Source: Clostridiales bacterium (GTDB lineage: Bacteria > Bacillota > Clostridia > Peptostreptococcales > Acidaminobacteraceae). From it: a stretch of DNA of 64,000 nt. A program made the translations under genes and the position numbers. The notes below the pieces were generated by a model. It was given only the letters and a program-made list of their open reading frames with translations, was not told where the DNA came from and did no database searches. Of this stretch, positions 1-64,000 are shown piece by piece. Where the stretch lies: contig JAFGAC010000002.1 in the NCBI GenBank assembly GCA_016933835.1, positions 26,809 to 90,808 of the forward strand, in the 5' to 3' direction. Each line of letters starts with the position of its first letter. Within the stretch, counting starts at the first letter, position 1.

Positions 1-22
1 TAGGTTGAAACGTTCTTTTCAT
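1..22 (-). CDS. rpmH: ribosomal protein L34, 5' end only (runs off window)
   Basis: Minus-strand ATG at 20-22 with GGAGG at 30-34. Translates MKRTFQP, the canonical L34 N-terminus. Divergent rpmH/dnaA origin layout. Confidence 0.6.
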
Positions 23-149
23 ATCTACACCTCCTTAGTACTCAATCAATATCTATAAAGATATATTTCATATATAATATCTACAAAAAGTCTGCGAAAT
101 TATTATATCTTTTACCCTTTTTAATGTCAAGAAAAGATTTGGAAATTCA

Positions 150-470
150 ACAAATATACTGTGGATAATTATATCACATTTCATTGTTTTTTGTGTATAA
201 ATTTGTTATTATTAAGTACACCTGTTGATAAGTTGATATTTTACTCACTTTTTTCACAAATTGCATATTTTGTGGATAAAATTGTTTATAACTGCATACT
301 TATTAACAACATCACTCAATTTAATCGCATTAAGCCTGTTGATTCAATTATTAACATTTATTATAATTGTTGAAAACTTGTTACAATTACATTTTTATCA
401 ACAGTTTTTTTTAACTATAGTTGATAATCTTATTATTTTAAATTTGACGTATTAACAACTTTTCTGTTTA
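150..470. other. oriC part 1: DnaA-box cluster upstream of dnaA (includes dnaA promoter region)
   Basis: Perfect TGTGGATAA at 160-168 and 271-279. One-mismatch boxes TGTGTATAA 192-200, TGTTGATAA 223-231, TTATCAACA 395-403, AGTTGATAA 419-427. Very AT-rich. The ORFs called here are low-complexity and probably spurious. Confidence 0.8.
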
Positions 471-504
471 TAATACTGTTAATAACTTTTTTTGGGAGGA
501 TACA

Positions 505-1845
505 ATGAGCAATACAAATGAAATATGGAGTAATACATTAAAAATCATTTCAAATGAAATAACAGGTGTCAGTTTCAATACCTGGATAAAAACACTTGAA
601 CCCATTGCCATCGACAATGATATATTTGTTTTAAAAACACCCAATATTTTTAATAAAGATATTCTTGAATCTCGCTATTCTGATTTAATAATAAATTCAC
701 TTTATCAATCCACAAGCAGATCATATGAATTGAAGTTTATTACAGAACAAAATTCTGATTTTTATTCAGAAAAACCTAAAAAACAAAGAGATAAACAAAA
801 TTACAGTGATTTTGACTCTTTTCCACAACTAAATCCTAAGTATGTCTTTGAAGAATTTGTCATTGGCAACAGCAACCGTTTTGCTCATGCAGCTTCTTTA
901 GCAGTTGCAGAATCTCCAGCAAAAGCTTATAATCCTCTATTCATTTATGGAGGTGTTGGATTGGGCAAGACTCATTTGATGCATGCTATTGGACATTACA
1001 TTTTAAATCAAAATCCAAATTCAAAAGTCTTATATGTTTCTTCTGAAAATTTTACTAATGAATTGATCAATTCAATCAAAGATGATAAAAATACAGAATT
1101 CAGAAATAAATTTAGAAATTTGGATGTTTTGCTGGTGGATGATATTCAATTCATTGCTGGAAAAGAAAGAACACAGGAAGAATTTTTCCATACATTCAAT
1201 GCCTTGCATCAGGCAAACAAACAAATTATCATTTCAAGCGATAGACCACCAAAAGAAATCAAGACACTTGAAGATCGTCTCAGATCACGTTTTGAATGGG
1301 GTCTGATTACAGATATTCAGCCACCTGACTTCGAAACCAGAATTGCTATCTTAAGAAAAAAAGCTGAACTTGAAGATATGAATATTCCAAATGATGTCTT
1401 TGATTATATTGCCAGAAAAATAAAATCGAACATTAGAGAGTTGGAAGGCGCACTTATACGTGTCATAGCTTTTTCTTCATTGACCAATAACAATATTAAT
1501 GTCGATTTAGCTGAAGAAGCACTTAAAGAAATATTAAGTTCCTCAGGTCCAATTAAAGTTACACCAAATTTAATTAAAGAAATCATAGCGAATACATATA
1601 ATATAACAATAGAAGATCTAACATCTCCAAAAAGAATGAGAAATATCTCTTATCCACGACAAATTGCCATGTATCTATGTAGAGAACTCACTAATTTATC
1701 TCTTCCTAAGATTGGACAAGAATTTGGAGGAAGGGATCATACTACTGTAATGCATGCACATGACAAGATATTAAATGAAATAAAAGTAAGTGATGAATTC
1801 AAATCTACAATTAAAACACTTACAAATAAGATAAAAGGTGAATAA
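505..1845 (+). CDS. dnaA: chromosomal replication initiator DnaA
   Basis: 446 aa. Walker [14 protein letters not shown]+ core, C-terminal DNA-binding helix region ([11 protein letters not shown]). RBS GGGAGG before the ATG. Confidence 0.97.
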
Positions 1846-1879
1846 TCAACAGATTTCTGTTATTTAAATATTTATTGAA

Positions 1880-2030
1880 AAACTTGTTGATAACTCTTAT
1901 TTTAAAGCTTTTTAATCAACAAGTTTACTAACAACATAAATCAGTGATTATCAATTATCTTAAAGTCTTATCAACATATCAACAGGCCCTACTACTACTA
2001 CTAGTTTATATATATATATAATATCTAAAC
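1880..2030. other. oriC part 2: DnaA boxes, GC cluster, DnaA-trio-like repeats, AT-rich unwinding element
   Basis: TGTTGATAA 1885-1893, TTATCAACA 1968-1976, GGCCC 1985-1989, TACTACTACTACTAG 1990-2004 (TAG x4 on the minus strand), then a TA-rich tract 2005-2025. Confidence 0.7.
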
Positions 2031-2047
2031 AAATACAGGAGGTTTAT

Positions 2048-3148
2048 ATGAAATTTTCATGTTTTCAAAGCGACTTAATAAATGGTATCAATATTGTACA
2101 AAAGGCAGTATCAACAAGAACTAATTTAGAAATATTGAAAGGTATATTGATTACTACAGAACAAAACAAAATAAAATTGACAGGTAATGATCTCAATTTA
2201 GCAATTGAAGTTTTAATTGAAGCTCAAATAGAAATTGAAGGTTCTATTGTTCTAGATTCCAGATTGTTTGGAGATATTATAAGAAAACTTCCTGATGCAA
2301 CAATTGATTTCAATATGAACAACAATTTTGTAGAAATAAATTGTCTTCATTCAAATTTTAAATTAATTCCTTTTAAAGCAGAGGATTATCCAAAACTGCC
2401 AGTAATAGAAAACAGTCAAACTTTAAAAATAGATCAAAATATTTTCAAAAATATGATTAAACAAACTATCTTTGCAGTTTCTCAAGATGAAACAAGACCA
2501 ATATTGACAGGATCTTTATTTGAAATATTAGATAATAAAGCGACATTAGTTTCTATTGATGGCTATAGACTTGCTTTAAAAACAATTAGCATTGAAAATG
2601 TAAAAAACTCTAAAACTGTTATTCCTGGTAAAACACTTAATGAATTGATGAAAATATTGAGCAACAGTAAAGAAAATGAATTAAGAATTGATATTACTGA
2701 TAAATACATAGCCTTTGAAATTGATAATATAAAAATAATTTCAAAAATACTCGAAGGTGAATTCATAAAATACAATCAAATAATTCCAAATGATTTTAAG
2801 ACAAAAGTGATTGTGAATACGACTGATTTCTATCAATCAATAGAAAGAGCATCATTGATGGCAAGAGAATCAAAATCAGCTACTATTAAATTATCATTGG
2901 AAAGTCAATATATAGAAATATCATCTAACAGTGAAATAGGAAGTGTAAAAGACAAGGTCAATATAAATATTGAAGGAGATAAATTTGAAATTGGCTTTAA
3001 TCCTAGATATTTAACTGAAGCTCTCAGGGTAATTGAGTCAGAAGAAGTCATATTGGAATTATCATCAAGTTTAAGTCCATGCATATTAAAGCCGATTGAT
3101 GACAATGAATATATTTATTTGGTTTTACCGGTAAGAATGTCTAATTAA
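2048..3148 (+). CDS. dnaN: DNA polymerase III beta sliding clamp
   Basis: 366 aa, three-domain clamp length, conserved position after dnaA, RBS AGGAGG. Confidence 0.95.
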   Translation: MKFSCFQSDLINGINIVQKAVSTRTNLEILKGILITTEQNKIKLTGNDLNLAIEVLIEAQIEIEGSIVLDSRLFGDIIRKLPDATIDFNMNNNFVEINCLHSNFKLIPFKAEDYPKLPVIENSQTLKIDQNIFKNMIKQTIFAVSQDETRPILTGSLFEILDNKATLVSIDGYRLALKTISIENVKNSKTVIPGKTLNELMKILSNSKENELRIDITDKYIAFEIDNIKIISKILEGEFIKYNQIIPNDFKTKVIVNTTDFYQSIERASLMARESKSATIKLSLESQYIEISSNSEIGSVKDKVNINIEGDKFEIGFNPRYLTEALRVIESEEVILELSSSLSPCILKPIDDNEYIYLVLPVRMSN

Positions 3149-3155
3149 AAAATTA

Positions 3156-3184
3156 ATCCTCTTTTAAGTAAGAGGATTTTTTTA
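3156..3184 (+). terminator. intrinsic terminator after dnaN
   Basis: ATCCTCT (3156-3162) / AGAGGAT (3171-3177) stem followed by a T-run. Confidence 0.7.
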
Positions 3185-3197
3185 GGAGGGAAAAAAT

Positions 3198-3428
3198 TTG
3201 AAAGATATTAAAATAAGTGGAGAATTTATAAAATTGGATCAGTTTCTTAAATATGTAGGAATAGCTTCTACTGGTGGACATGCAAAATATTTGATTAGTG
3301 AAGGATTTATTGATTTAAATGGACACAAGATAACTGAAAGAGGTAAAAAAATAAGAATTGGTGATGTTGTAAGAATACACATTGAAGAAGAGAGTGTTTA
3401 TAAAACTTTTAAAATTGTTTCCCAATAG
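3198..3428 (+). CDS. yaaA: S4-domain RNA-binding protein (YaaA-like)
   Basis: 76 aa, TTG start after AGGAGGG. Conserved dnaN-yaaA-recF synteny. S4-like IKLDQFLK...GHKITERGKKIRIGD. Confidence 0.85.
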   Translation: MKDIKISGEFIKLDQFLKYVGIASTGGHAKYLISEGFIDLNGHKITERGKKIRIGDVVRIHIEEESVYKTFKIVSQ

Positions 3429-3444
3429 TGGAGTGTGAATTAAA

Positions 3445-6473
<3,029 letters not shown>

Positions 6474-6482
6474 GTGAAATAG

Positions 6483-8906
6483 ATGAGTGATAAAATTATT
6501 GAAGTAAATATAAATGATGAAATGAAAAAATCTTATATTGATTATGCGATGAGTGTTATAGTTTCGAGAGCACTTCCTGATGTAAGAGATGGATTAAAAC
6601 CTGTCCATCGTAGAATTCTTTATTCGATGAAAGAACAAAGTTTTACACATGATAAAGCACATAAAAAATCAGCTCGTATTGTCGGCGATGTTTTAGGTAA
6701 GTATCATCCACATGGCGATCAATCTGTTTACAACGCCATGGTAAGGATGGCACAGGAATTTTCTACTCGATATCTTTTAATTGATGGACATGGAAACTTT
6801 GGTTCTATTGATGGTGACAGCGCTGCTGCCATGCGTTATACAGAAGCCAGAATGACTAAATTATCATCTGAATTATTAAGGGATATTGAAAAAGATACTG
6901 TAGAATTTGGACCCAATTTTGATGACTCACTAAAAGAACCCTTGGTTCTTCCAAGCAGGTACCCTAACTTACTTGTGAATGGATCAAATGGTATTGCTGT
7001 CGGAATGGCGACCAGCATACCTCCACATAATTTAAATGAAATAATTGATGCAATTGTCTATATGATTGATAATGACGATGCTGATGTTGAAGATTTGATA
7101 GAAATTGTTACGGGACCTGACTTTCCAACAGGCGCATTTATTTTGGGAGTTGAAAATGTAAGACAAGGTTATAGAACCGGTAGAGGTAAAGCAGTCATTA
7201 GATCTAAAGTAAATATAGAAGAAATGAAAAACAATAAACATCAAATCATTGTAACAGAAATTCCATATCAAATTAATAAATCCAGATTATTGGAAAATAT
7301 TGCCGATTTAGTTAGAAATAAAAAATTGGACGGCATTACAGATTTAAGAGATGAGAGTAATAGAGAAGGAATCAGAGTTGTAATAGAACTCAGAAGAGAT
7401 GTCAATCCAAATATATTTTTAAATAAATTATATAAAAATACACAGCTCCAGACGTCTTTTTCTATGAATAGCATTGCCCTTGTTAATGGTGAACCTAAAC
7501 TTCTAAACTTATATGAAATGCTCAATCATTATTTGGATCATCAGAAGGAAATTGAAACAAGAAAAACTATATTTGATTTGAATAAAGCCAATGAAAGAGC
7601 CCATATACTGGAAGGTTATCGCATTGCACTTGATAACATCGATCGTATGATTGAAGTCATTAGAGGATCAGAGGATGTAAATATTGCAAAAGATGCTTTG
7701 ATGGATGAATTCAATTTATCTGAAATTCAAGCAAAAGCAATTTTGGAAATGAGATTGCAGCGTTTGACTGGCCTTGAGAGAGACAAAGTTGAAAATGAAT
7801 ATAGTGAATTACAAGAAAAAATTATTTGGTATAAAAAAGTGCTGGCAGATGACAGTATTTTAATGGCGATCATTAAAGCAGATTTGATTGAAATAAAAAA
7901 TAAATTTGGTGACGAAAGACGGACTGAAATTATTCTATCTGATGAAGATTTTGAAATTGAAGACCTCATAGAAGAAAAAGAAGTCACTATTACTATGACA
8001 CAAAGAGGTTATATTAAAAGAGTGCCACAAGATACTTATCAAGTTCAAAATAGAGGTGGACGAGGAAAAACAGGACTATCCACTCGTGAAGAAGATGTTG
8101 TTGTCAATATATTCAACACATCGACGCATGCGGACATACTTTACTTTACAAATCTAGGCAGAGTGTATAAAAAGAAAGCCTACAAGATTCCTGAGAGCAC
8201 AAGAACAGCAAGAGGGATAGCAATAGTCAATCTGATTCAATTGAACCCTGGAGAAGTAGTTACGGCTGTCAAATCAGTCAGGGAATTCGATGATCGTTTT
8301 ATAGTATTGGTGACTAAAAAAGGTATTATTAAAAGACTGCACCTTAAAGATTTGGATTCTTCAAGGAAATCAGGCATATTTGCTATCAATTTTAGAGAGA
8401 ATGAAGATGAATTAGTAGCTGTTCGTATCACTGAAGGTGATGATGATATTTTAATTGCAACTAAGAACGGAAAAGCTATTCGATTTGGAGAAAATCAAGT
8501 GAGAGTCATGGGCAGAACTGCTTATGGAGTCATGGGAATCAACTTAGAAGAAGATGATGAAATCATTTCAATGGTTTTAGTTGACGATGACAATTCTACA
8601 TTGCTTTCAGTCACAGAGAATGGATTTGGAAAAAGAACCTTGCTTAGCGAGTACCGGTCTCAAATGAGAGGCGGAAAAGGAATATTGACTTACAATATCA
8701 ATGAGAAAACAGGTAAGTTGATCGATGTGCTGATTGTAAATGAAGAAGATGAAATTTTATTGATCAATACTGACAGCAATGTCATCAGACTTCGTGCAAA
8801 TGAAATATCAACGATAGGAAGAAATACTTCTGGTATTATATTGATGAAAACAGAGGAAGATTCAAAAGTAGTCTCTTTAGCTAAAACAATTGATATCATT
8901 GAATAG
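6483..8906 (+). CDS. gyrA: DNA gyrase subunit A
   Basis: 807 aa. Active-site region [20 protein letters not shown]-terminal beta-pinwheel repeats. Confidence 0.97.
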
Positions 8907-8981
8907 AAATTTGTTTAATTATTTGAAATTTGGGAATAATTAAAATGTATAGCCCCTTTAAAAATTAGATTTTTATCTAGA

Positions 8982-9010
8982 GCCCTAATTATTTTTAGGG
9001 TTTTTTTTTA
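8982..9010 (+). terminator. intrinsic terminator after gyrA
   Basis: CCCTAA (8983-8988) / TTAGGG (8995-9000) stem followed by T10. Confidence 0.7.
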
Positions 9011-9029
9011 TGTTAAATTTACGACAAAT

Positions 9030-9060
9030 TTGACATTTTCATACTAAATAAAGTTATAAT
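9030..9060 (+). promoter_or_regulatory. putative sigma-A promoter for the 9085 ORF
   Basis: TTGACA 9030-9035 and TATAAT 9055-9060. The 19-nt spacer is longer than optimal. Confidence 0.35.
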
Positions 9061-9084
9061 TAAGTTGAGTTTGGAGGAATTGAA

Positions 9085-10716
9085 ATGAAGTATTTAAAAA
9101 AATGGAAATCAGTATTTATCATTTCATTATTGATGGTCAACGCAATGCTTTTTTATGTTTTACTAACTGAAAATCTTAAACTGCCTTCTGACAATTGGTC
9201 AAAAGAATTTGTGACACAAGAATATAAATCAACTGATGTTGTTATTTATGATGTCATATATCCGAGTGTATTCAGTGCAGCATACAATAATCAAATTATC
9301 AGTGCCTATTACAGTGAGAAAAAAGTAATTGTCAATATTTTAGATGAAAAACTCAATAAATTAAACAGTTTTTCAACTGATATTGAAATCAATGATCTGT
9401 CAAAGATGTCAGGATTCATCGATAAAGATGAATTGATCTTATATCTTCAGTCAAAAGACGGCAGCCAAATTTTTCAATACCGCATGAATTTGAAAACAAA
9501 CGAATTTATTGAAAAGAATTATTATGAAGATGATATAAATTTAATAAGTTTATATAATCAATATGCATTGATATTCAATCATGATAAATTGATTTTATGG
9601 AATGGAAAAGAAGTAATTGAAATTGAGTACATCAATAAAGCAGAAATGATCAGCATATATGAGAAAAATGGTGATTTTAATGTTTTGACCATTGAATCGA
9701 AAATGGGAAGCGACAGAAAGATAAAAAGATACATTATTGATGATTACAAGTTAAAATTCATAACTGACATTTCATCATTGGAAAATGGTTCAAATTTATC
9801 TTTAGTTCAATTTGAAACGTATGTATCGGATGACCATATAAAAATATTAACAAAATTACGGTCAAATAAATTCAATCAAAACTTTATCAATATTTTTAAT
9901 TATGATGATGAATCAAATGAAATTCTACTTCATGACCAATTTTCAAATGAAATGAGCATGAACAATTTAAAATTGATTGATTCCAATAAAAATGAAATCA
10001 GGTTTATTCAATCCTATCCTGTAAGTTTGGGAATGACAGATATAAGTAAAAAAGACAAAGTGTATTTCAATTTATTCATGGAAATATATGATAAAGATGG
10101 ATCAAGTGAAATAAAACAATTGACGAAAACTGAGTATCTATCCAGCCATCCGAATTATTTTATAATGAATGGTTATGAATATTTACAATGGTCGGAAATT
10201 TTTGAAGGTCAAAACTCAATATTATTTTCTAGCAATCAACCTGAGTTGATTGAAAAATCAACGCAATTATCAAAACAAAGTTTATTGAATTTGCTATGGT
10301 CAACATTTTCGTGCAACATGCTCATGTTTTATTTCTTCCTCTTTATAGCTGTCAGTATTATAATGCCGATTGTGTTTACAATCATACCAGTTTCATTGAT
10401 ATTTTTTAATTGGTCAGAGAAAAATCAAGACAAGTTATTTTTGATTGCGATTGGTATTCACATTCTTTCGAAATTCAACTATGTCTACAATTTCATAAAA
10501 GACAATAAAACTGTTCTTTTATCATTGCCTGGAATATTGAGTAATCAATACTTTCAATATGGTATTTCAATGTTTACTACTGTGATTGCCTACTATTGCC
10601 TGATAGATTATATGAAAAATAAAAATATAAAAAACTTTTTGTTTAAATATTTATTTTTCTTCTTTATAGATATTTTATTATTAGTATTGGTTTTAGTGCC
10701 TTATAGAATGTTATAA
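9085..10716 (+). CDS. membrane protein of unknown function (N-terminal anchor, large extracytoplasmic domain, C-terminal polytopic region)
   Basis: 543 aa with a strong RBS. Hydrophobic N-terminus, then about 370 aa of hydrophilic Asn/Ile/Tyr-rich sequence, then several hydrophobic C-terminal segments. No recognisable catalytic motif. Confidence 0.7.
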   Translation: MKYLKKWKSVFIISLLMVNAMLFYVLLTENLKLPSDNWSKEFVTQEYKSTDVVIYDVIYPSVFSAAYNNQIISAYYSEKKVIVNILDEKLNKLNSFSTDIEINDLSKMSGFIDKDELILYLQSKDGSQIFQYRMNLKTNEFIEKNYYEDDINLISLYNQYALIFNHDKLILWNGKEVIEIEYINKAEMISIYEKNGDFNVLTIESKMGSDRKIKRYIIDDYKLKFITDISSLENGSNLSLVQFETYVSDDHIKILTKLRSNKFNQNFINIFNYDDESNEILLHDQFSNEMSMNNLKLIDSNKNEIRFIQSYPVSLGMTDISKKDKVYFNLFMEIYDKDGSSEIKQLTKTEYLSSHPNYFIMNGYEYLQWSEIFEGQNSILFSSNQPELIEKSTQLSKQSLLNLLWSTFSCNMLMFYFFLFIAVSIIMPIVFTIIPVSLIFFNWSEKNQDKLFLIAIGIHILSKFNYVYNFIKDNKTVLLSLPGILSNQYFQYGISMFTTVIAYYCLIDYMKNKNIKNFLFKYLFFFFIDILLLVLVLVPYRML

Positions 10717-10754
10717 TATGATAAAACAGATTAAAAAAGTTAAGGGGGCAGCTC

Positions 10755-11093
10755 ATGGACTTGAAAATTGTGTATAAATTTTTTAAAGAAAGCAGCATAT
10801 GGAAAATTGGTTTAGATGGGGATTTGGAAATAAATTCATCTATTGTACTTAAAGATAAATTAAATGAAATTTTGGATCAGAAAGATGCGAATATTGAATT
10901 TAATTTCGAAAAATTGAGTTATATAGATTCCACTGGATTAGGTGTTTTGATAAGTCTTTTAAAAAGACTCAATAAGAATGGATTTACTATGTCTGTAATA
11001 AATCCTCAGGACAATATTTTAAAAATTTTTAAAATAACAGGTCTATATAAAGTTATTAAAATTTACAAAGAAGGTGAACTGATTGAAGGATAA
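10755..11093 (+). CDS. rsbV: anti-sigma factor antagonist (STAS; RsbV-type)
   Basis: 112 aa. STAS phosphorylatable-Ser motif YIDSTGLGVL. First gene of an antagonist-kinase-sigma triad. Confidence 0.85.
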   Translation: MDLKIVYKFFKESSIWKIGLDGDLEINSSIVLKDKLNEILDQKDANIEFNFEKLSYIDSTGLGVLISLLKRLNKNGFTMSVINPQDNILKIFKITGLYKVIKIYKEGELIEG

Positions 11094-11481
11094 GATTAGT
11101 CTGTCATTACCTAATAAACCAGAGTATGTCAGCATTGCAAGATTGACTGCATCTGTCTTGGCTAATAACATCGGTTTTGACATTGAGGATATTGAAGACA
11201 TTAAAGTAGCAGTTGGAGAAGCCTGTAACAATTCAGTCATGCACGGAAATGGAAGTATAAATATCGATGTAACATTTATAATTGAAAATGGCAGTTTTAT
11301 AGCTGAAGTGATGGATTATGGCAATGGTTTCAATAAAGAAGATTATAGAGAACCTGATCTAATTAATCATCAAGAGAGAGGTCTAGGCATTTTCATAATG
11401 GAATCCCTTATGGATAAAGTGGAAATTGACACGACATTAGGAAATGGAACAAAGATAAGAATGATTAAAGAAAGGCTGTAA
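11083..11481 (+). CDS. rsbW: anti-sigma factor serine kinase (RsbW/SpoIIAB family)
   Basis: 132 aa, TTG start overlapping rsbV. HATPase N-box EACNNSVMHG and G-box DYGNGF...GLGIF. Confidence 0.85.
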   Translation: MKDKISLSLPNKPEYVSIARLTASVLANNIGFDIEDIEDIKVAVGEACNNSVMHGNGSINIDVTFIIENGSFIAEVMDYGNGFNKEDYREPDLINHQERGLGIFIMESLMDKVEIDTTLGNGTKIRMIKERL

Positions 11482-11498
11482 GTATTGGGGGCTAAACC

Positions 11499-12269
11499 AT
11501 GGCTAATGTAAGTAAGTATGCTAAAATTGATTCTAAAGAACTTTTTAGAATTTACAAGCATAATAAAGATAGAGAGATAAGAAATGAACTTTTTAAAAGA
11601 TACCACTATATCGCGGAGATTCTATCTAAAAAATTCATCAATAAAGGAATTGAATATGAAGATATCTATCAAGTTGCATCGATGGGTCTCATTTTTGCTA
11701 TTGAGAGATATGATATTGATCGTGGATTTGAATTTTCCAGTTTTGCAACACCAACAATTATAGGTGAAATAAAAAAATATTTCAGAGATAAAGGTTGGTC
11801 TGTAAGAGTTCCTAGAAGAATTCAAGAACTTTCAAAAAAAATAAATATCGCTAAAAATAGATTGCAGCAGGATTTGCAGCGAGTTCCTAAAATAGAAGAT
11901 ATCGCACTGTATTTATCAGTATCTGAGGAAGAAGTAATTGAAGCAATGGAAGCGTCTCAGGTGTATACACCAAAATCATTAGATGTCACATATGATACAA
12001 ACAGTGATGATAAAGACATCCAATTAATTGATATAGTTGGCGGGAATGACAAGTATTTTGATGAGATTGAGAATAATGATTTCATAGAGAAATGCATGGA
12101 GAAATTGACACCGATCGAAGTAAAAATAATTAAAGACCGATTTTTTGACAGCAAGACACAAGTCAGTGTTGCTGATGAGTTAGGCGTTTCTCAAATGACT
12201 GTTTCAAGGATGGAAAAGAAGATTATCAAGAAATTTAGAAAAGAAATGGAAAAAGTGACAGAAATATAA
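11499..12269 (+). CDS. sigB: alternative sigma factor, SigB-type
   Basis: 256 aa. FATPTIIGEIKKYFRDKGWSVRVPRRIQEL closely matches the B. subtilis SigB region 2.4/3 (IPTIIGEIKRFLRDKTWSVHVPRRIKEL, from memory) rather than SigF. Confidence 0.75.
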   Translation: MANVSKYAKIDSKELFRIYKHNKDREIRNELFKRYHYIAEILSKKFINKGIEYEDIYQVASMGLIFAIERYDIDRGFEFSSFATPTIIGEIKKYFRDKGWSVRVPRRIQELSKKINIAKNRLQQDLQRVPKIEDIALYLSVSEEEVIEAMEASQVYTPKSLDVTYDTNSDDKDIQLIDIVGGNDKYFDEIENNDFIEKCMEKLTPIEVKIIKDRFFDSKTQVSVADELGVSQMTVSRMEKKIIKKFRKEMEKVTEI

Positions 12270-12325
12270 ATTATGAAGTTATATATATGAAATTTCAGTG
12301 TCATTGTAGATTAATTATTGAAATA

Positions 12326-12366
12326 AAGCCTACTATTAGTTGTTGTTAAAACTAATAGCAGGCTTT
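12326..12366. terminator. bidirectional terminator between convergent sigB and GT2-PilZ genes
   Basis: AAAGCCTACTATTAGT / ACTAATAGCAGGCTTT stem (one mismatch), with A-run and T-run flanks. Confidence 0.7.
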
Positions 12367-14349
12367 TCATTTTCTAATGTTTTTAATTATTTTTATCAAA
12401 ATTCTAAAAATTGAGTAATTTTCCTTTTGTATAGTTGGTTCTTGAATGTATCGATTATTTATGCTGAATCGGAATTTATTTGCGATGTTTATAAAATTGT
12501 CATCATTCTCATCGAATTCAATGCCGACATCATATTCTGAATCATTATGTATATATCTTACAATTTGTCCTTTAACTGTCCCTATAGAATCGACATCCAG
12601 TTCAACTTGTTTATTTATATTGAAATCAAATTTAGGGCAATATTCTTTTAAAGTCAGAAGCATGCCTTTTTCTGAGAAATCACTTACACTACCACAGTGG
12701 CCACATTGCTCGTGATGTTCACAGGAAGAAATCAATGATTTAAAAGCTAGATCAGTTGGGATTCTCTCAGTCTTTCTTGAACGTTTCTTTTCGAGTGCCA
12801 AGAAGACAGATATGAAAATTGCGGACATATTATAGACACACCATATGATGTTGATAAGGATGCCGCTCAAAAAGACTCCATAATTTCCTTTTGCAAGGAT
12901 ATTGAAATTTAGGATTAAAGCAAATACACTGGCTGCAAAAAGGAAAATATGAATGAAAGCCAGTTTGAAATTAAATTCATCCTTATTTTTAACAGTTCCT
13001 TTGGGTGTTACTATAAATTTCAATTCTCTATTTAAGAAGAACTCAGAGGCAAATGAGACAGCCAATTTCGGTGCCATGGCAGTATCGTAAATATGGCTCC
13101 ATATGGTATTTCTTTCATTGCCTGAAATTCTTTTAAAATACAGTGAGGTGCTCAGAAAATGAGGCAGAAATATCAAAAGCAAATCAAGTCCGTTTGCTGT
13201 GAAAATAATGACTCTGAAAATTAAAAAAAGCAGAGGAGATATGATATACACCATTTTTTGAAGACCGAACATCCAATAGACAAATCCATCTAAATAGATT
13301 AATTTTTGTGTAAAGGTCAGATTCTTCATCAATAATGGATTGTATTTTTTTATCACTTGTGTATTTCCGCGGCACCAGCGATCTCTTTGCTTCATCAAAT
13401 CTTGAAAATTTTCAGAAGTTAGACCGATGGCTAAAGTTTCTTTTACAAAAAAGCTTTTATAACCTGCGTTTTGAATAAGCATTCCCGTTGCCATATCTTC
13501 TGTTATAGACCCTGTTGGAATGCCACCGATATAATCAATGGCAGTTCTTCTGAATAATGCATTAGTGCCTACATGAAGGACTGCATTGAAATAGGCTCTT
13601 TTCTCTTGCATTGTTCTCATGAAAAAATCTTGCTCGTTCGGTATATTTGTACCCATCCCCAAATTGTATTGAAAAGGGTCCATGTTATAAAATACCTGTG
13701 GAGATTGAACAAATCCGGTTGCTTGATCTTCAAAATATTCAAGCATGCTTGTTATTATATTTTCCTTTGGAATCATGTCAGCATCCAAAAGAAGAAGAAA
13801 TTCTCCAGAAGCAATTTTTAATACGTTATTGATATTGCCGGCTTTTGCATGCTCCAGTTTTTCGCGTGTTACATAATGAATATCATAATGATGGCATAAT
13901 TCTCTTACAGATTCTCTTTTACCATCATCTCCCATGTAAATATTTATTTTGTCCTTGGGATAATCAATGTTCAAACATCCGATGATGGTTCTTTTTAGAA
14001 TATCTTCAGGTTCATTATAAGTTGAAATAATGACATCTATTGTAGGATTTTCCTCAAAAGGTGTCGTTCTTTCAAGAATGATAGCCTTGTGTCTAGAAAA
14101 TAAAAGACGCAAAACAAGATTTTGGCCGAGTGCAATTGTTTCAAAGAAAATTAAAAGAAATGCAAAAATAAAATCAATTGTGCCTATCCTTGGCAATGTA
14201 TAAAATATTCTCCAGATAATATATATTGAAGAAACAAACAGACCGAATAGACCTAGAAGATTCCGATATTTGTAACTTTCCTTGCTTAATGAATAAAAAA
14301 TTAAAATAATCATAAGCATAATGACTGAGATGCTAATTTTAATTATCAA
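12367..14349 (-). CDS. BcsA-like family-2 glycosyltransferase with C-terminal PilZ (c-di-GMP receptor) domain
   Basis: 660 aa. N-terminal TM helices, GT2 core (DADM, TEDMAT), processive-synthase motif QRDRWCRGN, further TM helices. PilZ RxxxR (RKTER) and DxSxxG (DFSEKG). Confidence 0.85.
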   Translation of the reverse strand: MIIKISISVIMLMIILIFYSLSKESYKYRNLLGLFGLFVSSIYIIWRIFYTLPRIGTIDFIFAFLLIFFETIALGQNLVLRLLFSRHKAIILERTTPFEENPTIDVIISTYNEPEDILKRTIIGCLNIDYPKDKINIYMGDDGKRESVRELCHHYDIHYVTREKLEHAKAGNINNVLKIASGEFLLLLDADMIPKENIITSMLEYFEDQATGFVQSPQVFYNMDPFQYNLGMGTNIPNEQDFFMRTMQEKRAYFNAVLHVGTNALFRRTAIDYIGGIPTGSITEDMATGMLIQNAGYKSFFVKETLAIGLTSENFQDLMKQRDRWCRGNTQVIKKYNPLLMKNLTFTQKLIYLDGFVYWMFGLQKMVYIISPLLFLIFRVIIFTANGLDLLLIFLPHFLSTSLYFKRISGNERNTIWSHIYDTAMAPKLAVSFASEFFLNRELKFIVTPKGTVKNKDEFNFKLAFIHIFLFAASVFALILNFNILAKGNYGVFLSGILINIIWCVYNMSAIFISVFLALEKKRSRKTERIPTDLAFKSLISSCEHHEQCGHCGSVSDFSEKGMLLTLKEYCPKFDFNINKQVELDVDSIGTVKGQIVRYIHNDSEYDVGIEFDENDDNFINIANKFRFSINNRYIQEPTIQKENYSIFRILIKIIKNIRK

Positions 14350-14364
14350 AAGAATACCTCCATT

Positions 14365-15351
14365 TTAAAACTGTACAAAACCCATTTTATCTTTCACTCT
14401 CTTCACAACGTCGGAAGATATTTCATTGGCTCTCATAGCGCCTTCTTTCAGTATTTCTTTCAATTCATCACTGCCACGCAATTCATTGTATCTTTCTTTG
14501 ATAGGTTTAATGTAATTGATGATGACTTGCACTAAATCTTTCTTTAAATTACCATAGCCTTGTCCTTTGTACTTCTCTTCAAGTTCTTTGATAGAGATAT
14601 TGCCGAATACAGAATAAAGGGTCAACAGATTGCTTACACCCGGCTTATTCTCCCAATCCAATCTGATTTCAGAATCACTGTCTGTCGTTGCTCGCATAAT
14701 GCTTTTTTTGATCTTTGCATCAGTTTCAAGAAGGCCAATTTTGCTGAATTCATTGGGATTGCTTTTGCTCATCTTAGTAGTGGGATCATCAAGTGACATG
14801 ATACGTGCACCTACTTTAGGATAAATGCCTTCTGGCACAGTAAATGTATTACCGAATTTATTGTTGAAGCGAAGTGCAATATCTCTTGTCAATTCCAAAT
14901 GTTGTTTTTGATCGTCTCCAACAGGAACATAATTGGTATCATATGCTAAAATATCAGCTGCCATCAGAATAGGATATGTGTAAAGTCCAGTTGTCACAGA
15001 AGTCATTTTTTGAGATTTGTCTTTAAACTGGGTCATTCTATTCAATTCTCCCATGTATGAGTTGCATTGGAGGAGCCAGGCCAGTTCAGTATGTGCAGGA
15101 ACCTGAGATTGTAAAAATAAAGTCACTTTTTTAGGATCAAGACCTATTGCAATATATAATGCAGCAAGTTCCAATGAATTTTCATAAAGAACTTTGGGAT
15201 CTTGAGGGACTGTGACTGAATGAAGATCGACAATACAATAAAAACAGTCATTGTTGCTGTCTTCTTGTAGTTTGACGAAATTCTGCATAGCTGAGTAGTT
15301 GCCAAGGTGAATCATTCCAGATGGCTGTACTCCTGAAAAAACTCTTTTCAT
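14365..15351 (-). CDS. trpS: tryptophanyl-tRNA synthetase
   Basis: Class I motifs GMIHLGNY (HIGH-type) and KMSKS. Start placed at ATG 15349-15351 (MKRVFSGVQPSG) with GGAGG at 15358-15362. The upstream TTG in the ORF track overlaps the RBS. Confidence 0.93.
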   Translation of the reverse strand: MKRVFSGVQPSGMIHLGNYSAMQNFVKLQEDSNNDCFYCIVDLHSVTVPQDPKVLYENSLELAALYIAIGLDPKKVTLFLQSQVPAHTELAWLLQCNSYMGELNRMTQFKDKSQKMTSVTTGLYTYPILMAADILAYDTNYVPVGDDQKQHLELTRDIALRFNNKFGNTFTVPEGIYPKVGARIMSLDDPTTKMSKSNPNEFSKIGLLETDAKIKKSIMRATTDSDSEIRLDWENKPGVSNLLTLYSVFGNISIKELEEKYKGQGYGNLKKDLVQVIINYIKPIKERYNELRGSDELKEILKEGAMRANEISSDVVKRVKDKMGFVQF

Positions 15352-15381
15352 AGTGTTTACCTCCAAGCGATAGTTTTAATT

Positions 15382-15410
15382 ATTATATTACTTTAAAAGT
15401 TAATTTTCAA
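15382..15410 (-). promoter_or_regulatory. sigma-A promoter for trpS (TTGAAA-17-TATAAT)
   Basis: On the minus strand, TTGAAA is at 15405-15410 and TATAAT at 15382-15387, with a 17-nt spacer. This leaves a leader of about 30 nt. Confidence 0.55.
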
Positions 15411-15511
15411 CTTGAGGAAATATATGTTATTATAGTAATGATGGGAAAAAACTGTTGACAAGTTACATAATATACTGTTTACTTGATATATTATGGAAAA
15501 AAGGAGTACGT

Positions 15512-17083
15512 ATGATAGAAACAATGAAATTTACCGAATTTGGACTTTCTAGCAAAATATTGAAAATCATTGACCAGAAGGGTTTTGAAGAGGCGACGCC
15601 AATTCAGACTAAAATGATTCCTTTATTAATAGGAAGAGATACTGATGTAATAGCAAAAGCGCAAACTGGAACAGGCAAGACAGCGGCTTTTGGTATTCCA
15701 CTACTAGATAAATTGGTGTTTAATAAACAGCCAAAAGTACTAGTTATTACACCTACGAGAGAATTAGCCATACAAGTATCAGAAGAGCTAAACTCATTAA
15801 AACCAAGCAAAGACATGAGAATCATGCCGGTTTACGGAGGTTCATCCATGGATATGCAGTTAAAGGCTTTAAGGAGTGGACTTGATATTGTTGTAGGGAC
15901 GCCAGGACGTGTTATGGATCATATGAGACGTAACAAGAACTTGTTCTCTTCAATTGATTATCTTGTTCTAGATGAAGCTGATGAAATGCTTAGTATGGGT
16001 TTTATAGAAGATATTGAGTTTATTATTTCGCAATCAAATGCAGAGAAAAATATTTTACTTTTATCGGCTACAATGCCTAAAGAAATTGTCAATTTATCTA
16101 AAAGATTTTTAAAAGAACCAGAAAGAATTGAAATTCAATCTAAGCAATTGACAACTGAATTGACAAGACAAATTTATTTTGAAGTAAAAAGCAACGACAA
16201 ACTTGAGTCACTATGCCGAATCATCGATATTGAAAATGAATTTTATGGTATCATCTTCTGTAGGACTAAAAATGACACAGATGCTGTATCAAATCAATTA
16301 GTTGAAAGAGGTTATGATGCGGAAGCGCTTCATGGTGATATTTCTCAGAATCAAAGAGAGAGAATATTTAAAAAATTCAAGAGCAAGAATGTCAACATTC
16401 TAGTAGCAACTGATGTTGCAGCTAGAGGAATAGATGTTTCTGGTTTGACACATGTAATTAACTATTCAATTCCACAAGATCCTGAAAGTTATGTTCATAG
16501 AATTGGACGTACGGGTCGTGCAGGACTTGAAGGTACTGCAATTACATTTGTAACACCTTCTGAGTATAAGAAACTTCATTTTATTACTCAGGCGACGAAG
16601 ACTTCAATTGAAAAAGCTAAAATTCCTAAAATTGATGACGTAATTGTGATGAAGCAAAATCATATTTTGACAACGATAGATGTTTCTGTTGGAAATTATA
16701 AAGAAGATGTCTATTATCAAATGGCTGAGAAATTGATGGAGGAATATGATACTAAGGAAGCAATAGCAACTTTATTGAAACTTAGTTACAATGAAGAGTT
16801 GGATCCTAATCAATATGCTCAAATCAGTGAAGTGGAATTGAACAAGTCAGGCAAAGCAAGATTGTTTATTGCCAAAGGCAAAATGGATAACTTTGATAAA
16901 ACTGCATTGATCAAGTATATTGTTCAAGAATCTGGTGTGAAATCGAATAAAATCAGAGACGTACGCGTATTAGATAAGTTTTCATTCATTACAGTTGGTT
17001 TTAAAGAAGCTGAAGAGATTGTAAAGGCTTTTAAAAACAAAAAAGTTGGGCGTAAGAAAATCATAGAATACGCAAAGAACTAA
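15512..17083 (+). CDS. DEAD-box ATP-dependent RNA helicase with DbpA-type C-terminal RNA-binding domain
   Basis: AQTGTGKT, DEAD, SAT and HRIGRTGRAG motifs. Start placed at ATG 15512 after AAGGAG (the ORF track extends to 15455). Confidence 0.93.
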   Translation: MIETMKFTEFGLSSKILKIIDQKGFEEATPIQTKMIPLLIGRDTDVIAKAQTGTGKTAAFGIPLLDKLVFNKQPKVLVITPTRELAIQVSEELNSLKPSKDMRIMPVYGGSSMDMQLKALRSGLDIVVGTPGRVMDHMRRNKNLFSSIDYLVLDEADEMLSMGFIEDIEFIISQSNAEKNILLLSATMPKEIVNLSKRFLKEPERIEIQSKQLTTELTRQIYFEVKSNDKLESLCRIIDIENEFYGIIFCRTKNDTDAVSNQLVERGYDAEALHGDISQNQRERIFKKFKSKNVNILVATDVAARGIDVSGLTHVINYSIPQDPESYVHRIGRTGRAGLEGTAITFVTPSEYKKLHFITQATKTSIEKAKIPKIDDVIVMKQNHILTTIDVSVGNYKEDVYYQMAEKLMEEYDTKEAIATLLKLSYNEELDPNQYAQISEVELNKSGKARLFIAKGKMDNFDKTALIKYIVQESGVKSNKIRDVRVLDKFSFITVGFKEAEEIVKAFKNKKVGRKKIIEYAKN

Positions 17084-17090
17084 TATAATT

Positions 17091-17125
17091 AGACTATCTG
17101 TAATAATTGCAGATAGTCTTTTTTG
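17091..17125 (+). terminator. intrinsic terminator after the helicase gene
   Basis: AGACTATCTG / CAGATAGTCT 10-bp stem followed by TTTTTT. Confidence 0.8.
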
Positions 17126-17243
17126 GATATAGGGAAAATAAATAAAATTACTGTAAACAAATTAATAAATAGTTAGATAAAATATAGAAAACGTATAAAA
17201 ATTTACTTAAAATCAAATAAATATCGAGTTTTTTTAATATATA

Positions 17244-17270
17244 TAAAAAATATATAAAAAAATCCGATAT
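17244..17270 (+). promoter_or_regulatory. sigma-D (sigma-28) type promoter upstream of cheA
   Basis: TAAA (17244-17247), N15, tCCGATAT (17263-17270), compared with the B. subtilis SigD consensus TAAA-N15-GCCGATAT. Confidence 0.6.
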
Positions 17271-17310
17271 AATAAATAGTAAATATAAATGAACATAAGG
17301 GGTGAAGATA

Positions 17311-19299
17311 ATGTCTTTTGAAAAAGATGATATAATGCTTGAAATATACATACATGAGACAGAAACGCTTATTGACCAGCTAGAGGCTGAAATCATCAAA
17401 ACTGAAACAAATCAAGAAATTCATTCGAGTATAGACGAAATCTTTAGGGTCATGCATACCATAAAAGGAAATTCAATGATGATGGATTTTGAATACATTG
17501 GTTCTCTTGCGCATGAAATTGAAGATTTATTTGATTTTTTGAGAAATAAAGATTTTAGATTGGATGACTATTCTCAAATTATCGATTTGATCTTGGCTTC
17601 TATTGATTATTTCAAAGTCGAAATAGACAAAATTCAAAATAATGATTCAAACTTATTGCCTGCTGAAGATTTGAAAAAAAGAATACGAAATTATTTGAAT
17701 TCTCTTAAGGGTGTTGTAGACAACAGAAAAGTAGTGAGTGAAAAAAGTGAAAAAGAGCTTATGGATATTGTAGCTGACAAACTTTACTATGTTCAAAGCA
17801 CTTTTACAGATGAGTGTCAGATGGAGGGTGTTAGAGCATTCGCCATCGCTTTTGAACTTGAACAAGTTGTAGAAAATCTTATCTATTATCCAATGAATCT
17901 TGAAGATCCCAATGCGAGGGACTTGATAAGAAAAGATGGATTTAGAATGTTGATCAATGGGATTCAGGAGAAGGAATTTTTTGAGGAATATCTGAGTAAA
18001 AATTTTTACTTGAAGGAATTCAATGTACAACCGATTACTTTGGATGAATTTCAAAAAATCTATTTGAATGATGGCATAATGATCAAAAATGAAAAAAAAT
18101 CTAAAAAAAATACTGAATCAAAAGAAAAAATGCCAGCTGTAAACAAGCAAAAATTCATCAGTGTTAAAGTAGATTACTTGGATACATTACTTAATCTTGT
18201 TGGAGAAATTGTTATTTCAGAGTCAATGGTAAGTAGAAATAAAGACTTGGAAGGATTGCAATTGGATAATTTTAGCAAGTCAGTGCATCAAATGAGAAAA
18301 ATTGTTAAAGATTTGCAAGATGTAGTTATGGAAATCCGTATGGTGCCGTTGACAATGACTTTTCAAAAAATGAATCGTATCGTCAGAGATGTAGCCAGTA
18401 AAACTGACAAAAAAGTAGACTTTGAACTTTTAGGTGAAGATACACAGGTCGATAAAAATATCATTGAAAATATTTCAGATCCTTTGATGCATTTGATTAG
18501 AAATGCAGTAGACCATGGGATTGAATCAACTGAAGAAAGACTTGATAATGGAAAATCGGCTGAAGGAAAAGTTGTTTTAAGCGCTAAAAAATCTGGAGGA
18601 GATATTTATATTTCTGTAGAAGATGATGGCAAAGGGCTTGATGAGAAGAAAATCTATCTTAAAGCTTTTGAAAAAGGTTTACTGACTGAGCCTTATGAAG
18701 AATATACAAAAAAAGATATTCTTGATCAAATTTTTACTGCAGGCTTTTCTACTAAAGAGCAAGTGACGGGTTTTTCTGGTAGAGGCGTTGGAATGGATGT
18801 AGTAAAAACTGATATTGCAAAAATAGGCGGCAGCATTACCATTCAAACTGAAGTTGGCAAAGGTTCAATTTTTAAAATAAAAATTCCAATGACCTTGGCG
18901 ATTATTGATGGAATGATTGTAAGAATTGCTGATCAAAAATTTATTTTACCGATTAATGCCATTCAAGAGACTTTTAAACCAGAAAAGAAAAATATCACAA
19001 AAGACGGTTTAGAAGAACTGATGATTTTGAGAGGTGAAGCAATCAACATCATTGATTTACCAAAACTTTATGGCATAAAAGCAGATTCCGAAGAAAAAGA
19101 AGACGGTATCATAGTTGTCATTGAAGCTGAGGGAAATAAGACATGTGTTTTTGTTGATGAAATCATTGGCGAGCATCAAGTGGTCGTTAAAAATTTCAAT
19201 TCATATATACAAAAAGTTAAAGGATTGACAGGAACGGCATTGCTTGGTAATGGAGAAATAAGTTTGATATTGGATCCATTGGATTTACTAAATGAATAG
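17311..19299 (+). CDS. cheA: chemotaxis histidine kinase CheA
   Basis: HPt site HTIKGNS, dimerisation and HATPase domains (DHGIE, GRGVGMDVV), C-terminal CheW-like domain. Start placed at ATG 17311 after AAGGGG (ORF track GTG at 17302). Confidence 0.95.
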   Translation: MSFEKDDIMLEIYIHETETLIDQLEAEIIKTETNQEIHSSIDEIFRVMHTIKGNSMMMDFEYIGSLAHEIEDLFDFLRNKDFRLDDYSQIIDLILASIDYFKVEIDKIQNNDSNLLPAEDLKKRIRNYLNSLKGVVDNRKVVSEKSEKELMDIVADKLYYVQSTFTDECQMEGVRAFAIAFELEQVVENLIYYPMNLEDPNARDLIRKDGFRMLINGIQEKEFFEEYLSKNFYLKEFNVQPITLDEFQKIYLNDGIMIKNEKKSKKNTESKEKMPAVNKQKFISVKVDYLDTLLNLVGEIVISESMVSRNKDLEGLQLDNFSKSVHQMRKIVKDLQDVVMEIRMVPLTMTFQKMNRIVRDVASKTDKKVDFELLGEDTQVDKNIIENISDPLMHLIRNAVDHGIESTEERLDNGKSAEGKVVLSAKKSGGDIYISVEDDGKGLDEKKIYLKAFEKGLLTEPYEEYTKKDILDQIFTAGFSTKEQVTGFSGRGVGMDVVKTDIAKIGGSITIQTEVGKGSIFKIKIPMTLAIIDGMIVRIADQKFILPINAIQETFKPEKKNITKDGLEELMILRGEAINIIDLPKLYGIKADSEEKEDGIIVVIEAEGNKTCVFVDEIIGEHQVVVKNFNSYIQKVKGLTGTALLGNGEISLILDPLDLLNE

Positions 19300-19313
19300 G
19301 TGGTGAGATTAGA

Positions 19314-19778
19314 ATGAGCACTCAAGAGAATGATTATTTAAAAAACAAATATTTGGAAGTTCTTTTAGAAAAAACAGTTTATGGAATCGATGTTACAAGT
19401 GTTGTTGAAATATTGAGGTATAGAGAAATCAACCATGTGCATGGGCAGCCGGATTATATTGAAGGTTCTATTGTTTTCAGAGAAAAAGCAGTCCCTGTTT
19501 TCAATCTTAGAAAAAGATTTGAATTGGAAGCAAAAGAAGCAGATGAAAACACTTGTATTATTGCATTGAATGTCAAAGGTAAGAGTGTTGGATTTATTGT
19601 TGACAATGTTGCAAACATTGTTGAGATTCAACCGGAGGAAATTACGGAAATTGAAGAATTCAACGTCAGTATCAGCAACCAGTTCATACTGGGAATAGCC
19701 ACAAAAAATAGACAAGTTGTATTGCTGGATTCTCAAAAGATATTGAGTAATAGAGAACTGAAAAATATTGAATTATAA
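19314..19778 (+). CDS. cheW: chemotaxis coupling protein CheW
   Basis: 154 aa single CheW domain, located next to cheA. Confidence 0.9.
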   Translation: MSTQENDYLKNKYLEVLLEKTVYGIDVTSVVEILRYREINHVHGQPDYIEGSIVFREKAVPVFNLRKRFELEAKEADENTCIIALNVKGKSVGFIVDNVANIVEIQPEEITEIEEFNVSISNQFILGIATKNRQVVLLDSQKILSNRELKNIEL

Positions 19779-19796
19779 TCTGGAGGGTAAACTGGA

Positions 19797-22682
19797 ATGG
19801 AAAAAAAGAGTAAGATCAATTTCAATTTCAAATTTGATTACAAGAAAGTGACGTCAAAATTGAATATGAATTACTTCAATAACATGTCTATCGGAAAGAA
19901 AATGTTAGGAATAGTGTCGGTTTTAATTGCAATTGTCCTTGGCGTATCTATCATTGTTGTATCCAATGTCAATTTGATAAAGAACAATGTATCGGAAATC
20001 AGCGATTTGAGAATGGGAGTCATAAAACAAGTCAACGACATTCAAAGTGCATTTAGCGAAATGATCATCAATGTCAATAAATATATGGATTCTTTTGATG
20101 AGTACGATTATATGAGTGCTGATCAAAATTTGTTGAAGATGGGAATCTACATAAAGAATGCGAAAGAATTTGTTGGTGATGATGAAACTCTTGTTGATTT
20201 CAAAGAATCGATAACGAGTGTTGAGACAAAATTAGTTGTCATAAGTGACAATTTAAAATCAATAAAAACAAACAGCATTGCTATTGTACCTAAAGTGGCA
20301 CAAGTTGAAGGCAGTATTGCTTTATTCAGATCAACTTTAGAAGAAATTGGAAATTTGGATAAAATAGGTTCAATCAGTGTTGAAGATGAATTTTTAAATG
20401 AAATAACAATTTTGACCAATACGACAGTTAGAAAATATTATGATTCTAAAGTAGGAATGAATGAAAAGAACTTGAGAGCTACAATCTCGAATTTTGAAAA
20501 AATGAATACTTTATTGAATGAAAAAATAGGGGCAACTGTTTCAGGTGCAACAGAATTGAAATTGGATGAATTGAGAAATTACTCAACGGAAGTAGTTGCA
20601 AGCATGAATACAGTGCTTGGTATTTGGGGTGAGCTCAATTCTTCAAATGAAACTATAAGTGCGACAGCTTCTGAAACGAATACAATCTTCAAAGATGTTG
20701 TATTTGCAAGTATTGAATCGTCGAAACTGGCTGCCGATGAAGCTGTGAAGGCAGTTGGCAATACAATGTACAATGCAATTTTCTCTGGTATTTTGATAAT
20801 GATTTCAATGTTTGTCTTATATTGGTTCATGAGAAACAACATTATGAGACCTATTTCCCGATTGACATCAGATGCAAAGAAAATGGCGGTAGGCGATACG
20901 GATATCAAATTGAGACAAAAGTTCAATGATGAAGTTGGACAGTTGATAGGTGCCTTCATTGAAATGGCTGACACTATCAAAGAACAAGCAGAAGCTGCTC
21001 GACAGGTAGCCCTTGGCAATCTGGACATCCATTTGGAAGAGAAATCTGAAAACGATATTCTAAGTCAAAACATCAATATCATGATTGATAACATCGAAAA
21101 GATGGCAAGTGAAATATTGGTGCTTAAAGAAGAGGGAGACAAGGGTCTTCACTCAGGTCGTGCAAATGTAGAAGGTCTTCAGGGCAAATATGCGGATATT
21201 CTAAATGGACTTAATGATATTTTAGACAACATTGGAAATCCTTTAAACGATCTCGTGAATTATTTTTCAATGATGGCAGAAGGCAACACACCTGAGAATA
21301 TCGATCAAAGTGTTTATAGAGGTGAATTCATTGATTTCATGCAGCTTGTCAATAAGATGCGAAATAATATCTACGGTGTGATCAATGAAGTCCAGTCTTT
21401 GACTGAAGCCGCGAAAGAAGGGAATCTTTCTTATAGAGCGGATGCAGACAGTTTGCCTGGAGAATACGGTTTGATTCTTTCAGGAATCAATTCGACATTG
21501 GAGGCGTTGCTTGAGCCAGTCAATGAATCAAGAGCAGTGATTGAAACTATGGCAAAAGGTGAAATGTCAGTAAGAGTCGTTGGCGATTACAAAGGGGATC
21601 ACGCTAAGTTGAAAGTAGCGGTCAATACAATGGGTGAGAAATTGGAAGATTATATCGCTGAAATTTCTCAGGTGCTCAATGAAATGGCCAACAACAATTT
21701 AAATCTTGAAATTAAAAAGGACTACTTAGGAGATTTTGTAGCGATAAAAGACTCCCTGAATAATATCATCAATGAATTCAATTATATGCTCGGTGAGATC
21801 AATACAGTTGCAGAACAAGTGGAATCAGGTTCTGAGCAAGTGTCTCAATCAAGTCAGGATCTTTCATCGGGTGCGTCAGACCAGGCAAGTTCAATTCAGG
21901 AAATATCGGCTTCAATGACACAGATAGGTGAGCAGACAAGGCAAAATGCATCTAATGCAAACAAGGCGAATGAGATTTCATCAAATGCTAAAAAAATGGC
22001 TGAAGAAGGCAACGAGAAAGTACAGGAAATGCTGACTGCCATGAAAGATATCAATGACTCTTCGAGAAACATATCAAAAATTATCAAGGTTATTGATGAA
22101 ATAGCATTTCAGACAAATATATTGGCTCTGAATGCAGCTGTAGAAGCGGCAAGAGCAGGTGAACATGGTAAAGGATTTGCTGTTGTTGCTGATGAAGTGA
22201 GAAATCTCGCGGGAAGAAGTGCACAAGCGGCAAAAGAAACAACTGACATGATTGACGATTCACTCAAGAAAATAAATCAAGGAACGCTTCTTTCTAAAGT
22301 GACTTCTCAAGCACTCGACAAGATTGTCAATGGTGTCACAGAAGCAGGAGAAATTGTTGGAGATATTGCAATTGCTTCAAATGAACAAGCTTCCGGCATT
22401 GCACAAATCAATGATGCCATTGAACAGGTTTCAAGAGTGACACAGTCGAACACAGCACTTGCTGAAGAAAGTGCATCAGCAAGTGAAGAGATGACATCAC
22501 AAGCACAAATGCTTGCTGAGCTTGTAGGAAAGTTTAATTTAAAATCATCAAGCAATAGAGTGAAGAAAGAAAAATTGATTAAAGAAGTAATAGAAGAAAA
22601 CGAAGAAAAAGTAGAAGAAGTCGCTTTCAATGATATCATCATCAACTTGGAAGATGATGGAAATGATTTTGGAAAATATTAA
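19797..22682 (+). CDS. methyl-accepting chemotaxis protein (long, multi-HAMP-like linker)
   Basis: 961 aa. Two TM segments flank a periplasmic-type domain of about 290 aa. HAMP plus about 300 aa of repeated HAMP-like helical units. Conserved signalling hairpin [38 protein letters not shown]. Confidence 0.93.
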
Positions 22683-22738
22683 TGCAGCGAGCCTGAATAA
22701 TCAGGCTCCCTTGAAGTTTTTATAAAGGTGGTGAATAG

Positions 22739-23161
22739 ATGGACAGCAACAAGTATTTTACATTTAAAGTGGAAGAAGATTATTATGCTTTACCTGTCGA
22801 AATGATCAACCAGATCATAGGCATACAAAGCATTACATCTGTACCTAATCAGCCAAATTATTTAATCGGTGTGATTAACCTTAGGGGAATGATTATTCCA
22901 ATAGTTGATTTTAGGATGCGAATGAATTTTGATACAAAAGAATACAATGATAGAACGAGTATTGTCATAACAGAGAATGGCAATGTTCTGGTTGGCTTTA
23001 TTGTAGATGAAGTAACTGAAGTTTTAGAAATTGAGGATAAAAAAATCTCAAAACAATCCGATAAGAAGAATAGGAAAGAAAACGCCTTGATTGACGGATT
23101 TTATAAAACAGAAGATTTCATCGTAAAGATATTGAATTATACTCAAATAACACAACACTAA
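22739..23161 (+). CDS. cheW: chemotaxis coupling protein CheW (second copy)
   Basis: 140 aa CheW domain (VINLRGMIIPIVDFR). Confidence 0.88.
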   Translation: MDSNKYFTFKVEEDYYALPVEMINQIIGIQSITSVPNQPNYLIGVINLRGMIIPIVDFRMRMNFDTKEYNDRTSIVITENGNVLVGFIVDEVTEVLEIEDKKISKQSDKKNRKENALIDGFYKTEDFIVKILNYTQITQH

Positions 23162-23187
23162 TATAAAGTAAGTAAGTAGGTTATTAG

Positions 23188-24000
23188 ATGGATATAAAAA
23201 AAGATGAATTTCTAATGTTTGCAAATTTCATACGCTCAAATTTTGGTATCAACTTGACTGAAAAGAAAACGACTTTCATTATCAGTCGTTTAGGGACAAC
23301 CATTGAAAAACATGGTTTCACAAATTTTTTGGATTATTTCAAGTTTATTACCAATGATAAAAGCGGAGAGGCAATCATAGAGTTTTTAAACAAAATTACA
23401 ACGAATCATACTTATTTTTATCGAGAAGAAAAGCATTTTGAATTTTTTGAATCAGATGTCTTGCCTTATATTCTTGAAAAAGAAAAAAATGTGAGAGATA
23501 TGCGCATTTGGAGTGCGGGCTGTTCTAGTGGCGAAGAGCCTTATACTTTGCTGATGCTTCTCAATGAACTGATGAATTCAGATAAAGGCTATTGGGATAC
23601 AAAAATCCTAGCGACAGATTTATCGAATTATGTACTGTTAAAAGGAAAATCAGGGATTTATCCACTTGACAGTCTGAAATATCTGCCACCTGTCTGGGCG
23701 AAGAAATACTTCAAACCATTGGATGAATCGAATATGGTGATTGACAAGAAAATTAAGGCAGATGTTCTCTTTAGAAGATTTAATCTGATGGAACCTTTTC
23801 CTTTCAAAAGTAAGTTTCACTTGATTTTGTGCAGAAATGTCATGATCTATTTCAACGAAGAGACAAAAAATGAATTGATCAATAAATTTTATGACTATTT
23901 GGAACCTGGTGGTTATTTGTTCATAGGTCATTCCGAGACAATTGATCGGAGTAATTCAAGATTCAAGTATATCAGACCGGCCATATATAGAAAGGAATAG
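23188..24000 (+). CDS. cheR: chemotaxis protein methyltransferase CheR
   Basis: 270 aa. SAM-binding IWSAGCSSGEEPYT. CheR N-terminal helical domain. Confidence 0.93.
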   Translation: MDIKKDEFLMFANFIRSNFGINLTEKKTTFIISRLGTTIEKHGFTNFLDYFKFITNDKSGEAIIEFLNKITTNHTYFYREEKHFEFFESDVLPYILEKEKNVRDMRIWSAGCSSGEEPYTLLMLLNELMNSDKGYWDTKILATDLSNYVLLKGKSGIYPLDSLKYLPPVWAKKYFKPLDESNMVIDKKIKADVLFRRFNLMEPFPFKSKFHLILCRNVMIYFNEETKNELINKFYDYLEPGGYLFIGHSETIDRSNSRFKYIRPAIYRKE

Positions 24001-24002
24001 CC

Positions 24003-25043
24003 ATGAAAACTAAAAAAGTGATAAGGGTCCTTATTGTTGACGACTCAGTAATTTATAGAGAAATGATCAGTCGCCAAATTTCAGAAGATGATCAAATAGA
24101 AGTGGTTGGTAAAGCATCATCTTCTTATGAAGCGCGGGACATGATTATAAAACTAAGACCGGATGTTATGACACTGGACGTTGAAATGCCTAAAATGGAT
24201 GGGATTGAGTTTTTAAAGAAATTGATGCCTCAGTACCCATTGCCTACAATAGTTGTTAGTTCAGCATCTGATCGTGTATTTGACGCACTTAATAGCGGCG
24301 CTGTCGATTTTATTGAAAAACCGAGGAGCAGTGAACATGTCAAATACTTCATTCAAGAATTGGTGGTAAAAATAAAAATAGCATCCACTGCAAAAGTGGG
24401 TCATCATAAACATGTGATAGACAGAAACGATTCAGATTTACAGGCAAAAAGAAACAGCAATCTGCTTGTGGCAATAGGAGCTTCTACTGGTGGCACAAAC
24501 GCAATTGATGAATTGCTCAGAAAATTCACGAGGGATATGCCTGGCACTGTCATTGTGCAACATATGCCTGAAGTGTTCACCAAGCTTTTTTCTGACCGGT
24601 TGAACAATGAATGTGTCGTTGAAGTCAAGGAAGCTGAAAATGGTGATGAAGTCATGACAGGCCGTGTCTTGATAGCACCCGGAAAGAAACACATGCGTGT
24701 TGTCAAACGAAGAAATAAGATTTTTGTAGAACTTGAAGATGAAACAGAAAACAATAAAGTCAGCGGGCATTGCCCATCAGTTGATGTGCTTTTTCAATCT
24801 GTAGCGAAAAACATTGGAAAAAATTCCATAGGAATCATATTGACGGGCATGGGTAAAGATGGTGCGGATGGACTGCTTCAAATGAAACAGATGGGATCCA
24901 AGACTATCGGGCAAGATGAAGCTTCATCAGTTGTCTATGGTATGCCTAAAGTAGCCTATGAACGAGGTGCTGTCGATGTGCAAGTAGCATTGCCTAAAAT
25001 CTACGACACTTTGAAAGATTTAATCGACAAATTTGAGGTGTAA
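24003..25043 (+). CDS. cheB: chemotaxis response regulator methylesterase CheB
   Basis: 346 aa. REC domain (DVMTLDVEMPKMDG) plus esterase motifs GASTGG, HCPSVD, GMGKDGA. Confidence 0.95.
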   Translation: MKTKKVIRVLIVDDSVIYREMISRQISEDDQIEVVGKASSSYEARDMIIKLRPDVMTLDVEMPKMDGIEFLKKLMPQYPLPTIVVSSASDRVFDALNSGAVDFIEKPRSSEHVKYFIQELVVKIKIASTAKVGHHKHVIDRNDSDLQAKRNSNLLVAIGASTGGTNAIDELLRKFTRDMPGTVIVQHMPEVFTKLFSDRLNNECVVEVKEAENGDEVMTGRVLIAPGKKHMRVVKRRNKIFVELEDETENNKVSGHCPSVDVLFQSVAKNIGKNSIGIILTGMGKDGADGLLQMKQMGSKTIGQDEASSVVYGMPKVAYERGAVDVQVALPKIYDTLKDLIDKFEV

Positions 25044-25046
25044 TAA

Positions 25047-25538
25047 ATGGATTTGAATGTCATAGGAATCGCCGATATGAAAATTTCTAACCAGGGAACA
25101 CTGCTTACATATGGGCTTGGATCATGTGTTGGAATTGCAATATATGATGAAAGAACAAAGTGGAGTGGATTAATTCATATCATGCTTCCTGACAGCAATT
25201 TTTTTGCGGTATTGGACAATCCATTGAAGTTTGCTGATACAGGTATTCCTTTAATGGTGGATGAACTTGTCAAAAAAGGTGCGCAAAAATCCTTCATGAA
25301 GGCAAAAATTGCAGGTGGATCAGCAATGTATGCCAATGACAAGGTTAAATCTGCATTTTTTGATATAGGAAAAATGAATATTCAAGCTTCTCTTGCTGCA
25401 CTTGAGAAGTTGGATATAGAAATAATAGGGCAAGATACAGGTGGCTATTGCAGCCGGACATTGGAATTTGATATTCCTATGAGTTCATTGAAAATAAAGA
25501 AAATGTCAAAAGAACGTTTAGACATTTTACATTTATAA
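25047..25538 (+). CDS. cheD: chemoreceptor glutamine deamidase CheD
   Basis: 163 aa. Catalytic-Cys motif GLGSCVGI. Confidence 0.9.
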   Translation: MDLNVIGIADMKISNQGTLLTYGLGSCVGIAIYDERTKWSGLIHIMLPDSNFFAVLDNPLKFADTGIPLMVDELVKKGAQKSFMKAKIAGGSAMYANDKVKSAFFDIGKMNIQASLAALEKLDIEIIGQDTGGYCSRTLEFDIPMSSLKIKKMSKERLDILHL

Positions 25539-25559
25539 CTTTTGAGGAGGAAATAAAAA

Positions 25560-25922
25560 ATGGCAAAGAGAATTTTAGTAGTGGATGATGCAGTTTTCAT
25601 GAGAATGATGTTGAAGGATATTTTAGAAAAAAACGGATTTGAAGTCGCTGGTGAAGCTGCCAATGGCTTGGAAGCGATTGAAGTTTATAAAGAAACAAAA
25701 CCTGATCTAGTGACAATGGATGTGACAATGCCTGAATTAGATGGATTGGGTGCATTAAAGGAGATCATCAAAATAAACTCTTCTGCAAAAGTGATTATGT
25801 GTAGTGCCATGGGACAACAGGGTATGGTTATGGATGCAATCAAAGCAGGAGCGAAGGATTTTATTGTCAAGCCATTTAATGGGGATCGTGTAGTAGAAGC
25901 ACTCAATAAAGTTTTGGGATAG
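25560..25922 (+). CDS. cheY: chemotaxis response regulator CheY
   Basis: 120 aa single REC domain. DD pair, phospho-acceptor D in TMDVTMPELDG, and K in FIVKPF. Confidence 0.95.
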   Translation: MAKRILVVDDAVFMRMMLKDILEKNGFEVAGEAANGLEAIEVYKETKPDLVTMDVTMPELDGLGALKEIIKINSSAKVIMCSAMGQQGMVMDAIKAGAKDFIVKPFNGDRVVEALNKVLG

Positions 25923-25949
25923 TTTTCATATTGAATATAGAGATAGGAG

Positions 25950-26954
25950 GTGAGTCTTTTGAAAAAAGTTTTATCGCAAGAGGAAATAGATTCGTTGATA
26001 AACGCACTAGCCAGTGGTGAAATTATAGAAGAACCGGATTCTTCGGTTGAAGAAAATTTAAATGTTAAAAATTATGATTTTAGAAGACCAAATAAACTCT
26101 CAAAAGATCACATCAATTCTATTGAGAATATTTATGAAAATTATGCGAGAATGACGGCTAACGTCTTGTCGAATCATCTTAGAACAACAGTTGAAATGTT
26201 GATTGGTTCTATAGAACAAGTCAGTTACGGTGAATTTATACGTTCGATTCCAAATCCGACAATTCTTTTATTGTTTAGAATGGAGCCCTTTAGAGGACCC
26301 GTCATTTTGGAAGCCAATGCCAGTTTAGGATTTCAGTTTATCAATTTTCTATGTGGAGGTTCGGTTGCTGAAGATTTTGAAGTGAGAAATTTTACTGAGA
26401 TTGAAACAACATTACTTCAAGATATCTTTCAAATGATTGTAGATATGAATAAAACGGTCTGGAAAGATTTGATTGATTTAGTGCCAATCATCGACAAAAT
26501 GGAATCCAATCCACAGTTGAATCAGTCATTGCCATACAGTGAATCTGTAGTGCTCTTGACCTTTAAGATAAAGATTGATGAATCGCAAAGCATCATGAAT
26601 CTTTGTATTCCGTATCGTGCTTTAGATCCTGTAATCGAAAAGCTCCACACAGTGAAATATGATACACGGGATATGAATGAAAACAATGATAAATATAAAA
26701 AAGAAATTGAAGGACTCATTGACGACTCCAGTTTGGATATGGATGTTGTCCTTGGAAAAACAAATATCACCATTGAAGACTTCGTGGACTTGCAAGAAGG
26801 AGACGTTATTCAATTGTCATCTTCAGTCGAGGAATTATTGGAAATGTATATAGAAGACACCTTGTATTTTTATGTGCAGCCAGGTGTGCATAATAAAAAA
26901 CTATCGGTGCAGATTGTGAAAGATACTGGAAAGGAAGTGGATATCGATGAGTGA
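25950..26954 (+). CDS. fliM: flagellar motor switch protein FliM
   Basis: N-terminal CheY-P binding peptide LSQEEIDSLI. FliM middle domain and FliN-like C-terminus. The true start may be TTG 25959 (better spacing from AGGAGG). Confidence 0.93.
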   Translation: MSLLKKVLSQEEIDSLINALASGEIIEEPDSSVEENLNVKNYDFRRPNKLSKDHINSIENIYENYARMTANVLSNHLRTTVEMLIGSIEQVSYGEFIRSIPNPTILLLFRMEPFRGPVILEANASLGFQFINFLCGGSVAEDFEVRNFTEIETTLLQDIFQMIVDMNKTVWKDLIDLVPIIDKMESNPQLNQSLPYSESVVLLTFKIKIDESQSIMNLCIPYRALDPVIEKLHTVKYDTRDMNENNDKYKKEIEGLIDDSSLDMDVVLGKTNITIEDFVDLQEGDVIQLSSSVEELLEMYIEDTLYFYVQPGVHNKKLSVQIVKDTGKEVDIDE

Positions 26955-28002
26955 TAAATTTTTATCCCAAGATGAAATTGATGCGTTGTTGAAAATGAAT
27001 CAAGACGTTAATGAAGAGCCTGAGAAGATTGATGATATTGCTCGTGATGTGTTAGGAGAAGTCGGTAATATCTCCATGTCTAATTCAGCTACAGCTCTTT
27101 CAACACTTTTAAATAGAAAAGTCAATATTACGACACCTAAGGTGGAATTGGTTTCCATCAAGCATCTGACAGAAAATTTTGATATGCCTTATGTTTTGCT
27201 TTTAATTAAATTTGATGAAGGTTTTATCGGTTCCAATGCACTTTTAATGGACGTAAAAGATGCTTCGATCATTGCAAGTATTTTGATGGGTGGAGACGGA
27301 TCGAATCCTAATACGGAGTTGTCAGAAATAGAGCTGAGTGCAGTTTCAGAGGTCATGAATCAGATGATTGGATCAGCTTCCACAGCATTGGCAACGATGT
27401 TCAACAAGCGGGTCAATATTTCACCGCCTATTGTTAAAATTATAGGACAAGATGCCGATTTGCAAATTGCCGGTATGGATATGGACGATGTTGTCAAGAT
27501 ATCATTTAGAATGACAGTTGACGATTTGATTGATTCTGAAATCATGCAACTCTATTCGATGGAAACTGCTGAACAGATTATTTCTCAGATGATGGGAGAA
27601 ACGGCGCAAGAAGTTGAAGAAAAAGAAACACCAAAGCCGAAACTGGTAGAGAAGGAAGTTGAATACGAGGAAGAAGAAAGTGTTGTTGAAATCAAAAAAC
27701 CAAAATTCAACTCGCTGACTGAAAAAGAAACTGTTAGAGGCAAGAGCAACATTGACATGATCATGGATGTTCCATTGGAACTCAGTGTCATTTTAGGAAG
27801 GTCGAGACGATCAATCAAGGATATTCTATCGTTTGAACCAGGTGCCATCATTGAACTGAATGAAGTGGTTGAAGAACCTTTGGATGTTTATGTGAATGGC
27901 AAGTTGATTGCGAAGGGTGAAGTGGTTGTCATCGATGAAAAATTCGGTATCAGAATCACAAATATCTTGAGTGCAAAAGAACGTGTAAAAAAATTGAGAT
28001 AA
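26947..28002 (+). CDS. fliY: flagellar motor switch phosphatase FliY (CheC-like domain plus FliN domain)
   Basis: 351 aa. LSQDEIDALL, CheC-like repeats, acidic linker, C-terminal FliN/SpoA domain (VILGRSRRSIKDILSFEPGAIIELN). Confidence 0.9.
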   Translation: MSDKFLSQDEIDALLKMNQDVNEEPEKIDDIARDVLGEVGNISMSNSATALSTLLNRKVNITTPKVELVSIKHLTENFDMPYVLLLIKFDEGFIGSNALLMDVKDASIIASILMGGDGSNPNTELSEIELSAVSEVMNQMIGSASTALATMFNKRVNISPPIVKIIGQDADLQIAGMDMDDVVKISFRMTVDDLIDSEIMQLYSMETAEQIISQMMGETAQEVEEKETPKPKLVEKEVEYEEEESVVEIKKPKFNSLTEKETVRGKSNIDMIMDVPLELSVILGRSRRSIKDILSFEPGAIIELNEVVEEPLDVYVNGKLIAKGEVVVIDEKFGIRITNILSAKERVKKLR

Positions 28003-28007
28003 ATAGT

Positions 28008-28033
28008 TAATTAATTGTCTTTACTGCCGATAA
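28008..28033 (+). promoter_or_regulatory. sigma-D type promoter upstream of flgM
   Basis: The -10 element GCCGATAA at 28026-28033 matches GCCGATAT at 7/8. There is a TTAA -35-like element at 28008-28011 with a 14-nt spacer. Confidence 0.55.
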
Positions 28034-28075
28034 GTGTATTAGAAGAGATTAACCCTTAAAAAGGTGGGATAGATT

Positions 28076-28357
28076 ATGAAAATCAATAGAAGTGGCTACA
28101 CTCAAATGATTCAGCAAATGGAACAAGTGAAAAAAGCGAAAACAGATTCAAGCAGTGTTGAGAAGAAGGATTCTATAGAGATTTCTAAGGAATCGATGAA
28201 AATAAATGAATATGTCAAGAATTCTCAGACTTCTAATGCTGAAAGAGTGGAGCAGATAAAAAACCAGTTGAAAGAGGGAACTTATAAGGTTTCATCGGAA
28301 AAGTTGGCTGAAAAGATTTTGGAAAAAATCAATGATCAAACAATTGAGGTAGAATAA
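28076..28357 (+). CDS. flgM: anti-sigma-28 factor FlgM
   Basis: 93 aa. C-terminal IKNQLKEGTYKVSSEKLAEKIL is typical of FlgM. Conserved flgM-flgN-flgK-flgL order. Confidence 0.85.
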   Translation: MKINRSGYTQMIQQMEQVKKAKTDSSSVEKKDSIEISKESMKINEYVKNSQTSNAERVEQIKNQLKEGTYKVSSEKLAEKILEKINDQTIEVE

Positions 28358-28358
28358 G

Positions 28359-28796
28359 ATGTTATCAATTTTAAAAGCTCATTTAAACAAATTAAATGAG
28401 CTAAAACTATTATTGGAAAAAGAAAAGAGTGCTCTTATCAATCTTGATGAAGAAGCCTTGATGGGAATTGTACATCTGAAATCAGAAAAGGTAAAAGAGA
28501 TTGATGAGATTGAAAGCAACCGCATGGAAACGTTTGGTGAAGATTCTTTTCAGTCCTTTGTCAAGGAAAACAAAGAGGCTGTCAATCTCATTGACAGGAT
28601 CAAGCAGGTAGTTCATGAAATACAAGAATTGCAAGAGATGAATCTGTTGTTGACGCAGCAGGCGATGGATTACAATAGCACCTTGATGACACTGGTTCAA
28701 AAGGCGCTTAAGAAAAGCACGCAGACTTATGGTTACAACGGGAAGATAAAATTAGCAAATCTTGGAGCAAAAGGTTCACTTGATAAATCAGTGTAA
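28359..28796 (+). CDS. flgN: FlgN-like flagellar export chaperone
   Basis: 145 aa helical protein lying between flgM and flgK. Confidence 0.65.
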   Translation: MLSILKAHLNKLNELKLLLEKEKSALINLDEEALMGIVHLKSEKVKEIDEIESNRMETFGEDSFQSFVKENKEAVNLIDRIKQVVHEIQELQEMNLLLTQQAMDYNSTLMTLVQKALKKSTQTYGYNGKIKLANLGAKGSLDKSV

Positions 28797-28808
28797 GGAG
28801 ATATCGAT

Positions 28809-30410
28809 ATGTCAGGATTATTTAATTCATTCAACATAGCCAGAACTGGCATGTACACAACTCAAACTAAAATCAATGTAGCGAGTCACAATATCGCCAA
28901 TGCAGCGACTGACGGATATTCTCGACAGAATGTGAACGTTTCTACAACGATTCCTAATACGCTTCCAGGCATAGGACAGATGGGGACAGGTGTAGAGATT
29001 GACTCTATCACAAGAACAAGAGATATCTATCTTGACAACCAAGTGCGTTATGAAAGTTCATTGAGTGGAAAATTCGAATCGACTACAACTGTAATGGAAC
29101 AGGTGGAAATAGTTTTCCTGGAGCCAAGCGATACAGGTCTCAATACAGTGATGAATGAGATGTGGACTTCTTGGCAGGAACTCAGCAAGACGCCTGAAAA
29201 TTCCAACACACGCACACTAGTGACACAAAACGCCCTTACATTTACAGACAACGTCAATCATATGATGGATCAGTTGGATACCATCGTCGAGGATGCCGTG
29301 TCATTGTCTGAATCGAAGGCTTACGATGCAAATTCTCTTTTAAATCAAGTCAATGATTTAAATGATCAAATATATAGGACTAAACTGAGAGGACTTGAAC
29401 CAAATGATCTGATGGATCAAAGAGATTTACTCTTGGACAAGCTCTCCAGCATTATTGATATTGATACAAAACTTTCCCAATTTGGTTCTGTTGAGGTCAC
29501 CAGCGCTGAAACAGGCGTCGTGCTTCTCAGCGACAATCCTCAGGAACTGCCTGAAGGTCAGATCAATATCATCAGAGACATTCAATTCGATGGTAGCAAT
29601 TACACCTTCACTATGGCAAAAAATGGAGATGTCAATGATGTTTCAACATATTCTACAACAATTGATATGTCTGATTATGCGGAAGGTGATGTGGTGTTTG
29701 TCGATCCGATGACTTGGGAAGACAATCCACCGGTAATGGTCAAAGCAGAAATAACACAAGGTCAACTGGCGGGACAGATGCAGTCAATTGATCTTGTTCA
29801 AAAGTATGAAGAACAGATAGATAAATTGGTTCAATCCCTAGCAATGTCAATCAACACGATTCACAGGGATGATGGTGCAGATGTAAACGGCGGCATTGAT
29901 TTCTTTACTGCCAAAGACGGTGTTTCAAGCATCACAGCCAGAAATATCACAGTAAATCAGGCGATCGTCGATGATGTTTCACTGGTCAATACAGGTGCGT
30001 TGGCATCTTCTCCTGAAGGAGACGGTTCAAGGGCGCTTGCCATTGCTCAGCTGAGAAATGGCATGTATCCTATCAATGATATCGATAGCTTTCAATCTTA
30101 CATTGACGCCAATTATGATCCGGCGACAATGACAATAGCGCCGACGACTTCTGGAACAGCCTTTGACAGTTATTATAAGGATATTATTGCAAAAGTAGGC
30201 ATCGATGCTCAAGGAGCTCAAAGAGGACTTGAAAATCAAAACAATCTACTGCTGCAGCTGACTCAGAGAAGAGAATCCATTTCAGGTGTTTCCATCGATG
30301 AGGAAGTAGCGAACCTTGTACAGCTTCAAACGGCTTACCAGGCAAACGCCAAGGTTATGAGCACAATTACGATGATGTTGGATACTTTAATCAACGGCAT
30401 GGGATTATAG
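28809..30410 (+). CDS. flgK: flagellar hook-associated protein 1 FlgK
   Basis: 533 aa. Rod/hook N-terminal motif (VASHNIANAATDGYSRQ) and C-terminal VSIDEEVANLVQLQTAYQANAKV. Confidence 0.93.
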   Translation: MSGLFNSFNIARTGMYTTQTKINVASHNIANAATDGYSRQNVNVSTTIPNTLPGIGQMGTGVEIDSITRTRDIYLDNQVRYESSLSGKFESTTTVMEQVEIVFLEPSDTGLNTVMNEMWTSWQELSKTPENSNTRTLVTQNALTFTDNVNHMMDQLDTIVEDAVSLSESKAYDANSLLNQVNDLNDQIYRTKLRGLEPNDLMDQRDLLLDKLSSIIDIDTKLSQFGSVEVTSAETGVVLLSDNPQELPEGQINIIRDIQFDGSNYTFTMAKNGDVNDVSTYSTTIDMSDYAEGDVVFVDPMTWEDNPPVMVKAEITQGQLAGQMQSIDLVQKYEEQIDKLVQSLAMSINTIHRDDGADVNGGIDFFTAKDGVSSITARNITVNQAIVDDVSLVNTGALASSPEGDGSRALAIAQLRNGMYPINDIDSFQSYIDANYDPATMTIAPTTSGTAFDSYYKDIIAKVGIDAQGAQRGLENQNNLLLQLTQRRESISGVSIDEEVANLVQLQTAYQANAKVMSTITMMLDTLINGMGL

Positions 30411-30420
30411 GTGATATAAG

Positions 30421-31311
30421 ATGAGAGTGACAACTAAAAATTTAATGAATAATTATTTGACAAATTTGAATAGGAATCTGACAGAAATGCAGAAGTATCA
30501 AAATCAGATGTCATCAGGAAAAGAAATCTTGAAGCCGTCCGATAATCCATTCGGAACAATTAGAGCCATGGATTTGGATACTTCCATTAAACAGAACGAC
30601 CAATACTTGAAAAACATCGAGGATTCCATCGGTTGGACTGGTATGACAGAAAGTGCTTTAGGAAACCTGACAGATTCACTTCAGAGAACGAGAGAACTGA
30701 CAGTATATGGATCAAATGGTTCTCTATCTGATACTGATATGAAAGCGATCGCTGAAGAAATCAAGCAGATTATAAGTCAGGTAGCTGAAGTCGGCAATAC
30801 AAATTACGACGGAAGATATATTTTTGCAGGACAATCGACATCGAAACCGCCTTTTGAGGTCGTAGATGATGTGATTCAAACAGCAACTGACATCAGCGGC
30901 AGTTTGAGCAGAGAAGTCTCTGAAAGCGTTACCATGGACATCAATGTTTCAGGCACGCGTCTGATGGATGGATCAAGTGAAGATCTTTCTGTAACGCTGA
31001 AAAACATATACGATCGCTTGATGAGTGGTGACAACACTGCACTTTCAAACGATTCATTAGGGAAACTGGATGAGCAGATGGACAATATACTCAGTTTGAG
31101 AGCTGAAGTCGGTGCGAAATACAACCGTTTGGAAGCTTCTAAAATTAAAAATGAAACGCAGAATCTTAACTTGACTGAACTTTATGCGAAGACAATCGAC
31201 ATCGATATTGCAGAGAAAGTTATGCAGTACTCAATGATGGAGTCCGTCTATCAGGCATCTTTAGCAACGGGCGGGAAAATACTTCAACCGACGCTGCTCA
31301 ATTATTTATAA
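30421..31311 (+). CDS. flgL: flagellar hook-associated protein 3 FlgL
   Basis: 296 aa. Flagellin-like N- and C-terminal helices. Follows flgK. Confidence 0.9.
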   Translation: MRVTTKNLMNNYLTNLNRNLTEMQKYQNQMSSGKEILKPSDNPFGTIRAMDLDTSIKQNDQYLKNIEDSIGWTGMTESALGNLTDSLQRTRELTVYGSNGSLSDTDMKAIAEEIKQIISQVAEVGNTNYDGRYIFAGQSTSKPPFEVVDDVIQTATDISGSLSREVSESVTMDINVSGTRLMDGSSEDLSVTLKNIYDRLMSGDNTALSNDSLGKLDEQMDNILSLRAEVGAKYNRLEASKIKNETQNLNLTELYAKTIDIDIAEKVMQYSMMESVYQASLATGGKILQPTLLNYL

Positions 31312-31331
31312 GTTGAAGAGGAGATTGAGTT

Positions 31332-31766
31332 ATGAATATTCAAACTAAATTTTTTGGGGAAGTTGAAATAAATCAGGATAACGTCTTAAATTTCAAAGAA
31401 GGCATCCTCGGTTTTGAAGACAATAAGCAGTACATTTTGCTTAATCTATTTGAAACTCAAAGTTTTACTTGTCTTCAAAGCATCACAGATGACAAGATTG
31501 CTTTTATATTAGTGAAACCATGGGATTTCTTCCCTGACTATGCAATTGATATTTCCGATGAAGAATTGAATGAAATAAATATAAAAAATGAAAAAGAAAT
31601 AGCGCTTTACAACATCGTTTCAATTCCCAATGATTTGAAGCAATCAACTGCCAACCTTTTAGCGCCTATTGTCATCAACATTGAAAAAAAAGACGGTAAG
31701 CAATATGTTCTTAGGGAAGACAAATATACAGTCAAGCATTTTATATTCCCAAGAGAGGAGGATTGA
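31332..31766 (+). CDS. fliW: flagellar assembly factor FliW
   Basis: 144 aa. FGEVEI...FKEGILGFE signature. Adjacent to csrA. Confidence 0.92.
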   Translation: MNIQTKFFGEVEINQDNVLNFKEGILGFEDNKQYILLNLFETQSFTCLQSITDDKIAFILVKPWDFFPDYAIDISDEELNEINIKNEKEIALYNIVSIPNDLKQSTANLLAPIVINIEKKDGKQYVLREDKYTVKHFIFPREED

Positions 31767-31767
31767 C

Positions 31768-31977
31768 ATGTTAGTCCTCACGAGAAAGCTGGATGAAGGC
31801 ATTGTTCTCAGTGGCGACATCGTCATCAAAATCCTGGGAATAGAAGACGGCAAAGTAAAAATAGGAATTGAAGCACCTAAGCATATTGAAATTCATCGCG
31901 AAGAAATTTTTGAACTGATCAAAAATGAAAATAAGAATGCGATCAATATCAATATTGAACAATTGAAGAAATTATAG
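31768..31977 (+). CDS. csrA: carbon storage regulator CsrA (flagellin translation repressor)
   Basis: MLVLTRKLDEGIVL...IGIEAPKHIEIHREEI. Start at ATG 31768 after GAGGAGG. The ORF-track upstream extension overlaps fliW and is not credible. Confidence 0.93.
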   Translation: MLVLTRKLDEGIVLSGDIVIKILGIEDGKVKIGIEAPKHIEIHREEIFELIKNENKNAININIEQLKKL

Positions 31978-31979
31978 TG

Positions 31980-32010
31980 GCCTAGAAAACTTTCTAGGCT
32001 TCTCATTTTG
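31980..32010 (+). terminator. terminator-like hairpin after csrA
   Basis: GCCTAGAAA / TTTCTAGGC 9-bp stem, followed by TTCTCATTTT. Confidence 0.5.
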
Positions 32011-32022
32011 GAGGAAAACAGC

Positions 32023-32352
32023 ATGGAGAATGATCTGTATGATCGCTTATACAAGAAATTGAAAAAGATTGAATCAGATGAAGAAAAGAGACTCAAGGAA
32101 AATGGTGAAAATCAAAAACGATACCATGAATTGATGGATGCAAGAATTGAACACAATGGTGCTGTCAGTTTTGCCATTGTAAAGGGCTTGGAAAAGGGCA
32201 AGGAAGATGGCAAGCGTGAAATGAGAATTGAGATTGCCAGTAAAATGCTGAAAGCAGATATGGCAAATGATGTAATTATAGAAATGACAAGCCTCAGCGA
32301 AAATGAAATCAACCATTTGAAAGAAAAAATCAAAGATGATACAAATTCATAA
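32023..32352 (+). CDS. hypothetical charged helical protein
   Basis: ATG 32023 after GGAGGA. 109 aa, Lys/Glu-rich. The C-terminal portion loosely resembles the helical tail of Rpn/YhgA-like proteins (from memory, tentative). Confidence 0.5.
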   Translation: MENDLYDRLYKKLKKIESDEEKRLKENGENQKRYHELMDARIEHNGAVSFAIVKGLEKGKEDGKREMRIEIASKMLKADMANDVIIEMTSLSENEINHLKEKIKDDTNS

Positions 32353-32359
32353 AAATATC

Positions 32360-32403
32360 AAACAGCTATGAACAAGAGATACTCAATGTTTATAGCTGTT
32401 TTT
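32360..32403. terminator. possible bidirectional terminator between convergent small genes
   Basis: AAACAGCTAT / ATAGCTGTTT 10-bp stem with a long 22-nt loop, followed by a T-run. Confidence 0.4.
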
Positions 32404-32409
32404 CTATAA

Positions 32410-32667
32410 TCATATGATCTTGTGAGTTTTCATCAATGCCAAAAAAGCTTCAACAGTCAACTTTTCGCCAAAAAGCTCTCGAAATTTATAACTCTTTTCT
32501 TTTCCTTGTTCTCGTAGTTTTTCCAGTTCCATAGGAATCTGCTGTTGTCTTAATAAAAGATGATCCAACAGATTTTCATATTTAGCCAATACCTCAATGA
32601 TTTCATCAATGGAATTATTTGAACTGAAAGATTTTGTTTCCTCTGAGTAATGCGTCAATCGATTCAT
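32410..32667 (-). CDS. hypothetical protein
   Basis: 85 aa. Good RBS (GAGGAG, 7-nt spacing). Helical/coiled-coil composition. No recognised family. Confidence 0.5.
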   Translation of the reverse strand: MNRLTHYSEETKSFSSNNSIDEIIEVLAKYENLLDHLLLRQQQIPMELEKLREQGKEKSYKFRELFGEKLTVEAFLALMKTHKII

Positions 32668-32819
32668 AAGTCAACTCCTCGCATAATTAATATAATGTAT
32701 TGATACCCAGGTATGCTTGTTTCATAACTCCATAACTCTTTACCCGGCACCGCTTTACAATAACGTATTGATTTGCTCCATTAAAAAGCATATAATACTA
32801 TTATGAGGAGGAAATAAGT

Positions 32820-33422
32820 ATGATAAAATCTCTTTTAGAATTACAAGAGCTTTATAAAGATTATTCAGACGTTATTGGTAAAATTAATAGAGAAGTAAAA
32901 AAAGAAAATTTATTTACAGTTATAAGAGGTCTCTATGAAACAGATTATAGGACTCCAGGTCATCTATTATCTGCATATATATATGGTCCTTCTTATCTAT
33001 CCTTTGAATACGCGCTTTCTCAGCATGGACTTATTCCAGAAAAAGTATCTGTATATACAAATGCTAGTTTCAATAAAAGAAAATCAAAAAAATATACAAA
33101 TACATTTGGAATATATACCTATCGTGATATTCCTAAAAAGGCATTTCCATATGGAATTAAAGCTCATATTGTAAATGGATATTCCTATTTTATTGCTACA
33201 AAAGAAAAAGCGCTTTGCGATAGCTTATACATTGCACCGCCACAAACAAGTATGAAAAGGCTTAAAATTTTAATGTTTGACGATTTAAGAATTGATATAG
33301 ACATGTTTTTTGAACTTGATGTTGAAGAATTATTGTTTTTATGTGATAAATATAAGTCTAAAAATATATGGTTACTAAAAAAAATAGTTTTGAAGGAGAT
33401 GATCGGCAATGACAATAATTGA
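32820..33422 (+). CDS. abiEi: AbiEi-family antitoxin / transcriptional regulator (type IV TA, abortive infection)
   Basis: 200 aa. Pattern IRGLYE...PSYLSFEYALSQHGLIPE...ATKEKALCDSLY is typical of AbiEi_3/4 domain proteins. Overlaps the downstream nucleotidyltransferase gene by 14 nt. Confidence 0.75.
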   Translation: MIKSLLELQELYKDYSDVIGKINREVKKENLFTVIRGLYETDYRTPGHLLSAYIYGPSYLSFEYALSQHGLIPEKVSVYTNASFNKRKSKKYTNTFGIYTYRDIPKKAFPYGIKAHIVNGYSYFIATKEKALCDSLYIAPPQTSMKRLKILMFDDLRIDIDMFFELDVEELLFLCDKYKSKNIWLLKKIVLKEMIGNDNN

Positions 33423-34272
33423 TCAAATGTTAGAGCGATATAATTTGATAACATTAGAAGATAAAAAAAACGCTTTAAAAGAAATTATGCAAGAAATTGT
33501 TTTAGCGGGTCTATCCAAAACTGATTTTTTTAAGAATACTGCTTTTTATGGCGGTTCAGCACTTAGAATTTTCCATAATTTAGATCGTTTCTCTGAAGAC
33601 TTGGATTTTACATTAATAGCAAGGGATGATAATTTTACTTTGGAACAATATATACCAATGATTTCTCATACAGTTGAATCACTAGGTTTGTCATTTGGAA
33701 TAGAGAGCAAAGATAAGAAAATTGACTCAAATATAAAATCAGCATTTCTTAAAGGTAATACAAAAGAACAATTCTTGATTTTTTATCCGGATTCAGATCA
33801 AAATGCATTTATTCAGAGTAACGAAATTATTAAAATTAAGCTTGAAATTGATATTGACCCACCTTTATATGCAACTACTGAATTGGAATATCGATTACTG
33901 CCTTACCCATATGAAGTTAGAATTTACGATAAGCCATCATTGTTTGCAGGAAAAATACATGCAGTTATTGCAAGGAGCTGGAAAAACAGAGTCAAAGGTA
34001 GAGATTTTTATGATTATGTCTATTACCTTTCTACAAACACGCCTGTAAATCTAAAACATCTGGAAGCAAGATTAAGGCAAACAAAAACAATTGGCGATGA
34101 AACAATTTTGACAAAATAAATATTGATAGAATTATTAAATGAATGCTTTGAAAGTATAGACTTTGAAGGTGTAAAACGTGATGTTTTACCCTTTATAAAG
34201 GATGTCGAGAGTTTAAGTGTATGGAGCCCTCAATTTTTTAAAAGTATTACTAAAAGAATAGAAGTGCTTTAA
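33409..34272 (+). pseudogene. abiEii: AbiEii/AbiGii-family nucleotidyltransferase toxin interrupted by an in-frame TAA at 34117-34119
   Basis: The 236-aa ORF has NTase motifs (FYGGSALRIFHNLDRFSEDLDF). Reading in the same frame past the TAA gives ILIELLNECFESIDFEGVKRDVLPFIKDVESLSVWSPQFFKSITKRIEVL, then a stop at 34270-34272. This looks like the usual C-terminal segment of the family. Confidence 0.7.
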
Positions 34273-34490
34273 GAATTAATTCTTGTATCTTTTAGAAGTC
34301 AATGTCCACTACAAGTTATCTGCGTATGTGATCAGGCCATATCTATTGATAAAATGAATATATTCATTCCATGCCTGTCATCATAATATTTGAATAATAT
34401 AATCCATTTAAGAAAAAACGAAAAAATATGAACACTTTTGTACCCGGCACTTTGATATAAAAATATTTTTTCTTTTTTTATAAATTTATA

Positions 34491-34517
34491 TAAACATTCC
34501 TTCATTCCTTCCGATAA
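34491..34517 (+). promoter_or_regulatory. sigma-D (sigma-28) promoter of the flagellin gene
   Basis: TAAA (34491-34494), N15, tCCGATAA (34510-34517), compared with TAAA-N15-GCCGATAT. Confidence 0.7.
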
Positions 34518-34577
34518 AGTTATTAGGTGACGTTCTCGCGAGACAAACCTATTATTAGACCGAGTTATAAAAATAAT

Positions 34578-34610
34578 GGCAAGGATGCCAAATAAAAAAA
34601 TTCAAGGAGG
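34578..34610 (+). promoter_or_regulatory. two CsrA-binding-site candidates in the flagellin 5' UTR
   Basis: Hairpin GGCA-AGGA-TGCC (34578-34589) presents GGA in its loop. A second GGA lies in the SD CAAGGAGG (34603-34610). This is the same two-site arrangement as the B. subtilis hag leader. Confidence 0.6.
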
Positions 34611-34618
34611 AATTACAC

Positions 34619-35728
34619 ATGATTATCAATCATAATATCGCGTCGTTAAACACATATTCAAGATTGACACAAGCAAACACTGCACAAGGTAAATCTTTAG
34701 AGAAATTATCTTCAGGCTTAAGAATCAACAGAGCTGGTGATGATGCAGCAGGTCTAGCTATTTCTGAAAAAATGCGTGGACAAATCAGTGGACTTAACCA
34801 AGCTTCTAGAAATGCACAAGATGGTATTTCGTTGATTCAAACTGCAGAGGGTGCTTTGAATGAAACTCATTCAATTCTCCAAAGGATGAGAGAATTAGCA
34901 GTTCAGGGAGCTAATGATACTTTAGAAGGTTCAGATAGAACTGCTATCCAATTAGAAATGGATCAATTGGCAGAAGAAGTAACAAGAATTTCTGATACAA
35001 CTCAATTTAACAATAAAACTTTACTAACTGGTGAATTAGGAGTTCAATTAGATACTTCAGGTTTAGCTGTGGGTTCCGATGGTATAACAGCAATCAATAT
35101 TAGTGGCGCATCAGCATCAACTACCTTTACAATTAGTGGGACAAATGGTGATGTTGCATTAACAGACGGGGATGGTAATGTTCAAAAATTAGATTTAAGC
35201 GATGGAACTGCTGGAACACTAAATTTTGATAAATTAGGCGTTAGCATAACTGTAAATGATACTTGGGATATTACAACACTTGCAGCCTCAACAAGTGGAA
35301 CTGGAGTTGCAGGAACAATTATTACTACTGCTGATCAAGATGTTAATTTCCAAATTGGAGCAAATTCTAATCAAGTATTGGGATTAAGCATTAGTGACAT
35401 GTCAGCAAGTGGACTTAGTGTTGATTCATTAAGCGTCGCTGATAATACTTCTGCAGGTCTAGCAATTGACGCTATTGATGCAGCCTTGGGTAGTGTATCA
35501 ACTCAAAGAGCAGATTTAGGTGCCAAGCAAAATAGATTAGAGCACACTATAAACAACTTGACTACTTCTTCTGAAAACTTGACTGCTGCTGAATCAAGAA
35601 TCAGAGATGTAGACATGGCTAAAGAAATGATGGAATTCACTAAGAATAACATCTTAGGTCAAGCTGCAACTTCAATGTTGGCTCAAGCTAATCAAATGCC
35701 TCAAACAGTTCTACAATTATTAAGATAA
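34619..35728 (+). CDS. fliC: flagellin
   Basis: 369 aa. Conserved N-terminus MIINHNIASLNTYSRL...LSSGLRINRAGDDAAG and C-terminus ...AQANQMPQTVLQLLR, with a variable Thr/Ser/Gly-rich centre. Confidence 0.96.
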   Translation: MIINHNIASLNTYSRLTQANTAQGKSLEKLSSGLRINRAGDDAAGLAISEKMRGQISGLNQASRNAQDGISLIQTAEGALNETHSILQRMRELAVQGANDTLEGSDRTAIQLEMDQLAEEVTRISDTTQFNNKTLLTGELGVQLDTSGLAVGSDGITAINISGASASTTFTISGTNGDVALTDGDGNVQKLDLSDGTAGTLNFDKLGVSITVNDTWDITTLAASTSGTGVAGTIITTADQDVNFQIGANSNQVLGLSISDMSASGLSVDSLSVADNTSAGLAIDAIDAALGSVSTQRADLGAKQNRLEHTINNLTTSSENLTAAESRIRDVDMAKEMMEFTKNNILGQAATSMLAQANQMPQTVLQLLR

Positions 35729-35743
35729 TTAATTAATTTAAAA

Positions 35744-35770
35744 GGCCAGCCTTGTTTGGCTGGCTTTTTT
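35744..35770 (+). terminator. intrinsic terminator after flagellin
   Basis: GCCAGCC / GGCTGGC stem followed by TTTTTT. Confidence 0.85.
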
Positions 35771-35802
35771 AAAATAGATACTCTTGAAAATGGAGGTGTG
35801 TC

Positions 35803-36177
35803 ATGAATATATTGAACGATGCATCTAATGTATTAGCTAATGTAAATGTGAAAAAACCTTTGTTTACAAAGGAATTTGTAAATAAAGTTCAGGAAATAGA
35901 TATCAAGCAGATGGGGACTGGCAGCAGAGAACCGGCAATCAAGACCAAGGAAGATGTTGAGAAATTCAAGGAAGTTTTGGATGTGACCAATGAGATATTT
36001 TTTGGTGATGATTCACACTTCGAATTCAGCATCCATGAAAAGACAGGAACAATCATGAGCAAGCTTGTGGATACGAGAACAGGAGATATCATTCGAGAGA
36101 TTCCATCTGAGAAAATTCTCGACATGATTTCAGGCATCTGGGAAGTGGCTGGCCTTATCGTCGACGAACAAGCATAG
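35803..36177 (+). CDS. flaG: flagellar protein FlaG
   Basis: 124 aa. FEFSIHEKTGTIMSKLVDTRTGDIIREIPSEKILDM matches the FlaG family pattern. Confidence 0.85.
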   Translation: MNILNDASNVLANVNVKKPLFTKEFVNKVQEIDIKQMGTGSREPAIKTKEDVEKFKEVLDVTNEIFFGDDSHFEFSIHEKTGTIMSKLVDTRTGDIIREIPSEKILDMISGIWEVAGLIVDEQA

Positions 36178-36188
36178 GGGATGTAATT

Positions 36189-37577
36189 ATGGGAATCAAT
36201 TTTGTAGGCTCATATTCTGGTATTGACCAAGGAACAATCGATCAGCTTATGGCTGTGGAAAAAATGCCTTTGGTACAGATGAGTGAAAAGAAAACGGCAT
36301 TTGAATCGGAAAAATATGCCTGGAAAGATGTCAATACAAGACTTGACAGTCTGATGACCAAGTTGAAGGAGCTTAAGTATACTGCGACTTATATGACAAA
36401 GTCAGCTACAAGCTCAGATGCATCGGTTGTCACGGGGACTGCAACGAGTTCTGCCTTGAACGGAAGCTATCGTATAGAAGTAGGTCAACTGGCATCTGTT
36501 TCAAGATTTACAGGGTCAAAAGTGCTGGTCGAAGGACAGGACAACAGTACGGAACTTGGACTCAGCGGTGCATTCACATTGGATAATGCAGATGGTGTAA
36601 GTGTTGAAATAGCAGTTGAAGCGACAGATTCCTTGGGAAGTATCGCCGATAAGATCAATGATCAATCAGGTGATACAGGTGTAGAAGCGACAGTCATTGA
36701 CGGTCGTATGGTTTTTCAGGACAAGGAGACCGGTGAGAGAAACATGACACTGACAGGTGTGGATACCTTTGATTTAAATTCATTGGGACTCGATACAGGA
36801 AGTGTGATGACCCTAGGTGGCAATGCGGAGTTTTCTGTCAATGGAATTGATATCATAAGAAGCAGCAATACCATTACTGATGCAGTAGAAGGACTTTCTT
36901 TTACACTCAGTGGTGAGACAAGTTTAGGTAGCTATGAAACCCTTACAGTAGGCTTGGATACTGCTGGCACGGTAGGAAAAGTACAGGCTTTTGTAGACCA
37001 GTACAATTCGACTTTGTCATTTATGCAGGATATGAACTCAGTAGGTGATTTGGAAGCTGATGTGACAGGTGCAGGAGCCCTTGCGGGAGATCCTACACTT
37101 CAAAGGATGATTTCAAGTCTTAGGACGAATATTGCAGGAAGCATTTCAGGACTTGATTCAAGCATTGGTGATTTGTCTCAACTGGGAATAAAAACAGTTG
37201 ATAAATACGGTCAACTTACTTTTGACTCCAGCAAGCTGGTGACTGCACTGAATGAAAATGCTGAAAATGTAAAGAACTTCTTTTACTCAACCAATACAGA
37301 GGATGTCAATGTCGGATTTGAAGTCAAGATGGAAAGTTATATCAACAGTTTGATTGCAACTGGAACAGGAATTGTTGAAGTGAAGGAAGATGGTTTGTCC
37401 AGAAGTTTGAAAGATCTGGATGATCAGATAGAACGGTTCAACGACCGTATGGATGTCAGAGAGCAGTACTACCTCAACATGTTTGCAAAATTGGATGTGG
37501 CAATGCAGCAGGCAGAAGCACAGATGTCGTGGCTGACTTCACAGTTGGCAGGACTTTCTGGGAATACTGCAGAGTAA
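36189..37577 (+). CDS. fliD: flagellar filament cap protein FliD
   Basis: 462 aa. N-terminal GIDQGTIDQLMAVEKMPL and C-terminal coiled coil. Conserved position before fliS. Confidence 0.92.
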   Translation: MGINFVGSYSGIDQGTIDQLMAVEKMPLVQMSEKKTAFESEKYAWKDVNTRLDSLMTKLKELKYTATYMTKSATSSDASVVTGTATSSALNGSYRIEVGQLASVSRFTGSKVLVEGQDNSTELGLSGAFTLDNADGVSVEIAVEATDSLGSIADKINDQSGDTGVEATVIDGRMVFQDKETGERNMTLTGVDTFDLNSLGLDTGSVMTLGGNAEFSVNGIDIIRSSNTITDAVEGLSFTLSGETSLGSYETLTVGLDTAGTVGKVQAFVDQYNSTLSFMQDMNSVGDLEADVTGAGALAGDPTLQRMISSLRTNIAGSISGLDSSIGDLSQLGIKTVDKYGQLTFDSSKLVTALNENAENVKNFFYSTNTEDVNVGFEVKMESYINSLIATGTGIVEVKEDGLSRSLKDLDDQIERFNDRMDVREQYYLNMFAKLDVAMQQAEAQMSWLTSQLAGLSGNTAE

Positions 37578-37597
37578 GAAGATTGAAGTGATGAAAA

Positions 37598-37963
37598 ATG
37601 ATCAACTTGAATAAAATAGATCCTAGGATTATGCAGATTGTAATCAGAAAAACTTCCAATCACAACGTGCATAAAAAAGATACTGATCCTTCGGTTGACA
37701 AGGATGGCCGGCATCGGCATGAGGGCAACAGGGATATAGAAGATATCCGCAGGAAGGTCAAGTATGCCAATCGAAAATTCAAGGAAAATGAAATTGATAT
37801 ATTTCTTGTATTGAATGAAGAACTTTTAGGAGTAAAGATTGAAGTCTTAGTCTATGAAGCAAGCACAGAGAAACTGTTGGCGATCATAAACGAGGAAAGG
37901 CTTTTCGATTTGCTTGAAGAACTGGATATGAAATCAGGAATTATTTTAGACATGAAAGGATAG
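37598..37963 (+). CDS. hypothetical protein, possibly a second FlaG-like protein
   Basis: 121 aa. Basic N-terminal half. The C-terminal half (IDIFLVLNEELLGVKIEVLVYEASTEKLLAIINEERLFDLLEELDMKSGIILD) has a FlaG-like pattern. The start codon is uncertain. Confidence 0.5.
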   Translation: MINLNKIDPRIMQIVIRKTSNHNVHKKDTDPSVDKDGRHRHEGNRDIEDIRRKVKYANRKFKENEIDIFLVLNEELLGVKIEVLVYEASTEKLLAIINEERLFDLLEELDMKSGIILDMKG

Positions 37964-37969
37964 TGTGTT

Positions 37970-38338
37970 ATGTACGCAAATACATCAAATGCATATAGAA
38001 TATATGAATCAAACAATGTAAAGACAGCTTCACCCAAAGGACTTATTATCATGCTTTATGAAGGTGCCATCAAATTTTGTCGCTTTGCTGAAATGGCAAT
38101 CAATGAGAACAACATCGAAAGAAGAAATGAAAATCTTAAAAAGGCACAAGATATTTTGACTGAACTTCAAGTGACTTTGAATCATGATGCAGGTGAGATC
38201 GCAGAGAAACTTGAAATGTTGTATGCTTACATGAACAGTGAATTGGTCCAGGCGAATATCCAGAATGACGGCATGAAAGTTGCCTATGTCAGAAGCATGC
38301 TTGAAGAGTTGAAAGAAGCATGGAACGCTATCATATAG
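37970..38338 (+). CDS. fliS: flagellin-specific chaperone FliS
   Basis: 122 aa. ...VKTASPKGLIIMLYEGAIKF... is typical of FliS. Confidence 0.92.
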   Translation: MYANTSNAYRIYESNNVKTASPKGLIIMLYEGAIKFCRFAEMAINENNIERRNENLKKAQDILTELQVTLNHDAGEIAEKLEMLYAYMNSELVQANIQNDGMKVAYVRSMLEELKEAWNAII

Positions 38339-38353
38339 ATTGAGAGTGATATT

Positions 38354-38824
38354 ATGGAGTTAATTATTGACTTGATTCAAAATTATAAACAGCAGACAAA
38401 ATATTATTATGATATCGAACAGATCAATGGTCGTGTGCATCATAATAAAGATACAGCCGAGAGCATCATTGAAGGGTTGCATCAAAGTCAAGAAATCATC
38501 GACAAGATTAAAATTCTCAATGATGAAAAATCACATATAGAAAAGAATTTTATCAGATATTATAAAATGGAACGATTTGATCTTGCAAATTTGCCGGACC
38601 TCATAAGTCCAGATCTTCAGATGGAACTTCTTGAAACTATCGAGAAACTCAGATATGTGATTAAAAGTGTCATCGATATAAAATCTGGAGAGAAAACAAT
38701 TCTCGAAGAAGATCTTTTAAGAGCGAAGGAAAAGATGAAAGAAACTATCAGAGGTGTAAATGCTGTCCATGGTTACAAGAAAAAGACTTATGATTCTGTT
38801 TTTATAGATAAGGTATCAAAATAG
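38354..38824 (+). CDS. hypothetical helical protein in FliT-like position
   Basis: 156 aa, good RBS, located downstream of fliS. No diagnostic motif. Confidence 0.5.
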   Translation: MELIIDLIQNYKQQTKYYYDIEQINGRVHHNKDTAESIIEGLHQSQEIIDKIKILNDEKSHIEKNFIRYYKMERFDLANLPDLISPDLQMELLETIEKLRYVIKSVIDIKSGEKTILEEDLLRAKEKMKETIRGVNAVHGYKKKTYDSVFIDKVSK

Positions 38825-38884
38825 AAATATAATAACTATTAATTAAATCTATGGGAATTATAAAAAAAACTATAGACGCACGTA

Positions 38885-38908
38885 AAGGCTGATATTTCAG
38901 TCTTTTTT
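38885..38908 (+). terminator. intrinsic terminator ending the flagellin/fliD/fliS unit
   Basis: AAGGCTGA / TCAGTCTT 8-bp stem (one G-U pair), loop TATT, followed by a T-run. Confidence 0.55.
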
Positions 38909-38949
38909 GGCTTTTTTGATGATGTTTGGTGATTTGTTAAAAAAAAAAC

Positions 38950-38990
38950 CCTTGTAAGTTGTAAGGAATTCATAATATTATATGAATATA
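38950..38990 (+). promoter_or_regulatory. putative sigma-A promoter of the flgB operon
   Basis: TTGTAA at 38952-38957 with TATTAT at 38976-38981 (18-nt spacer). A second TTGTAA lies at 38959-38964. Weak call. Confidence 0.3.
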
Positions 38991-39014
38991 TTAGGTGGAA
39001 TGGAAGTGTTTTAA

Positions 39015-39431
39015 ATGAGTATCAATACCAATCTTTTTACGGATACAAGCTTGACGGTGCTAAAAAAGGCACTGGATGCTTCAACAATGAGAAATGAGAC
39101 GATCAGCAACAACATTGCCAATGTGAACACAAAGGACTACAAGGCAAAACGGGTTGTTTTTGAAGATGAACTTAAAAAAGCTCTGAGTTCAGGCTCTGAA
39201 AAAGGATTGGCGACAACACATAAAGGACACATCGGTGCCAGTAATGAAGTCAATCGCATTCAGCCGCAAATTGTCGAAGATGCTGCATCTACAGTTAAAA
39301 GTGATGGGAACAATGTTGACATCGACGTGGAAATGGTAGAACTCGCTAAGAACCAGTTGATTTATAATACTTTAGTTCAGCAGACATCCAAAAAGTACTC
39401 AAATCTTGGTTATGTTATAAATGGAGGTTGA
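39015..39431 (+). CDS. flgB: flagellar basal-body rod protein FlgB
   Basis: 138 aa. [18 protein letters not shown] rod motif. Confidence 0.93.
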
Positions 39432-39436
39432 TCATC

Positions 39437-39856
39437 ATGAAATTATTTAGTTCTTTGAATATCAGTGCGTCGGGACTTTCTGCCGAACAGGTCAGAATGG
39501 ATACAATTTCATCAAACATAGCGAATGTGAATACCACAAGAACAGAAGATGGTGGTCCCTATATAAGAAAAGTGGCAGTTTTCAAAGAAAAATTGGATAA
39601 AGCCATGACGTCAGCGGGAAGTAGGCTTGCAGGCGTTGAAGTGTCTGAAATAGTGGATGACACGACACCACTCAAAAAAGTCTATGATCCCAATCATCCG
39701 GATGCGGATGAAGAAGGCTATGTGCTGATGCCAAATGTGGATATTTTGAATGAAATGGCAGACCTTATCGTAGCCACAAGATCATATGAAGCCAACGTCA
39801 CAGCGCTAAATGCCAGCAAAAGCATGTATTTGAAGGCTTTGGAAATTGGAAGATAA
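39437..39856 (+). CDS. flgC: flagellar basal-body rod protein FlgC
   Basis: [22 protein letters not shown] and [10 protein letters not shown] motifs. Start placed at ATG 39437 after GGAGG (ORF track TTG at 39428). Confidence 0.94.
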
Positions 39857-39859
39857 TTA

Positions 39860-40163
39860 TGACCTATCCCTGCATCTTTGATGCAGCGGAAGGTGTTGGC
39901 TACGTTACCAAATCATAGATTTGGACTTCGCAACATTTGACCTACTAAATTATTTAGTAAGTTACGTCATGAGTCGTGCCGTTAACTGAATCAAAGATTC
40001 AGACTTTACGACATCTGACCTACCAAGTTATTTAGTAAATTACGTCATGAGTCGTGCCGTTAGCTGAATCAAAGATTCAGACTTTACGACATCTGACCTA
40101 CCAACGGACCATAGGTTCGGGTTAGGTCATGAAGACTGCGAAATGACCTATCCCTGCATCTTT
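39860..40163 (+). repeat. hairpin-repeat array A: three 78-nt units, a 50-nt hairpin unit and a 20-nt truncated unit, each starting TGACCTAYC
   Basis: Unit starts at 39860, 39938, 40016, 40094 and 40144. Units 2 and 3 are near-identical tandem copies. Each 78-nt unit folds into two hairpins. Detail is in the findings. Confidence 0.9.
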
Positions 40164-40276
40164 AAAACATTTGAGGATTTTGTCGTTGTCACTGCACATT
40201 TTAAACTAAAAATATACATAAAATAAAAGATTACTATTAGGGAATAAAAGAAGAATTCTTAATAAAGGAGAAATAA

Positions 40277-40303
40277 TTGAACTTACATGATATGGTAGTT
40301 TGA
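40277..40303 (+). other. 8-codon leader mini-ORF with the only strong SD upstream of fliE
   Basis: AAAGGAG at 40264-40270, 6 nt, then TTG 40277. Reads TTG AAC TTA CAT GAT ATG GTA GTT TGA, in the same frame as fliE. Confidence 0.4.
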
Positions 40304-40309
40304 TTATAT

Positions 40310-40606
40310 GTGAATAATATGCAAGTGAATCCTGTATCTCAATATATGAATTTAATGAATACACAGATGGAAGAGGAATCAAGCAAGGTTGATTTTTCAG
40401 CTGTCATGAAAGATTATTTGACAGATGTCAATGATATGCAGGTTTCTTCTGATCAAAGCACAAATGACCTGATTCTTGGTGAAACAGAAAACATTCATGA
40501 TGTCATGATCAAGGCTGAAGAAGCGAAACTTGCACTGGAATTGACAGTACAGGTGAGAAATAAGGTAATAGAGGCTTATCAAGAATTGATAAGAATGCAA
40601 ATATAA
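40310..40606 (+). CDS. fliE: flagellar hook-basal body protein FliE
   Basis: 98 aa (GTG 40310) or 95 aa (ATG 40319). C-terminal AEEAKLALELTVQVRNKVIEAYQELIRMQI is typical of FliE. No SD directly upstream. Confidence 0.88.
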   Translation: MNNMQVNPVSQYMNLMNTQMEEESSKVDFSAVMKDYLTDVNDMQVSSDQSTNDLILGETENIHDVMIKAEEAKLALELTVQVRNKVIEAYQELIRMQI

Positions 40607-40609
40607 TTA

Positions 40610-40820
40610 TGACCTATCCCTGCATCTTTGATGCAGCGGAAGGTATTGGCTACGTTACCAAATCAAAGATTTGGCTAATGAAGCCGACACCTACCAACGA
40701 ACCATAGGTTCGGGTTAGGTCATTTCGCAGTCTCGACAACGATATCCATGATTATTTAAGAAAGATATCTGTCTACGTTGCGTTTGACCTACCAACGAAC
40801 TTTCAGTTCGGGTTAGGTCA
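40610..40820 (+). repeat. hairpin-repeat array B: a copy of unit 1 plus two copies of the TGACCTACCAACGAAC...GTTCGGGTTAGGTCA hairpin
   Basis: 40603-40674 matches 39853-39924 at 70/72, including the TAA stop codon. Hairpins at 40685-40722 and 40785-40820 match 40094-40129. Confidence 0.9.
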
Positions 40821-40825
40821 TAACT

Positions 40826-40915
40826 CCGAAAGGGTAATCCACTTGTAAGAGTGGTGCACAAAGTAACAGATCTTCAATCATTGTAAATGGCTTTGAAGAT
40901 GGCTGTACTACCGAA
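40826..40915 (+). ncRNA. candidate c-di-GMP-I (GEMM-I) riboswitch aptamer
   Basis: GGGTAATCCACTTGTAAGAGTGGTGCACAAAGTA aligns 24/34 with the V. cholerae Vc2 core GGGCAAACCAUUCGAAAGAGUGGGACGCAAAGCC (from memory). First hairpin CCACTT-GTAA-GAGTGG has a GNRA loop. Second hairpin is ACAG/ATCTTCAA...TTGAAGAT/GG/CTGT. Ends ...CTACCGAA. Confidence 0.55.
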
Positions 40916-40955
40916 GAGAAACTGGAAAACTGTGTTTCTTCGGCGCAGTTTTTTT
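40911..40955 (+). terminator. terminator-like expression platform upstream of fliF
   Basis: CCGAAGAGAAAC (40911-40922) / GTTTCTTCGG (40934-40943) stem, then CGCAG and T7 (40949-40955). An alternative AAAACTG/CAGTTTT pairing is possible. Confidence 0.5.
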
Positions 40956-40984
40956 AATGAATTTTTTTGAGAAGGAGAAACATT

Positions 40985-42568
40985 ATGTCAGAGTCAAATA
41001 AACCTGGAAATAGAGTAGTAAGAGTTTGGAATGGAATGGATAGAGGTAGAAAAGTAAGTCTAGGGGCAATATTGCTGACTTTAGTTATTGCTTTTGGTGT
41101 CTACTATATGTTTTTTGGCAGGGTGAGCTATACTGCTTTGTTTACAACTCTTGAAATGAAGGACTCTGCAAATATAGTCGCTAAACTGGATGAGATGAAA
41201 ATCAGTGACTATAAAATTGAAAATGGCGGCAGTACAATTTTGGTTTCTGATAAAGTGGTTGATCGAATTCGATTGGAGTTGGCAATGAGTGATCTTTTGC
41301 CGGATACAGGCGTCGGTTATGAAATATTTGATACAGCCAGCTTTGCAGTAACAGATGAAGATAGAAAAATAATGTATCAGAGAGCGCTTGAAGGTGAACT
41401 CGCCAGATCGATTATGAGTCTGGCTGAAGTTGACTATGCAAGGGTACATCTTGCGTTGAGCGAAGAAACACTTTTTTCTAGAGAGGCTTCTCCTGGAAAT
41501 GCAACTGTCATCATTGAACTGAATCCACTTCAAAATTTTACTACTGATCATGTGAGGGGAATAATTGCGCTTGTTTCAAGTGCGGTATCGAATATACCAC
41601 CTGAAAATGTCAGTGTTGTTGATACGAACGCCAATCTGCTGAGTGAGAATCTTTTTACAGATTCTGAATCAATGTCAGCAGGACAGGTAGCTAATGACTC
41701 TATTGCAATTCAAAGACAGTTTGAAGGTCAACTTGAAGATGAACTTCAAAGAATGTTGGAGTTGACTTTCGGAAAAGGAAAAATTCTTGTCAATGTCAAT
41801 GCTAAATTGGATTTGAATTCAGAACAGGTCAGTATCATTGAGTATAATGATACTGGTGTTATTAGGTCACAGCAGGATTACATAAGTAAAACAACAACAG
41901 GAGCTACAACGGTAGATTCCATGAGTCCTGTAGATAACAATATTGAATATTATGTTGAAAACACAGAAGAAGCAATGAATGATTCAACTGTCAGCAATTA
42001 TGAGACTACTAGAAATTATGAAGTAGGAGAGACAAGAACCAGTAGGGTCAAAGCACCGGGGGAAGTAGTCAGTCTTTCGACTTCAGTCATTTTTGACGGA
42101 ACGTTATCGGATGTTGACAAGACTTCCATAAAAAATATTGTCGTTGCAGCTATTGGGCTCGATGAAGCAAGAGGCGACATTGTCAGTGTAGAAGGCATCG
42201 TTTTTGACAAGACATATGAAGAAAATGCCATTGCGGAATTCAATGTGGCACAGGAAGAATTTTTAATAGAGCAAGACACACAAAAGAAATACATGTTCTA
42301 TGGCAGTATTGCCGGAGGCGTGATTGTACTTATATTGATTATAATTTTTATAATAAGAATCATCAGAAGTCCGAAAAAAGCGGACAACAGTTTCTATGAA
42401 GCGATGCAGCCAATTCCAATCAGTGAATTGACTGGTGAGTCACGAGGAACGCACATCAAACCTTTTGAAGAGCAGGATATGGAAAAAGGGATTAAACATT
42501 ATGCGGAAGAGAATCCTGAAAAATTAGCAGATTTGGTAAAAACCTGGATGCTGAAAGATGAGGGGTAA
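40985..42568 (+). CDS. fliF: flagellar MS-ring protein FliF
   Basis: Start at ATG 40985 after AAGGAG. N-terminal TM segment, YTALFTTLEMKDSANIVAKLDE, C-terminal TM segment and FliG-binding tail. Confidence 0.94.
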   Translation: MSESNKPGNRVVRVWNGMDRGRKVSLGAILLTLVIAFGVYYMFFGRVSYTALFTTLEMKDSANIVAKLDEMKISDYKIENGGSTILVSDKVVDRIRLELAMSDLLPDTGVGYEIFDTASFAVTDEDRKIMYQRALEGELARSIMSLAEVDYARVHLALSEETLFSREASPGNATVIIELNPLQNFTTDHVRGIIALVSSAVSNIPPENVSVVDTNANLLSENLFTDSESMSAGQVANDSIAIQRQFEGQLEDELQRMLELTFGKGKILVNVNAKLDLNSEQVSIIEYNDTGVIRSQQDYISKTTTGATTVDSMSPVDNNIEYYVENTEEAMNDSTVSNYETTRNYEVGETRTSRVKAPGEVVSLSTSVIFDGTLSDVDKTSIKNIVVAAIGLDEARGDIVSVEGIVFDKTYEENAIAEFNVAQEEFLIEQDTQKKYMFYGSIAGGVIVLILIIIFIIRIIRSPKKADNSFYEAMQPIPISELTGESRGTHIKPFEEQDMEKGIKHYAEENPEKLADLVKTWMLKDEG

Positions 42569-42570
42569 AT

Positions 42571-43602
42571 ATGGCAAGTAGAAATAGCAGTAGACAAGCG
42601 CATGAATTGACAGGGGTAGAAAAGGCGGCGATATTTTTCATTACTTTAGGGCCTGACCGCTCTGCGAAAGTAATGAAGCTTTTGCCTGAGAAGATGATAG
42701 AACAAATCACATATGAGATCTCAAACATTACAAAAGTCGAACCTACCATGAGAGATGAAGTCATCAAGGAATTTGTCGATATGAATGAAAAGTTTGAGTA
42801 TTTCAAAGAGGGTGGCGTTGATTTTGCAAGAGATGTCCTTACAAAGGCATTGGGTTCTCAAAAGGCGCAGGACATCATTGAGACATCTTCACAAATGGCT
42901 CTTACCCGAAAGCCCTTCATGCTGGCTAGAAGATCGGATCCGATTCAACTTTTAAAAACAATCATTTCAGAACATCCGCAGACCATCGCTTTGATTCTGT
43001 GTTTTTTGCAACATGACAAAGCGGCGTCCATTCTTTCAAGCATACCGGATGAATTGCAGTCGGATGTTGCTTTTAGAATAGCAACCATGAACAAGACGTC
43101 TCCGCTGGTAATCAAGAGAGTTGAAAAAATATTGGATGAAAAATTATCCAATGTTGTCGACAACAATTTCGAATCCTACGGCGGTGTGGATACATTGGTC
43201 GGTATCTTGAATTCAGTCAATAGACCTACAGAGAAAAACATTATGGAGCAGTTGGATACTAGAGACCACGATTTGGCAGAGAAGATCAAGCTCAGCATGT
43301 TTGTATTCGAAGATATCGTTACGCTTGACAATGCAGCTATTCAAAGAGTTCTTCGTGAAATCGACAACAATGATCTTGTTGTGGCCATGAAAGGTGCTTC
43401 GGATGAAGTTATCGATGCGATCTTTACAAATCTTTCAAAACGTGCAGCTGAAACATTGAAAGAAGACATGGAGTTCTTGGGACCTGTACGTCTTACTGTT
43501 GTTGAAGAAGCGCAACATAAGATTGTCGGTGCGATCAGAAGGCTTGAAGAGGTCGGTGAGATTTTCTTGAATAGAGGAGGAGAAGATGCAGTCATCTTAT
43601 AG
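42571..43602 (+). CDS. fliG: flagellar motor switch protein FliG
   Basis: 343 aa. LTGVEKAAIFFITLG and MFVFEDI motifs. Confidence 0.95.
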   Translation: MASRNSSRQAHELTGVEKAAIFFITLGPDRSAKVMKLLPEKMIEQITYEISNITKVEPTMRDEVIKEFVDMNEKFEYFKEGGVDFARDVLTKALGSQKAQDIIETSSQMALTRKPFMLARRSDPIQLLKTIISEHPQTIALILCFLQHDKAASILSSIPDELQSDVAFRIATMNKTSPLVIKRVEKILDEKLSNVVDNNFESYGGVDTLVGILNSVNRPTEKNIMEQLDTRDHDLAEKIKLSMFVFEDIVTLDNAAIQRVLREIDNNDLVVAMKGASDEVIDAIFTNLSKRAAETLKEDMEFLGPVRLTVVEEAQHKIVGAIRRLEEVGEIFLNRGGEDAVIL

Positions 43603-44341
43603 GATTTATAAAAATCAGAACATCTCCGAAGATATCAGGGAAAAAGAGATTCCGGTGAAAGACAACTCTCAGATGAGTGAATACGGTTTTTCATCCAATC
43701 AGGCGAACTCTTTAATCAGGAAAGCAAAAGAAGAAGCCAATCGGATAAAGGAAACGTCAAAAGCTTTGGAAGATGAAATTGTTCAAAAAGCTTTGAAAGA
43801 TGCAGAAATAATAATCGAAGAAGAAAAGAAGAAGGCATATGCCGAAGGATTGGAAATCGGAAGAGATATTGGATTTGACAATGGATATGAAGATGGATTG
43901 GTGGCTAGCAAGAAAGAAAGTGAAATAATTTTACTGGAAGCAAAAAGTACGATAAATGATGCAATTGAAGAAGCACAGAAGATTATTGAAAACGCAGTTG
44001 AGAAAATAATTGAATTATCTGTAAAAATTGCAGGTGAAATCATAAAAAAAGAGATAGAACTTGACGATACTATTATTGTAGGGATTGCAAAAGCCGCTCT
44101 TAATGAAGTAAGGAATCTTAGACATATAACAATCAAGGTGTTGCCGAAGGACAAAAAAATCATCGAGGAGAATCTGCTGAGTTTCAAGGATATCTGTCCA
44201 GATGCATATTTTACGATACTCAAGGATGCGACTTTAAAAGAAAACGGTTGTGTTATTGAAACGGATAAAAAAGTGATTGATGCGACAATAGACAGTCAAC
44301 TGCAAGTAGTAAAATCGATTTTACTCGAGGTGAGAGGATAA
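43586..44341 (+). CDS. fliH: flagellar export apparatus protein FliH
   Basis: 251 aa Glu/Lys-rich coiled coil followed by a FliH C-terminal domain. Lies between fliG and fliI. Confidence 0.85.
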   Translation: MQSSYRIYKNQNISEDIREKEIPVKDNSQMSEYGFSSNQANSLIRKAKEEANRIKETSKALEDEIVQKALKDAEIIIEEEKKKAYAEGLEIGRDIGFDNGYEDGLVASKKESEIILLEAKSTINDAIEEAQKIIENAVEKIIELSVKIAGEIIKKEIELDDTIIVGIAKAALNEVRNLRHITIKVLPKDKKIIEENLLSFKDICPDAYFTILKDATLKENGCVIETDKKVIDATIDSQLQVVKSILLEVRG

Positions 44342-45649
44342 TTGTTAAGTAAAATTCCTTTCGATCGCTTTGAAAAAGCCATTGATGATAAAAAATTATA
44401 TAAGGTTGTCGGTAAAGTAACTCAGATTATCGGATTGACAATTCAAGTGGAAGGCATTCAAAGCTTTATTGGAGAAGTCTGCGAGATTGTCATCGGAGAT
44501 CATACGAAAGTACTTTCAGAAGTAGTTGGATTCAGAGATGATATCAGTCTATTGATGCCGTTGGGTGAACTGACAGGGATTGGTCCTGGAAGTCTGGTCT
44601 ATCCACTGGGGCATTCATTGAAAATAAAAGTAGGAAAAGAACTTTTGGGAAAAGTGGTTGATGGCTTGGGAAGACCCTTGTCTGGAGAAGAGTATGATCT
44701 TGAAGAGACTGTAAGCATTTATCAGAAACCCCCAAATCCCATGACGCGCAGACCCATTGAAAATGTCATGTCGACAGGAATAAGATCCATAGACGGTATG
44801 TTGACCTGTGGTGAAGGACAGAGATTGGGAATATTTGCTGGAAGTGGTGTCGGTAAAAGTACGCTCTTAGGGAAAATATCAAGACTCTCAGATGCCGATG
44901 TCAATGTCATTGCGTTGATTGGAGAGAGAAACAGAGAACTCCTCAACGTGATCCACAAAGACTTAGGCGAAGAGGGACTTAAAAAATCTGTTGTTTTAGT
45001 TGCAACATCGGATCAGCCGGCCCTTATAAGATCAAAAGGCGCTTTTGTAGCAACGGCAATTGCCGAGTATTTTAGAGATCAGGGACTGAAGGTCATGTTT
45101 ATGATGGACTCGGTGACGAGGTTCGCCATGGCCGAAAGAGAAATAGGTCTTGCTATTGGAGAACCGCCTACTTCTAAAGGTTACACACCATCGGTTTTCG
45201 CGAGACTCCCGAAACTTCTTGAGAGATCAGGAACATCGGATAAAGGATCAATCACCGCTTTTTACACAGTACTGGTTGAAGGCGATGACATGAATGAACC
45301 GATTGCAGATGCCGTTAGGGGAATTTTGGATGGACACATCGTATTATCGAGAAAATTGGCGTCAAAGAATCACTTTCCAGCCATTGATGTGCAAAACAGC
45401 ATCAGTCGTTTGATGAAACAGATTGTGTCGGATGATCATTATAACGCGGCAGGTAAGATGAGAGATGCTTTGGCTGTATACGAAGAAGCTGAAGATTTGA
45501 TCAATGTAGGTGCTTATGTAAAAGGATCGAATCCTAAGATTGACAAATCAATCTTAGTGCATGACTCAATTATAAAATTTTTACAGCAGGGTAGCGAGGA
45601 ACTTTCGACTTTCACAGAAACGACAACAATTATGGAAAATATTTTTTAA
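44342..45649 (+). CDS. fliI: flagellum-specific ATPase FliI
   Basis: 435 aa, TTG start. Walker A GSGVGKSTLLG, Walker B MFMMDSVTR. Confidence 0.96.
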   Translation: MLSKIPFDRFEKAIDDKKLYKVVGKVTQIIGLTIQVEGIQSFIGEVCEIVIGDHTKVLSEVVGFRDDISLLMPLGELTGIGPGSLVYPLGHSLKIKVGKELLGKVVDGLGRPLSGEEYDLEETVSIYQKPPNPMTRRPIENVMSTGIRSIDGMLTCGEGQRLGIFAGSGVGKSTLLGKISRLSDADVNVIALIGERNRELLNVIHKDLGEEGLKKSVVLVATSDQPALIRSKGAFVATAIAEYFRDQGLKVMFMMDSVTRFAMAEREIGLAIGEPPTSKGYTPSVFARLPKLLERSGTSDKGSITAFYTVLVEGDDMNEPIADAVRGILDGHIVLSRKLASKNHFPAIDVQNSISRLMKQIVSDDHYNAAGKMRDALAVYEEAEDLINVGAYVKGSNPKIDKSILVHDSIIKFLQQGSEELSTFTETTTIMENIF

Positions 45650-45662
45650 GGAGCCTGATTAA

Positions 45663-46106
45663 ATGAAAAAATTCAAATATTCCTTGGAAAACATATTGAA
45701 GCTACGAAATGACAATGAAGATAAAAAATTGACAGAGATGTCAGTTTCCCTGAATCAATATCTGAAAGATGTGGAATCAGAGGAAGTGATGGCTCATACG
45801 ATAGAAGAAACAATCGATAAAATGCATTCAACAAACGCATCAAATGTCAGAGATCAAAAATCCTATTATTTGTATCTGGAGAAACTCAGATATGAACTTG
45901 AGGAGCAGAAAAAAATAGTAGACCAGGCAAAGATGGCTTACGAAGCAAAAAAAGAAGAATACATCAAAGCGCAAATGGATCGCAAACTGATTGAAAAGCA
46001 CAAAGAAAAGAAAATCGAAGCATCAGAATTAGAAGTAAAAAGGGCAGAGGAACAATTGCTCGGTGAAATGGCTATTGCTTCTTTCAATCGAAAGAAGTTT
46101 CAATAG
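45663..46106 (+). CDS. fliJ: flagellar export protein FliJ
   Basis: 147 aa coiled-coil protein. YSLENILKLR start is typical of FliJ. Follows fliI. Confidence 0.85.
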   Translation: MKKFKYSLENILKLRNDNEDKKLTEMSVSLNQYLKDVESEEVMAHTIEETIDKMHSTNASNVRDQKSYYLYLEKLRYELEEQKKIVDQAKMAYEAKKEEYIKAQMDRKLIEKHKEKKIEASELEVKRAEEQLLGEMAIASFNRKKFQ

Positions 46107-46136
46107 ATAATACTCAATTGAAAAGGAGGTGAAAAT

Positions 46137-47279
46137 GTGAATGTAAATATGGCACAATTGAATAGCAAACAAGTAATAAATGAAGCAAAAGAAAAGATCA
46201 ATCTTTCTTTGAATGGTGAAGCAGAAGCTGTAGATTTTCAAACGGTCATGGCCAGTCTGATGGGATTGTCTTTAAATCCAGAAATGCCATCAGTTGAGAT
46301 GGAAATGCCATCAGTAGATATTAAAAGCGAAGAAGTAAAGTCCTTGCTAAGTGAATTATCTTTGAAAGTAGACAACAAAAATATGAAGATGCTTTTGATC
46401 AATGAATCTTTTAATCTGCAGGAAGCACCGACCGATATCTCTAAACTGGATGTTTTGAAAGCACTGATGAGTGAAGTTCAGACGGAATTGGGCGTTAAGG
46501 AAATCGCTGCATCGACGGAACCTAGTGAAGTGGAATTCATGCCACAGAGTTATCAGAATCTATTGAAGATTAAATTCAAAGAGGATGATTCTGAGAAGGG
46601 CGAGTTGAAAGTTCAGTTTAAGGTGATGGAAAAAGGAATTTCTGAAAGTCATCTGGAAGTTGAAAAAGGAGAAACATCAGGAAAAGAGAACTTGTCAGGT
46701 AAAGCATTCGGCCTTGAAAAAGCTTTGGAAAATATCAATAAGGATGACAAGGAGACTTTCAAGATTGAAGATGGGAAACTCATGAAAGTGGAAGATCCAT
46801 CAATCAAGAAAAATGAGCAGCAGCCTGCAATTGAAACAGGGCATCCTAAAACAATCACCAACACGAAAGAAATACGTGAGGCGATGATCGATTCTTTGAA
46901 GGAGGTTCAAACGGAAGGTGTCTCGAAGATGAAAGTGATGCTGGCACCGAAGGAACTGGGACAAGTGGAAATCGAACTCAGGATGGAGCAAGGAAGAATA
47001 AAAGGCGAAATCAAAGTCATGAACGCAGAAATCAAAAATCAGATTGAACAGCTGATTGCACCGATCAAGGAAACACTCAAGGATCAGAATATTCAACTGA
47101 AAGATTTTCAAGTGACTGTATTCGACCATGGAGCATCAGAACATTTTTCTCAAAATCAAAATATGAATTCTCATCAGAACAGGTATCAAGCAGAAAGTTT
47201 GGAATACCAATATGATGAAATCATTCCAGAAGTTACACAAATGATGGAGAATCAAGGTAGTTTGAACATTTTGGCATAG
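46137..47279 (+). CDS. fliK: flagellar hook-length control protein FliK
   Basis: 380 aa, GTG start. C-terminal Flg_hook domain (LAPKELGQVEIELRMEQGRIKGEIKV). Confidence 0.85.
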   Translation: MNVNMAQLNSKQVINEAKEKINLSLNGEAEAVDFQTVMASLMGLSLNPEMPSVEMEMPSVDIKSEEVKSLLSELSLKVDNKNMKMLLINESFNLQEAPTDISKLDVLKALMSEVQTELGVKEIAASTEPSEVEFMPQSYQNLLKIKFKEDDSEKGELKVQFKVMEKGISESHLEVEKGETSGKENLSGKAFGLEKALENINKDDKETFKIEDGKLMKVEDPSIKKNEQQPAIETGHPKTITNTKEIREAMIDSLKEVQTEGVSKMKVMLAPKELGQVEIELRMEQGRIKGEIKVMNAEIKNQIEQLIAPIKETLKDQNIQLKDFQVTVFDHGASEHFSQNQNMNSHQNRYQAESLEYQYDEIIPEVTQMMENQGSLNILA

Positions 47280-47291
47280 GAGGTGAAAATA

Positions 47292-47771
47292 GTGGAAATA
47301 GGAAGCATAACAAGTCAAACCTATACAAGTACGACAGAAGCGAGCAATGACAGCTTGGGAAAAGATGACTTCATGAAAATATTGGCCGCACAACTTCAAT
47401 TTCAAGATCCGATGGAAGGTGGAGACAACTCGGCATATGTCGCACAGCTGGCACAATTTTCTTCGCTTGAACAGATGCAGAATCTGAATGTGAGTTTGAG
47501 TGAATTAAAGACGAATCAGAACTTGCTTTATGGCACGATGTTGATTGGAAAAATGGTGGATATAGCATTTGGAGATGAATATGTTTCAGGTGTCGTAGAT
47601 AAAGTGAAACTGACGGATTCCATTTTGAAAGTTGTTATCGGCAATCAAGAATATGATGCTAAGTACATCAAAAGCATGGAAGGTACTGAAATCGTGGATT
47701 TTGGACAAGAAATCGATGAACTGCAGGAGCAACTGGATGGCTTGTCGAGTGATGGGGATGTGATTGAATGA
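47292..47771 (+). CDS. flgD: flagellar hook capping/assembly protein FlgD
   Basis: DFMKILAAQLQFQDPMEGGDNSAYVAQLAQFSSLEQM. GTG 47292 has 8-nt spacing from AGGAGG. The ORF-track GTG at 47283 abuts the SD. Confidence 0.9.
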   Translation: MEIGSITSQTYTSTTEASNDSLGKDDFMKILAAQLQFQDPMEGGDNSAYVAQLAQFSSLEQMQNLNVSLSELKTNQNLLYGTMLIGKMVDIAFGDEYVSGVVDKVKLTDSILKVVIGNQEYDAKYIKSMEGTEIVDFGQEIDELQEQLDGLSSDGDVIE

Positions 47772-48157
47772 TAAACAAAATCAATAATCAAAATATTCAT
47801 TCGGTGGAAAAAAACAGCCAAAAGGCAGGAAATCAGAAAATAGATAGAAATTCAGTTAGATTTCAACAGCTTTATCAACAGGAATTGGCTGATGACAAAA
47901 CAATTAAAATATCTGCCCATGCAAGACAAAGACTTGAACAACGCAATATTCAGTTGAGTGAAAAAGACATGCAGGCATTGAATAGAGGGATGCAAAAGGC
48001 TGAAGAAAAAGGTTCAAAAGAATCATTGTTGTTGTATAAAGATTTGGCTTTTGTTGCAAGTGTGAGGAATCGAACACTGATTACAGCAGTCAATCAAAAT
48101 GAAACAAAGGAAAATGTGTTTACAAATATAGACAGTGCGGTAATAATTGAAGAATAA
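47768..48157 (+). CDS. flagellar operon protein (TIGR02530-like, between flgD and flgE)
   Basis: 129 aa. IKISAHARQRLEQRNIQLSEKDM...LAFVASVRNRTLITAV pattern and conserved position. Confidence 0.7.
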   Translation: MINKINNQNIHSVEKNSQKAGNQKIDRNSVRFQQLYQQELADDKTIKISAHARQRLEQRNIQLSEKDMQALNRGMQKAEEKGSKESLLLYKDLAFVASVRNRTLITAVNQNETKENVFTNIDSAVIIEE

Positions 48158-48241
48158 CAGGCTGGACCTCCCTGAGGAAGCTTAGTGCCTTTGACTGATT
48201 GATAAGGTGCGTATTCTCATATAAACTAAGGAGGAATTTTT

Positions 48242-49129
48242 GTGTTAAGATCTTTGTATTCAGGTGTAAGTGGTATGAGAAGCAATCAGACTAAAATGGA
48301 CGTAATAGGTAACAATATAGCCAATGTAAATACGACAGCATTCAAGACAGGACGGGCAAGGTTCCAGGATTTGTTTTCACAGACATTGTCAAATGCACAG
48401 GCGCCATCAGCAACAGGCAGTGGTGGTATCAACCCGAAACAAGTTGGATTAGGTGTTTCAGTAGCTGCAGTCGATACAGTCATGAGCGGCGGCGCACTGC
48501 AACCGACAGGAAGAGACTTGGACTTCGCTATTGAAAATGAAGGTTTCTTCATTGTTTCACAAGATACAACAGGTGACATCAAAAGATACACTAGAGATGG
48601 TGCTTTCTTCACTGATTTTGAGGGAAACCTTGTCAATGCGGAAGGACTTCGCGTGTTGGGATATGAAGCAGATTATGCGACAGGTACAGTTACAACACCT
48701 ACAGATACAAGTGATTATGCCAGTCTTCAAACAATCACTATCCCAAATACAATCACGATCGGCGGCAATGACTTGAGTCTGGAAACATTCTCAATCGATG
48801 GTTCTGGATTGATTCAAGGTATCTACAGTGATGGCAATGTGTATAAGCTAGGTCAGGTGGGAATCGCCAAGTTCAACAACCCAGGTGGATTGGAGAAACT
48901 TGGAGGCAACACTTACAGAGACACTAGAAACTCTGGACCTGTTGAAATTGGTATTGCGAATCAAGATGGATTTGGTACAATCAGACAGGGTGTCGTTGAA
49001 ATGTCTAATGTAGATCTGGCAAATGAATTTACAGAAATGATCATTACCAGCAGAGCATATCAGGCGAATTCAAGAACAATCACAACATCTGATGAAATGC
49101 TTCAAGAGCTTTTGAATCTTAAACGATAA
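48242..49129 (+). CDS. flgE: flagellar hook protein FlgE
   Basis: 295 aa, GTG start after AAGGAGG. N-terminus [32 protein letters not shown]-terminus SRAYQANSRTITTSDEMLQELLNLKR. Confidence 0.94.
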   Translation: MLRSLYSGVSGMRSNQTKMDVIGNNIANVNTTAFKTGRARFQDLFSQTLSNAQAPSATGSGGINPKQVGLGVSVAAVDTVMSGGALQPTGRDLDFAIENEGFFIVSQDTTGDIKRYTRDGAFFTDFEGNLVNAEGLRVLGYEADYATGTVTTPTDTSDYASLQTITIPNTITIGGNDLSLETFSIDGSGLIQGIYSDGNVYKLGQVGIAKFNNPGGLEKLGGNTYRDTRNSGPVEIGIANQDGFGTIRQGVVEMSNVDLANEFTEMIITSRAYQANSRTITTSDEMLQELLNLKR

Positions 49130-49140
49130 ATAATAAATCA

Positions 49141-49170
49141 AGGGTTGGGCTGTAAATAGCCCACCCCTTC
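49141..49170 (+). other. GC-rich intra-operon hairpin between flgE and flbD (no U-tract)
   Basis: AGGGTTGGGCT / AGCCCACCCCT stem (one mismatch) with loop GTAAAT. Followed by CCAATAAGAAGGG (the flbD SD), not by a T-run. Confidence 0.6.
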
Positions 49171-49189
49171 CAATAAGAAGGGCTAAATT

Positions 49190-49375
49190 ATGATAGAATT
49201 GACTTCGTTGCATGATGAAAAATTTTATATCAATATCGACAGAATAGAAAAAATGGAAGTTTTATCTGATACCTTGATTACTTTAGTTGATGGAAAAGTA
49301 ATCAGAGTGAAAGAACAACCTGAAGAAGTAGTGGATAGAATTGTCGCATTCCAAAGACGGATAGAGTGGAGGTAG
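49190..49375 (+). CDS. flbD: flagellar protein FlbD
   Basis: 61 aa. MIELTSLHDEKFYINIDRIEKME...LVDGKVIRVKE is typical of FlbD. Confidence 0.9.
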   Translation: MIELTSLHDEKFYINIDRIEKMEVLSDTLITLVDGKVIRVKEQPEEVVDRIVAFQRRIEWR

Positions 49376-49378
49376 CTT

Positions 49379-50173
49379 ATGAAAAAAATTGATATTATTC
49401 CGATACTCGCACTTTTTCTTGGAACGACTCTTATATTGGTAGCTATGGCCATGGGTGGCAATTTGATTATTTTCTGGAGTCTTTCCTCAATGATTATCAC
49501 GATGGTAGGATCTTTTTTGGCTTTGATGGCGAGTTACCCGTTCAAAATTTTGAAACAGGCGCCGATGATCACCAAACAGGCTTTTGTAGAACCGCTTGAT
49601 AATCGTGCAGAACTTGTGTCGCTGGTTTCGAATCTTTCAAGGAAGGCGCGATCTGAGGGTTTGCTGTCATTAGAGGATGAGTTGACTGATATTGATGATG
49701 AATTTCTAACAAAAGGACTTCAAATGGTAATCGACGGTATTGAGCCTGAAAATATCACACAGATACTCGAACTTGAAATTGCAGCTATTGAAAGGCGGCA
49801 CGGCATTGGACACAGTATATTCAAAGCTTGGGCTGAACTGGCTCCTGCCTTTGGTATGATTGGAACACTTATAGGTTTGATTACGATGCTCAGTGACTTG
49901 AGTGATATGAGCAAGATAGGTATTGGTATGGCGACAGCCCTGATTACAACTTTCTATGGGGCCTTCTTCGCCAATATGGTGTTGACGCCAATTGCCAATA
50001 AACTTCAAAGTCAAACTGAAAATGAAATCTATACACGTGAGATGATGATTGAAAGTGTATTGTCTATACAATCAGGAATCAATCCAAGAATAGTTGAAGA
50101 GAAATTGAAAACATTCTTGACAACTAAAGAAAAACTGGTAAAACCTGAGGCGGTGAACGAAAATGCCTCGTAA
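49379..50173 (+). CDS. motA: flagellar stator protein MotA
   Basis: 264 aa, four TM helices, conserved PAFGMIGTLIGLI plug/channel region. Confidence 0.93.
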   Translation: MKKIDIIPILALFLGTTLILVAMAMGGNLIIFWSLSSMIITMVGSFLALMASYPFKILKQAPMITKQAFVEPLDNRAELVSLVSNLSRKARSEGLLSLEDELTDIDDEFLTKGLQMVIDGIEPENITQILELEIAAIERRHGIGHSIFKAWAELAPAFGMIGTLIGLITMLSDLSDMSKIGIGMATALITTFYGAFFANMVLTPIANKLQSQTENEIYTREMMIESVLSIQSGINPRIVEEKLKTFLTTKEKLVKPEAVNENAS

Positions 50174-50918
50174 GAAAAAACCACCTGCAGCTAGTGGGGG
50201 TTCACCTGCATGGATGACAACATTTTCGGATTTAATGACACTTCTTCTCACCTTTTTCATACTTTTGTTTTCATTTTCAACCTTGGATGCCATAAAATTT
50301 AAAAACGTGGCGAGTGCTCTGCAAAGTGTTTTATTGGGTGAAGCAAAACCAACGATTTTTCCGAATGACATCCCACCGGGAAACATTCCGATTATGGATC
50401 CTATTCCTGTTCCTGCAACCGATGAAACGGAAACTATCGACAATGAATTGACTATATTGTATGAGATGGTCATGAAATTTGTGGAAAGTGAAAATATGCA
50501 GGCAAATATCACTGTAAGCAAGGATTTAAGAGGTGTTATCATAGACATCAATGAAAGAGTGTTGTTTGATTCTGGAAAAGCAGATTTAAAACCTGAAAGC
50601 AAGGTAGTCTTAGAAAAGGTGTATGAACTGATCAGTCAATTTGAAAATGAATTGATCATTGAAGGACATACGGATGACAATCCCATCAATACGGCTCAGT
50701 TCCCAAGCAACTGGGAGCTATCAGTCATACGGGCTGTCAATGTTTTAAGGTATTTTACGGAAGTTAAAAATATCAGTCCTACTAGGATTTCAGCTGCAGG
50801 ATATGGTGAATATCAACCGATGGAAATGGATGATACACAGGTTGACAAAGCCTTTAATAGACGTGTGAATATATTGATTTTAGTGGATTCAAATAAGGAG
50901 GATTTAAACATTGGCTGA
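50163..50918 (+). CDS. motB: flagellar stator protein MotB
   Basis: 251 aa. WMTTFSDLMTLLLTFF with the conserved Asp. OmpA-like C-terminus (NWELSVIRA...NRRVNI). Confidence 0.93.
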   Translation: MPRKKKPPAASGGSPAWMTTFSDLMTLLLTFFILLFSFSTLDAIKFKNVASALQSVLLGEAKPTIFPNDIPPGNIPIMDPIPVPATDETETIDNELTILYEMVMKFVESENMQANITVSKDLRGVIIDINERVLFDSGKADLKPESKVVLEKVYELISQFENELIIEGHTDDNPINTAQFPSNWELSVIRAVNVLRYFTEVKNISPTRISAAGYGEYQPMEMDDTQVDKAFNRRVNILILVDSNKEDLNIG

Positions 50919-51396
50919 CAGAATGGACCCGAATGCAATCAAGCAAGCACCTGAGAAGAAAAAGAAAAAGAAAAAACTGCTCATTATTATTCCGCTTATC
51001 ATTGTTTTGTTGGCAGGGGGTTTTGTGGGATATGCATTTTTTACAAAATCTTTTTTCTTTAAAGTAGATGGTGAAGCAGCGGTTGTAAAAATAGATGAAA
51101 AGATTTACGATATGGAAGAATTCATCATCAATTTAAATGATGAAGGCAGCAGAAGATATCTAAAGACAAAAATTGTCTTGGCATATGAAAATGATAAAGA
51201 TTTGGATTTATTTAATAAAAATATACCTCAAATGAGGGATCTCATCATAGAGACACTGAGAGCTAAGACTTCTGAAGATGTGATGAATGTAGAAAACACA
51301 GAATCTCTTAAAAATGAAATTAGAGACAATGTGAATAAAATTTATGACGAGGATATTGTTTTGGAAGTTTATTTTGTGGATTTCTTGATTCAATAG
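50911..51396 (+). CDS. fliL: flagellar basal body-associated protein FliL
   Basis: 161 aa, TTG start. Lys-rich N-terminus, single TM segment, FliL domain (FIINLNDEGSRRYLKTKIVL). Confidence 0.88.
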   Translation: MADRMDPNAIKQAPEKKKKKKKLLIIIPLIIVLLAGGFVGYAFFTKSFFFKVDGEAAVVKIDEKIYDMEEFIINLNDEGSRRYLKTKIVLAYENDKDLDLFNKNIPQMRDLIIETLRAKTSEDVMNVENTESLKNEIRDNVNKIYDEDIVLEVYFVDFLIQ

Positions 51397-51404
51397 GTGA
51401 AGTA

Positions 51405-51746
51405 ATGGATTATAATACCACATCAAGTTTGCTGAAATTATTTGTTGCATTGCCGTTGGTTATTTTACTGGCGTATATCAGTCTTAAATTCGGCAATAAG
51501 TATTTAAGAAAAATCAACAATGGAAAAGTTTTAAATGTGATTGAGACAGTTCCTGTTTTCAACAAAGCAGCATTGAGCATTGTAAAAATCGGGAAGGAAT
51601 ATCATGTCATTGGTGTTACAGAGGCCAATATAGTCGATATCAAGATTCTTGATGAATCTGAAATCGCCTTATTGAACAAAAATGAAGAACAGGCCAGTCG
51701 TCTTGATTGGAAATCTATTAAAGGAAAACTGACTCAACATGATTAA
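51405..51746 (+). CDS. fliO: flagellar biosynthesis protein FliO/FliZ
   Basis: 113 aa, single N-terminal TM segment. Lies immediately upstream of and overlapping fliP. Confidence 0.75.
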   Translation: MDYNTTSSLLKLFVALPLVILLAYISLKFGNKYLRKINNGKVLNVIETVPVFNKAALSIVKIGKEYHVIGVTEANIVDIKILDESEIALLNKNEEQASRLDWKSIKGKLTQHD

Positions 51747-52497
51747 AAAAATAGTGTTTTTAACAATTTTATTGAGCTTATTTATCTTCTCGATGGTATC
51801 ATTTGCTGATCAAGTTAATATTGAAATTCCAAATGTGGATTTGAATATCACTGCACCTGAGACAGCAAGTGACTATGTGGGCAGTATAAAAATTTTGATA
51901 TTGATGACAGTCTTGACATTGGTTCCTTCCATTGTCATATTGATGACATCTTTTACTAGAATTATCATTGTTTTATCTTTAATGAGAAGTGCGCTGGCAA
52001 CGCAACAGACACCCCCCAATCAAATATTGGTAGGTCTGGCACTTTTTCTGACACTATTTATCATGGCACCGGTATATACCAATGTCATAGATAATGCTAT
52101 CAATCCTTACTTGGCGGAGACAATCACCCAGGAAGAGGCAATTGAAATTGGATCTAAACCAATAAAAGACTTTATGATCAAGCAGACTAGAGAAAAAGAT
52201 CTAATGTTGTTCGAAGAGATATCAGGTTCGGTCGCAACGGCTAATCCTGATGACATAAAATTTACGACACTCATTCCCGCTTTTGTCATCAGTGAACTGA
52301 AAACTGCTTTTCAAATGGGTTTTATGATTTTTATTCCATTTATTGTCATCGACTTGATTGTCGCAAGTATTCTCATGTCGATGGGTATGTTCATGCTGCC
52401 ACCGGTCATGATTTCATTGCCATTCAAGCTACTTCTTTTTGTAATGGTGGACGGTTGGTATTTAATAGTCAAATCTTTGGTAGAAAGCTTTGTGTAG
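51739..52497 (+). CDS. fliP: flagellar export gate protein FliP
   Basis: 252 aa. Signal-like N-terminus and conserved TPPNQILVGLALFLTLFIMAPV. Confidence 0.95.
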   Translation: MIKKIVFLTILLSLFIFSMVSFADQVNIEIPNVDLNITAPETASDYVGSIKILILMTVLTLVPSIVILMTSFTRIIIVLSLMRSALATQQTPPNQILVGLALFLTLFIMAPVYTNVIDNAINPYLAETITQEEAIEIGSKPIKDFMIKQTREKDLMLFEEISGSVATANPDDIKFTTLIPAFVISELKTAFQMGFMIFIPFIVIDLIVASILMSMGMFMLPPVMISLPFKLLLFVMVDGWYLIVKSLVESFV

Positions 52498-52506
52498 GTG
52501 GATATT

Positions 52507-52776
52507 ATGAGTCAAACAATGATAGTTGACATCATGCGTGATGCATTATTGACAATTTTATTGACAGCAGGACCTGTATTGGGTGTTGCGCTTGTTGTGG
52601 GTCTTATTATCAGTATTATTCAGGCCACGACACAGGTTCAGGAGCAAACACTTACTTTTGTACCTAAAATAGTGGCTGTATTTGCCACAATTATTTTATT
52701 CGGACCGTACATGCTCAATCAAGTGACTAGTTTCACAATCAGGATGTTTGATAATATTTCGAACATGATCAGGTAG
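52507..52776 (+). CDS. fliQ: flagellar export gate protein FliQ
   Basis: 89 aa from ATG 52507 (SD AGGTGG). Two TM helices. The ORF track starts at GTG 52498. Confidence 0.92.
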   Translation: MSQTMIVDIMRDALLTILLTAGPVLGVALVVGLIISIIQATTQVQEQTLTFVPKIVAVFATIILFGPYMLNQVTSFTIRMFDNISNMIR

Positions 52777-52781
52777 ATGAG

Positions 52782-53561
52782 ATGGATTATAATGCGTTTA
52801 CAGCTTATTTTCTAGTATTTGTCCGAATAGCGAGTTTTATGTACACAGGCATATTTTTCAGTACAAAAGGTATTCCCAATCTGCTTAAAATTGGATTTAG
52901 TTTGATTCTCAGTTACATTGTATTTACATCAATTACTACAGAGATAGTTGTAAATGATGGAATTTTTGGATATAGCATTCAAATTATTTTTGAAACGCTT
53001 TATGGTATGGCGATTGGATTCTCAACATTTTTAATATTTGCAGCGATTCAAATGGCCGGTCAGATGATTGACTTCTCAATTGGATTTGCCATTGGCGCAG
53101 TCTATGATCCTGTAACTGAAAATAAAGTTTCAATATTTGGAAAGATATATTATTGGATGAGCATAGCGCTTTTTCTAGCGGTGGACGCACATCATTATAT
53201 GTTGATTTCCTTGGTTAGAACGTATGAAATTTTACCGGTTGGCCATAGCGCAGTAAATACAGGCAATGGACTGGAATTTATCTATATATTTACAGACAGT
53301 CTAAAAGCAGCTTTTCAAATAGCTTTACCACTTCTGATGATTTTGTTCTTGACAGATATCATTATGGGAATGTTGGCAAGAGCGGTGCCTCAAATCAATG
53401 TGTTTATATTAGGTCTCCCTATGAAAGTGCTCATAGGAATTACAGTATTGGTCGTATTGATGCCTGCAATCGCAAGTACCCTGATGCCAGTTATTGAAAG
53501 TTTACCGTACTATATGGATAAAATCATAAAGAGCTTGGCACTGTTGAGGATGAATTTATGA
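52782..53561 (+). CDS. fliR: flagellar export gate protein FliR
   Basis: 259 aa polytopic membrane protein in the conserved position. Confidence 0.92.
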   Translation: MDYNAFTAYFLVFVRIASFMYTGIFFSTKGIPNLLKIGFSLILSYIVFTSITTEIVVNDGIFGYSIQIIFETLYGMAIGFSTFLIFAAIQMAGQMIDFSIGFAIGAVYDPVTENKVSIFGKIYYWMSIALFLAVDAHHYMLISLVRTYEILPVGHSAVNTGNGLEFIYIFTDSLKAAFQIALPLLMILFLTDIIMGMLARAVPQINVFILGLPMKVLIGITVLVVLMPAIASTLMPVIESLPYYMDKIIKSLALLRMNL

Positions 53562-54763
53562 GATGGATTGATACAATTGACTTTATTGTCATCATGATCA
53601 CGATGGTAAGTTACTTTAAAAATTATAGGATAAAAACATTCAGCTTTTCATATGCCGCAGAAGGTATAGGAAGTTTGAATCATTACAGAGGCTTTATTTT
53701 TGCCGCAGATGAAAAGACTGAAGATCCAACACCTAAAAAGATAAAAGATGCGAGAAAAAAAGGTCAAGTAGCAAAAAGTTCTGATTTGAATTCAGCAATC
53801 ATTTTAGTCATTATGGCATTATTGACACTTGTAAGCGGTGATACGGCATTTAAAAATTTGTATCTGTTTCTTTACCGATCATTGAGCAATATAAACATAG
53901 ATGTCGCCAATACAGATGTCAGAGCACTAGGCATGTATTACGGCTACTATTTTTTCAGTATTACAGCTATCGTATTTGTTACAGTCATGATTGGCGGCAT
54001 TATTGCCAATGTGACGCAATCAGGTTTTTTATTTACACTTGATCCACTGAAACCCAATTTTAAAAAATTGAATCCTATTGAAGGATTCAAAAATCAATTT
54101 TCAAAGAAATCTGCATTCAATATGTTCAAAACATTGATGAAATTGGTGCTTGTAGGATATGTCGCCTATGGTTTCATAAAAGCGAATATATTCAATATAT
54201 TCAGATTGACCGATGTAAGTGTGTCTCAAATATACCCTTACATGAAAGATTTGCTTGTGAATCTGATATTGAGGATCGCCATATTTTTAATGATTTTAGG
54301 GATTGTCGATTTAGTTTTTCAAAAATACGATCACAAGAAAAATTTAAGGATGACGAAACATGAGATAAAAGAAGAAATGAAACAGATGGAAGGCGATCCT
54401 CAGGTAAAATCTTTTAGAAGACAAAAGCAGAGACAACTTGCCATGGCGAGAATGATGGAAGATGTCCCTAAAGCCAGTGTCGTCATAACGAATCCAACAC
54501 ATATTGCAGTCGCAATAAAATATGAAGACGGTAAAGATGAAGCACCTAAGGTAATGGCGATGGGTGCGGATCATGTTGCTTTTAAAATAAGAGAGATCGC
54601 TAAAGAACATGATATACCAATTATGGAAAACAAGCCTTTGGCTAGATTATTATTCAAACAAGCCAAAGTAGGAAAAGATATTCCTGTGGAACTCTATAAA
54701 TCTGTCGCTGAAATACTGGCAGCCATTTATAGGATGAAGCAAAAGAAAAACTATTTGAGGTAG
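53558..54763 (+). CDS. flhB: flagellar export switch protein FlhB (about 40-aa N-terminal extension if ATG 53558 is used)
   Basis: EKTEDPTPKKIKDARKKGQVAKS, NPTH autocleavage site (VVITNPTHIAVAIKY). The ATGA overlap with the fliR stop supports ATG 53558. Confidence 0.93.
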   Translation: MRWIDTIDFIVIMITMVSYFKNYRIKTFSFSYAAEGIGSLNHYRGFIFAADEKTEDPTPKKIKDARKKGQVAKSSDLNSAIILVIMALLTLVSGDTAFKNLYLFLYRSLSNINIDVANTDVRALGMYYGYYFFSITAIVFVTVMIGGIIANVTQSGFLFTLDPLKPNFKKLNPIEGFKNQFSKKSAFNMFKTLMKLVLVGYVAYGFIKANIFNIFRLTDVSVSQIYPYMKDLLVNLILRIAIFLMILGIVDLVFQKYDHKKNLRMTKHEIKEEMKQMEGDPQVKSFRRQKQRQLAMARMMEDVPKASVVITNPTHIAVAIKYEDGKDEAPKVMAMGADHVAFKIREIAKEHDIPIMENKPLARLLFKQAKVGKDIPVELYKSVAEILAAIYRMKQKKNYLR

Positions 54764-54766
54764 AAT

Positions 54767-56851
54767 ATGAATTCAAACTTAGTAAAAAACATTAATTCCA
54801 ATATAGCTAGAAATTTAGATATCGTAACAGCCTTTGGTGTTATTGGCATTGTAGCAATGATTATTCTACCGATGCCTACTATGCTTTTGGATCTGCTGCT
54901 GATTGTCAACATCACATTGGCGATGGTCATTATTCTGTTGACGATGTTTACAACGGAAATATTGGAATTTTCTGTATTTCCAACGCTATTGTTGATAGCA
55001 ACGCTGTTTAGGCTTGGACTCAATGTGTCTTCAACAAGACTGATTCTCAGCAATGGAAATGCAGGAGAAGTTATCTCAGCCTTTGGCAGTTTTGTAACTG
55101 GAGACAATTACATTGTCGGTGCCATTATTTTCATCATCATTGTTGTCATTCAGTTCATCGTAATCACAAATGGTGCTGGAAGAGTTGCAGAAGTTGCAGC
55201 AAGATTTACTCTTGATGCAATGCCCGGGAAACAGATGAGTATTGATGCAGATTTGAATGCAGGTGTCATCAACGATCATCAAGCAAAGCAAAGAAGAGAG
55301 AATCTGCAAAGAGAATCGGATTTTTATGGTGCTATGGATGGTGCTTCTAAATTTGTAAAAGGAGATGCCATAGCAGGAATAGTCATCGTAATCATTAACT
55401 TCATTGGCGGAATCGCAATTTTTATGGGGCAGAAGGGATTTTCATTTACTGAAGCGATTCAAATATTTGGACTTTTGACAATCGGAGATGGTTTGGTTTC
55501 TCAGGTGCCAGCGCTGCTTATTTCAGTGGCTTCCGGTATTTTAGTGACAAGATCGGCTTCTAAAAATAATTTGGGAACAGAGCTGTTTTCTCAGCTGTTT
55601 GCTGCACCAAAAGTCATTGCGATGACAGCTGTCATTTTATTGATGCTGGGTCTTGTGCCGGCATTGCCGAATGTACCTTTTCTATTGCTTTCATTGGCAA
55701 TGGGTTCCATTGCCTACTTTTTATTTGAAGAAGACAAACAGAAGAAAAATCAAAAGACCATTGTTCAAGAGAAGAAGGATACAAAAGTAGTTGAAAAAGA
55801 ACCGGAAGATATGATGAAATTCATGAAAACTGAAACACTTGAAATTGAAATAGGATATGGACTGATTTCATTGGCAGATAAATCCTCAGGTGGGGATTTG
55901 CTTGATAGGATAGCGACTATCAGGAGGCAATGTGCGTCTGAAATGGGAATAGTAGTTCAACCGATTCGAATAAGAGACAATTTACAGTTAAAAGCTGATG
56001 AATATGTAATAAAAATCAGAGGAAATGAAGTTGCTAGAGGCGAGATAATGTATGGTCATTTTCTTGTTATGGATCCCGGTAGCGATCGGATTGATATTCA
56101 GGGCAAGGCAACTATAGAACCAACTTTTGGGCTTCCAGCTGTCTGGATTGACGCAAGTAGAAGAGAAGAAGCAGAAATGAAAGGGTTGACTATTGTTGAT
56201 CCAACAACAGTATTAGTGACACATCTCAATGAGACAATCAAGAAATTGGCAAAGGAGCTTTTGGGAAGGCAAGAAGTAAAGGCGATGTTGGACATGGTAA
56301 AGGAAAACAATGGCGCTGTTGTCGATGAATTGGTGCCTGATTATTTATCGGTAGGTGATATCCAGAAGGTCTTGCAAAATCTTCTCAGCGAGCAAGTGCC
56401 TATTCGAGATTTTGTTTCAATATTGGAGACCTTGGCTGATTATGCACCAAATACAAAAGATATTGAACTTTTGACTGAATATGTTCGATATCGTTTAGGG
56501 AGAACAATTACGAAGAAATACATGGATGAGAAAAACACTTTGCATGTCATTACGATTCATCCTGAAATAGAACAAAAAATATACAACAGTATACAGAAAT
56601 CTTTTCAGGGTTCTTTTCCGGCAATCAGTCCAGATATGAATACTCAGATACTGGAAAGTGTAGATGGACTTTTGATGGTGAACATAAGTAGAGGTGTTCA
56701 ACCAGTCGTTTTAGCTTCTCCACGTATAAGATCACCATTTAGAAGATTAATTGATATGACATTTCCGGATTTACCTGTGTTATCATTGAATGAGATACCA
56801 AATTCGGTAGAAATTGAGGGCATTGGGATGGTGAAGATCAATGAAAATTAA
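54767..56851 (+). CDS. flhA: flagellar export gate protein FlhA
   Basis: 694 aa. AARFTLDAMPGKQMSIDADL loop and a large cytoplasmic C-terminal domain. Confidence 0.96.
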   Translation: MNSNLVKNINSNIARNLDIVTAFGVIGIVAMIILPMPTMLLDLLLIVNITLAMVIILLTMFTTEILEFSVFPTLLLIATLFRLGLNVSSTRLILSNGNAGEVISAFGSFVTGDNYIVGAIIFIIIVVIQFIVITNGAGRVAEVAARFTLDAMPGKQMSIDADLNAGVINDHQAKQRRENLQRESDFYGAMDGASKFVKGDAIAGIVIVIINFIGGIAIFMGQKGFSFTEAIQIFGLLTIGDGLVSQVPALLISVASGILVTRSASKNNLGTELFSQLFAAPKVIAMTAVILLMLGLVPALPNVPFLLLSLAMGSIAYFLFEEDKQKKNQKTIVQEKKDTKVVEKEPEDMMKFMKTETLEIEIGYGLISLADKSSGGDLLDRIATIRRQCASEMGIVVQPIRIRDNLQLKADEYVIKIRGNEVARGEIMYGHFLVMDPGSDRIDIQGKATIEPTFGLPAVWIDASRREEAEMKGLTIVDPTTVLVTHLNETIKKLAKELLGRQEVKAMLDMVKENNGAVVDELVPDYLSVGDIQKVLQNLLSEQVPIRDFVSILETLADYAPNTKDIELLTEYVRYRLGRTITKKYMDEKNTLHVITIHPEIEQKIYNSIQKSFQGSFPAISPDMNTQILESVDGLLMVNISRGVQPVVLASPRIRSPFRRLIDMTFPDLPVLSLNEIPNSVEIEGIGMVKINEN

Positions 56852-57920
56852 AAATTATTATGTCAAAGACATGTATGAAGCGATGATTCGCATTAGAGAA
56901 GAGCTAGGCAATGAAGCTGTTATTATAAGCAAAAGGCAAGTGACACAAAAGGGGATTTTTGGATTCTTAAAGCCTAAAATGATTGAAGTGACTGCAGCGG
57001 TTGAGGTCAAGGAAGTCAATGAAGCTGAAAAAATGATGAGCAGTAAAAAAACAGAACAAGAGGCACTTTTCAGAAATGAAATCAATGAGATAAAAGAAGT
57101 AGTCAAACAGCTGATTGAAACAAATCATTCGAGTGTCAACAGGATTGTAGAACATAATGAAGACATCTATGATATTTTTAGAGACATGGATTTAAGTAAA
57201 AAAATAATTGAAGATTTTGAATCATATTGCAAGCATAATAATATTAAGAAAAATGATTTCAATAAAATTGTGCTTTATGAATTTCTGATGAATCGCTTCA
57301 ACAATAAACTCAATATTAAAATGCCGGATTCAAAAGTGCTGGTATTGATTGGTCCGACAGGTGTGGGAAAAACAACGACCATTGCAAAAATTGCCTCAAG
57401 GGAGTCTTTGGTCAATCATAAAAATGTAGGACTTATTACAATTGATACTTACAGAATCGGTGCAGTGGAGCAGCTTAAAATTTATGCGAATATTCTAGAC
57501 ATACCGGTTGAAGTTGTTTCAAGTGTTGATGATTTGCCGATTGCCATAAATATTTTAAGAGAATGTGACCTGATATTAGTAGATACTTCAGGGAGCAGTT
57601 ATAAAAATGTAAATCAGTTGAATGAATTGAAATATTTTTTAGATCAGATAAAAGAAAAAGAAGTTTCACTAGTCATCAGTATGACCAGCAAAAACACAGA
57701 TTTCATTCAAATTTTAAAAAGTTACCAGCATGCTGAGTTTGACAATATAATTTTGACAAAGTTTGACGAAACACTGAGCTATGGAAATGTACTTAATGCT
57801 TTTTATTTAACAGATAAACCAATATCTTATATCAGCATGGGACAAGTCGTACCTGATGATTTGGAATATGCCACGAGAGATGTTTTGTTTAAATATATTT
57901 GGGGAGAAATTAAATCATGA
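56841..57920 (+). CDS. flhF: flagellar SRP-type GTPase FlhF
   Basis: 359 aa. GPTGVGKTTT, DTYR and TKFDE (G4-like) motifs. Confidence 0.93.
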   Translation: MKIKNYYVKDMYEAMIRIREELGNEAVIISKRQVTQKGIFGFLKPKMIEVTAAVEVKEVNEAEKMMSSKKTEQEALFRNEINEIKEVVKQLIETNHSSVNRIVEHNEDIYDIFRDMDLSKKIIEDFESYCKHNNIKKNDFNKIVLYEFLMNRFNNKLNIKMPDSKVLVLIGPTGVGKTTTIAKIASRESLVNHKNVGLITIDTYRIGAVEQLKIYANILDIPVEVVSSVDDLPIAINILRECDLILVDTSGSSYKNVNQLNELKYFLDQIKEKEVSLVISMTSKNTDFIQILKSYQHAEFDNIILTKFDETLSYGNVLNAFYLTDKPISYISMGQVVPDDLEYATRDVLFKYIWGEIKS

Positions 57921-58795
57921 AAAATCAAGCAGATAATTTAATACATCTTGTTGACGAAAAAAGAAAAACAAATGATGTTTTTATGAAAAATTCAAATGTC
58001 CAGATATATACAGTTGCCAGTGGCAAAGGCGGCGTCGGCAAAACAAATATTGTGGTGAGCCTGGCTATTTCTTTGCAGAGAGCTGGAAAGAAAGTCCTTG
58101 TAATGGATGCTGACTTAGGACTGGCAAATGTCGATATTCTGTTGGGAATTTCACCTAAATTGACATTGTATGATGTAATGTTCAAGGGAAGAAAAATAGA
58201 AGATGCCATTTTTGAAGGACCTGAAGGCATTAAAATCATTCCAGGTGGATCTGGAATACTTGAACTGAGTAAAATGGATGTCATGGAGAAAAGATCCTTT
58301 ATCAATCAATTTAAAATGTTGAATGGATTTGATATTATTCTGATTGATACTGGCGCAGGAATTTCAATGAATCAACTTTCATTTATAACATTTTCTGATG
58401 AAGTGATTTTGGTGACGACACCGGAACCGACTGCAATTACAGATGTATATAGTGTTATAAAAATAATTTCGAGTTTGAAACTCAACAGAAAAATAAACAT
58501 CGTAGTCAATCGTGTGAAAGATGAAAAAGACGCACTCAATACTTTTAACAAGTTGAATGAAACGACAACTCGATTTTTGGGAATTGAACTCAAACAGTAC
58601 GGATTTGTAGCGGATGATATACGAGTCAACACTTCTGTAATGAATCAAGTGCCTTTTATTATCAAGTATCCTAACTGTCTTGCCAGTCAGTGCATTGACA
58701 ATTTGGCAAAAGATATTATAAATAATCGAAAGAATAAAATTAAAGTTAAAACAATGGATGAGTTTTACAATCGTCTTTTAAAAGTATTCGGCTAA
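57917..58795 (+). CDS. flhG: MinD/ParA-type ATPase FlhG (YlxH)
   Basis: 292 aa. Deviant Walker A SGKGGVGKT. Follows flhF. Confidence 0.92.
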   Translation: MKNQADNLIHLVDEKRKTNDVFMKNSNVQIYTVASGKGGVGKTNIVVSLAISLQRAGKKVLVMDADLGLANVDILLGISPKLTLYDVMFKGRKIEDAIFEGPEGIKIIPGGSGILELSKMDVMEKRSFINQFKMLNGFDIILIDTGAGISMNQLSFITFSDEVILVTTPEPTAITDVYSVIKIISSLKLNRKINIVVNRVKDEKDALNTFNKLNETTTRFLGIELKQYGFVADDIRVNTSVMNQVPFIIKYPNCLASQCIDNLAKDIINNRKNKIKVKTMDEFYNRLLKVFG

Positions 58796-58804
58796 GCGGA
58801 GGTC

Positions 58805-59488
58805 ATGATATTGGACTATGAATTAAAGAGTAAGATAGAGGTTTTTTCAACTGAAAATGACTTGATTGGAAACGCTATGTTGATGGATTACTCTGCGGAT
58901 TCTCTTTACATCACTGTGCCCATGATCAATGGGATGATAAGAAATCTAAAACCTGGCAGAGAGATAAAAATTGTCTATTATACAAAACAAAAAATTTACG
59001 GATTCTATTCCGTAATAAAAAGTGAAATCATAGACAATGTAATACTCTATAAAATAGATATACCCCAAAATTTTCATGTAGTTCAGAGAAGAAAATTCGT
59101 TAGAATTCCAGTAATACTTGACATAAAATACGTGACGCTGTCTTCAGACGAATTGGTCAGTTCAGATTTGACGCTGTATGAAGATATTGAGAGAATTTAC
59201 GGTAAAAGAATCAATAAGTGCATGGCTGTGGATTTAAGCGGTGAAGGTATGGCTATGGTCGTAAAGGAAGAGCTTTCCATAGGCACTAGAATGATTATCG
59301 TCGTTGAAAACTCTCAGATCAACGTGGTTGTATCTGGTAGTGTCAGGCGAAGAGAAAAACTTCAGAACAGTGAATATGATTATAAAATAGGGATACAGTT
59401 CATAGACATCAGCGGTGCAATAAAAGAAAAAATCATTCAATATATTTTTAAGAAAATGAGAAATCAGTTGAAGTCATATTCACGATGA
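58805..59488 (+). CDS. PilZ-domain c-di-GMP receptor (YcgR/MotI-like flagellar brake candidate)
   Basis: 227 aa. N-terminal YcgR-like barrel followed by PilZ motifs RRKFVR (RxxxR) and DLSGEG (DxSxxG). Lies between flhG and sigD. Confidence 0.8.
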   Translation: MILDYELKSKIEVFSTENDLIGNAMLMDYSADSLYITVPMINGMIRNLKPGREIKIVYYTKQKIYGFYSVIKSEIIDNVILYKIDIPQNFHVVQRRKFVRIPVILDIKYVTLSSDELVSSDLTLYEDIERIYGKRINKCMAVDLSGEGMAMVVKEELSIGTRMIIVVENSQINVVVSGSVRRREKLQNSEYDYKIGIQFIDISGAIKEKIIQYIFKKMRNQLKSYSR

Positions 59489-59489
59489 A

Positions 59490-60233
59490 ATGGGGATTCG
59501 TATGCCAGAGAATATGGGCTATAGCAACAAAGAAAGTCAAATAGTAAAATATATTCCATTAGTTAAAAAAATTGTCGATACTTCTTTTTTCAATTACAAT
59601 GGTGAATTTGACAAAGATGACCTTTTCAGCATTGGAATTATTGGGTTGATGGATGCGCTTGATAAATATGACGCTTCAAAAAATGCGTCTTTTGAGACCT
59701 ATGCGCGTTGGCGCGTTAAAGGGGCCATTTATGACGAGCTTAGAAAACACGGAAAAGTTTCAAGGGCAAAGATGGATAAGGTCAATAAGCTGTACGGCGC
59801 CATTGAGGACCTTCAACAAAGAATGATGCACGAACCTACAGATTTGGAATTGATGGATTATTTAGATATTACAAGTGTGGAGTTGAATGAAATATATGAT
59901 TCAATCCATTATCTTTCGAGTTATTCTCTTGAGAAAACTATTTTCTACAAGGTGGACCAGGAATATTCATTAAAAGATATTCTAGAAGACAAAGATGCAA
60001 AAACACCTGATTTATTGATGGAAAACGAAGAGAAAAAGAAAATTCTAGGGTACGCAATCAAGAATCTGAAAGAACGCGAACAAATTCTGCTCAATCTGAT
60101 TTATTTCGAGGAGCTGCCAGTGAAAGACATTGCGGAAATCTTGGAAATATCATCATCAAGGGTTTCTCAGCTTCACGGCAAAATGCTCGTCAAATTGAAA
60201 AATAATATTAAAGAATATATGGAGATAGAATAA
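59490..60233 (+). CDS. sigD: flagellar sigma factor SigD/FliA (sigma-28)
   Basis: 247 aa. Sigma-70 regions 2-4 (FETYARWRVKGAIYDELR, SSSRVSQLHGKMLVKLK). Last regulator of the fla/che operon. The start may be ATG 59502. Confidence 0.92.
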   Translation: MGIRMPENMGYSNKESQIVKYIPLVKKIVDTSFFNYNGEFDKDDLFSIGIIGLMDALDKYDASKNASFETYARWRVKGAIYDELRKHGKVSRAKMDKVNKLYGAIEDLQQRMMHEPTDLELMDYLDITSVELNEIYDSIHYLSSYSLEKTIFYKVDQEYSLKDILEDKDAKTPDLLMENEEKKKILGYAIKNLKEREQILLNLIYFEELPVKDIAEILEISSSRVSQLHGKMLVKLKNNIKEYMEIE

Positions 60234-60583
60234 TGTCTGGACTGTTGATTGTAGTAGGTATTTTGTTGGTGTTTTGGGGATTCTTTTCAAAGCGCAAAGA
60301 GACAAAGTTTGATTTGTTGATGAATGAGATGGTTGAAAACAGTGATGAGACACTAAATGAAACGATGCCTTCGACCGATATAATAAGTGTAAGCAGTGAG
60401 ATCGCAGATCGTTTGGATAATATAGAAGAACGTTTGAAGTTACTTGAAATCAAAGAAGAAGTTGGTTATAAAAAGGTGCTTAAAGATATTGATATTGCCA
60501 ATAAATCGGTGGAAGAAATAGCAAGGGCGACTGGAATGAATAAGGGGGAGATCTTATTATTAAAAAGATTCTTGAAAGAATAA
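60233..60583 (+). CDS. membrane-anchored hypothetical protein in SwrB-like position
   Basis: 116 aa. N-terminal TM segment (LLIVVGILLVFWGFF), acidic linker, C-terminal HTH-like SVEEIARATGMNKGEILLLKRF. Start overlaps the sigD stop (ATAATG). Confidence 0.6.
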   Translation: MSGLLIVVGILLVFWGFFSKRKETKFDLLMNEMVENSDETLNETMPSTDIISVSSEIADRLDNIEERLKLLEIKEEVGYKKVLKDIDIANKSVEEIARATGMNKGEILLLKRFLKE

Positions 60584-60642
60584 AGATTAAACCTGAATTT
60601 ATAATAGGACTTGGATTAGGTCTTATCATCGGAGGATTGCTG

Positions 60643-60768
60643 ATGATGAATGCATCGGCAAAAATACTTACTGACTTGGAAATCGAACAAATGGCAAGAG
60701 ACATGGGCATGGTCTATCGGAATGAATTGAAAATAACAGATTTTTATGAGGAGGATGCAAATGATTAG
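60643..60768 (+). CDS. unannotated small ORF (41 aa from ATG). The frame is open from 60544 and encodes a TM-like segment upstream.
   Basis: GGAGGA at 60631-60636, 6 nt, then ATG 60643. Ends TAG 60766-60768, overlapping the flgG-family start. The upstream in-frame sequence reads IKPEFIIGLGLGLIIGGLL. Confidence 0.3.
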   Translation: MMNASAKILTDLEIEQMARDMGMVYRNELKITDFYEEDAND

Positions 60769-61537
60769 AGGACTGTATACTGCGACATCAGGAATGATTG
60801 TACAGCAGAGAAAACAAGAAAATGTTGCCAATAATTTAGCCAATGCAGAGACACCTTCTTTTAAAAAACAGACAATTTTGATTAAAGCGAAGGATCAAGC
60901 GAATATGATCAAGAATGAAGACTCTATCAATGAGGTGATTGGAAAGCTATCATTTGGGTCAGAAATAGATGGCGTGAAAACTGATTTTACACAAGGTATT
61001 ATGACAGAAACCGGAAGGGTGCTCGATTATGCACTTGACGGTGCTGGATTTTTTCAAATTTACGACGAAGCTGGTCAATTGAGTTTTTCGAGAAATGGCA
61101 GTTTCAAGATTGATGGTGCTGGTTATTTGACCAACAGTCAAAATTACGCTTTGGTTGGAAAAAATATTGCAACAGGCGAAAATGAGAAAATCAATCTTGG
61201 TGATGTAGATTTCACTATAAAAGGTGAGGGCACTATTGTAAATGAGAATGGTGAACCATTGTATACTTTGATGATAAGTGATTTTGCAAATTATGATGAC
61301 TTAGAGAATTTAGGAATTGGCGTCTATTTAAACAAACCTCAGGATGGGATGAATACAGAAGTCATGGCAGAAGATTATAAATTGGTTCAGGGCTTTAAAG
61401 AAGCTTCAAATATCAATGTACTTGATGAAATGGTAAAAATGATTGAGATTTCAAGAGCATTTGAATCCAATCAAAGAGTGGTTCAAGCGATTGATGAAAT
61501 GCTCTCAAAAGCTGTCAATGAAGTCGGAAAGTTGTAG
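60761..61537 (+). CDS. flagellar rod protein, FlgF/FlgG family (FlhO-like)
   Basis: MIRGLYTATSGMIVQQRKQENVANNLANAETPSFKK. Start at ATG 60761 after GAGGAGG (ORF track 60746). Confidence 0.9.
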   Translation: MIRGLYTATSGMIVQQRKQENVANNLANAETPSFKKQTILIKAKDQANMIKNEDSINEVIGKLSFGSEIDGVKTDFTQGIMTETGRVLDYALDGAGFFQIYDEAGQLSFSRNGSFKIDGAGYLTNSQNYALVGKNIATGENEKINLGDVDFTIKGEGTIVNENGEPLYTLMISDFANYDDLENLGIGVYLNKPQDGMNTEVMAEDYKLVQGFKEASNINVLDEMVKMIEISRAFESNQRVVQAIDEMLSKAVNEVGKL

Positions 61538-61549
61538 TAGGAGGATAAT

Positions 61550-62323
61550 ATGTATCGAATATTGAGTACAGGAAAAGCGGGACTATCTGCTTTACAGGAA
61601 AAATTGGATTTGATTTCCAATAATATCGCAAATAGCCAGACAGATGGCTATAAAAAAGTGGATACAAATTTTGAAAGTTTGTTGAATAGTTCAATCAGAA
61701 ATAATGCGACACCTCTTTCAGATGCAGAAAGGGAAAATAACCCGACAGTTGGAGTAGGTTCTAAGACATCAAAACCATTTAGAGATAATGTACAGGGAAC
61801 TATTCTTGAGAGTGAGAATCCATTTTCTTTAGCGCTTGACGGAGAAGGCTATTTTGGAATCGTGGATGAGACAGAAAATCTTTATTTGACAAGGAATGGA
61901 AATTTTCAGTTGTCGGCGTATGGTCATCTAGTAGATGATTTGGGAAATGCAGTGGACGCTGAGTATTATGCAGAAGGAATTTCTCCAGATGCAACTGTTG
62001 AAATATCAGAAACAGGAGAAATTGTCGAAGTTGATGCAATGGGAGAGAAAACAGTTGTTGGACAGATAAAAGTCTATTCAATCCAAGATTATGGCCTGCT
62101 TATTGAGAATGGAAATGGGTATTTGACGGCAGATAAAATTGATTGGATGGATCTTGAAACATCTGAAACACATATTAAACAAGGGTATATAGAAAAATCC
62201 AATGTTGACATTGCTCAAGAACTAGTCGATATGTTGACAACACAAAGAGCCTATTCACTCAATACAAAATCGTTGACTGCAGCTGACGAGATGTGGGGAA
62301 TGGTAAACAACATGAGAAGGTAA
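61550..62323 (+). CDS. flgG: flagellar distal rod protein FlgG family (FlhP-like)
   Basis: 257 aa. LDLISNNIANSQTDGYKK and C-terminal LTTQRAYSLNTKSLTAADEMWGMVNNM. Confidence 0.9.
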   Translation: MYRILSTGKAGLSALQEKLDLISNNIANSQTDGYKKVDTNFESLLNSSIRNNATPLSDAERENNPTVGVGSKTSKPFRDNVQGTILESENPFSLALDGEGYFGIVDETENLYLTRNGNFQLSAYGHLVDDLGNAVDAEYYAEGISPDATVEISETGEIVEVDAMGEKTVVGQIKVYSIQDYGLLIENGNGYLTADKIDWMDLETSETHIKQGYIEKSNVDIAQELVDMLTTQRAYSLNTKSLTAADEMWGMVNNMRR

Positions 62324-62344
62324 TTGAAATAAGAAGAAAAATAA

Positions 62345-62397
62345 AGAGACTTGTGAATTCCTAGGAAACACAAGTCTCTATTTATATTTTTTTGATT
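62345..62397. terminator. bidirectional terminator after the rod genes
   Basis: AGAGACTTGTG (62345-62355) / CACAAGTCTCT (62369-62379) 11-bp stem, followed by a T-rich tail. Confidence 0.75.
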
Positions 62398-62572
62398 ATT
62401 TTTCTTGATAATAGCATCTTTTAGGCGAATCTATTTTTTCTTGCTTTTTTAGGTCTTTTAGAGCTTTATCAATAATACCCTTGTCGATGCCTGATAGATC
62501 GGATATTTCAGATGATTTTAACGGGCTGTCTGAAAGTGCCAATATATTTAAAATATGTTCACTATAATTCAT
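62396..62572 (-). CDS. small winged-helix DNA-binding protein (58 aa), absent from the ORF track
   Basis: Minus-strand ATG 62570-62572 with GGAGGT at 62576-62581. Translates MNYSEHILNILALSDSPLKSSEISDLSGIDKGIIDKALKDLKKQEKIDSPKRCYYQEK. Confidence 0.6.
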   Translation of the reverse strand: MNYSEHILNILALSDSPLKSSEISDLSGIDKGIIDKALKDLKKQEKIDSPKRCYYQEK

Positions 62573-62599
62573 AGTACCTCCTATGTAAATAAAGTTAAT

Positions 62600-62624
62600 T
62601 TATGTATATTTATATTATACATAA
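62600..62624. promoter_or_regulatory. palindromic operator candidate in the divergent wHTH/MFS promoter region
   Basis: TTATGTATA (62600-62608), N7, TATACATAA (62616-62624): perfect 9-bp inverted repeat. Confidence 0.4.
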
Positions 62625-62688
62625 ATTGTAAAATATAATCAAGTTATATTTGTAATCATTATAAATTAAATTTTAAGGTGGAATATAA

Positions 62689-63873
62689 TTGGAAAAAAAC
62701 ATTAAATTATTTTATCTATTTTCCATGTTTGATGAACTGTTGATACTAGGACCCATTATTGTAATCTATCTATTTTTCAAAGGACTGACATTTTCCCAGA
62801 TAATGCTTTTGCAATCGATTTCTGCGTTGGCAATTGTAGTATTTGAAGTGCCGACAGGTGCAGTAGCAGACAAAATAGGAAGAAAATTCAGCATCGCAAG
62901 CTCAAAATTTGTGTGGATTGTCAGTCTGCTCTTTTATATATTTGGAAATAGTTTTATGCTATTCGCGGTTGCTGAGATTCTTTTCAGTATTGGTATTACA
63001 TTGAAATCAGGAGCTGATACAGCACTTCTATATGACACGCTTAAATCTTTGGACAGAACAGAAGAATTTACAGCCATCCAGGGCAAAGCGAGAAGTTATA
63101 TTTACTTGACTCAGGGATTTGGAGCTATCGTTGCGAGTTTAATCTATTCAATAAATGAATACCTGCCAATGCTGTTTTCAATTGGATTCATGGTTGTCGC
63201 ATTCATGATAATATTACTTTTTAAAGAACCGATTATTGAGGATAAAAAAGGAAGATACGGAGATAAATATTTTAAACACATCATGGATAGCGCCAAATAT
63301 GTTGCTCACCACCCCAAAATAAGGTCTGTCATGTTCTTTGCCATGATTTTCTTTGCATATATGCGAGCGGGGTTCTGGTTGTATCAGCCCTATATGGAGA
63401 GTGTGAACATAGAAGTGAAATATTTCGGAGTTTTTTTCTTCATCTTCAATATGATAGCAGCTTATGCATCAAGGAATGCTTCTAGAATTATGAAATATAC
63501 AAAGAATCATACATTGATGATGATGCTGGGATTGCTGGCAGTCTCTTTTCTCGCGATGGGAGCTTCTCATATTTGGTTGGGAGCTTTGCTTATTTTGCCG
63601 CAACAAATGGCAAGAGGCATGTATACACCTATAATCAATAAATATACGAATAAGCACATTCCATCGAACAAAAGAGCGACTGTGTTGTCATTTATAAGCT
63701 TGGCTGCTTCTTTGTCTGCGGCGGTAATGCTCCCTTTGGTGGGCCTTATGAATGACTATAAGGATGTTTTTGCAAGCCACTATATCCTTGCAGGTAGTTT
63801 ATGTGTTTTTTCATTGGGAATATATTTTTATATGAAGGTTTATATGAAAGATATTAAAAGCAATTTGCAATAA
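62689..63873 (+). CDS. MFS transporter
   Basis: 394 aa, TTG start after AAGGTGG. About 12 hydrophobic segments. MFS loop motif GAVADKIGRK. Confidence 0.85.
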   Translation: MEKNIKLFYLFSMFDELLILGPIIVIYLFFKGLTFSQIMLLQSISALAIVVFEVPTGAVADKIGRKFSIASSKFVWIVSLLFYIFGNSFMLFAVAEILFSIGITLKSGADTALLYDTLKSLDRTEEFTAIQGKARSYIYLTQGFGAIVASLIYSINEYLPMLFSIGFMVVAFMIILLFKEPIIEDKKGRYGDKYFKHIMDSAKYVAHHPKIRSVMFFAMIFFAYMRAGFWLYQPYMESVNIEVKYFGVFFFIFNMIAAYASRNASRIMKYTKNHTLMMMLGLLAVSFLAMGASHIWLGALLILPQQMARGMYTPIINKYTNKHIPSNKRATVLSFISLAASLSAAVMLPLVGLMNDYKDVFASHYILAGSLCVFSLGIYFYMKVYMKDIKSNLQ

Positions 63874-63948
63874 ATATAGTAGATTATAAACTATTTTTCA
63901 AGAAACGCAGATATGGGGTTTTAAATTTTAAAGATAGAGGTGGTAGTG

Positions 63949-64000
63949 ATGAAGCAAAATAAATGGATTTTATATCTCAGTTTAATATCATTTGCAGCGA
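63949..64000 (+). CDS. 5' end of an ORF with a hydrophobic N-terminus (runs off window)
   Basis: AGAGGTGG SD followed by ATG 63949. Translates MKQNKWILYLSLISFAA... Confidence 0.4.
   Translation, partial: MKQNKWILYLSLISFAA

Follow-up and report, generated by a model that had tools for sequence, protein, structure and literature searches.

Several intergenic repeats that are modular or form stem-loops, and that often lie near stop codons, have been described in bacteria: BOX in pneumococci, EFAR in Enterococcus, SMAG in Stenotrophomonas, and Correia/NEMIS in Neisseria. They are co-transcribed and can alter the stability or processing of the mRNA. BOX elements are built in the order A-Bn-C, and Correia elements carry true terminal inverted repeats and a TA duplication. 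To our knowledge, none of these repeats spans several orders, and none has a sequence relationship to the repeat described here, which occupies two gene spacers of a flagellar operon. We consider that these spacers probably, though by no means certainly, hold clusters of small REP/BIME-like repeats, from a family that is common among Clostridia, is non-autonomous, and spreads much as a miniature mobile element would.

In the window (the whole stretch of 64,000 nucleotides that was analysed), the initial annotation had pointed to oversized spacers in the flgB-flgC-fliE-fliF cluster. The gene order had been read correctly and agrees with that of all relatives, and the flgC-fliE spacer is 454 nt long. 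The repeats in both spacers are insertions specific to a lineage; the flgC-fliE-riboswitch-fliF arrangement that received them is otherwise compact. The comparison with relatives, a check that had been suggested, shows the flgC-fliE junction uninterrupted in four of six related lineages, where it measures 7-22 nt (L004, 21 nt; L129, 7-22 nt; L133, 15 nt; L134, 14 nt); it is filled differently in the other two, by a reverse-oriented mosaic in L006 and by a single A+B unit, 2 nt past the stop codon, in L131. The riboswitch is located 8-9 nt past fliE in five of the six lineages (L004 and L006 among them) and 217 nt past it in the window. This riboswitch is separate from the repeat and ancestral, the repeat having been inserted just upstream of it. 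The adjoining terminator-like platform was missed by a simple terminator scan because its loop is 9 nt long; L004 has a clear terminator homologous to it. The riboswitch, which had at first been overlooked, is the sole regulatory element in both spacers with a curated match. A Pfam pass was made over the 68 ORFs of the window, with the best 25 families listed, and a protein look-up of fliE, using both possible start codons, found no such protein on record.

The modules of both spacers are listed in Table 1, in which R1 denotes a covariance model of hairpin B. The two inserts share a 72-nt head (39853-39924 and 40603-40674, with 2 mismatches), as was originally observed, and in each head the first hairpin lies 3 nt past a TAA stop codon; the junction at head 1 is TAA-TTA-TGACC. 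The hairpin opening head 1 had been assigned to a "unit 1" that was aligned with units 2 and 3 as a diverged version of them. Instead, we infer here a degenerate terminal hairpin (B) in reversed orientation, to whose counterparts, the B 3′ arms, head 1 is linked by the inverted repeats I7-I14 (12-14 nt); R1 gives it only 7.8 bits. The A-Bn-C parsing has been replaced by A+B hairpin units in both orientations, and the order differs from that of BOX in that A+B as a whole is repeated. The 78-nt periodicity was recovered by TRF (2.5 copies with 90% matches at 39911-40104), and the terminal hairpin is indeed present three times, the copy at 40685 having a degenerate 5′ arm. The ten occurrences of TGACCTA within 39860-40820 were also found again where they had been placed, among 15 in the window against 5.0 expected. 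Two oppositely oriented B hairpins account for a 14-nt inverted repeat in the window, and another of 22 nt (I1) pairs the remnants downstream of array 1 with 40712-40733; the repeat material runs on to about 40197. Hairpin A copy 1 has homologous modules in at least 10 genera, and the A-type module at 40726, which recurs in L048 and L131, has its start 58 nt upstream of B, as in the Tissierella-type units. The region had been called GC-richer than its surroundings: with a GC content of 0.39-0.42, it is so relative to AT-rich intergenic DNA, but not relative to flgC (0.41-0.46).

Table 1. Genes, repeat modules, and regulatory elements around the two spacers (positions in the window)
Feature	Position	Strand	Basis or remark
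flgB	39015-39431		gene
flgC	39437-39856		gene, TAA stop
Head 1, putative degenerate hairpin B: TGACCTATCC-CTGCATC-TTT-GATGCAG-CGGAAGGTG	39860..39895	-	inverted repeats I7-I14
Hairpin A copy 1: GTTGGC...CCAAATC-ATA-GATTTGG...GCAAC-ATT	39895..39937	+	fold, outer and inner helices
Hairpin B, degenerate, 3′ arm GTTACGTCA	39938..39969	+	R1 match 39930-39973, 21.4 bits, E 8e-4
Hairpin A copy 2: GTCGTG...CTGAATC-AAA-GATTCAG...ACGAC-ATC	39973..40015	+	TRF 78-nt array; fold
Hairpin B, degenerate	40016..40047	+	R1 match 40008-40051, 16.2 bits, E 0.03
Hairpin A copy 3	40051..40093	+	TRF array; fold
Hairpin B, canonical: TGACCTACCAACGGACC-ATA-GGTTCGGGTTAGGTCA	40094..40129	+	R1 51.4 bits, E 1e-12
Remnants of reverse-oriented units, including AGACTGCG (reverse of A start)	40133..40197	-	inverted repeat I1
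Partial reversed B	40144-40163	-	part of the 40133..40197 remnants
Reversed A fragment	40173-40197	-	reverse complement of GTGCAGTGACAACGACA in L048
fliE	40310/40319-40606		gene, two possible start codons, TAA stop
Head 2, putative degenerate reversed hairpin B	40610..40645	-	96% identity to head 1
A-type module, CCAAATC-AAA-GATTTGG core, diverged 3′ part	40645..40684	+	sequence
Hairpin B, degenerate 5′ arm (CGACACCTACC)	40685..40722	+	R1 40689-40720, 28.5 bits, E 6e-6
Hairpin A of the CGCAGTCTCG...TTGCGTT type	40726..40784	+	exact GCAGTCTCG start
Hairpin B, canonical, then TAA	40785..40820	+	R1 57.2 bits, E 2e-14
c-di-GMP-I riboswitch aptamer	40823..40915	+	RF01051, 51.5 bits, gathering score 35
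Terminator-like expression platform, AAAACTGTG...CGCAGTTTTTTT, with U-tract	40926..40956	+	read from sequence
fliF	40985-42568		gene; fliG next

Each unit measures about 80-110 nt and joins two hairpins: A, which is variable, and, after it, B, with a conserved base. Hairpin B (36-44 nt) consists of TGACCTACC, a variable stem, and GGGTTAGGTCA: above its base of 7 bp (TGACCTA/TAGGTCA) come a bulged T, a CC/GG step, a 2-nt bulge, and an upper stem of 7-9 bp that are free to vary, followed by T(A/T)A. The two ends of the unit, (TTTC)GCAGTCTCG and GGGTTAGGTCA(TAA), show no relation to each other and form no terminal inverted repeats. On the sense strand, the base preceding TGACC is A in about 90% of the copies; the three bases there most often read TTA or TAA, though not invariably. 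The pairing of both hairpins is maintained through compensatory change. In the B upper stem, seven of the eight unconstrained pairs show it: the double-change cells numbered 122 against 29.6 in shuffled data, a value reached by none of 500 shuffles, and the signal collapsed once the register was slid. This supports selection on structure, as had been proposed. Hairpin A is variable in sequence, while its shape of outer and inner helices is conserved; both helices close in every one of 18 homologous modules of differing sequence, so that the compensatory changes first noticed in "hairpin II" of the window are genuine and extend to other genera.

The family is much larger than the window. A strict 29-base hairpin pattern found no match in genome contigs, and the pattern was relaxed using the features common to the window and L006. 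The relaxed scan then located the core hairpin, among the matches listed, at more than 119 GTDB genome loci in many genera; whether further copies exist was one of the checks suggested at the outset. The hosts include Tissierella, Peptoniphilus, Anaerococcus, Alkaliphilus, Anaerovoracaceae, and C. aminobutyricum, and 33 stretches of viral or prophage contigs also carry the core. Pooled across genomes, there were 137 exact hairpins and 152 + 32 covariance-model matches. The family, with its hundreds of copies, spans several orders of Clostridia, although part of the cross-order conservation of the 20-nt core reflects ascertainment by the scan pattern. Single units are found, as are tandem arrays with a period of 78-93 nt, in other genera as well, and a further copy (L048) was found in the same MAG as an empty-site relative. 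The copies occupy DNA that is dispensable yet in many cases transcribed: past stop codons and terminators, past tRNA 3′ ends, and in the spacers of tRNA and rRNA operons. In the tRNA operons, CCA-TTA-TGACC junctions are seen and presence or absence differs between genera; in the rRNA operons, copies lie 1-8 nt ahead of the 5S gene, and some copies of Anaerococcus lie within the 23S helix-45 intervening sequence. The earlier statement that the array starts exactly at the stop codons holds as a property of the B end across the family, TGACC directly abutting a stop codon in 22 of 128 copies and at no fewer than five independent sites, but not as a peculiarity of the flagellar genes.

With Rfam 15 at permissive thresholds, the repeats matched unrelated models at best (E ~2-7), and canonical units from other genera matched nothing; a literature search by sequence and by repeat class plus taxon found no description of the repeat, and a BLAST search of spacer 2 against annotated plasmids and phages found no match. 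The repeat family is apparently undescribed, and its characterization as a REP/BIME/BOX/MITE-like modular hairpin repeat of no known family stands, there being no curated match in Rfam 15.

If the repeats spread as a mobile element, the invariant and asymmetric base of hairpin B would be recognized in trans by an enzyme by which the unit is copied or moved. This enzyme would probably act on folded single-stranded DNA, the leading candidate being a RAYT/IS200-like HUH enzyme, and the B end would land beside T(T/A)A. Arrays and mixed-orientation mosaics may grow through repeated insertion beside resident copies and through slippage or recombination. The elements at the flagellar locus would then be co-transcribed passengers that add stable hairpins, without a terminator, to the mRNA. 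In the MFE fold, head 2 pairs with 40814-40823 and closes the second insert on itself; we propose that the riboswitch would therefore be left free to fold. Within 4-8 kb of the roughly 119 loci listed, protein clustering and Pfam revealed no recurrent transposase family, and the neighbouring clusters were ABC transporters, MatE, an aminoacyl-tRNA synthetase, LeuA, and prophage tail/ClpP proteins. The lack of a neighbouring transposase is consistent with a non-autonomous element. A Y1/HUH partner had been suggested: tblastn with approximate IS200 and IS608 TnpA queries found one Y1 transposase in about 0.9 Mb of DNA, located 5.7 kb from a hairpin, and none beside a hairpin B. Group 1 RAYTs have been reported in Clostridia (PMC5581495). 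Counting against mobility besides the tblastn result, no clean filled-versus-empty pair was obtained between near-identical genomes; the 23S intervening sequence, taken as such a pair, showed replacement rather than clean insertion. A possible TA or TAA duplication is seen at 40606-40609 / 40821-40823, and none at the other junctions.

A less probable reading, which we hold only tentatively, is that hairpin B is the site of a vertically inherited enzyme, either a domesticated HUH/RAYT-like protein or an RNase, in a Clostridia-wide REPIN-like system that is also used by the host. In that case the family would be more than junk; it might, for instance, signal processing or insulation within polycistronic mRNAs and the operons of tRNA and rRNA.

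It is rather unlikely that the units are simply functional cis-acting RNAs, with hairpin B as a signal for processing or stability (for example, a substrate of RNase III/Y or a barrier to 3′-exonucleases), although several observations would suit such a role. The covariation of the B stem is strong; both spacers have very stable folds (z of −5.5 and −8.2 relative to shuffles); copies lie directly past tRNA 3′ ends, 1-8 nt before 5S, and inside the 23S intervening sequence. The intervening sequences of 23S rRNA are usually excised by RNase III. The copies also show an orientation bias (72:30, 36:9, and 74/97 in three tallies) and are co-oriented with genes in 76%, and the wobble asymmetry, A-C mismatches outnumbering G-T by 18 to 6, favours the strand that is sense in the co-oriented contexts. 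The co-orientation and the A-C excess would be compatible with an RNA that acts in one orientation, which counts against a mobile element. However, strand-specific insertion into single-stranded DNA explains the bias equally, because gene direction and GC skew agree except at 2 loci, so that GC skew did not distinguish a replication bias from one of transcription. Moreover, close relatives differ in presence or absence at the same junctions, most of which are empty; the window's seven B copies include five in the family's minority (antisense) orientation; degenerate copies (39938 and 40016 in the window, and L131) have decayed without compensation; and elements also occur past terminators and in prophages. 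In the flagellar version of this idea, the units would divide the polycistronic mRNA into segments and govern how much flgC, fliE, and fliF is expressed relative to one another. The related suggestion that they uncouple the stoichiometry of fliE finds no support: the junctions are empty in most relatives and differently filled in two, and most of the units in the window are in the minority orientation.

We regard as very improbable the view that hairpin B is an attC-type or other folded-DNA site of a tyrosine recombinase, with the A+B units as tiny ORF-less cassettes. Cassette insertion and excision would explain the direct tandem arrays, and the R′ core of attC, GTTRRRY, is matched by GTTAGGT in the 3′ arm; a conserved base, extrahelical bases, and a variable terminal structure make up an attC-like architecture. 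Nevertheless, the 5′ arm is ACCTACC and not RYYYAAC, a T is bulged inside the GTT triplet, the copies are singly dispersed rather than gathered in one array by an integrase, and no integrase recurs near them by neighbour protein clustering and Pfam. We know of essentially no integrons in this phylum. There is equally little to commend the palindromes as duplex DNA binding sites of a regulator or nucleoid protein that controls flagellar expression: the invariant 7-bp inverted repeat TGACCTA...TAGGTCA and the clustering within the operon would be expected of them, but the half-site spacing varies over 20-34 nt, compensatory change in the intervening stem is unexpected for a duplex site, the copies are found in tRNA/rRNA spacers, prophages, and the 23S intervening sequence and not in promoters, and they are absent from this operon in most relatives.

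That the arrangement is an artefact of MAG assembly, with repeats collapsed, expanded, or mis-joined, is scarcely credible: the Logan short-read contigs, both of which end inside the shared head, break exactly there, and because of these breaks the internal copy number of array 1 is that given by the MAG assembly, yet the relatives share the gene order, spacer 2 is matched base for base in the independent Logan assembly (L002 1-370 = window 40616-40984), and comparable clusters are present in isolate genomes. Four other identities were rejected: a CRISPR array (what would be its "spacers" also repeat, and CRISPR-DR61 is matched with an E of 6.6), domain V of a group II intron or a class C intron (the AGC triad is lacking, and the unit is much too small), an antitoxin array of a type III toxin-antitoxin system (the arrays precede fliE, the riboswitch and fliF, or a 342-aa gene in L050, and no toxin gene was seen), and a tRNA-like element (no ARAGORN call).

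If the family is truly undescribed, it explains why contigs recurrently break and spacers are oversized in the genomes and MAGs of Tissierellia, Peptoniphilaceae, Anaerovoracaceae, and groups related to them, and R1 can be used to annotate its elements. On the same condition, the question is raised as to which enzyme recognizes a hairpin base identical across orders, and the case warns that enlarged operon spacers need not signify function.

The comparison with known systems can be summarized as follows. Integron attC sites share with hairpin B a folded-strand site, a conserved base, extrahelical bases, a variable terminal structure, and a 3′ arm fitting GTTRRRY; however, attC pairs RYYYAAC with GTTRRRY beside intI, whereas the 5′ arm of the repeat misfits and its copies are dispersed. 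DDE-type MITEs are defined by terminal inverted repeats, which the units lack, and no full-length IS with the same ends was found near the copies. Compared with the 23S helix-45 intervening sequences, the repeat is a passenger that is variably present between species and lies mostly outside rRNA genes. The IS200/IS605-derived PATEs ("peel and paste" of single-stranded DNA) are comparable in overall shape: hairpins are located at both ends without a terminal inverted repeat, no target duplication is evident, one end abuts a short preferred sequence, and the strand bias would suit insertion at replication forks. The repeat differs from them in that its end hairpins are unlike each other, no fixed target of four or five nucleotides could be established, and no cognate TnpA was found beside any copy. 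With the REP/BIME elements of enterobacteria and pseudomonads (the REPIN-RAYT system), the repeat shares imperfect, bulged palindromes of 35-45 nt in many copies, an extragenic position mostly at gene 3′ ends or between co-directional genes, co-transcribed hairpins, linking motifs, and mosaics in both orientations without an adjacent transposase. The REP/BIME palindrome is 20-45 nt long, extragenic, multicopy, and arranged in mosaics, and the more than 180 model matches of the repeat are likewise intergenic and distributed over many genomes. It also differs from REP in several ways. One is that it has no unpaired GTAG/CGTC tag, GTAG being confined to the reverse strand, where it is paired within the base (GG-TAGGTCA). 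Another is that REP alternates, while the repeat places two dissimilar hairpins (A+B) in direct tandem. The last is that REP is species-specific, whereas the repeat, to which no RAYT has been linked, has a core conserved across several orders, which is unusual for REPs.

The flagellar genes of the window are set apart, on either side of fliE, by spacers of 454 nt (flgC-fliE, spacer 1) and about 378 nt (fliE-fliF, spacer 2), both filled by the hairpin-repeat array that the initial annotation had described. This observation was confirmed, and the interpretation attached to it is partly supported. The 72-nt head opening both spacers is duplicated with two mismatches, TGACCTA occurs 10 times within 39860-40820 (15 times in 64 kb versus 5 expected), TRF recovers the periodicity (period 78 nt, 2.5 copies, 90% matches, 39911-40104), and the 36-nt terminal hairpin is present in three copies, as claimed. 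Each unit consists of a hairpin A, variable in sequence, followed by this terminal hairpin, hereafter B. Unit 1, however, is probably not a diverged copy aligning position for position with the others: it would start with a degenerate inverted B, and it appears to align because B is nearly palindromic. The RNA folding z-scores against dinucleotide shuffles were -5.5 for spacer 1 and -8.2 for spacer 2. A covariance model of B (R1) gave five significant matches in the 64-kb window, all on the + strand within 39930-40824, and none elsewhere in it. An independent Logan assembly reproduced spacer 2 exactly; both Logan contigs terminate within the shared head, and the number of copies given for array 1 is accordingly that of the MAG assembly only.

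Layout of the window locus, the flgC-fliE junction in relatives, and hairpin A types and prophage-region copies of the repeat
Feature	Position or locus	Strand	Description
flgB	39015-39431	+	gene call
flgC	ends 39856	+	gene call
Spacer 1	repeats to ~40197		degenerate inverted B; three A-B pairs, the last B being canonical; remnants of reversed units
fliE	ends 40606	+	gene call
Spacer 2			inverted B; two A-B pairs; TAA; riboswitch
c-di-GMP-I riboswitch	40823-40915		RF01051
Terminator-like stem with U-tract	~40926-40956		3' of riboswitch
fliF	starts 40985	+	gene call
fliG	after fliF	+	gene call
flgC-fliE spacer, empty	L004; L129; L133; L134		21 nt; 7-22 nt; 15 nt; 14 nt
flgC-fliE spacer, enlarged	L006/L007/L009; L131/L132		283 nt; 136 nt
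Hairpin A type 1			GTCG...CNAAATC-NNN-GATTTNG...CGAC-ATC
Hairpin A type 2	58-64 nt before B		GCAGTYTCG...TTGCGTT
Prophage-region copies	L022, L054, L056, L069, L090, L122; L023, L031, L034, L037, L059, L081; L136-L156 (viral)		

Between the repeats and fliE lies an AT-rich stretch of ~120 nt (40200-40318, about 25% GC) with no counterpart in relatives, and a weak promoter-like site occurs at 40186-40213. No clear Shine-Dalgarno sequence precedes the homologous ATG of fliE at 40319, and the alternative start, a GTG at 40310, has only a weak GGTAG 9 nt upstream.

An NCBI 'Clostridiales bacterium' MAG encodes a protein identical to the window FlgC. The flgC-fliE junction was compared in relatives with 77-86% FlgC identity, where the uninterrupted arrangement that the initial annotation proposed to look for was found at four loci. 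At the enlarged junctions, L131 carries a single + orientation unit 2 nt past the stop codon and L006 a mosaic with the core hairpin reversed; thus, the junction is occupied in three lineages, the window's included, in three different ways. These comparisons show the repeats to be insertions. A separate 111-nt insertion lies exactly at the flgG stop of L006 (19244-19360; compare L003 10240-10252). Its borders (GAGATAA/ATGAATTT...CGGATAG/ATAATATAAGG) show flanking GATAR repeats resembling a short duplication, and it holds a possible degenerate B-like hairpin (TGACTCA...TAGTCAT).

At Rfam gathering thresholds, the whole window contains one family only, a c-di-GMP-I riboswitch (51.5 bits; gathering score 35), which is absent from the initial annotation and begins 3 nt past the last repeat hairpin. 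The same riboswitch lies 8-9 nt past the fliE stop in L004 and L006; it is therefore ancestral, and ~217 nt of repeat were inserted between fliE and it. The minimum free energy fold of spacer 2 joins UUAUGACCUA (40607) to UAGGUCAUAA (40823), so that the insert is predicted to be closed on itself and the aptamer to fold as a separate domain. Since no U-tract was seen after any repeat hairpin in the spacers, read-through is expected. The GGC-variant model RF03167 scores the window riboswitch almost equally (51.3 bits, below its gathering score), and the L006 riboswitch passes it. The riboswitch with its terminator-like platform (40823-40956) lies inside the flagellar operon, between fliE and fliF, and its position is kept in L004 and L006.

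A search pattern derived from the sequence common to the window and L006, TGACCTAACCC N11-25 GGTAGGTCA, identified over 119 stretches in representative genomes of GTDB among the matches listed, and the further copies that the initial annotation had proposed to seek therefore exist. The carriers among these listed matches are Tissierella, Tissierellaceae, Peptoniphilus, Anaerococcus, Alkaliphilus, Anaerovoracaceae, Ihubacter, Clostridium aminobutyricum, Christensenellaceae and Oscillospiraceae; viral and prophage contigs gave 33 stretches. The MAG of the empty-site relative L004 itself has a copy (L048), whose module type is that of the window. R1 gave 152 + 32 matches in the fetched loci. When B is oriented TGACCTACC...GGGTTAGGTCA, a hairpin A precedes each copy and T(A/T/G)A usually follows. 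Hairpin A falls into several sequence types, both window types recurring in many genera, and direct tandem arrays of A+B have periods of 78 (window), 86, 87, 88 and 93 nt in different genera. Extra short copies of the B right end alone stand behind some elements (e.g., GGGTTAGGTCAACTTCGGGTTAGGTCATAA, GGTCATAAAGGTCATAA; L108, L112, L052; L006 10625-10655); such copies might stem from end-joining events that were abortive or repeated.

Because the pattern fixed only the B base, the inner 11-25 nt provide an unbiased pairing test. Among 87 distinct copies, 94% of the cells pair there, and at 7 of the 8 free pairs both partners have changed in a compensatory way (122 cells versus 29.6 in shuffles, a value reached by 0 of 500), a signal that collapses when the register slides by 1-3 columns. 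The shape of B is fixed and asymmetric: the 7-bp base is followed by a T bulge in the 3' arm, then by CC/GG, a 5' bulge of 2 nt and the variable stem. In hairpin A, the 'hairpin II' of the initial annotation, the outer and inner helices close in all 18 copies of differing sequence. The selection on structure proposed there is thus borne out by the sequence comparison. Degenerate copies with uncompensated mismatches (window GTTACGTCA arms, L131 GTTAGGACA) are as expected of decaying copies. About 28 of the 87 B hairpins (AATTCGC...GCTCATT type) share, across genera, a T-C / C-T 2x2 internal loop (columns 24/39 and 25/38 of the B alignment, A1); this loop may be non-canonical but conserved, and not a product of decay.

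The copies are found among ordinary genes and prophage structural genes, in tRNA operons immediately behind the 3' end of a tRNA (CCA-TTA-TGACC; presence differs between genera), in rRNA operons (between 23S and 5S, after 5S, upstream of 16S), within the ~300-nt intervening sequence at helix 45 of the 23S rRNA in Anaerococcus (presence varies by species), and directly past terminator T-tracts. These 23S genes measure ~3,206-3,209 nt (L012 2513-5721, L030 500-3705, L075 1-817); the intervening sequences of L075 and L012 contain an A+B unit, which is absent from that of L030. Two copies whose flanks are identical are found repeatedly in prophage regions common to Peptoniphilus, Anaerococcus and Aedoeadaptatus, adjoining tape-measure and ClpP-protease genes; in one, the TAA stop of a tail gene abuts TGACC. 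The abutment on stop codons noted initially is real, but it is a trait of the family and not of the flagellar locus, since the TAA ahead of TGACC is the upstream gene's stop codon in 22 of 128 copies, at no fewer than five independent sites.

The main rival explanation takes the repeats for a signal, acting in cis, for RNA processing or stability. Their presence in tRNA and rRNA operons agrees with it, as does the orientation bias: the B end points toward a gene 3' end in 72 cases against 30, and where the flanking genes are co-directional, the sense strand is the reverse one in 36 cases against 9. De-duplicated copies follow gene direction in 74 of 97 cases and GC skew in 68 of 88; with just two discordant loci, neither replication nor transcription can be singled out as the cause. 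The mismatches in B (18 A-C versus 6 G-T) are also compatible with it; supposing that the element acts as RNA, they weakly favour the reverse strand. However, the junctions are empty in most relatives, and the window orientation is antisense, five of its seven B copies being in the family's minority orientation. The window starts with dnaA-dnaN-recF-gyrB-gyrA (505-8906; Pfam Bac_DnaA, DNA_gyraseB, DNA_topoisoIV); its + strand thus runs with replication, and the flagellar and chemotaxis regulon lies ~30-60 kb from the origin, co-directional with replication. Nothing pointed to a special role of the repeats in regulating the flagellar genes, and the units at this locus are most likely passengers.

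The repeats fit a non-autonomous REP/BIME-like element family, given the gain and loss at orthologous junctions, the many dispersed copies, the mosaics and arrays, the residence in any dispensable spacer (prophages and the rRNA intervening sequence included), the copy decay and the lack of an adjacent transposase. A trans-acting enzyme, with the HUH/RAYT type as the leading candidate, would recognise the asymmetric base of B; movement may involve a single-stranded DNA intermediate and a T(T/A)A preference, and arrays may grow by insertion beside resident copies and by slippage. The neighbouring genes of the fetched loci include no recurring transposase or recombinase, and a rough tblastn over ~0.9 Mb gave one Y1 transposase gene, not adjoining a hairpin. 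Group 1 RAYTs are reported from Clostridia (PMC5581495).

Consistent with the initial failure to assign a family, neither the window nor canonical units from other genera have an Rfam match for the repeats, and sequence-string and REP/RAYT/MITE keyword searches of the literature found no description. The family behaves like REP/BIME, but lacks the GTAG tag, and a RAYT is a candidate only; unlike MITEs, it has no terminal inverted repeats and no matching IS, and it only half fits the attC consensus. We therefore file it as a new family within the intergenic stem-loop repeats, among which it is unusual in having two hairpins per unit and in the conservation of its core across orders. It is well supported, widespread and apparently unannotated, yet of a familiar kind.

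Follow-up and report, generated by a model that had tools for sequence, protein, structure and literature searches.

A class-I c-di-GMP riboswitch between fliE and fliF in a Clostridiales flagellar operon, most likely an OFF switch

Introduction

Which flagellar genes does a riboswitch control when it lies within its operon, and in which direction? The question is raised by a stretch of 64,000 nucleotides from an uncultured Clostridiales lineage (hereafter the window), in which an RNA element separates fliE from fliF. An earlier note, made from the letters alone, had placed there a GEMM-I-like riboswitch with a terminator, and had stated that the equivalent riboswitch of Clostridioides difficile sits upstream of flgB. 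The latter point is correct: Cd1 (Cdi-1-3), the c-di-GMP-I riboswitch of the C. difficile flgB operon, lies upstream of flgB (PMC6366702), and it has been shown experimentally to be an OFF switch (PMC9262584, PMC6366702). We report here that the element of the window is a genuine class-I c-di-GMP riboswitch (c-di-GMP-I, GEMM-I), a known type of switch at a location that is unusual yet conserved in its clade. Taking the whole reading together, we consider it probable that the riboswitch acts as a transcription attenuator between fliE and fliF, most likely in the OFF direction.

A class-I c-di-GMP aptamer precedes fliF

Pfam gene calls located the element inside the flagellar cluster and immediately upstream of fliF, as had been claimed. 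All genes considered here are on the forward (+) strand, as are the RNA features described below. Upstream of the switch, and not gated by it, are flgB (39015-39431), flgC (39428-39856) and fliE (40310-40606); flgB is preceded by a terminator-like site (38884-38905) and by a promoter-like site (38952-38981), from which transcription would enter the operon. The first gated gene is fliF (40985-42568), which encodes the MS-ring protein (Pfam YscJ_FliF and YscJ_FliF_C). Its ATG at 40985, preceded by an AGGAG ribosome-binding site (40973-40977), is also where the gene call of an independent assembly starts, and its product is 100% identical to a FliF-named protein of a Clostridiales MAG. The remaining gated genes, identified with Pfam, extend from 42571 to 60233: fliG, fliH, fliI, fliJ, fliK, flgD, an flgE-like gene, motA, motB, fliL, fliO, fliP, fliQ, fliR, flhB, flhA, flhF, an flhG-like gene, a gene of PilZ/YcgR type (58805-59488) and, occupying the FliA/SigD position, a sigma-70-family gene (59490-60233). 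From fliF through the sigma gene this string measures 19.2 kb, in line with the reach proposed in the earlier note, and it shows no excess of terminator-like sites, those on the + strand all lying within ORFs. The PilZ protein encoded in the operon is consistent with an organism making use of c-di-GMP, as is a GGDEF protein from a sister assembly.

A search of the window with 4227 Rfam families on both strands returned a single hit, a full-length match to RF01051 at 40823-40915 (model positions 1-87 of 87). Its score of 51.5 bits, against a gathering score of 35, is far beyond chance (E = 3.8e-7), and model R1, built in this analysis, scored the same aptamer at 79.9 bits. The features that had been picked out by eye were all found in place: a GGG triplet (40832-40834), a first hairpin (40834-40859) with stem CCACUU/GAGUGG (40839-40854) and a GUAA tetraloop (40845-40848), the CAAAG junction (40859-40863), a second hairpin (40862-40909), an ACC tail (40910-40912) and, further downstream, a run of seven T. 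The second hairpin is longer than the family consensus; its 10 modelled pairs are all Watson-Crick in the window, and its distal extension is inserted with respect to the model.

To designate the ligand-contact positions we use the Vc2 numbers G20, A47 and C92, which we take to apply to the window positions. The RF01051 alignment assigns them to G40833, A40860 and C40911 respectively, with the last assignment shared by the alignment to RF03167, the c-di-GMP-I-GGC variant. The base at position 47 intercalates between both ligand guanines. Both G40833 and A40860 fall in columns that are invariant among the seven fliF-leader aptamers of the clade. The G20 position recognises one ligand guanine and selects c-di-GMP over cGAMP, while C87 of Cd1, the C92 equivalent, is the Watson-Crick partner of a ligand guanine (PMC9262584). 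Also important is the inter-helix pair C44-G83, which is C35-G79 in Cd1 (PMC9262584); its equivalents C40857 and G40902 likewise occupy columns without variation in the seven sequences. The linker between the hairpins is "virtually always AAA" in the GEMM family (PMC1950547), and the window has AAAG at 40860-40863.

The aptamer shares with Vc2 of Vibrio cholerae, the structural reference of RF01051, the two-hairpin fold, the equivalents of G20, A47, C92 and C44-G83, and the AAA linker. Vc2 combines a GAAA tetraloop and an 11-nt receptor. The window differs from it in having a GUAA loop and a GG bulge (40901-40902), in lacking the 11-nt receptor and in the far greater length of its second hairpin; it is of the receptor-less subtype (PMC1950547). 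GEMM-I aptamers either pair a GNRA tetraloop with its receptor or, having no receptor, combine a GYRA tetraloop with a bulge in the basal part of the second hairpin, so that the type-2 assignment made previously fits the description of Weinberg 2007 (PMC1950547).

Two parts of the aptamer are less regular. Guided by the P1 annotation of RF03167, we propose that CUCCG (40824-40828) pairs with 40912-40916, through G40828-C40912, C40827-G40913, U40825-A40915 and C40824-G40916. This putative P1 would be short, with C40826 and A40914 mismatched, and counts against our main reading. The base of the first hairpin consists of pairs G40834-C40859 and U40835-A40858, the latter a compensatory change with respect to C-G in six relatives, followed by an AAU/UGC internal loop. 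All six of these relatives have AAA/GAC there, a consensus feature with no formal criterion attached, of which the window retains the C alone (the C44 equivalent). The departure makes possible an alternative register that is isoenergetic with the family register (-7.9 versus -7.8 kcal/mol), again a point against the main reading. It leaves us less confident that the aptamer has full affinity, family membership being unaffected.

Conservation of the aptamer and of its position

We then compared the window with the six nearest FliF loci (L002-L007, 71-42% FliF identity), of which L007 comes from an uncultured Garciella. A c-di-GMP-I aptamer was found directly upstream of fliF in all six; it starts about 10 nt or less past the fliE stop codon in L002-L006, the distance being 7-8 nt in L002 and L003. 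No aptamer precedes flgB in the window or in L003-L006. Among 80 FliF loci, aptamers were located before flgB in 16 (in Clostridia and Tissierellia) and before fliE in 2.

Covariation was assessed on the window aptamer together with those of L002-L007, leaving out P1, which is not alignable across the relatives. In these seven sequences 99.2% of the cells are paired and compensatory changes occur in 9 of the 18 pairs. When the partners were slid by 1-3 columns, pairing fell to 24-41%. On four of five measures none of 500 shuffles reached the observed value, and 3 of 500 did so for the remaining one, the count of further pair types. Together with the RF01051 match, the covariation bears out the class assignment of the earlier note.

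A literature search of incomplete coverage returned no description of a fliE-fliF or other intercistronic c-di-GMP riboswitch, which is, because of that coverage, weak evidence of novelty. Both fliE and fliF are listed among the GEMM-associated gene families, where they figure simply as members of the downstream operons (PMC1950547).

The expression platform

The hairpin at 40911-40943 had been taken for the terminator. The hairpin itself stands: CCGAAGAGA (40911-40919) and UUUCUUCGG (40935-40943) form 9 bp, at -12.1 kcal/mol, in the unconstrained minimum-energy fold. Its role does not, as it stops 5 nt (CGCAG) short of the U-tract, and the alignment of platforms revealed no counterpart in the terminator columns of the relatives. 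It is an antiterminator, and the actual terminator overlaps its 3' side. The latter (40924-40954) is built on a core, CUGUGUU/GGCGCAG (40930-40948) with a UCUUC loop, which is extended by GGAAAA/UUUUUU pairing and runs directly into the U7 tract (40949-40955). The full hairpin reaches -11.9 kcal/mol; its core is weak (-5.5 to -6.6 kcal/mol), which counts against the main reading.

The core hairpin and its U7 tract align column for column with the terminators of L002-L007, and the aligned stems covary (CUGUG/CGCAG, GCUGUG/UACAGC, GCCCU/AGGGU, GUCCU/AGGGC and GGCCUUC/GAAGACC). This comparison was made by direct alignment of the platforms with the terminators checked by hand. Reading the switch from minimum-energy folds of whole leaders was too noisy, an automatic search for the best hairpin before a T-run gave over-long hairpins, and automatic U-tract finding chose U-runs within terminator loops in L002, L003 and L006.

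The window also contains a second U7 run (40962-40968), 7 nt after the first. No hairpin belongs to it, and CGAAGAGA (40912-40919) is a possible pairing partner of this run in the minimum-energy fold. In Bc1 (PMC11218506), too, the platform behind a class-I aptamer contains more than one U-run, but these belong to two complete terminators 28 bp apart.

Antiterminator and terminator are nearly isoenergetic (-12.1 versus -11.9 kcal/mol) and mutually exclusive. The antiterminator takes the 3' end of the aptamer, since it pairs the C92 equivalent and the P1 3' strand (C40911-G40943 and C40912-G40942). When the leader was folded freely the antiterminator formed, and when the aptamer was enforced the terminator did. 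In equilibrium modelling, in which the bound state was imitated by blocking the tail by fiat, the mean base-pair probability of the window terminator rose from 0.07 in the apo state to 0.96 with the aptamer held. The same treatment gave 0.01 to 0.98 for L004, 0.12 to 0.96 for L005 and 0.00 to 0.51 for L007. At equilibrium L002 and L003 form the terminator whether or not the aptamer is held, and L006 hardly forms it, results that count against the main reading, and because of them the OFF logic is not equally clear across the relatives. Nor is the antiterminator partner the same throughout: the relatives draw on the 3' strand of either P1 or the second hairpin, or on the 5' junction.

With the terminator corrected, the direction of the switch can be inferred. 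The modelled behaviour points most likely to an OFF switch of the Cd1 kind, in which high c-di-GMP would stop transcription of about 19 kb of flagellar genes. In the nascent RNA, 40823-40915 would fold as the two-hairpin GEMM-I aptamer. At high c-di-GMP, G40833, A40860 and C40911 would hold the ligand and the short P1 helix (40824-40828 with 40912-40916) would close, so that CCGAAGAGA would no longer be free for pairing. The 40930-40948 hairpin could then form directly against U7, and RNA polymerase would stop near 40955, leaving fliF and the 19 kb behind it untranscribed, with the export apparatus, the motor, the PilZ protein and the FliA/SigD-type sigma factor among the products shut off. 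At low c-di-GMP, CCGAAGAGA would pair with UUUCUUCGG; this antiterminator would take the apex of the terminator and enclose its 5' arm, so that polymerase would read through into fliF. Cd1 offers a close parallel, its antiterminator pairing the ligand-recognising C87 and the neighbouring G86 (G147-C87 and C148-G86; PMC9262584). The two systems have in common the aptamer class, the antiterminator that pairs the ligand-recognising cytosine, the separate intrinsic terminator downstream, the regulon (an early flagellar operon including sigD) and, as far as the window can be predicted, the OFF sign.

The opposite sign would follow if 40911-40943 were the terminator after all and the ligand, by removing its 5' arm, turned fliF ON. 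Locally, no structure is more stable than this hairpin, which prevails in the unconstrained fold, and hairpins that overlap the 3' end of the aptamer in this way give ON switches in GEMM-type RNAs such as that of pilM (PMC9262584). However, it is the 40930-40948 hairpin, abutting the U-tract, that is homologous to the terminators of the relatives, and an ON switch would conflict both with Cd1 and with the rule that motility usually varies inversely with c-di-GMP. Intrinsic terminators require a U-tract abutting the stem, and here five non-U bases (CGCAG) separate 40943 from the tract. We therefore regard an ON switch as improbable.

A repeat element adjoins the aptamer

The spacer from the fliE stop codon to the aptamer is filled by a 217-nt repeat element (copy C, 40607-40823; no strand is assigned to any of the copies) with inverted repeats TTATGACCTATCCC and GGGTTAGGTCATAA. 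In L002 and L003 the fliE stop codon and the aptamer are 7-8 nt apart, which shows copy C to be an insertion. Related sequences occupy the flgC-fliE spacer, namely copy A (39857-40130), within which a 78-nt unit is repeated in tandem about three times, and an incomplete copy (40133-40182). A 14-nt inverted repeat (40607-40620 and 40810-40823) encloses 189 nt, and a 22-nt one (40133-40154 and 40712-40733) encloses fliE. An invertible switch would display inverted repeats of this kind, flanking a short stretch of a flagellar operon leader. The invertible 'flagellar switch' of C. difficile is situated after Cd1 and before flgB, whereas the element of the window is just upstream of the aptamer; if it were an inversion switch, the flgB leader of C. 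difficile, where a riboswitch and a flagellar switch occur together, would have a parallel here, with different sequences and layout.

The terminal motif of the repeat is confined, within the window, to the two spacers around fliE. It was absent from about 30 kb of further DNA of the same or a sister genome and from all 80 related loci, so that a dispersed MITE is unsupported; all that a metagenome scan yielded was one chance 21-mer, located in an AT-microsatellite contig. When 38800-41100 was scanned permissively with Rfam, no RNA family was assigned to the repeat, the sole overlap being a meaningless mir-232 match (E = 4.6). The flgB and fliF contigs of independent assemblies end at the repeats, as any k-mer assembler would produce; look-ups of FliE in these assemblies with two alternative start codons gave no match, and no alternative contig spanning the junction was retrieved from them. 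No recombinase was found among the annotated ORFs, part of the ORFs of the window having been scanned. The recombinase of the C. difficile flagellar switch is not linked to its switch. We consider it doubtful that the element abutting the aptamer and the 22-nt repeat bracketing fliE form a site-specific inversion (phase-variation) switch.

A consensus scan of the + strand from 40400 to 40822 gave no sigma-70-like match, and a separate promoter for the riboswitch is unsupported, the TATAAT formed by the last codons of fliE having no -35 element at usable spacing. A promoter inside fliE or the repeat element could still exist, which counts against the main reading.

Discussion

The aptamer could be decaying, or weakened, and no longer a useful sensor of c-di-GMP, with the terminator left to attenuate constitutively and leakily and so to fix the proportion of FlgB, FlgC and FliE to the downstream proteins. 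Its RF01051 score is the lowest of the clade (51.5 versus 56.7-80.5 bits), which also weighs against our main reading; its substitutions in the AAA/GAC loop, with the isoenergetic register, are unique; and the 217-nt element has been inserted at its very 5' edge. Yet the score is still 16 bits over the gathering threshold, the ligand-contact and inter-helix positions are all intact, and the sole changed basal pair is compensated, from C-G to U-A. The antiterminator and terminator are both present and energetically balanced, and copy C closes on itself in the predicted fold, in which the aptamer helices stay formed. Decay thus seems unlikely to us. Least probable is another cyclic dinucleotide as ligand, such as 3'3'-cGAMP in GEMM-Ib RNAs, or membership of the GGC variant class: these aptamers are structurally near-identical, annotation initially took c-GAMP riboswitches for c-di-GMP riboswitches (PMC9262584) and RF03167 scores almost as high as RF01051 (51.3 versus 51.5 bits), but the former score is under that family's own gathering score of 59, the selectivity position is G40833 and not A, the junction is CAAAG and not CGAAG, with A rather than G at the A47 position, and flagella with a PilZ protein in the operon are a classical c-di-GMP context.

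A transcription attenuator of OFF sign remains the reading that we prefer, and its position within the operon sets it apart from the known systems. Cd1 stands in the 5' UTR before flgB and gates the whole operon, whereas the switch of the window comes after flgB, flgC and fliE; a terminated transcript would therefore remain a complete flgB-flgC-fliE mRNA. The flgB-leader aptamers found in 16 of the 80 FliF loci are of the same Rfam family, occur in the same gene cluster and mostly have a U-tract terminator behind them, but they lie before flgB, and in many of them the U-tract starts only 7-10 nt past the aptamer, so that the terminator must overlap the second hairpin, a design other than that of the window. 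On balance we lean towards the riboswitch of this clade being a true intercistronic attenuator, by which the proximal-rod and FliE genes would be uncoupled from c-di-GMP control. If so, high c-di-GMP would leave the flgB-flgC-fliE mRNA intact and turn off fliF, the export gate, the motor and sigD.

These findings leave the understanding of how c-di-GMP riboswitches work unchanged, and their practical gain is one of annotation, as a terminator and a likely direction can now be given for the switch. The varied antiterminator partners of the relatives indicate that platforms are quickly rebuilt around a constant aptamer. For this uncultured Clostridiales lineage, the riboswitch provides a well-supported c-di-GMP input to flagellar synthesis. 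Across the 80 flagellar loci the same aptamer class occurs at three points of the flgB-flgC-fliE-fliF string, preceding flgB, fliE or fliF, and the fliF placement is fixed across the clade while FliF itself has diverged to 42% identity. This set of placements is a natural series on the effect of the point of attenuation within an operon.

Identification of the fliF-leader aptamer

A scan of the 64-kb window at gathering thresholds against all 4227 Rfam families returned a single match, to RF01051 (c-di-GMP-I), on the + strand at 40823-40915. It covers model positions 1-87 of 87; the score is 51.5 bits (gathering score 35, E = 3.8e-7). When 38800-41100 was rescanned permissively, the sole addition at the aptamer was the sister model RF03167 (c-di-GMP-I-GGC variant), whose 51.3 bits fall short of the gathering score of 59. 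The junction reads CAAAG, not CGAAG, at the diagnostic site, and the aptamer is therefore of the canonical type. All testable features of RF01051 were found except the non-defining AAA/GAC loop consensus, and the aptamer matched neither the GGC variant nor the cGAMP-sensing subtype in their defining features. We assign the element at 40823-40915 with high confidence to the c-di-GMP-I riboswitch aptamers.

Aptamer positions were assigned by alignment to the covariance model and are given as equivalents in Vc2 numbering. The G20-equivalent is G40833. The first hairpin (40834-40859) consists of basal G-C and U-A pairs, a CCACUU/GAGUGG stem and a GUAA tetraloop; it is followed by the linker AAAG (40860-40863), in which A40860 is the A47-equivalent, by the second hairpin (40862-40909) with a GG bulge at 40901-40902, and by the tail ACCG, in which C40911 is the C92-equivalent. 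The inter-helix pair C44-G83, which corresponds to C35-G79 in Cd1, the riboswitch of the same class before C. difficile flgB (PMC9262584), is represented by C40857 and G40902. An earlier note had described a type-2 GEMM RNA: the tetraloop is GYRA, the second hairpin is bulged close to its base, and the 11-nt receptor is lacking. This agrees with the receptor-less subtype, which shows these three features in the original description (PMC1950547). Every sequence feature listed in that note at 40823-40955 is present. The internal loop of the first hairpin is AAU/UGC in the window only, compared to the consensus AAA/GAC in all six relatives; with it, the hairpin base can also adopt an alternative register, equal in energy to that of the family (-7.9 vs -7.8 kcal/mol).

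Conservation and placement in related loci

Twenty-eight FliF proteins were aligned and 80 FliF loci were fetched from species-representative genomes with 3.5-kb flanks. A covariance model built from seven aptamers was run on 81 sources, FlgB, FlgC, FliE and FliF were mapped by tblastn, and matches were confirmed with Rfam. Rfam detected an aptamer of the c-di-GMP-I clan immediately ahead of fliF in each of the six closest loci (L002-L007, with FliF identities of 71-42%) and none in the next eleven. The fliE-fliF placement is found in seven loci including the window, a C. difficile-like placement upstream of flgB in 16 and a flgC-fliE placement in two; in L003-L006 the fetched flank includes the flgB leader, and no aptamer is present in it. 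Across the seven fliF-leader aptamers, pairing holds in 99.2% of cells, and both partners have changed in 9 of 18 pairs. On four of five measures the observed value was reached by none of 500 shuffles; when the 3' partners were shifted by 1-3 columns, pairing dropped to 24-41%. The family structure on these seven aptamers is strongly supported.

Several loci carry other arrangements. Tandem aptamers precede flgB in Alkalibaculum sporogenes (L028, 1432-1512 and 1625-1706; 68.7 and 70.1 bits), the one such case among the 16. The two flgC-fliE aptamers, each with its own terminator, belong to the Firmicutes MAG UBA2203 (L062, 2978-3060; 68.8 bits) and to a Pelotomaculum MAG (L063, 1960-2047; 65.0 bits). 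In L006, a partial extra copy of the aptamer 5' half lies at 3229-3289 (29.6 bits with our own model), at the end of fliE and ~30 nt ahead of the complete one; it stems from either local duplication or misassembly. In nine flgB leaders (L023, L025, L029, L032, L036, L038, L040, L041 and L043) a T-run starts 7-10 nt past the aptamer end, so that the second aptamer hairpin must either overlap the terminator stem or form it, an expression-platform design different from that of the window's clade.

Expression platform

Two mutually exclusive hairpins lie 3' of the aptamer. HA pairs 40911-40919 with 40935-40943 (CCGAAGAGA/UUUCUUCGG, -12.1 kcal/mol) and HB pairs 40924-40936 with 40942-40954 (core CUGUGUU/GGCGCAG at 40930-40948; full hairpin -11.9 kcal/mol). 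HB abuts the U7 tract, whereas HA stops five non-U bases short of it. In an alignment of the seven leaders, HB and U7 share columns with the terminators of all six relatives, and no counterpart of HA was found in these columns. The terminator stems covary (CUGUG/CGCAG, GCUGUG/UACAGC, GCCCU/AGGGU, GUCCU/AGGGC, GGCCUUC/GAAGACC). The proposal of the earlier note that 40911-40943, which is HA, forms the terminator is not retained, given these five bases and the missing counterpart. Within HA, the ligand-recognising cytosine C40911 and its neighbour C40912 pair with G40943 and G40942, a capture like that in Cd1, whose antiterminator pairs C87 and G86 (PMC9262584).

Folding without constraint gave HA, and folding with the aptamer enforced, including the proposed closing helix P1 (40824-28 with 40912-16), gave HB. 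In ensemble calculations the bound state was imitated by enforcing the aptamer helices and blocking the 8-nt tail, and the mean terminator base-pair probability was compared between the free and held states. It rose from 0.07 to 0.96 in the window, from 0.01 to 0.98 in L004, from 0.12 to 0.96 in L005 and from 0.00 to 0.51 in L007. L002 and L003 gave 1.00 in both states, their strong terminator being present in either at equilibrium, with its 5' arm at the decision point sequestered to 0.86 in the free state versus ~0.55. In L006 (0.00 free, 0.03 held) the terminator contains a U.U mismatch and hardly forms. From these predicted folds and the alignment we conclude that HB would act as terminator and HA as antiterminator. 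With these roles, binding of the ligand should favour termination, as in the strand logic of Cd1.

The riboswitch is likely to work and to govern termination ahead of fliF. Given function, fold competition and homology make an OFF switch very likely. The joint claim, a c-di-GMP-I aptamer functional before fliF and acting as an OFF switch, is fairly probable. The riboswitch reading of the earlier note was right, with two refinements: the terminator is placed at 40930-40948 plus U7, and the sign is most likely OFF.

Two further features adjoin the platform. A second U7 run (40962-40968) lies 7 nt past that of the terminator and closely precedes the fliF ribosome-binding site; no hairpin accompanies it. 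The minimum-energy fold pairs this run with CGAAGAGA (40912-40919), which may be due to chance. CUCC at 40824-27 is complementary to GGAG of the fliF ribosome-binding site, perhaps also by chance.

Operon context and proposed intercistronic attenuation

ORFs and Pfam matches gave the gene order. Flagellin, flaG, fliD and fliS lie upstream of the flgB region; a terminator-like site (38884-38905) and a promoter-like site (38952-38981) come between them and flgB. From its start at 39015, flgB is followed by flgC and fliE (40310-40606), all upstream of the aptamer. The first gene past it is fliF (ATG at 40985), and then come fliG, fliH, fliI, fliJ, fliK, flgD, a flgE-like gene, motA, motB, fliL, fliO, fliP, fliQ, fliR, flhB, flhA, flhF, a flhG-like gene, a PilZNR+PilZ (YcgR-like) gene (58805-59488) and, at the end of the string, a sigma-70-family gene in the FliA/SigD position (59490-60233). 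The stretch that begins with fliF and closes with the sigma gene measures 19.2 kb; terminator-like sites in it are no commoner than in shuffles, and those on the + strand all lie within ORFs. The suggestion that about 20 kb downstream is gated, including sigD and without flgB, flgC and fliE, is supported.

In L002-L006 no more than ~10 nt separate the fliE stop codon from the aptamer start, too little to hold a promoter, and the fliE-aptamer interval of the window gave no sigma-70-like match on its + strand. In the simplest reading, transcription would begin at the flgB promoter and be attenuated by the switch inside the operon, termination leaving a complete flgB-flgC-fliE mRNA. Alternatively, a promoter inside the fliE coding region may feed fliF transcription.

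The DNA stems from an uncultured Clostridiales MAG, and its FliF is 100% identical to a protein named in a MAG of this kind. Elsewhere in the window, 505-8906 is a chromosomal origin region with dnaA, dnaN, a recF-like gene, gyrB and gyrA; since the window starts there, the flagellar and chemotaxis cluster lies within ~60 kb of oriC. A protein with an AbiEii-type toxin domain (type IV toxin-antitoxin) is encoded at 33409-34119, ~500 nt upstream of the flagellin gene.

A repeat element beside the aptamer

The fliE-fliF spacer owes its length (380 nt) to an element of 217 nt (40607-40823) that separates the fliE stop codon from the aptamer and has the inverted repeats TTATGACCTATCCC and GGGTTAGGTCATAA at its boundaries. 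L002 and L003 lack this element, and their aptamer lies 7-8 nt past the stop codon. A related longer copy at 39857-40130, of about three tandem 78-nt units, fills the flgC-fliE spacer together with a partial copy at 40133-40182. Both full copies begin directly 3' of a TAA stop codon, and a 22-nt inverted repeat (40133-54 / 40712-33) flanks fliE on both sides. The motif was not found in the rest of the window, in ~30 kb of extra DNA of the same or a sister genome, or in the 80 related loci; it matched no Rfam family and, in JGI metagenome contigs, gave nothing but one chance 21-mer. As RNA, the element is predicted to fold back on itself, with the aptamer helices undisturbed. Independent k-mer assemblies break at it. 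The element may be a REP/BOX-like hairpin array or a low-copy mobile insertion. The inverted repeats suggest that it may also be the site of an invertible segment resembling the C. difficile flagellar switch; this reading is of interest because the C. difficile flgB leader combines a c-di-GMP riboswitch with such a switch (PMC9262584).

Discussion

GEMM RNAs have been tied to flagellar operons since their discovery, with fliE and fliF among the associated families in downstream operons (PMC1950547). The riboswitch class is known; of its variant, clade-conserved fliE-fliF placement we found no description in the literature searched, with incomplete coverage. The window switch would work like Cd1 from a different position, between fliE and fliF and not before flgB. 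As an annotation the finding is solid; the twist it adds, beside the repeat element, is modest.

A sister assembly of the same organism (L085, 1741-2607) encodes a 288-aa GGDEF-domain protein, ~8 kb upstream of dnaA and ~8 kb past the window edge, and the organism should therefore be able to make c-di-GMP. The YcgR-like gene, encoding a c-di-GMP receptor, sits within the riboswitch-gated operon, and this protein-level c-di-GMP brake would itself be turned off by the RNA-level sensor.
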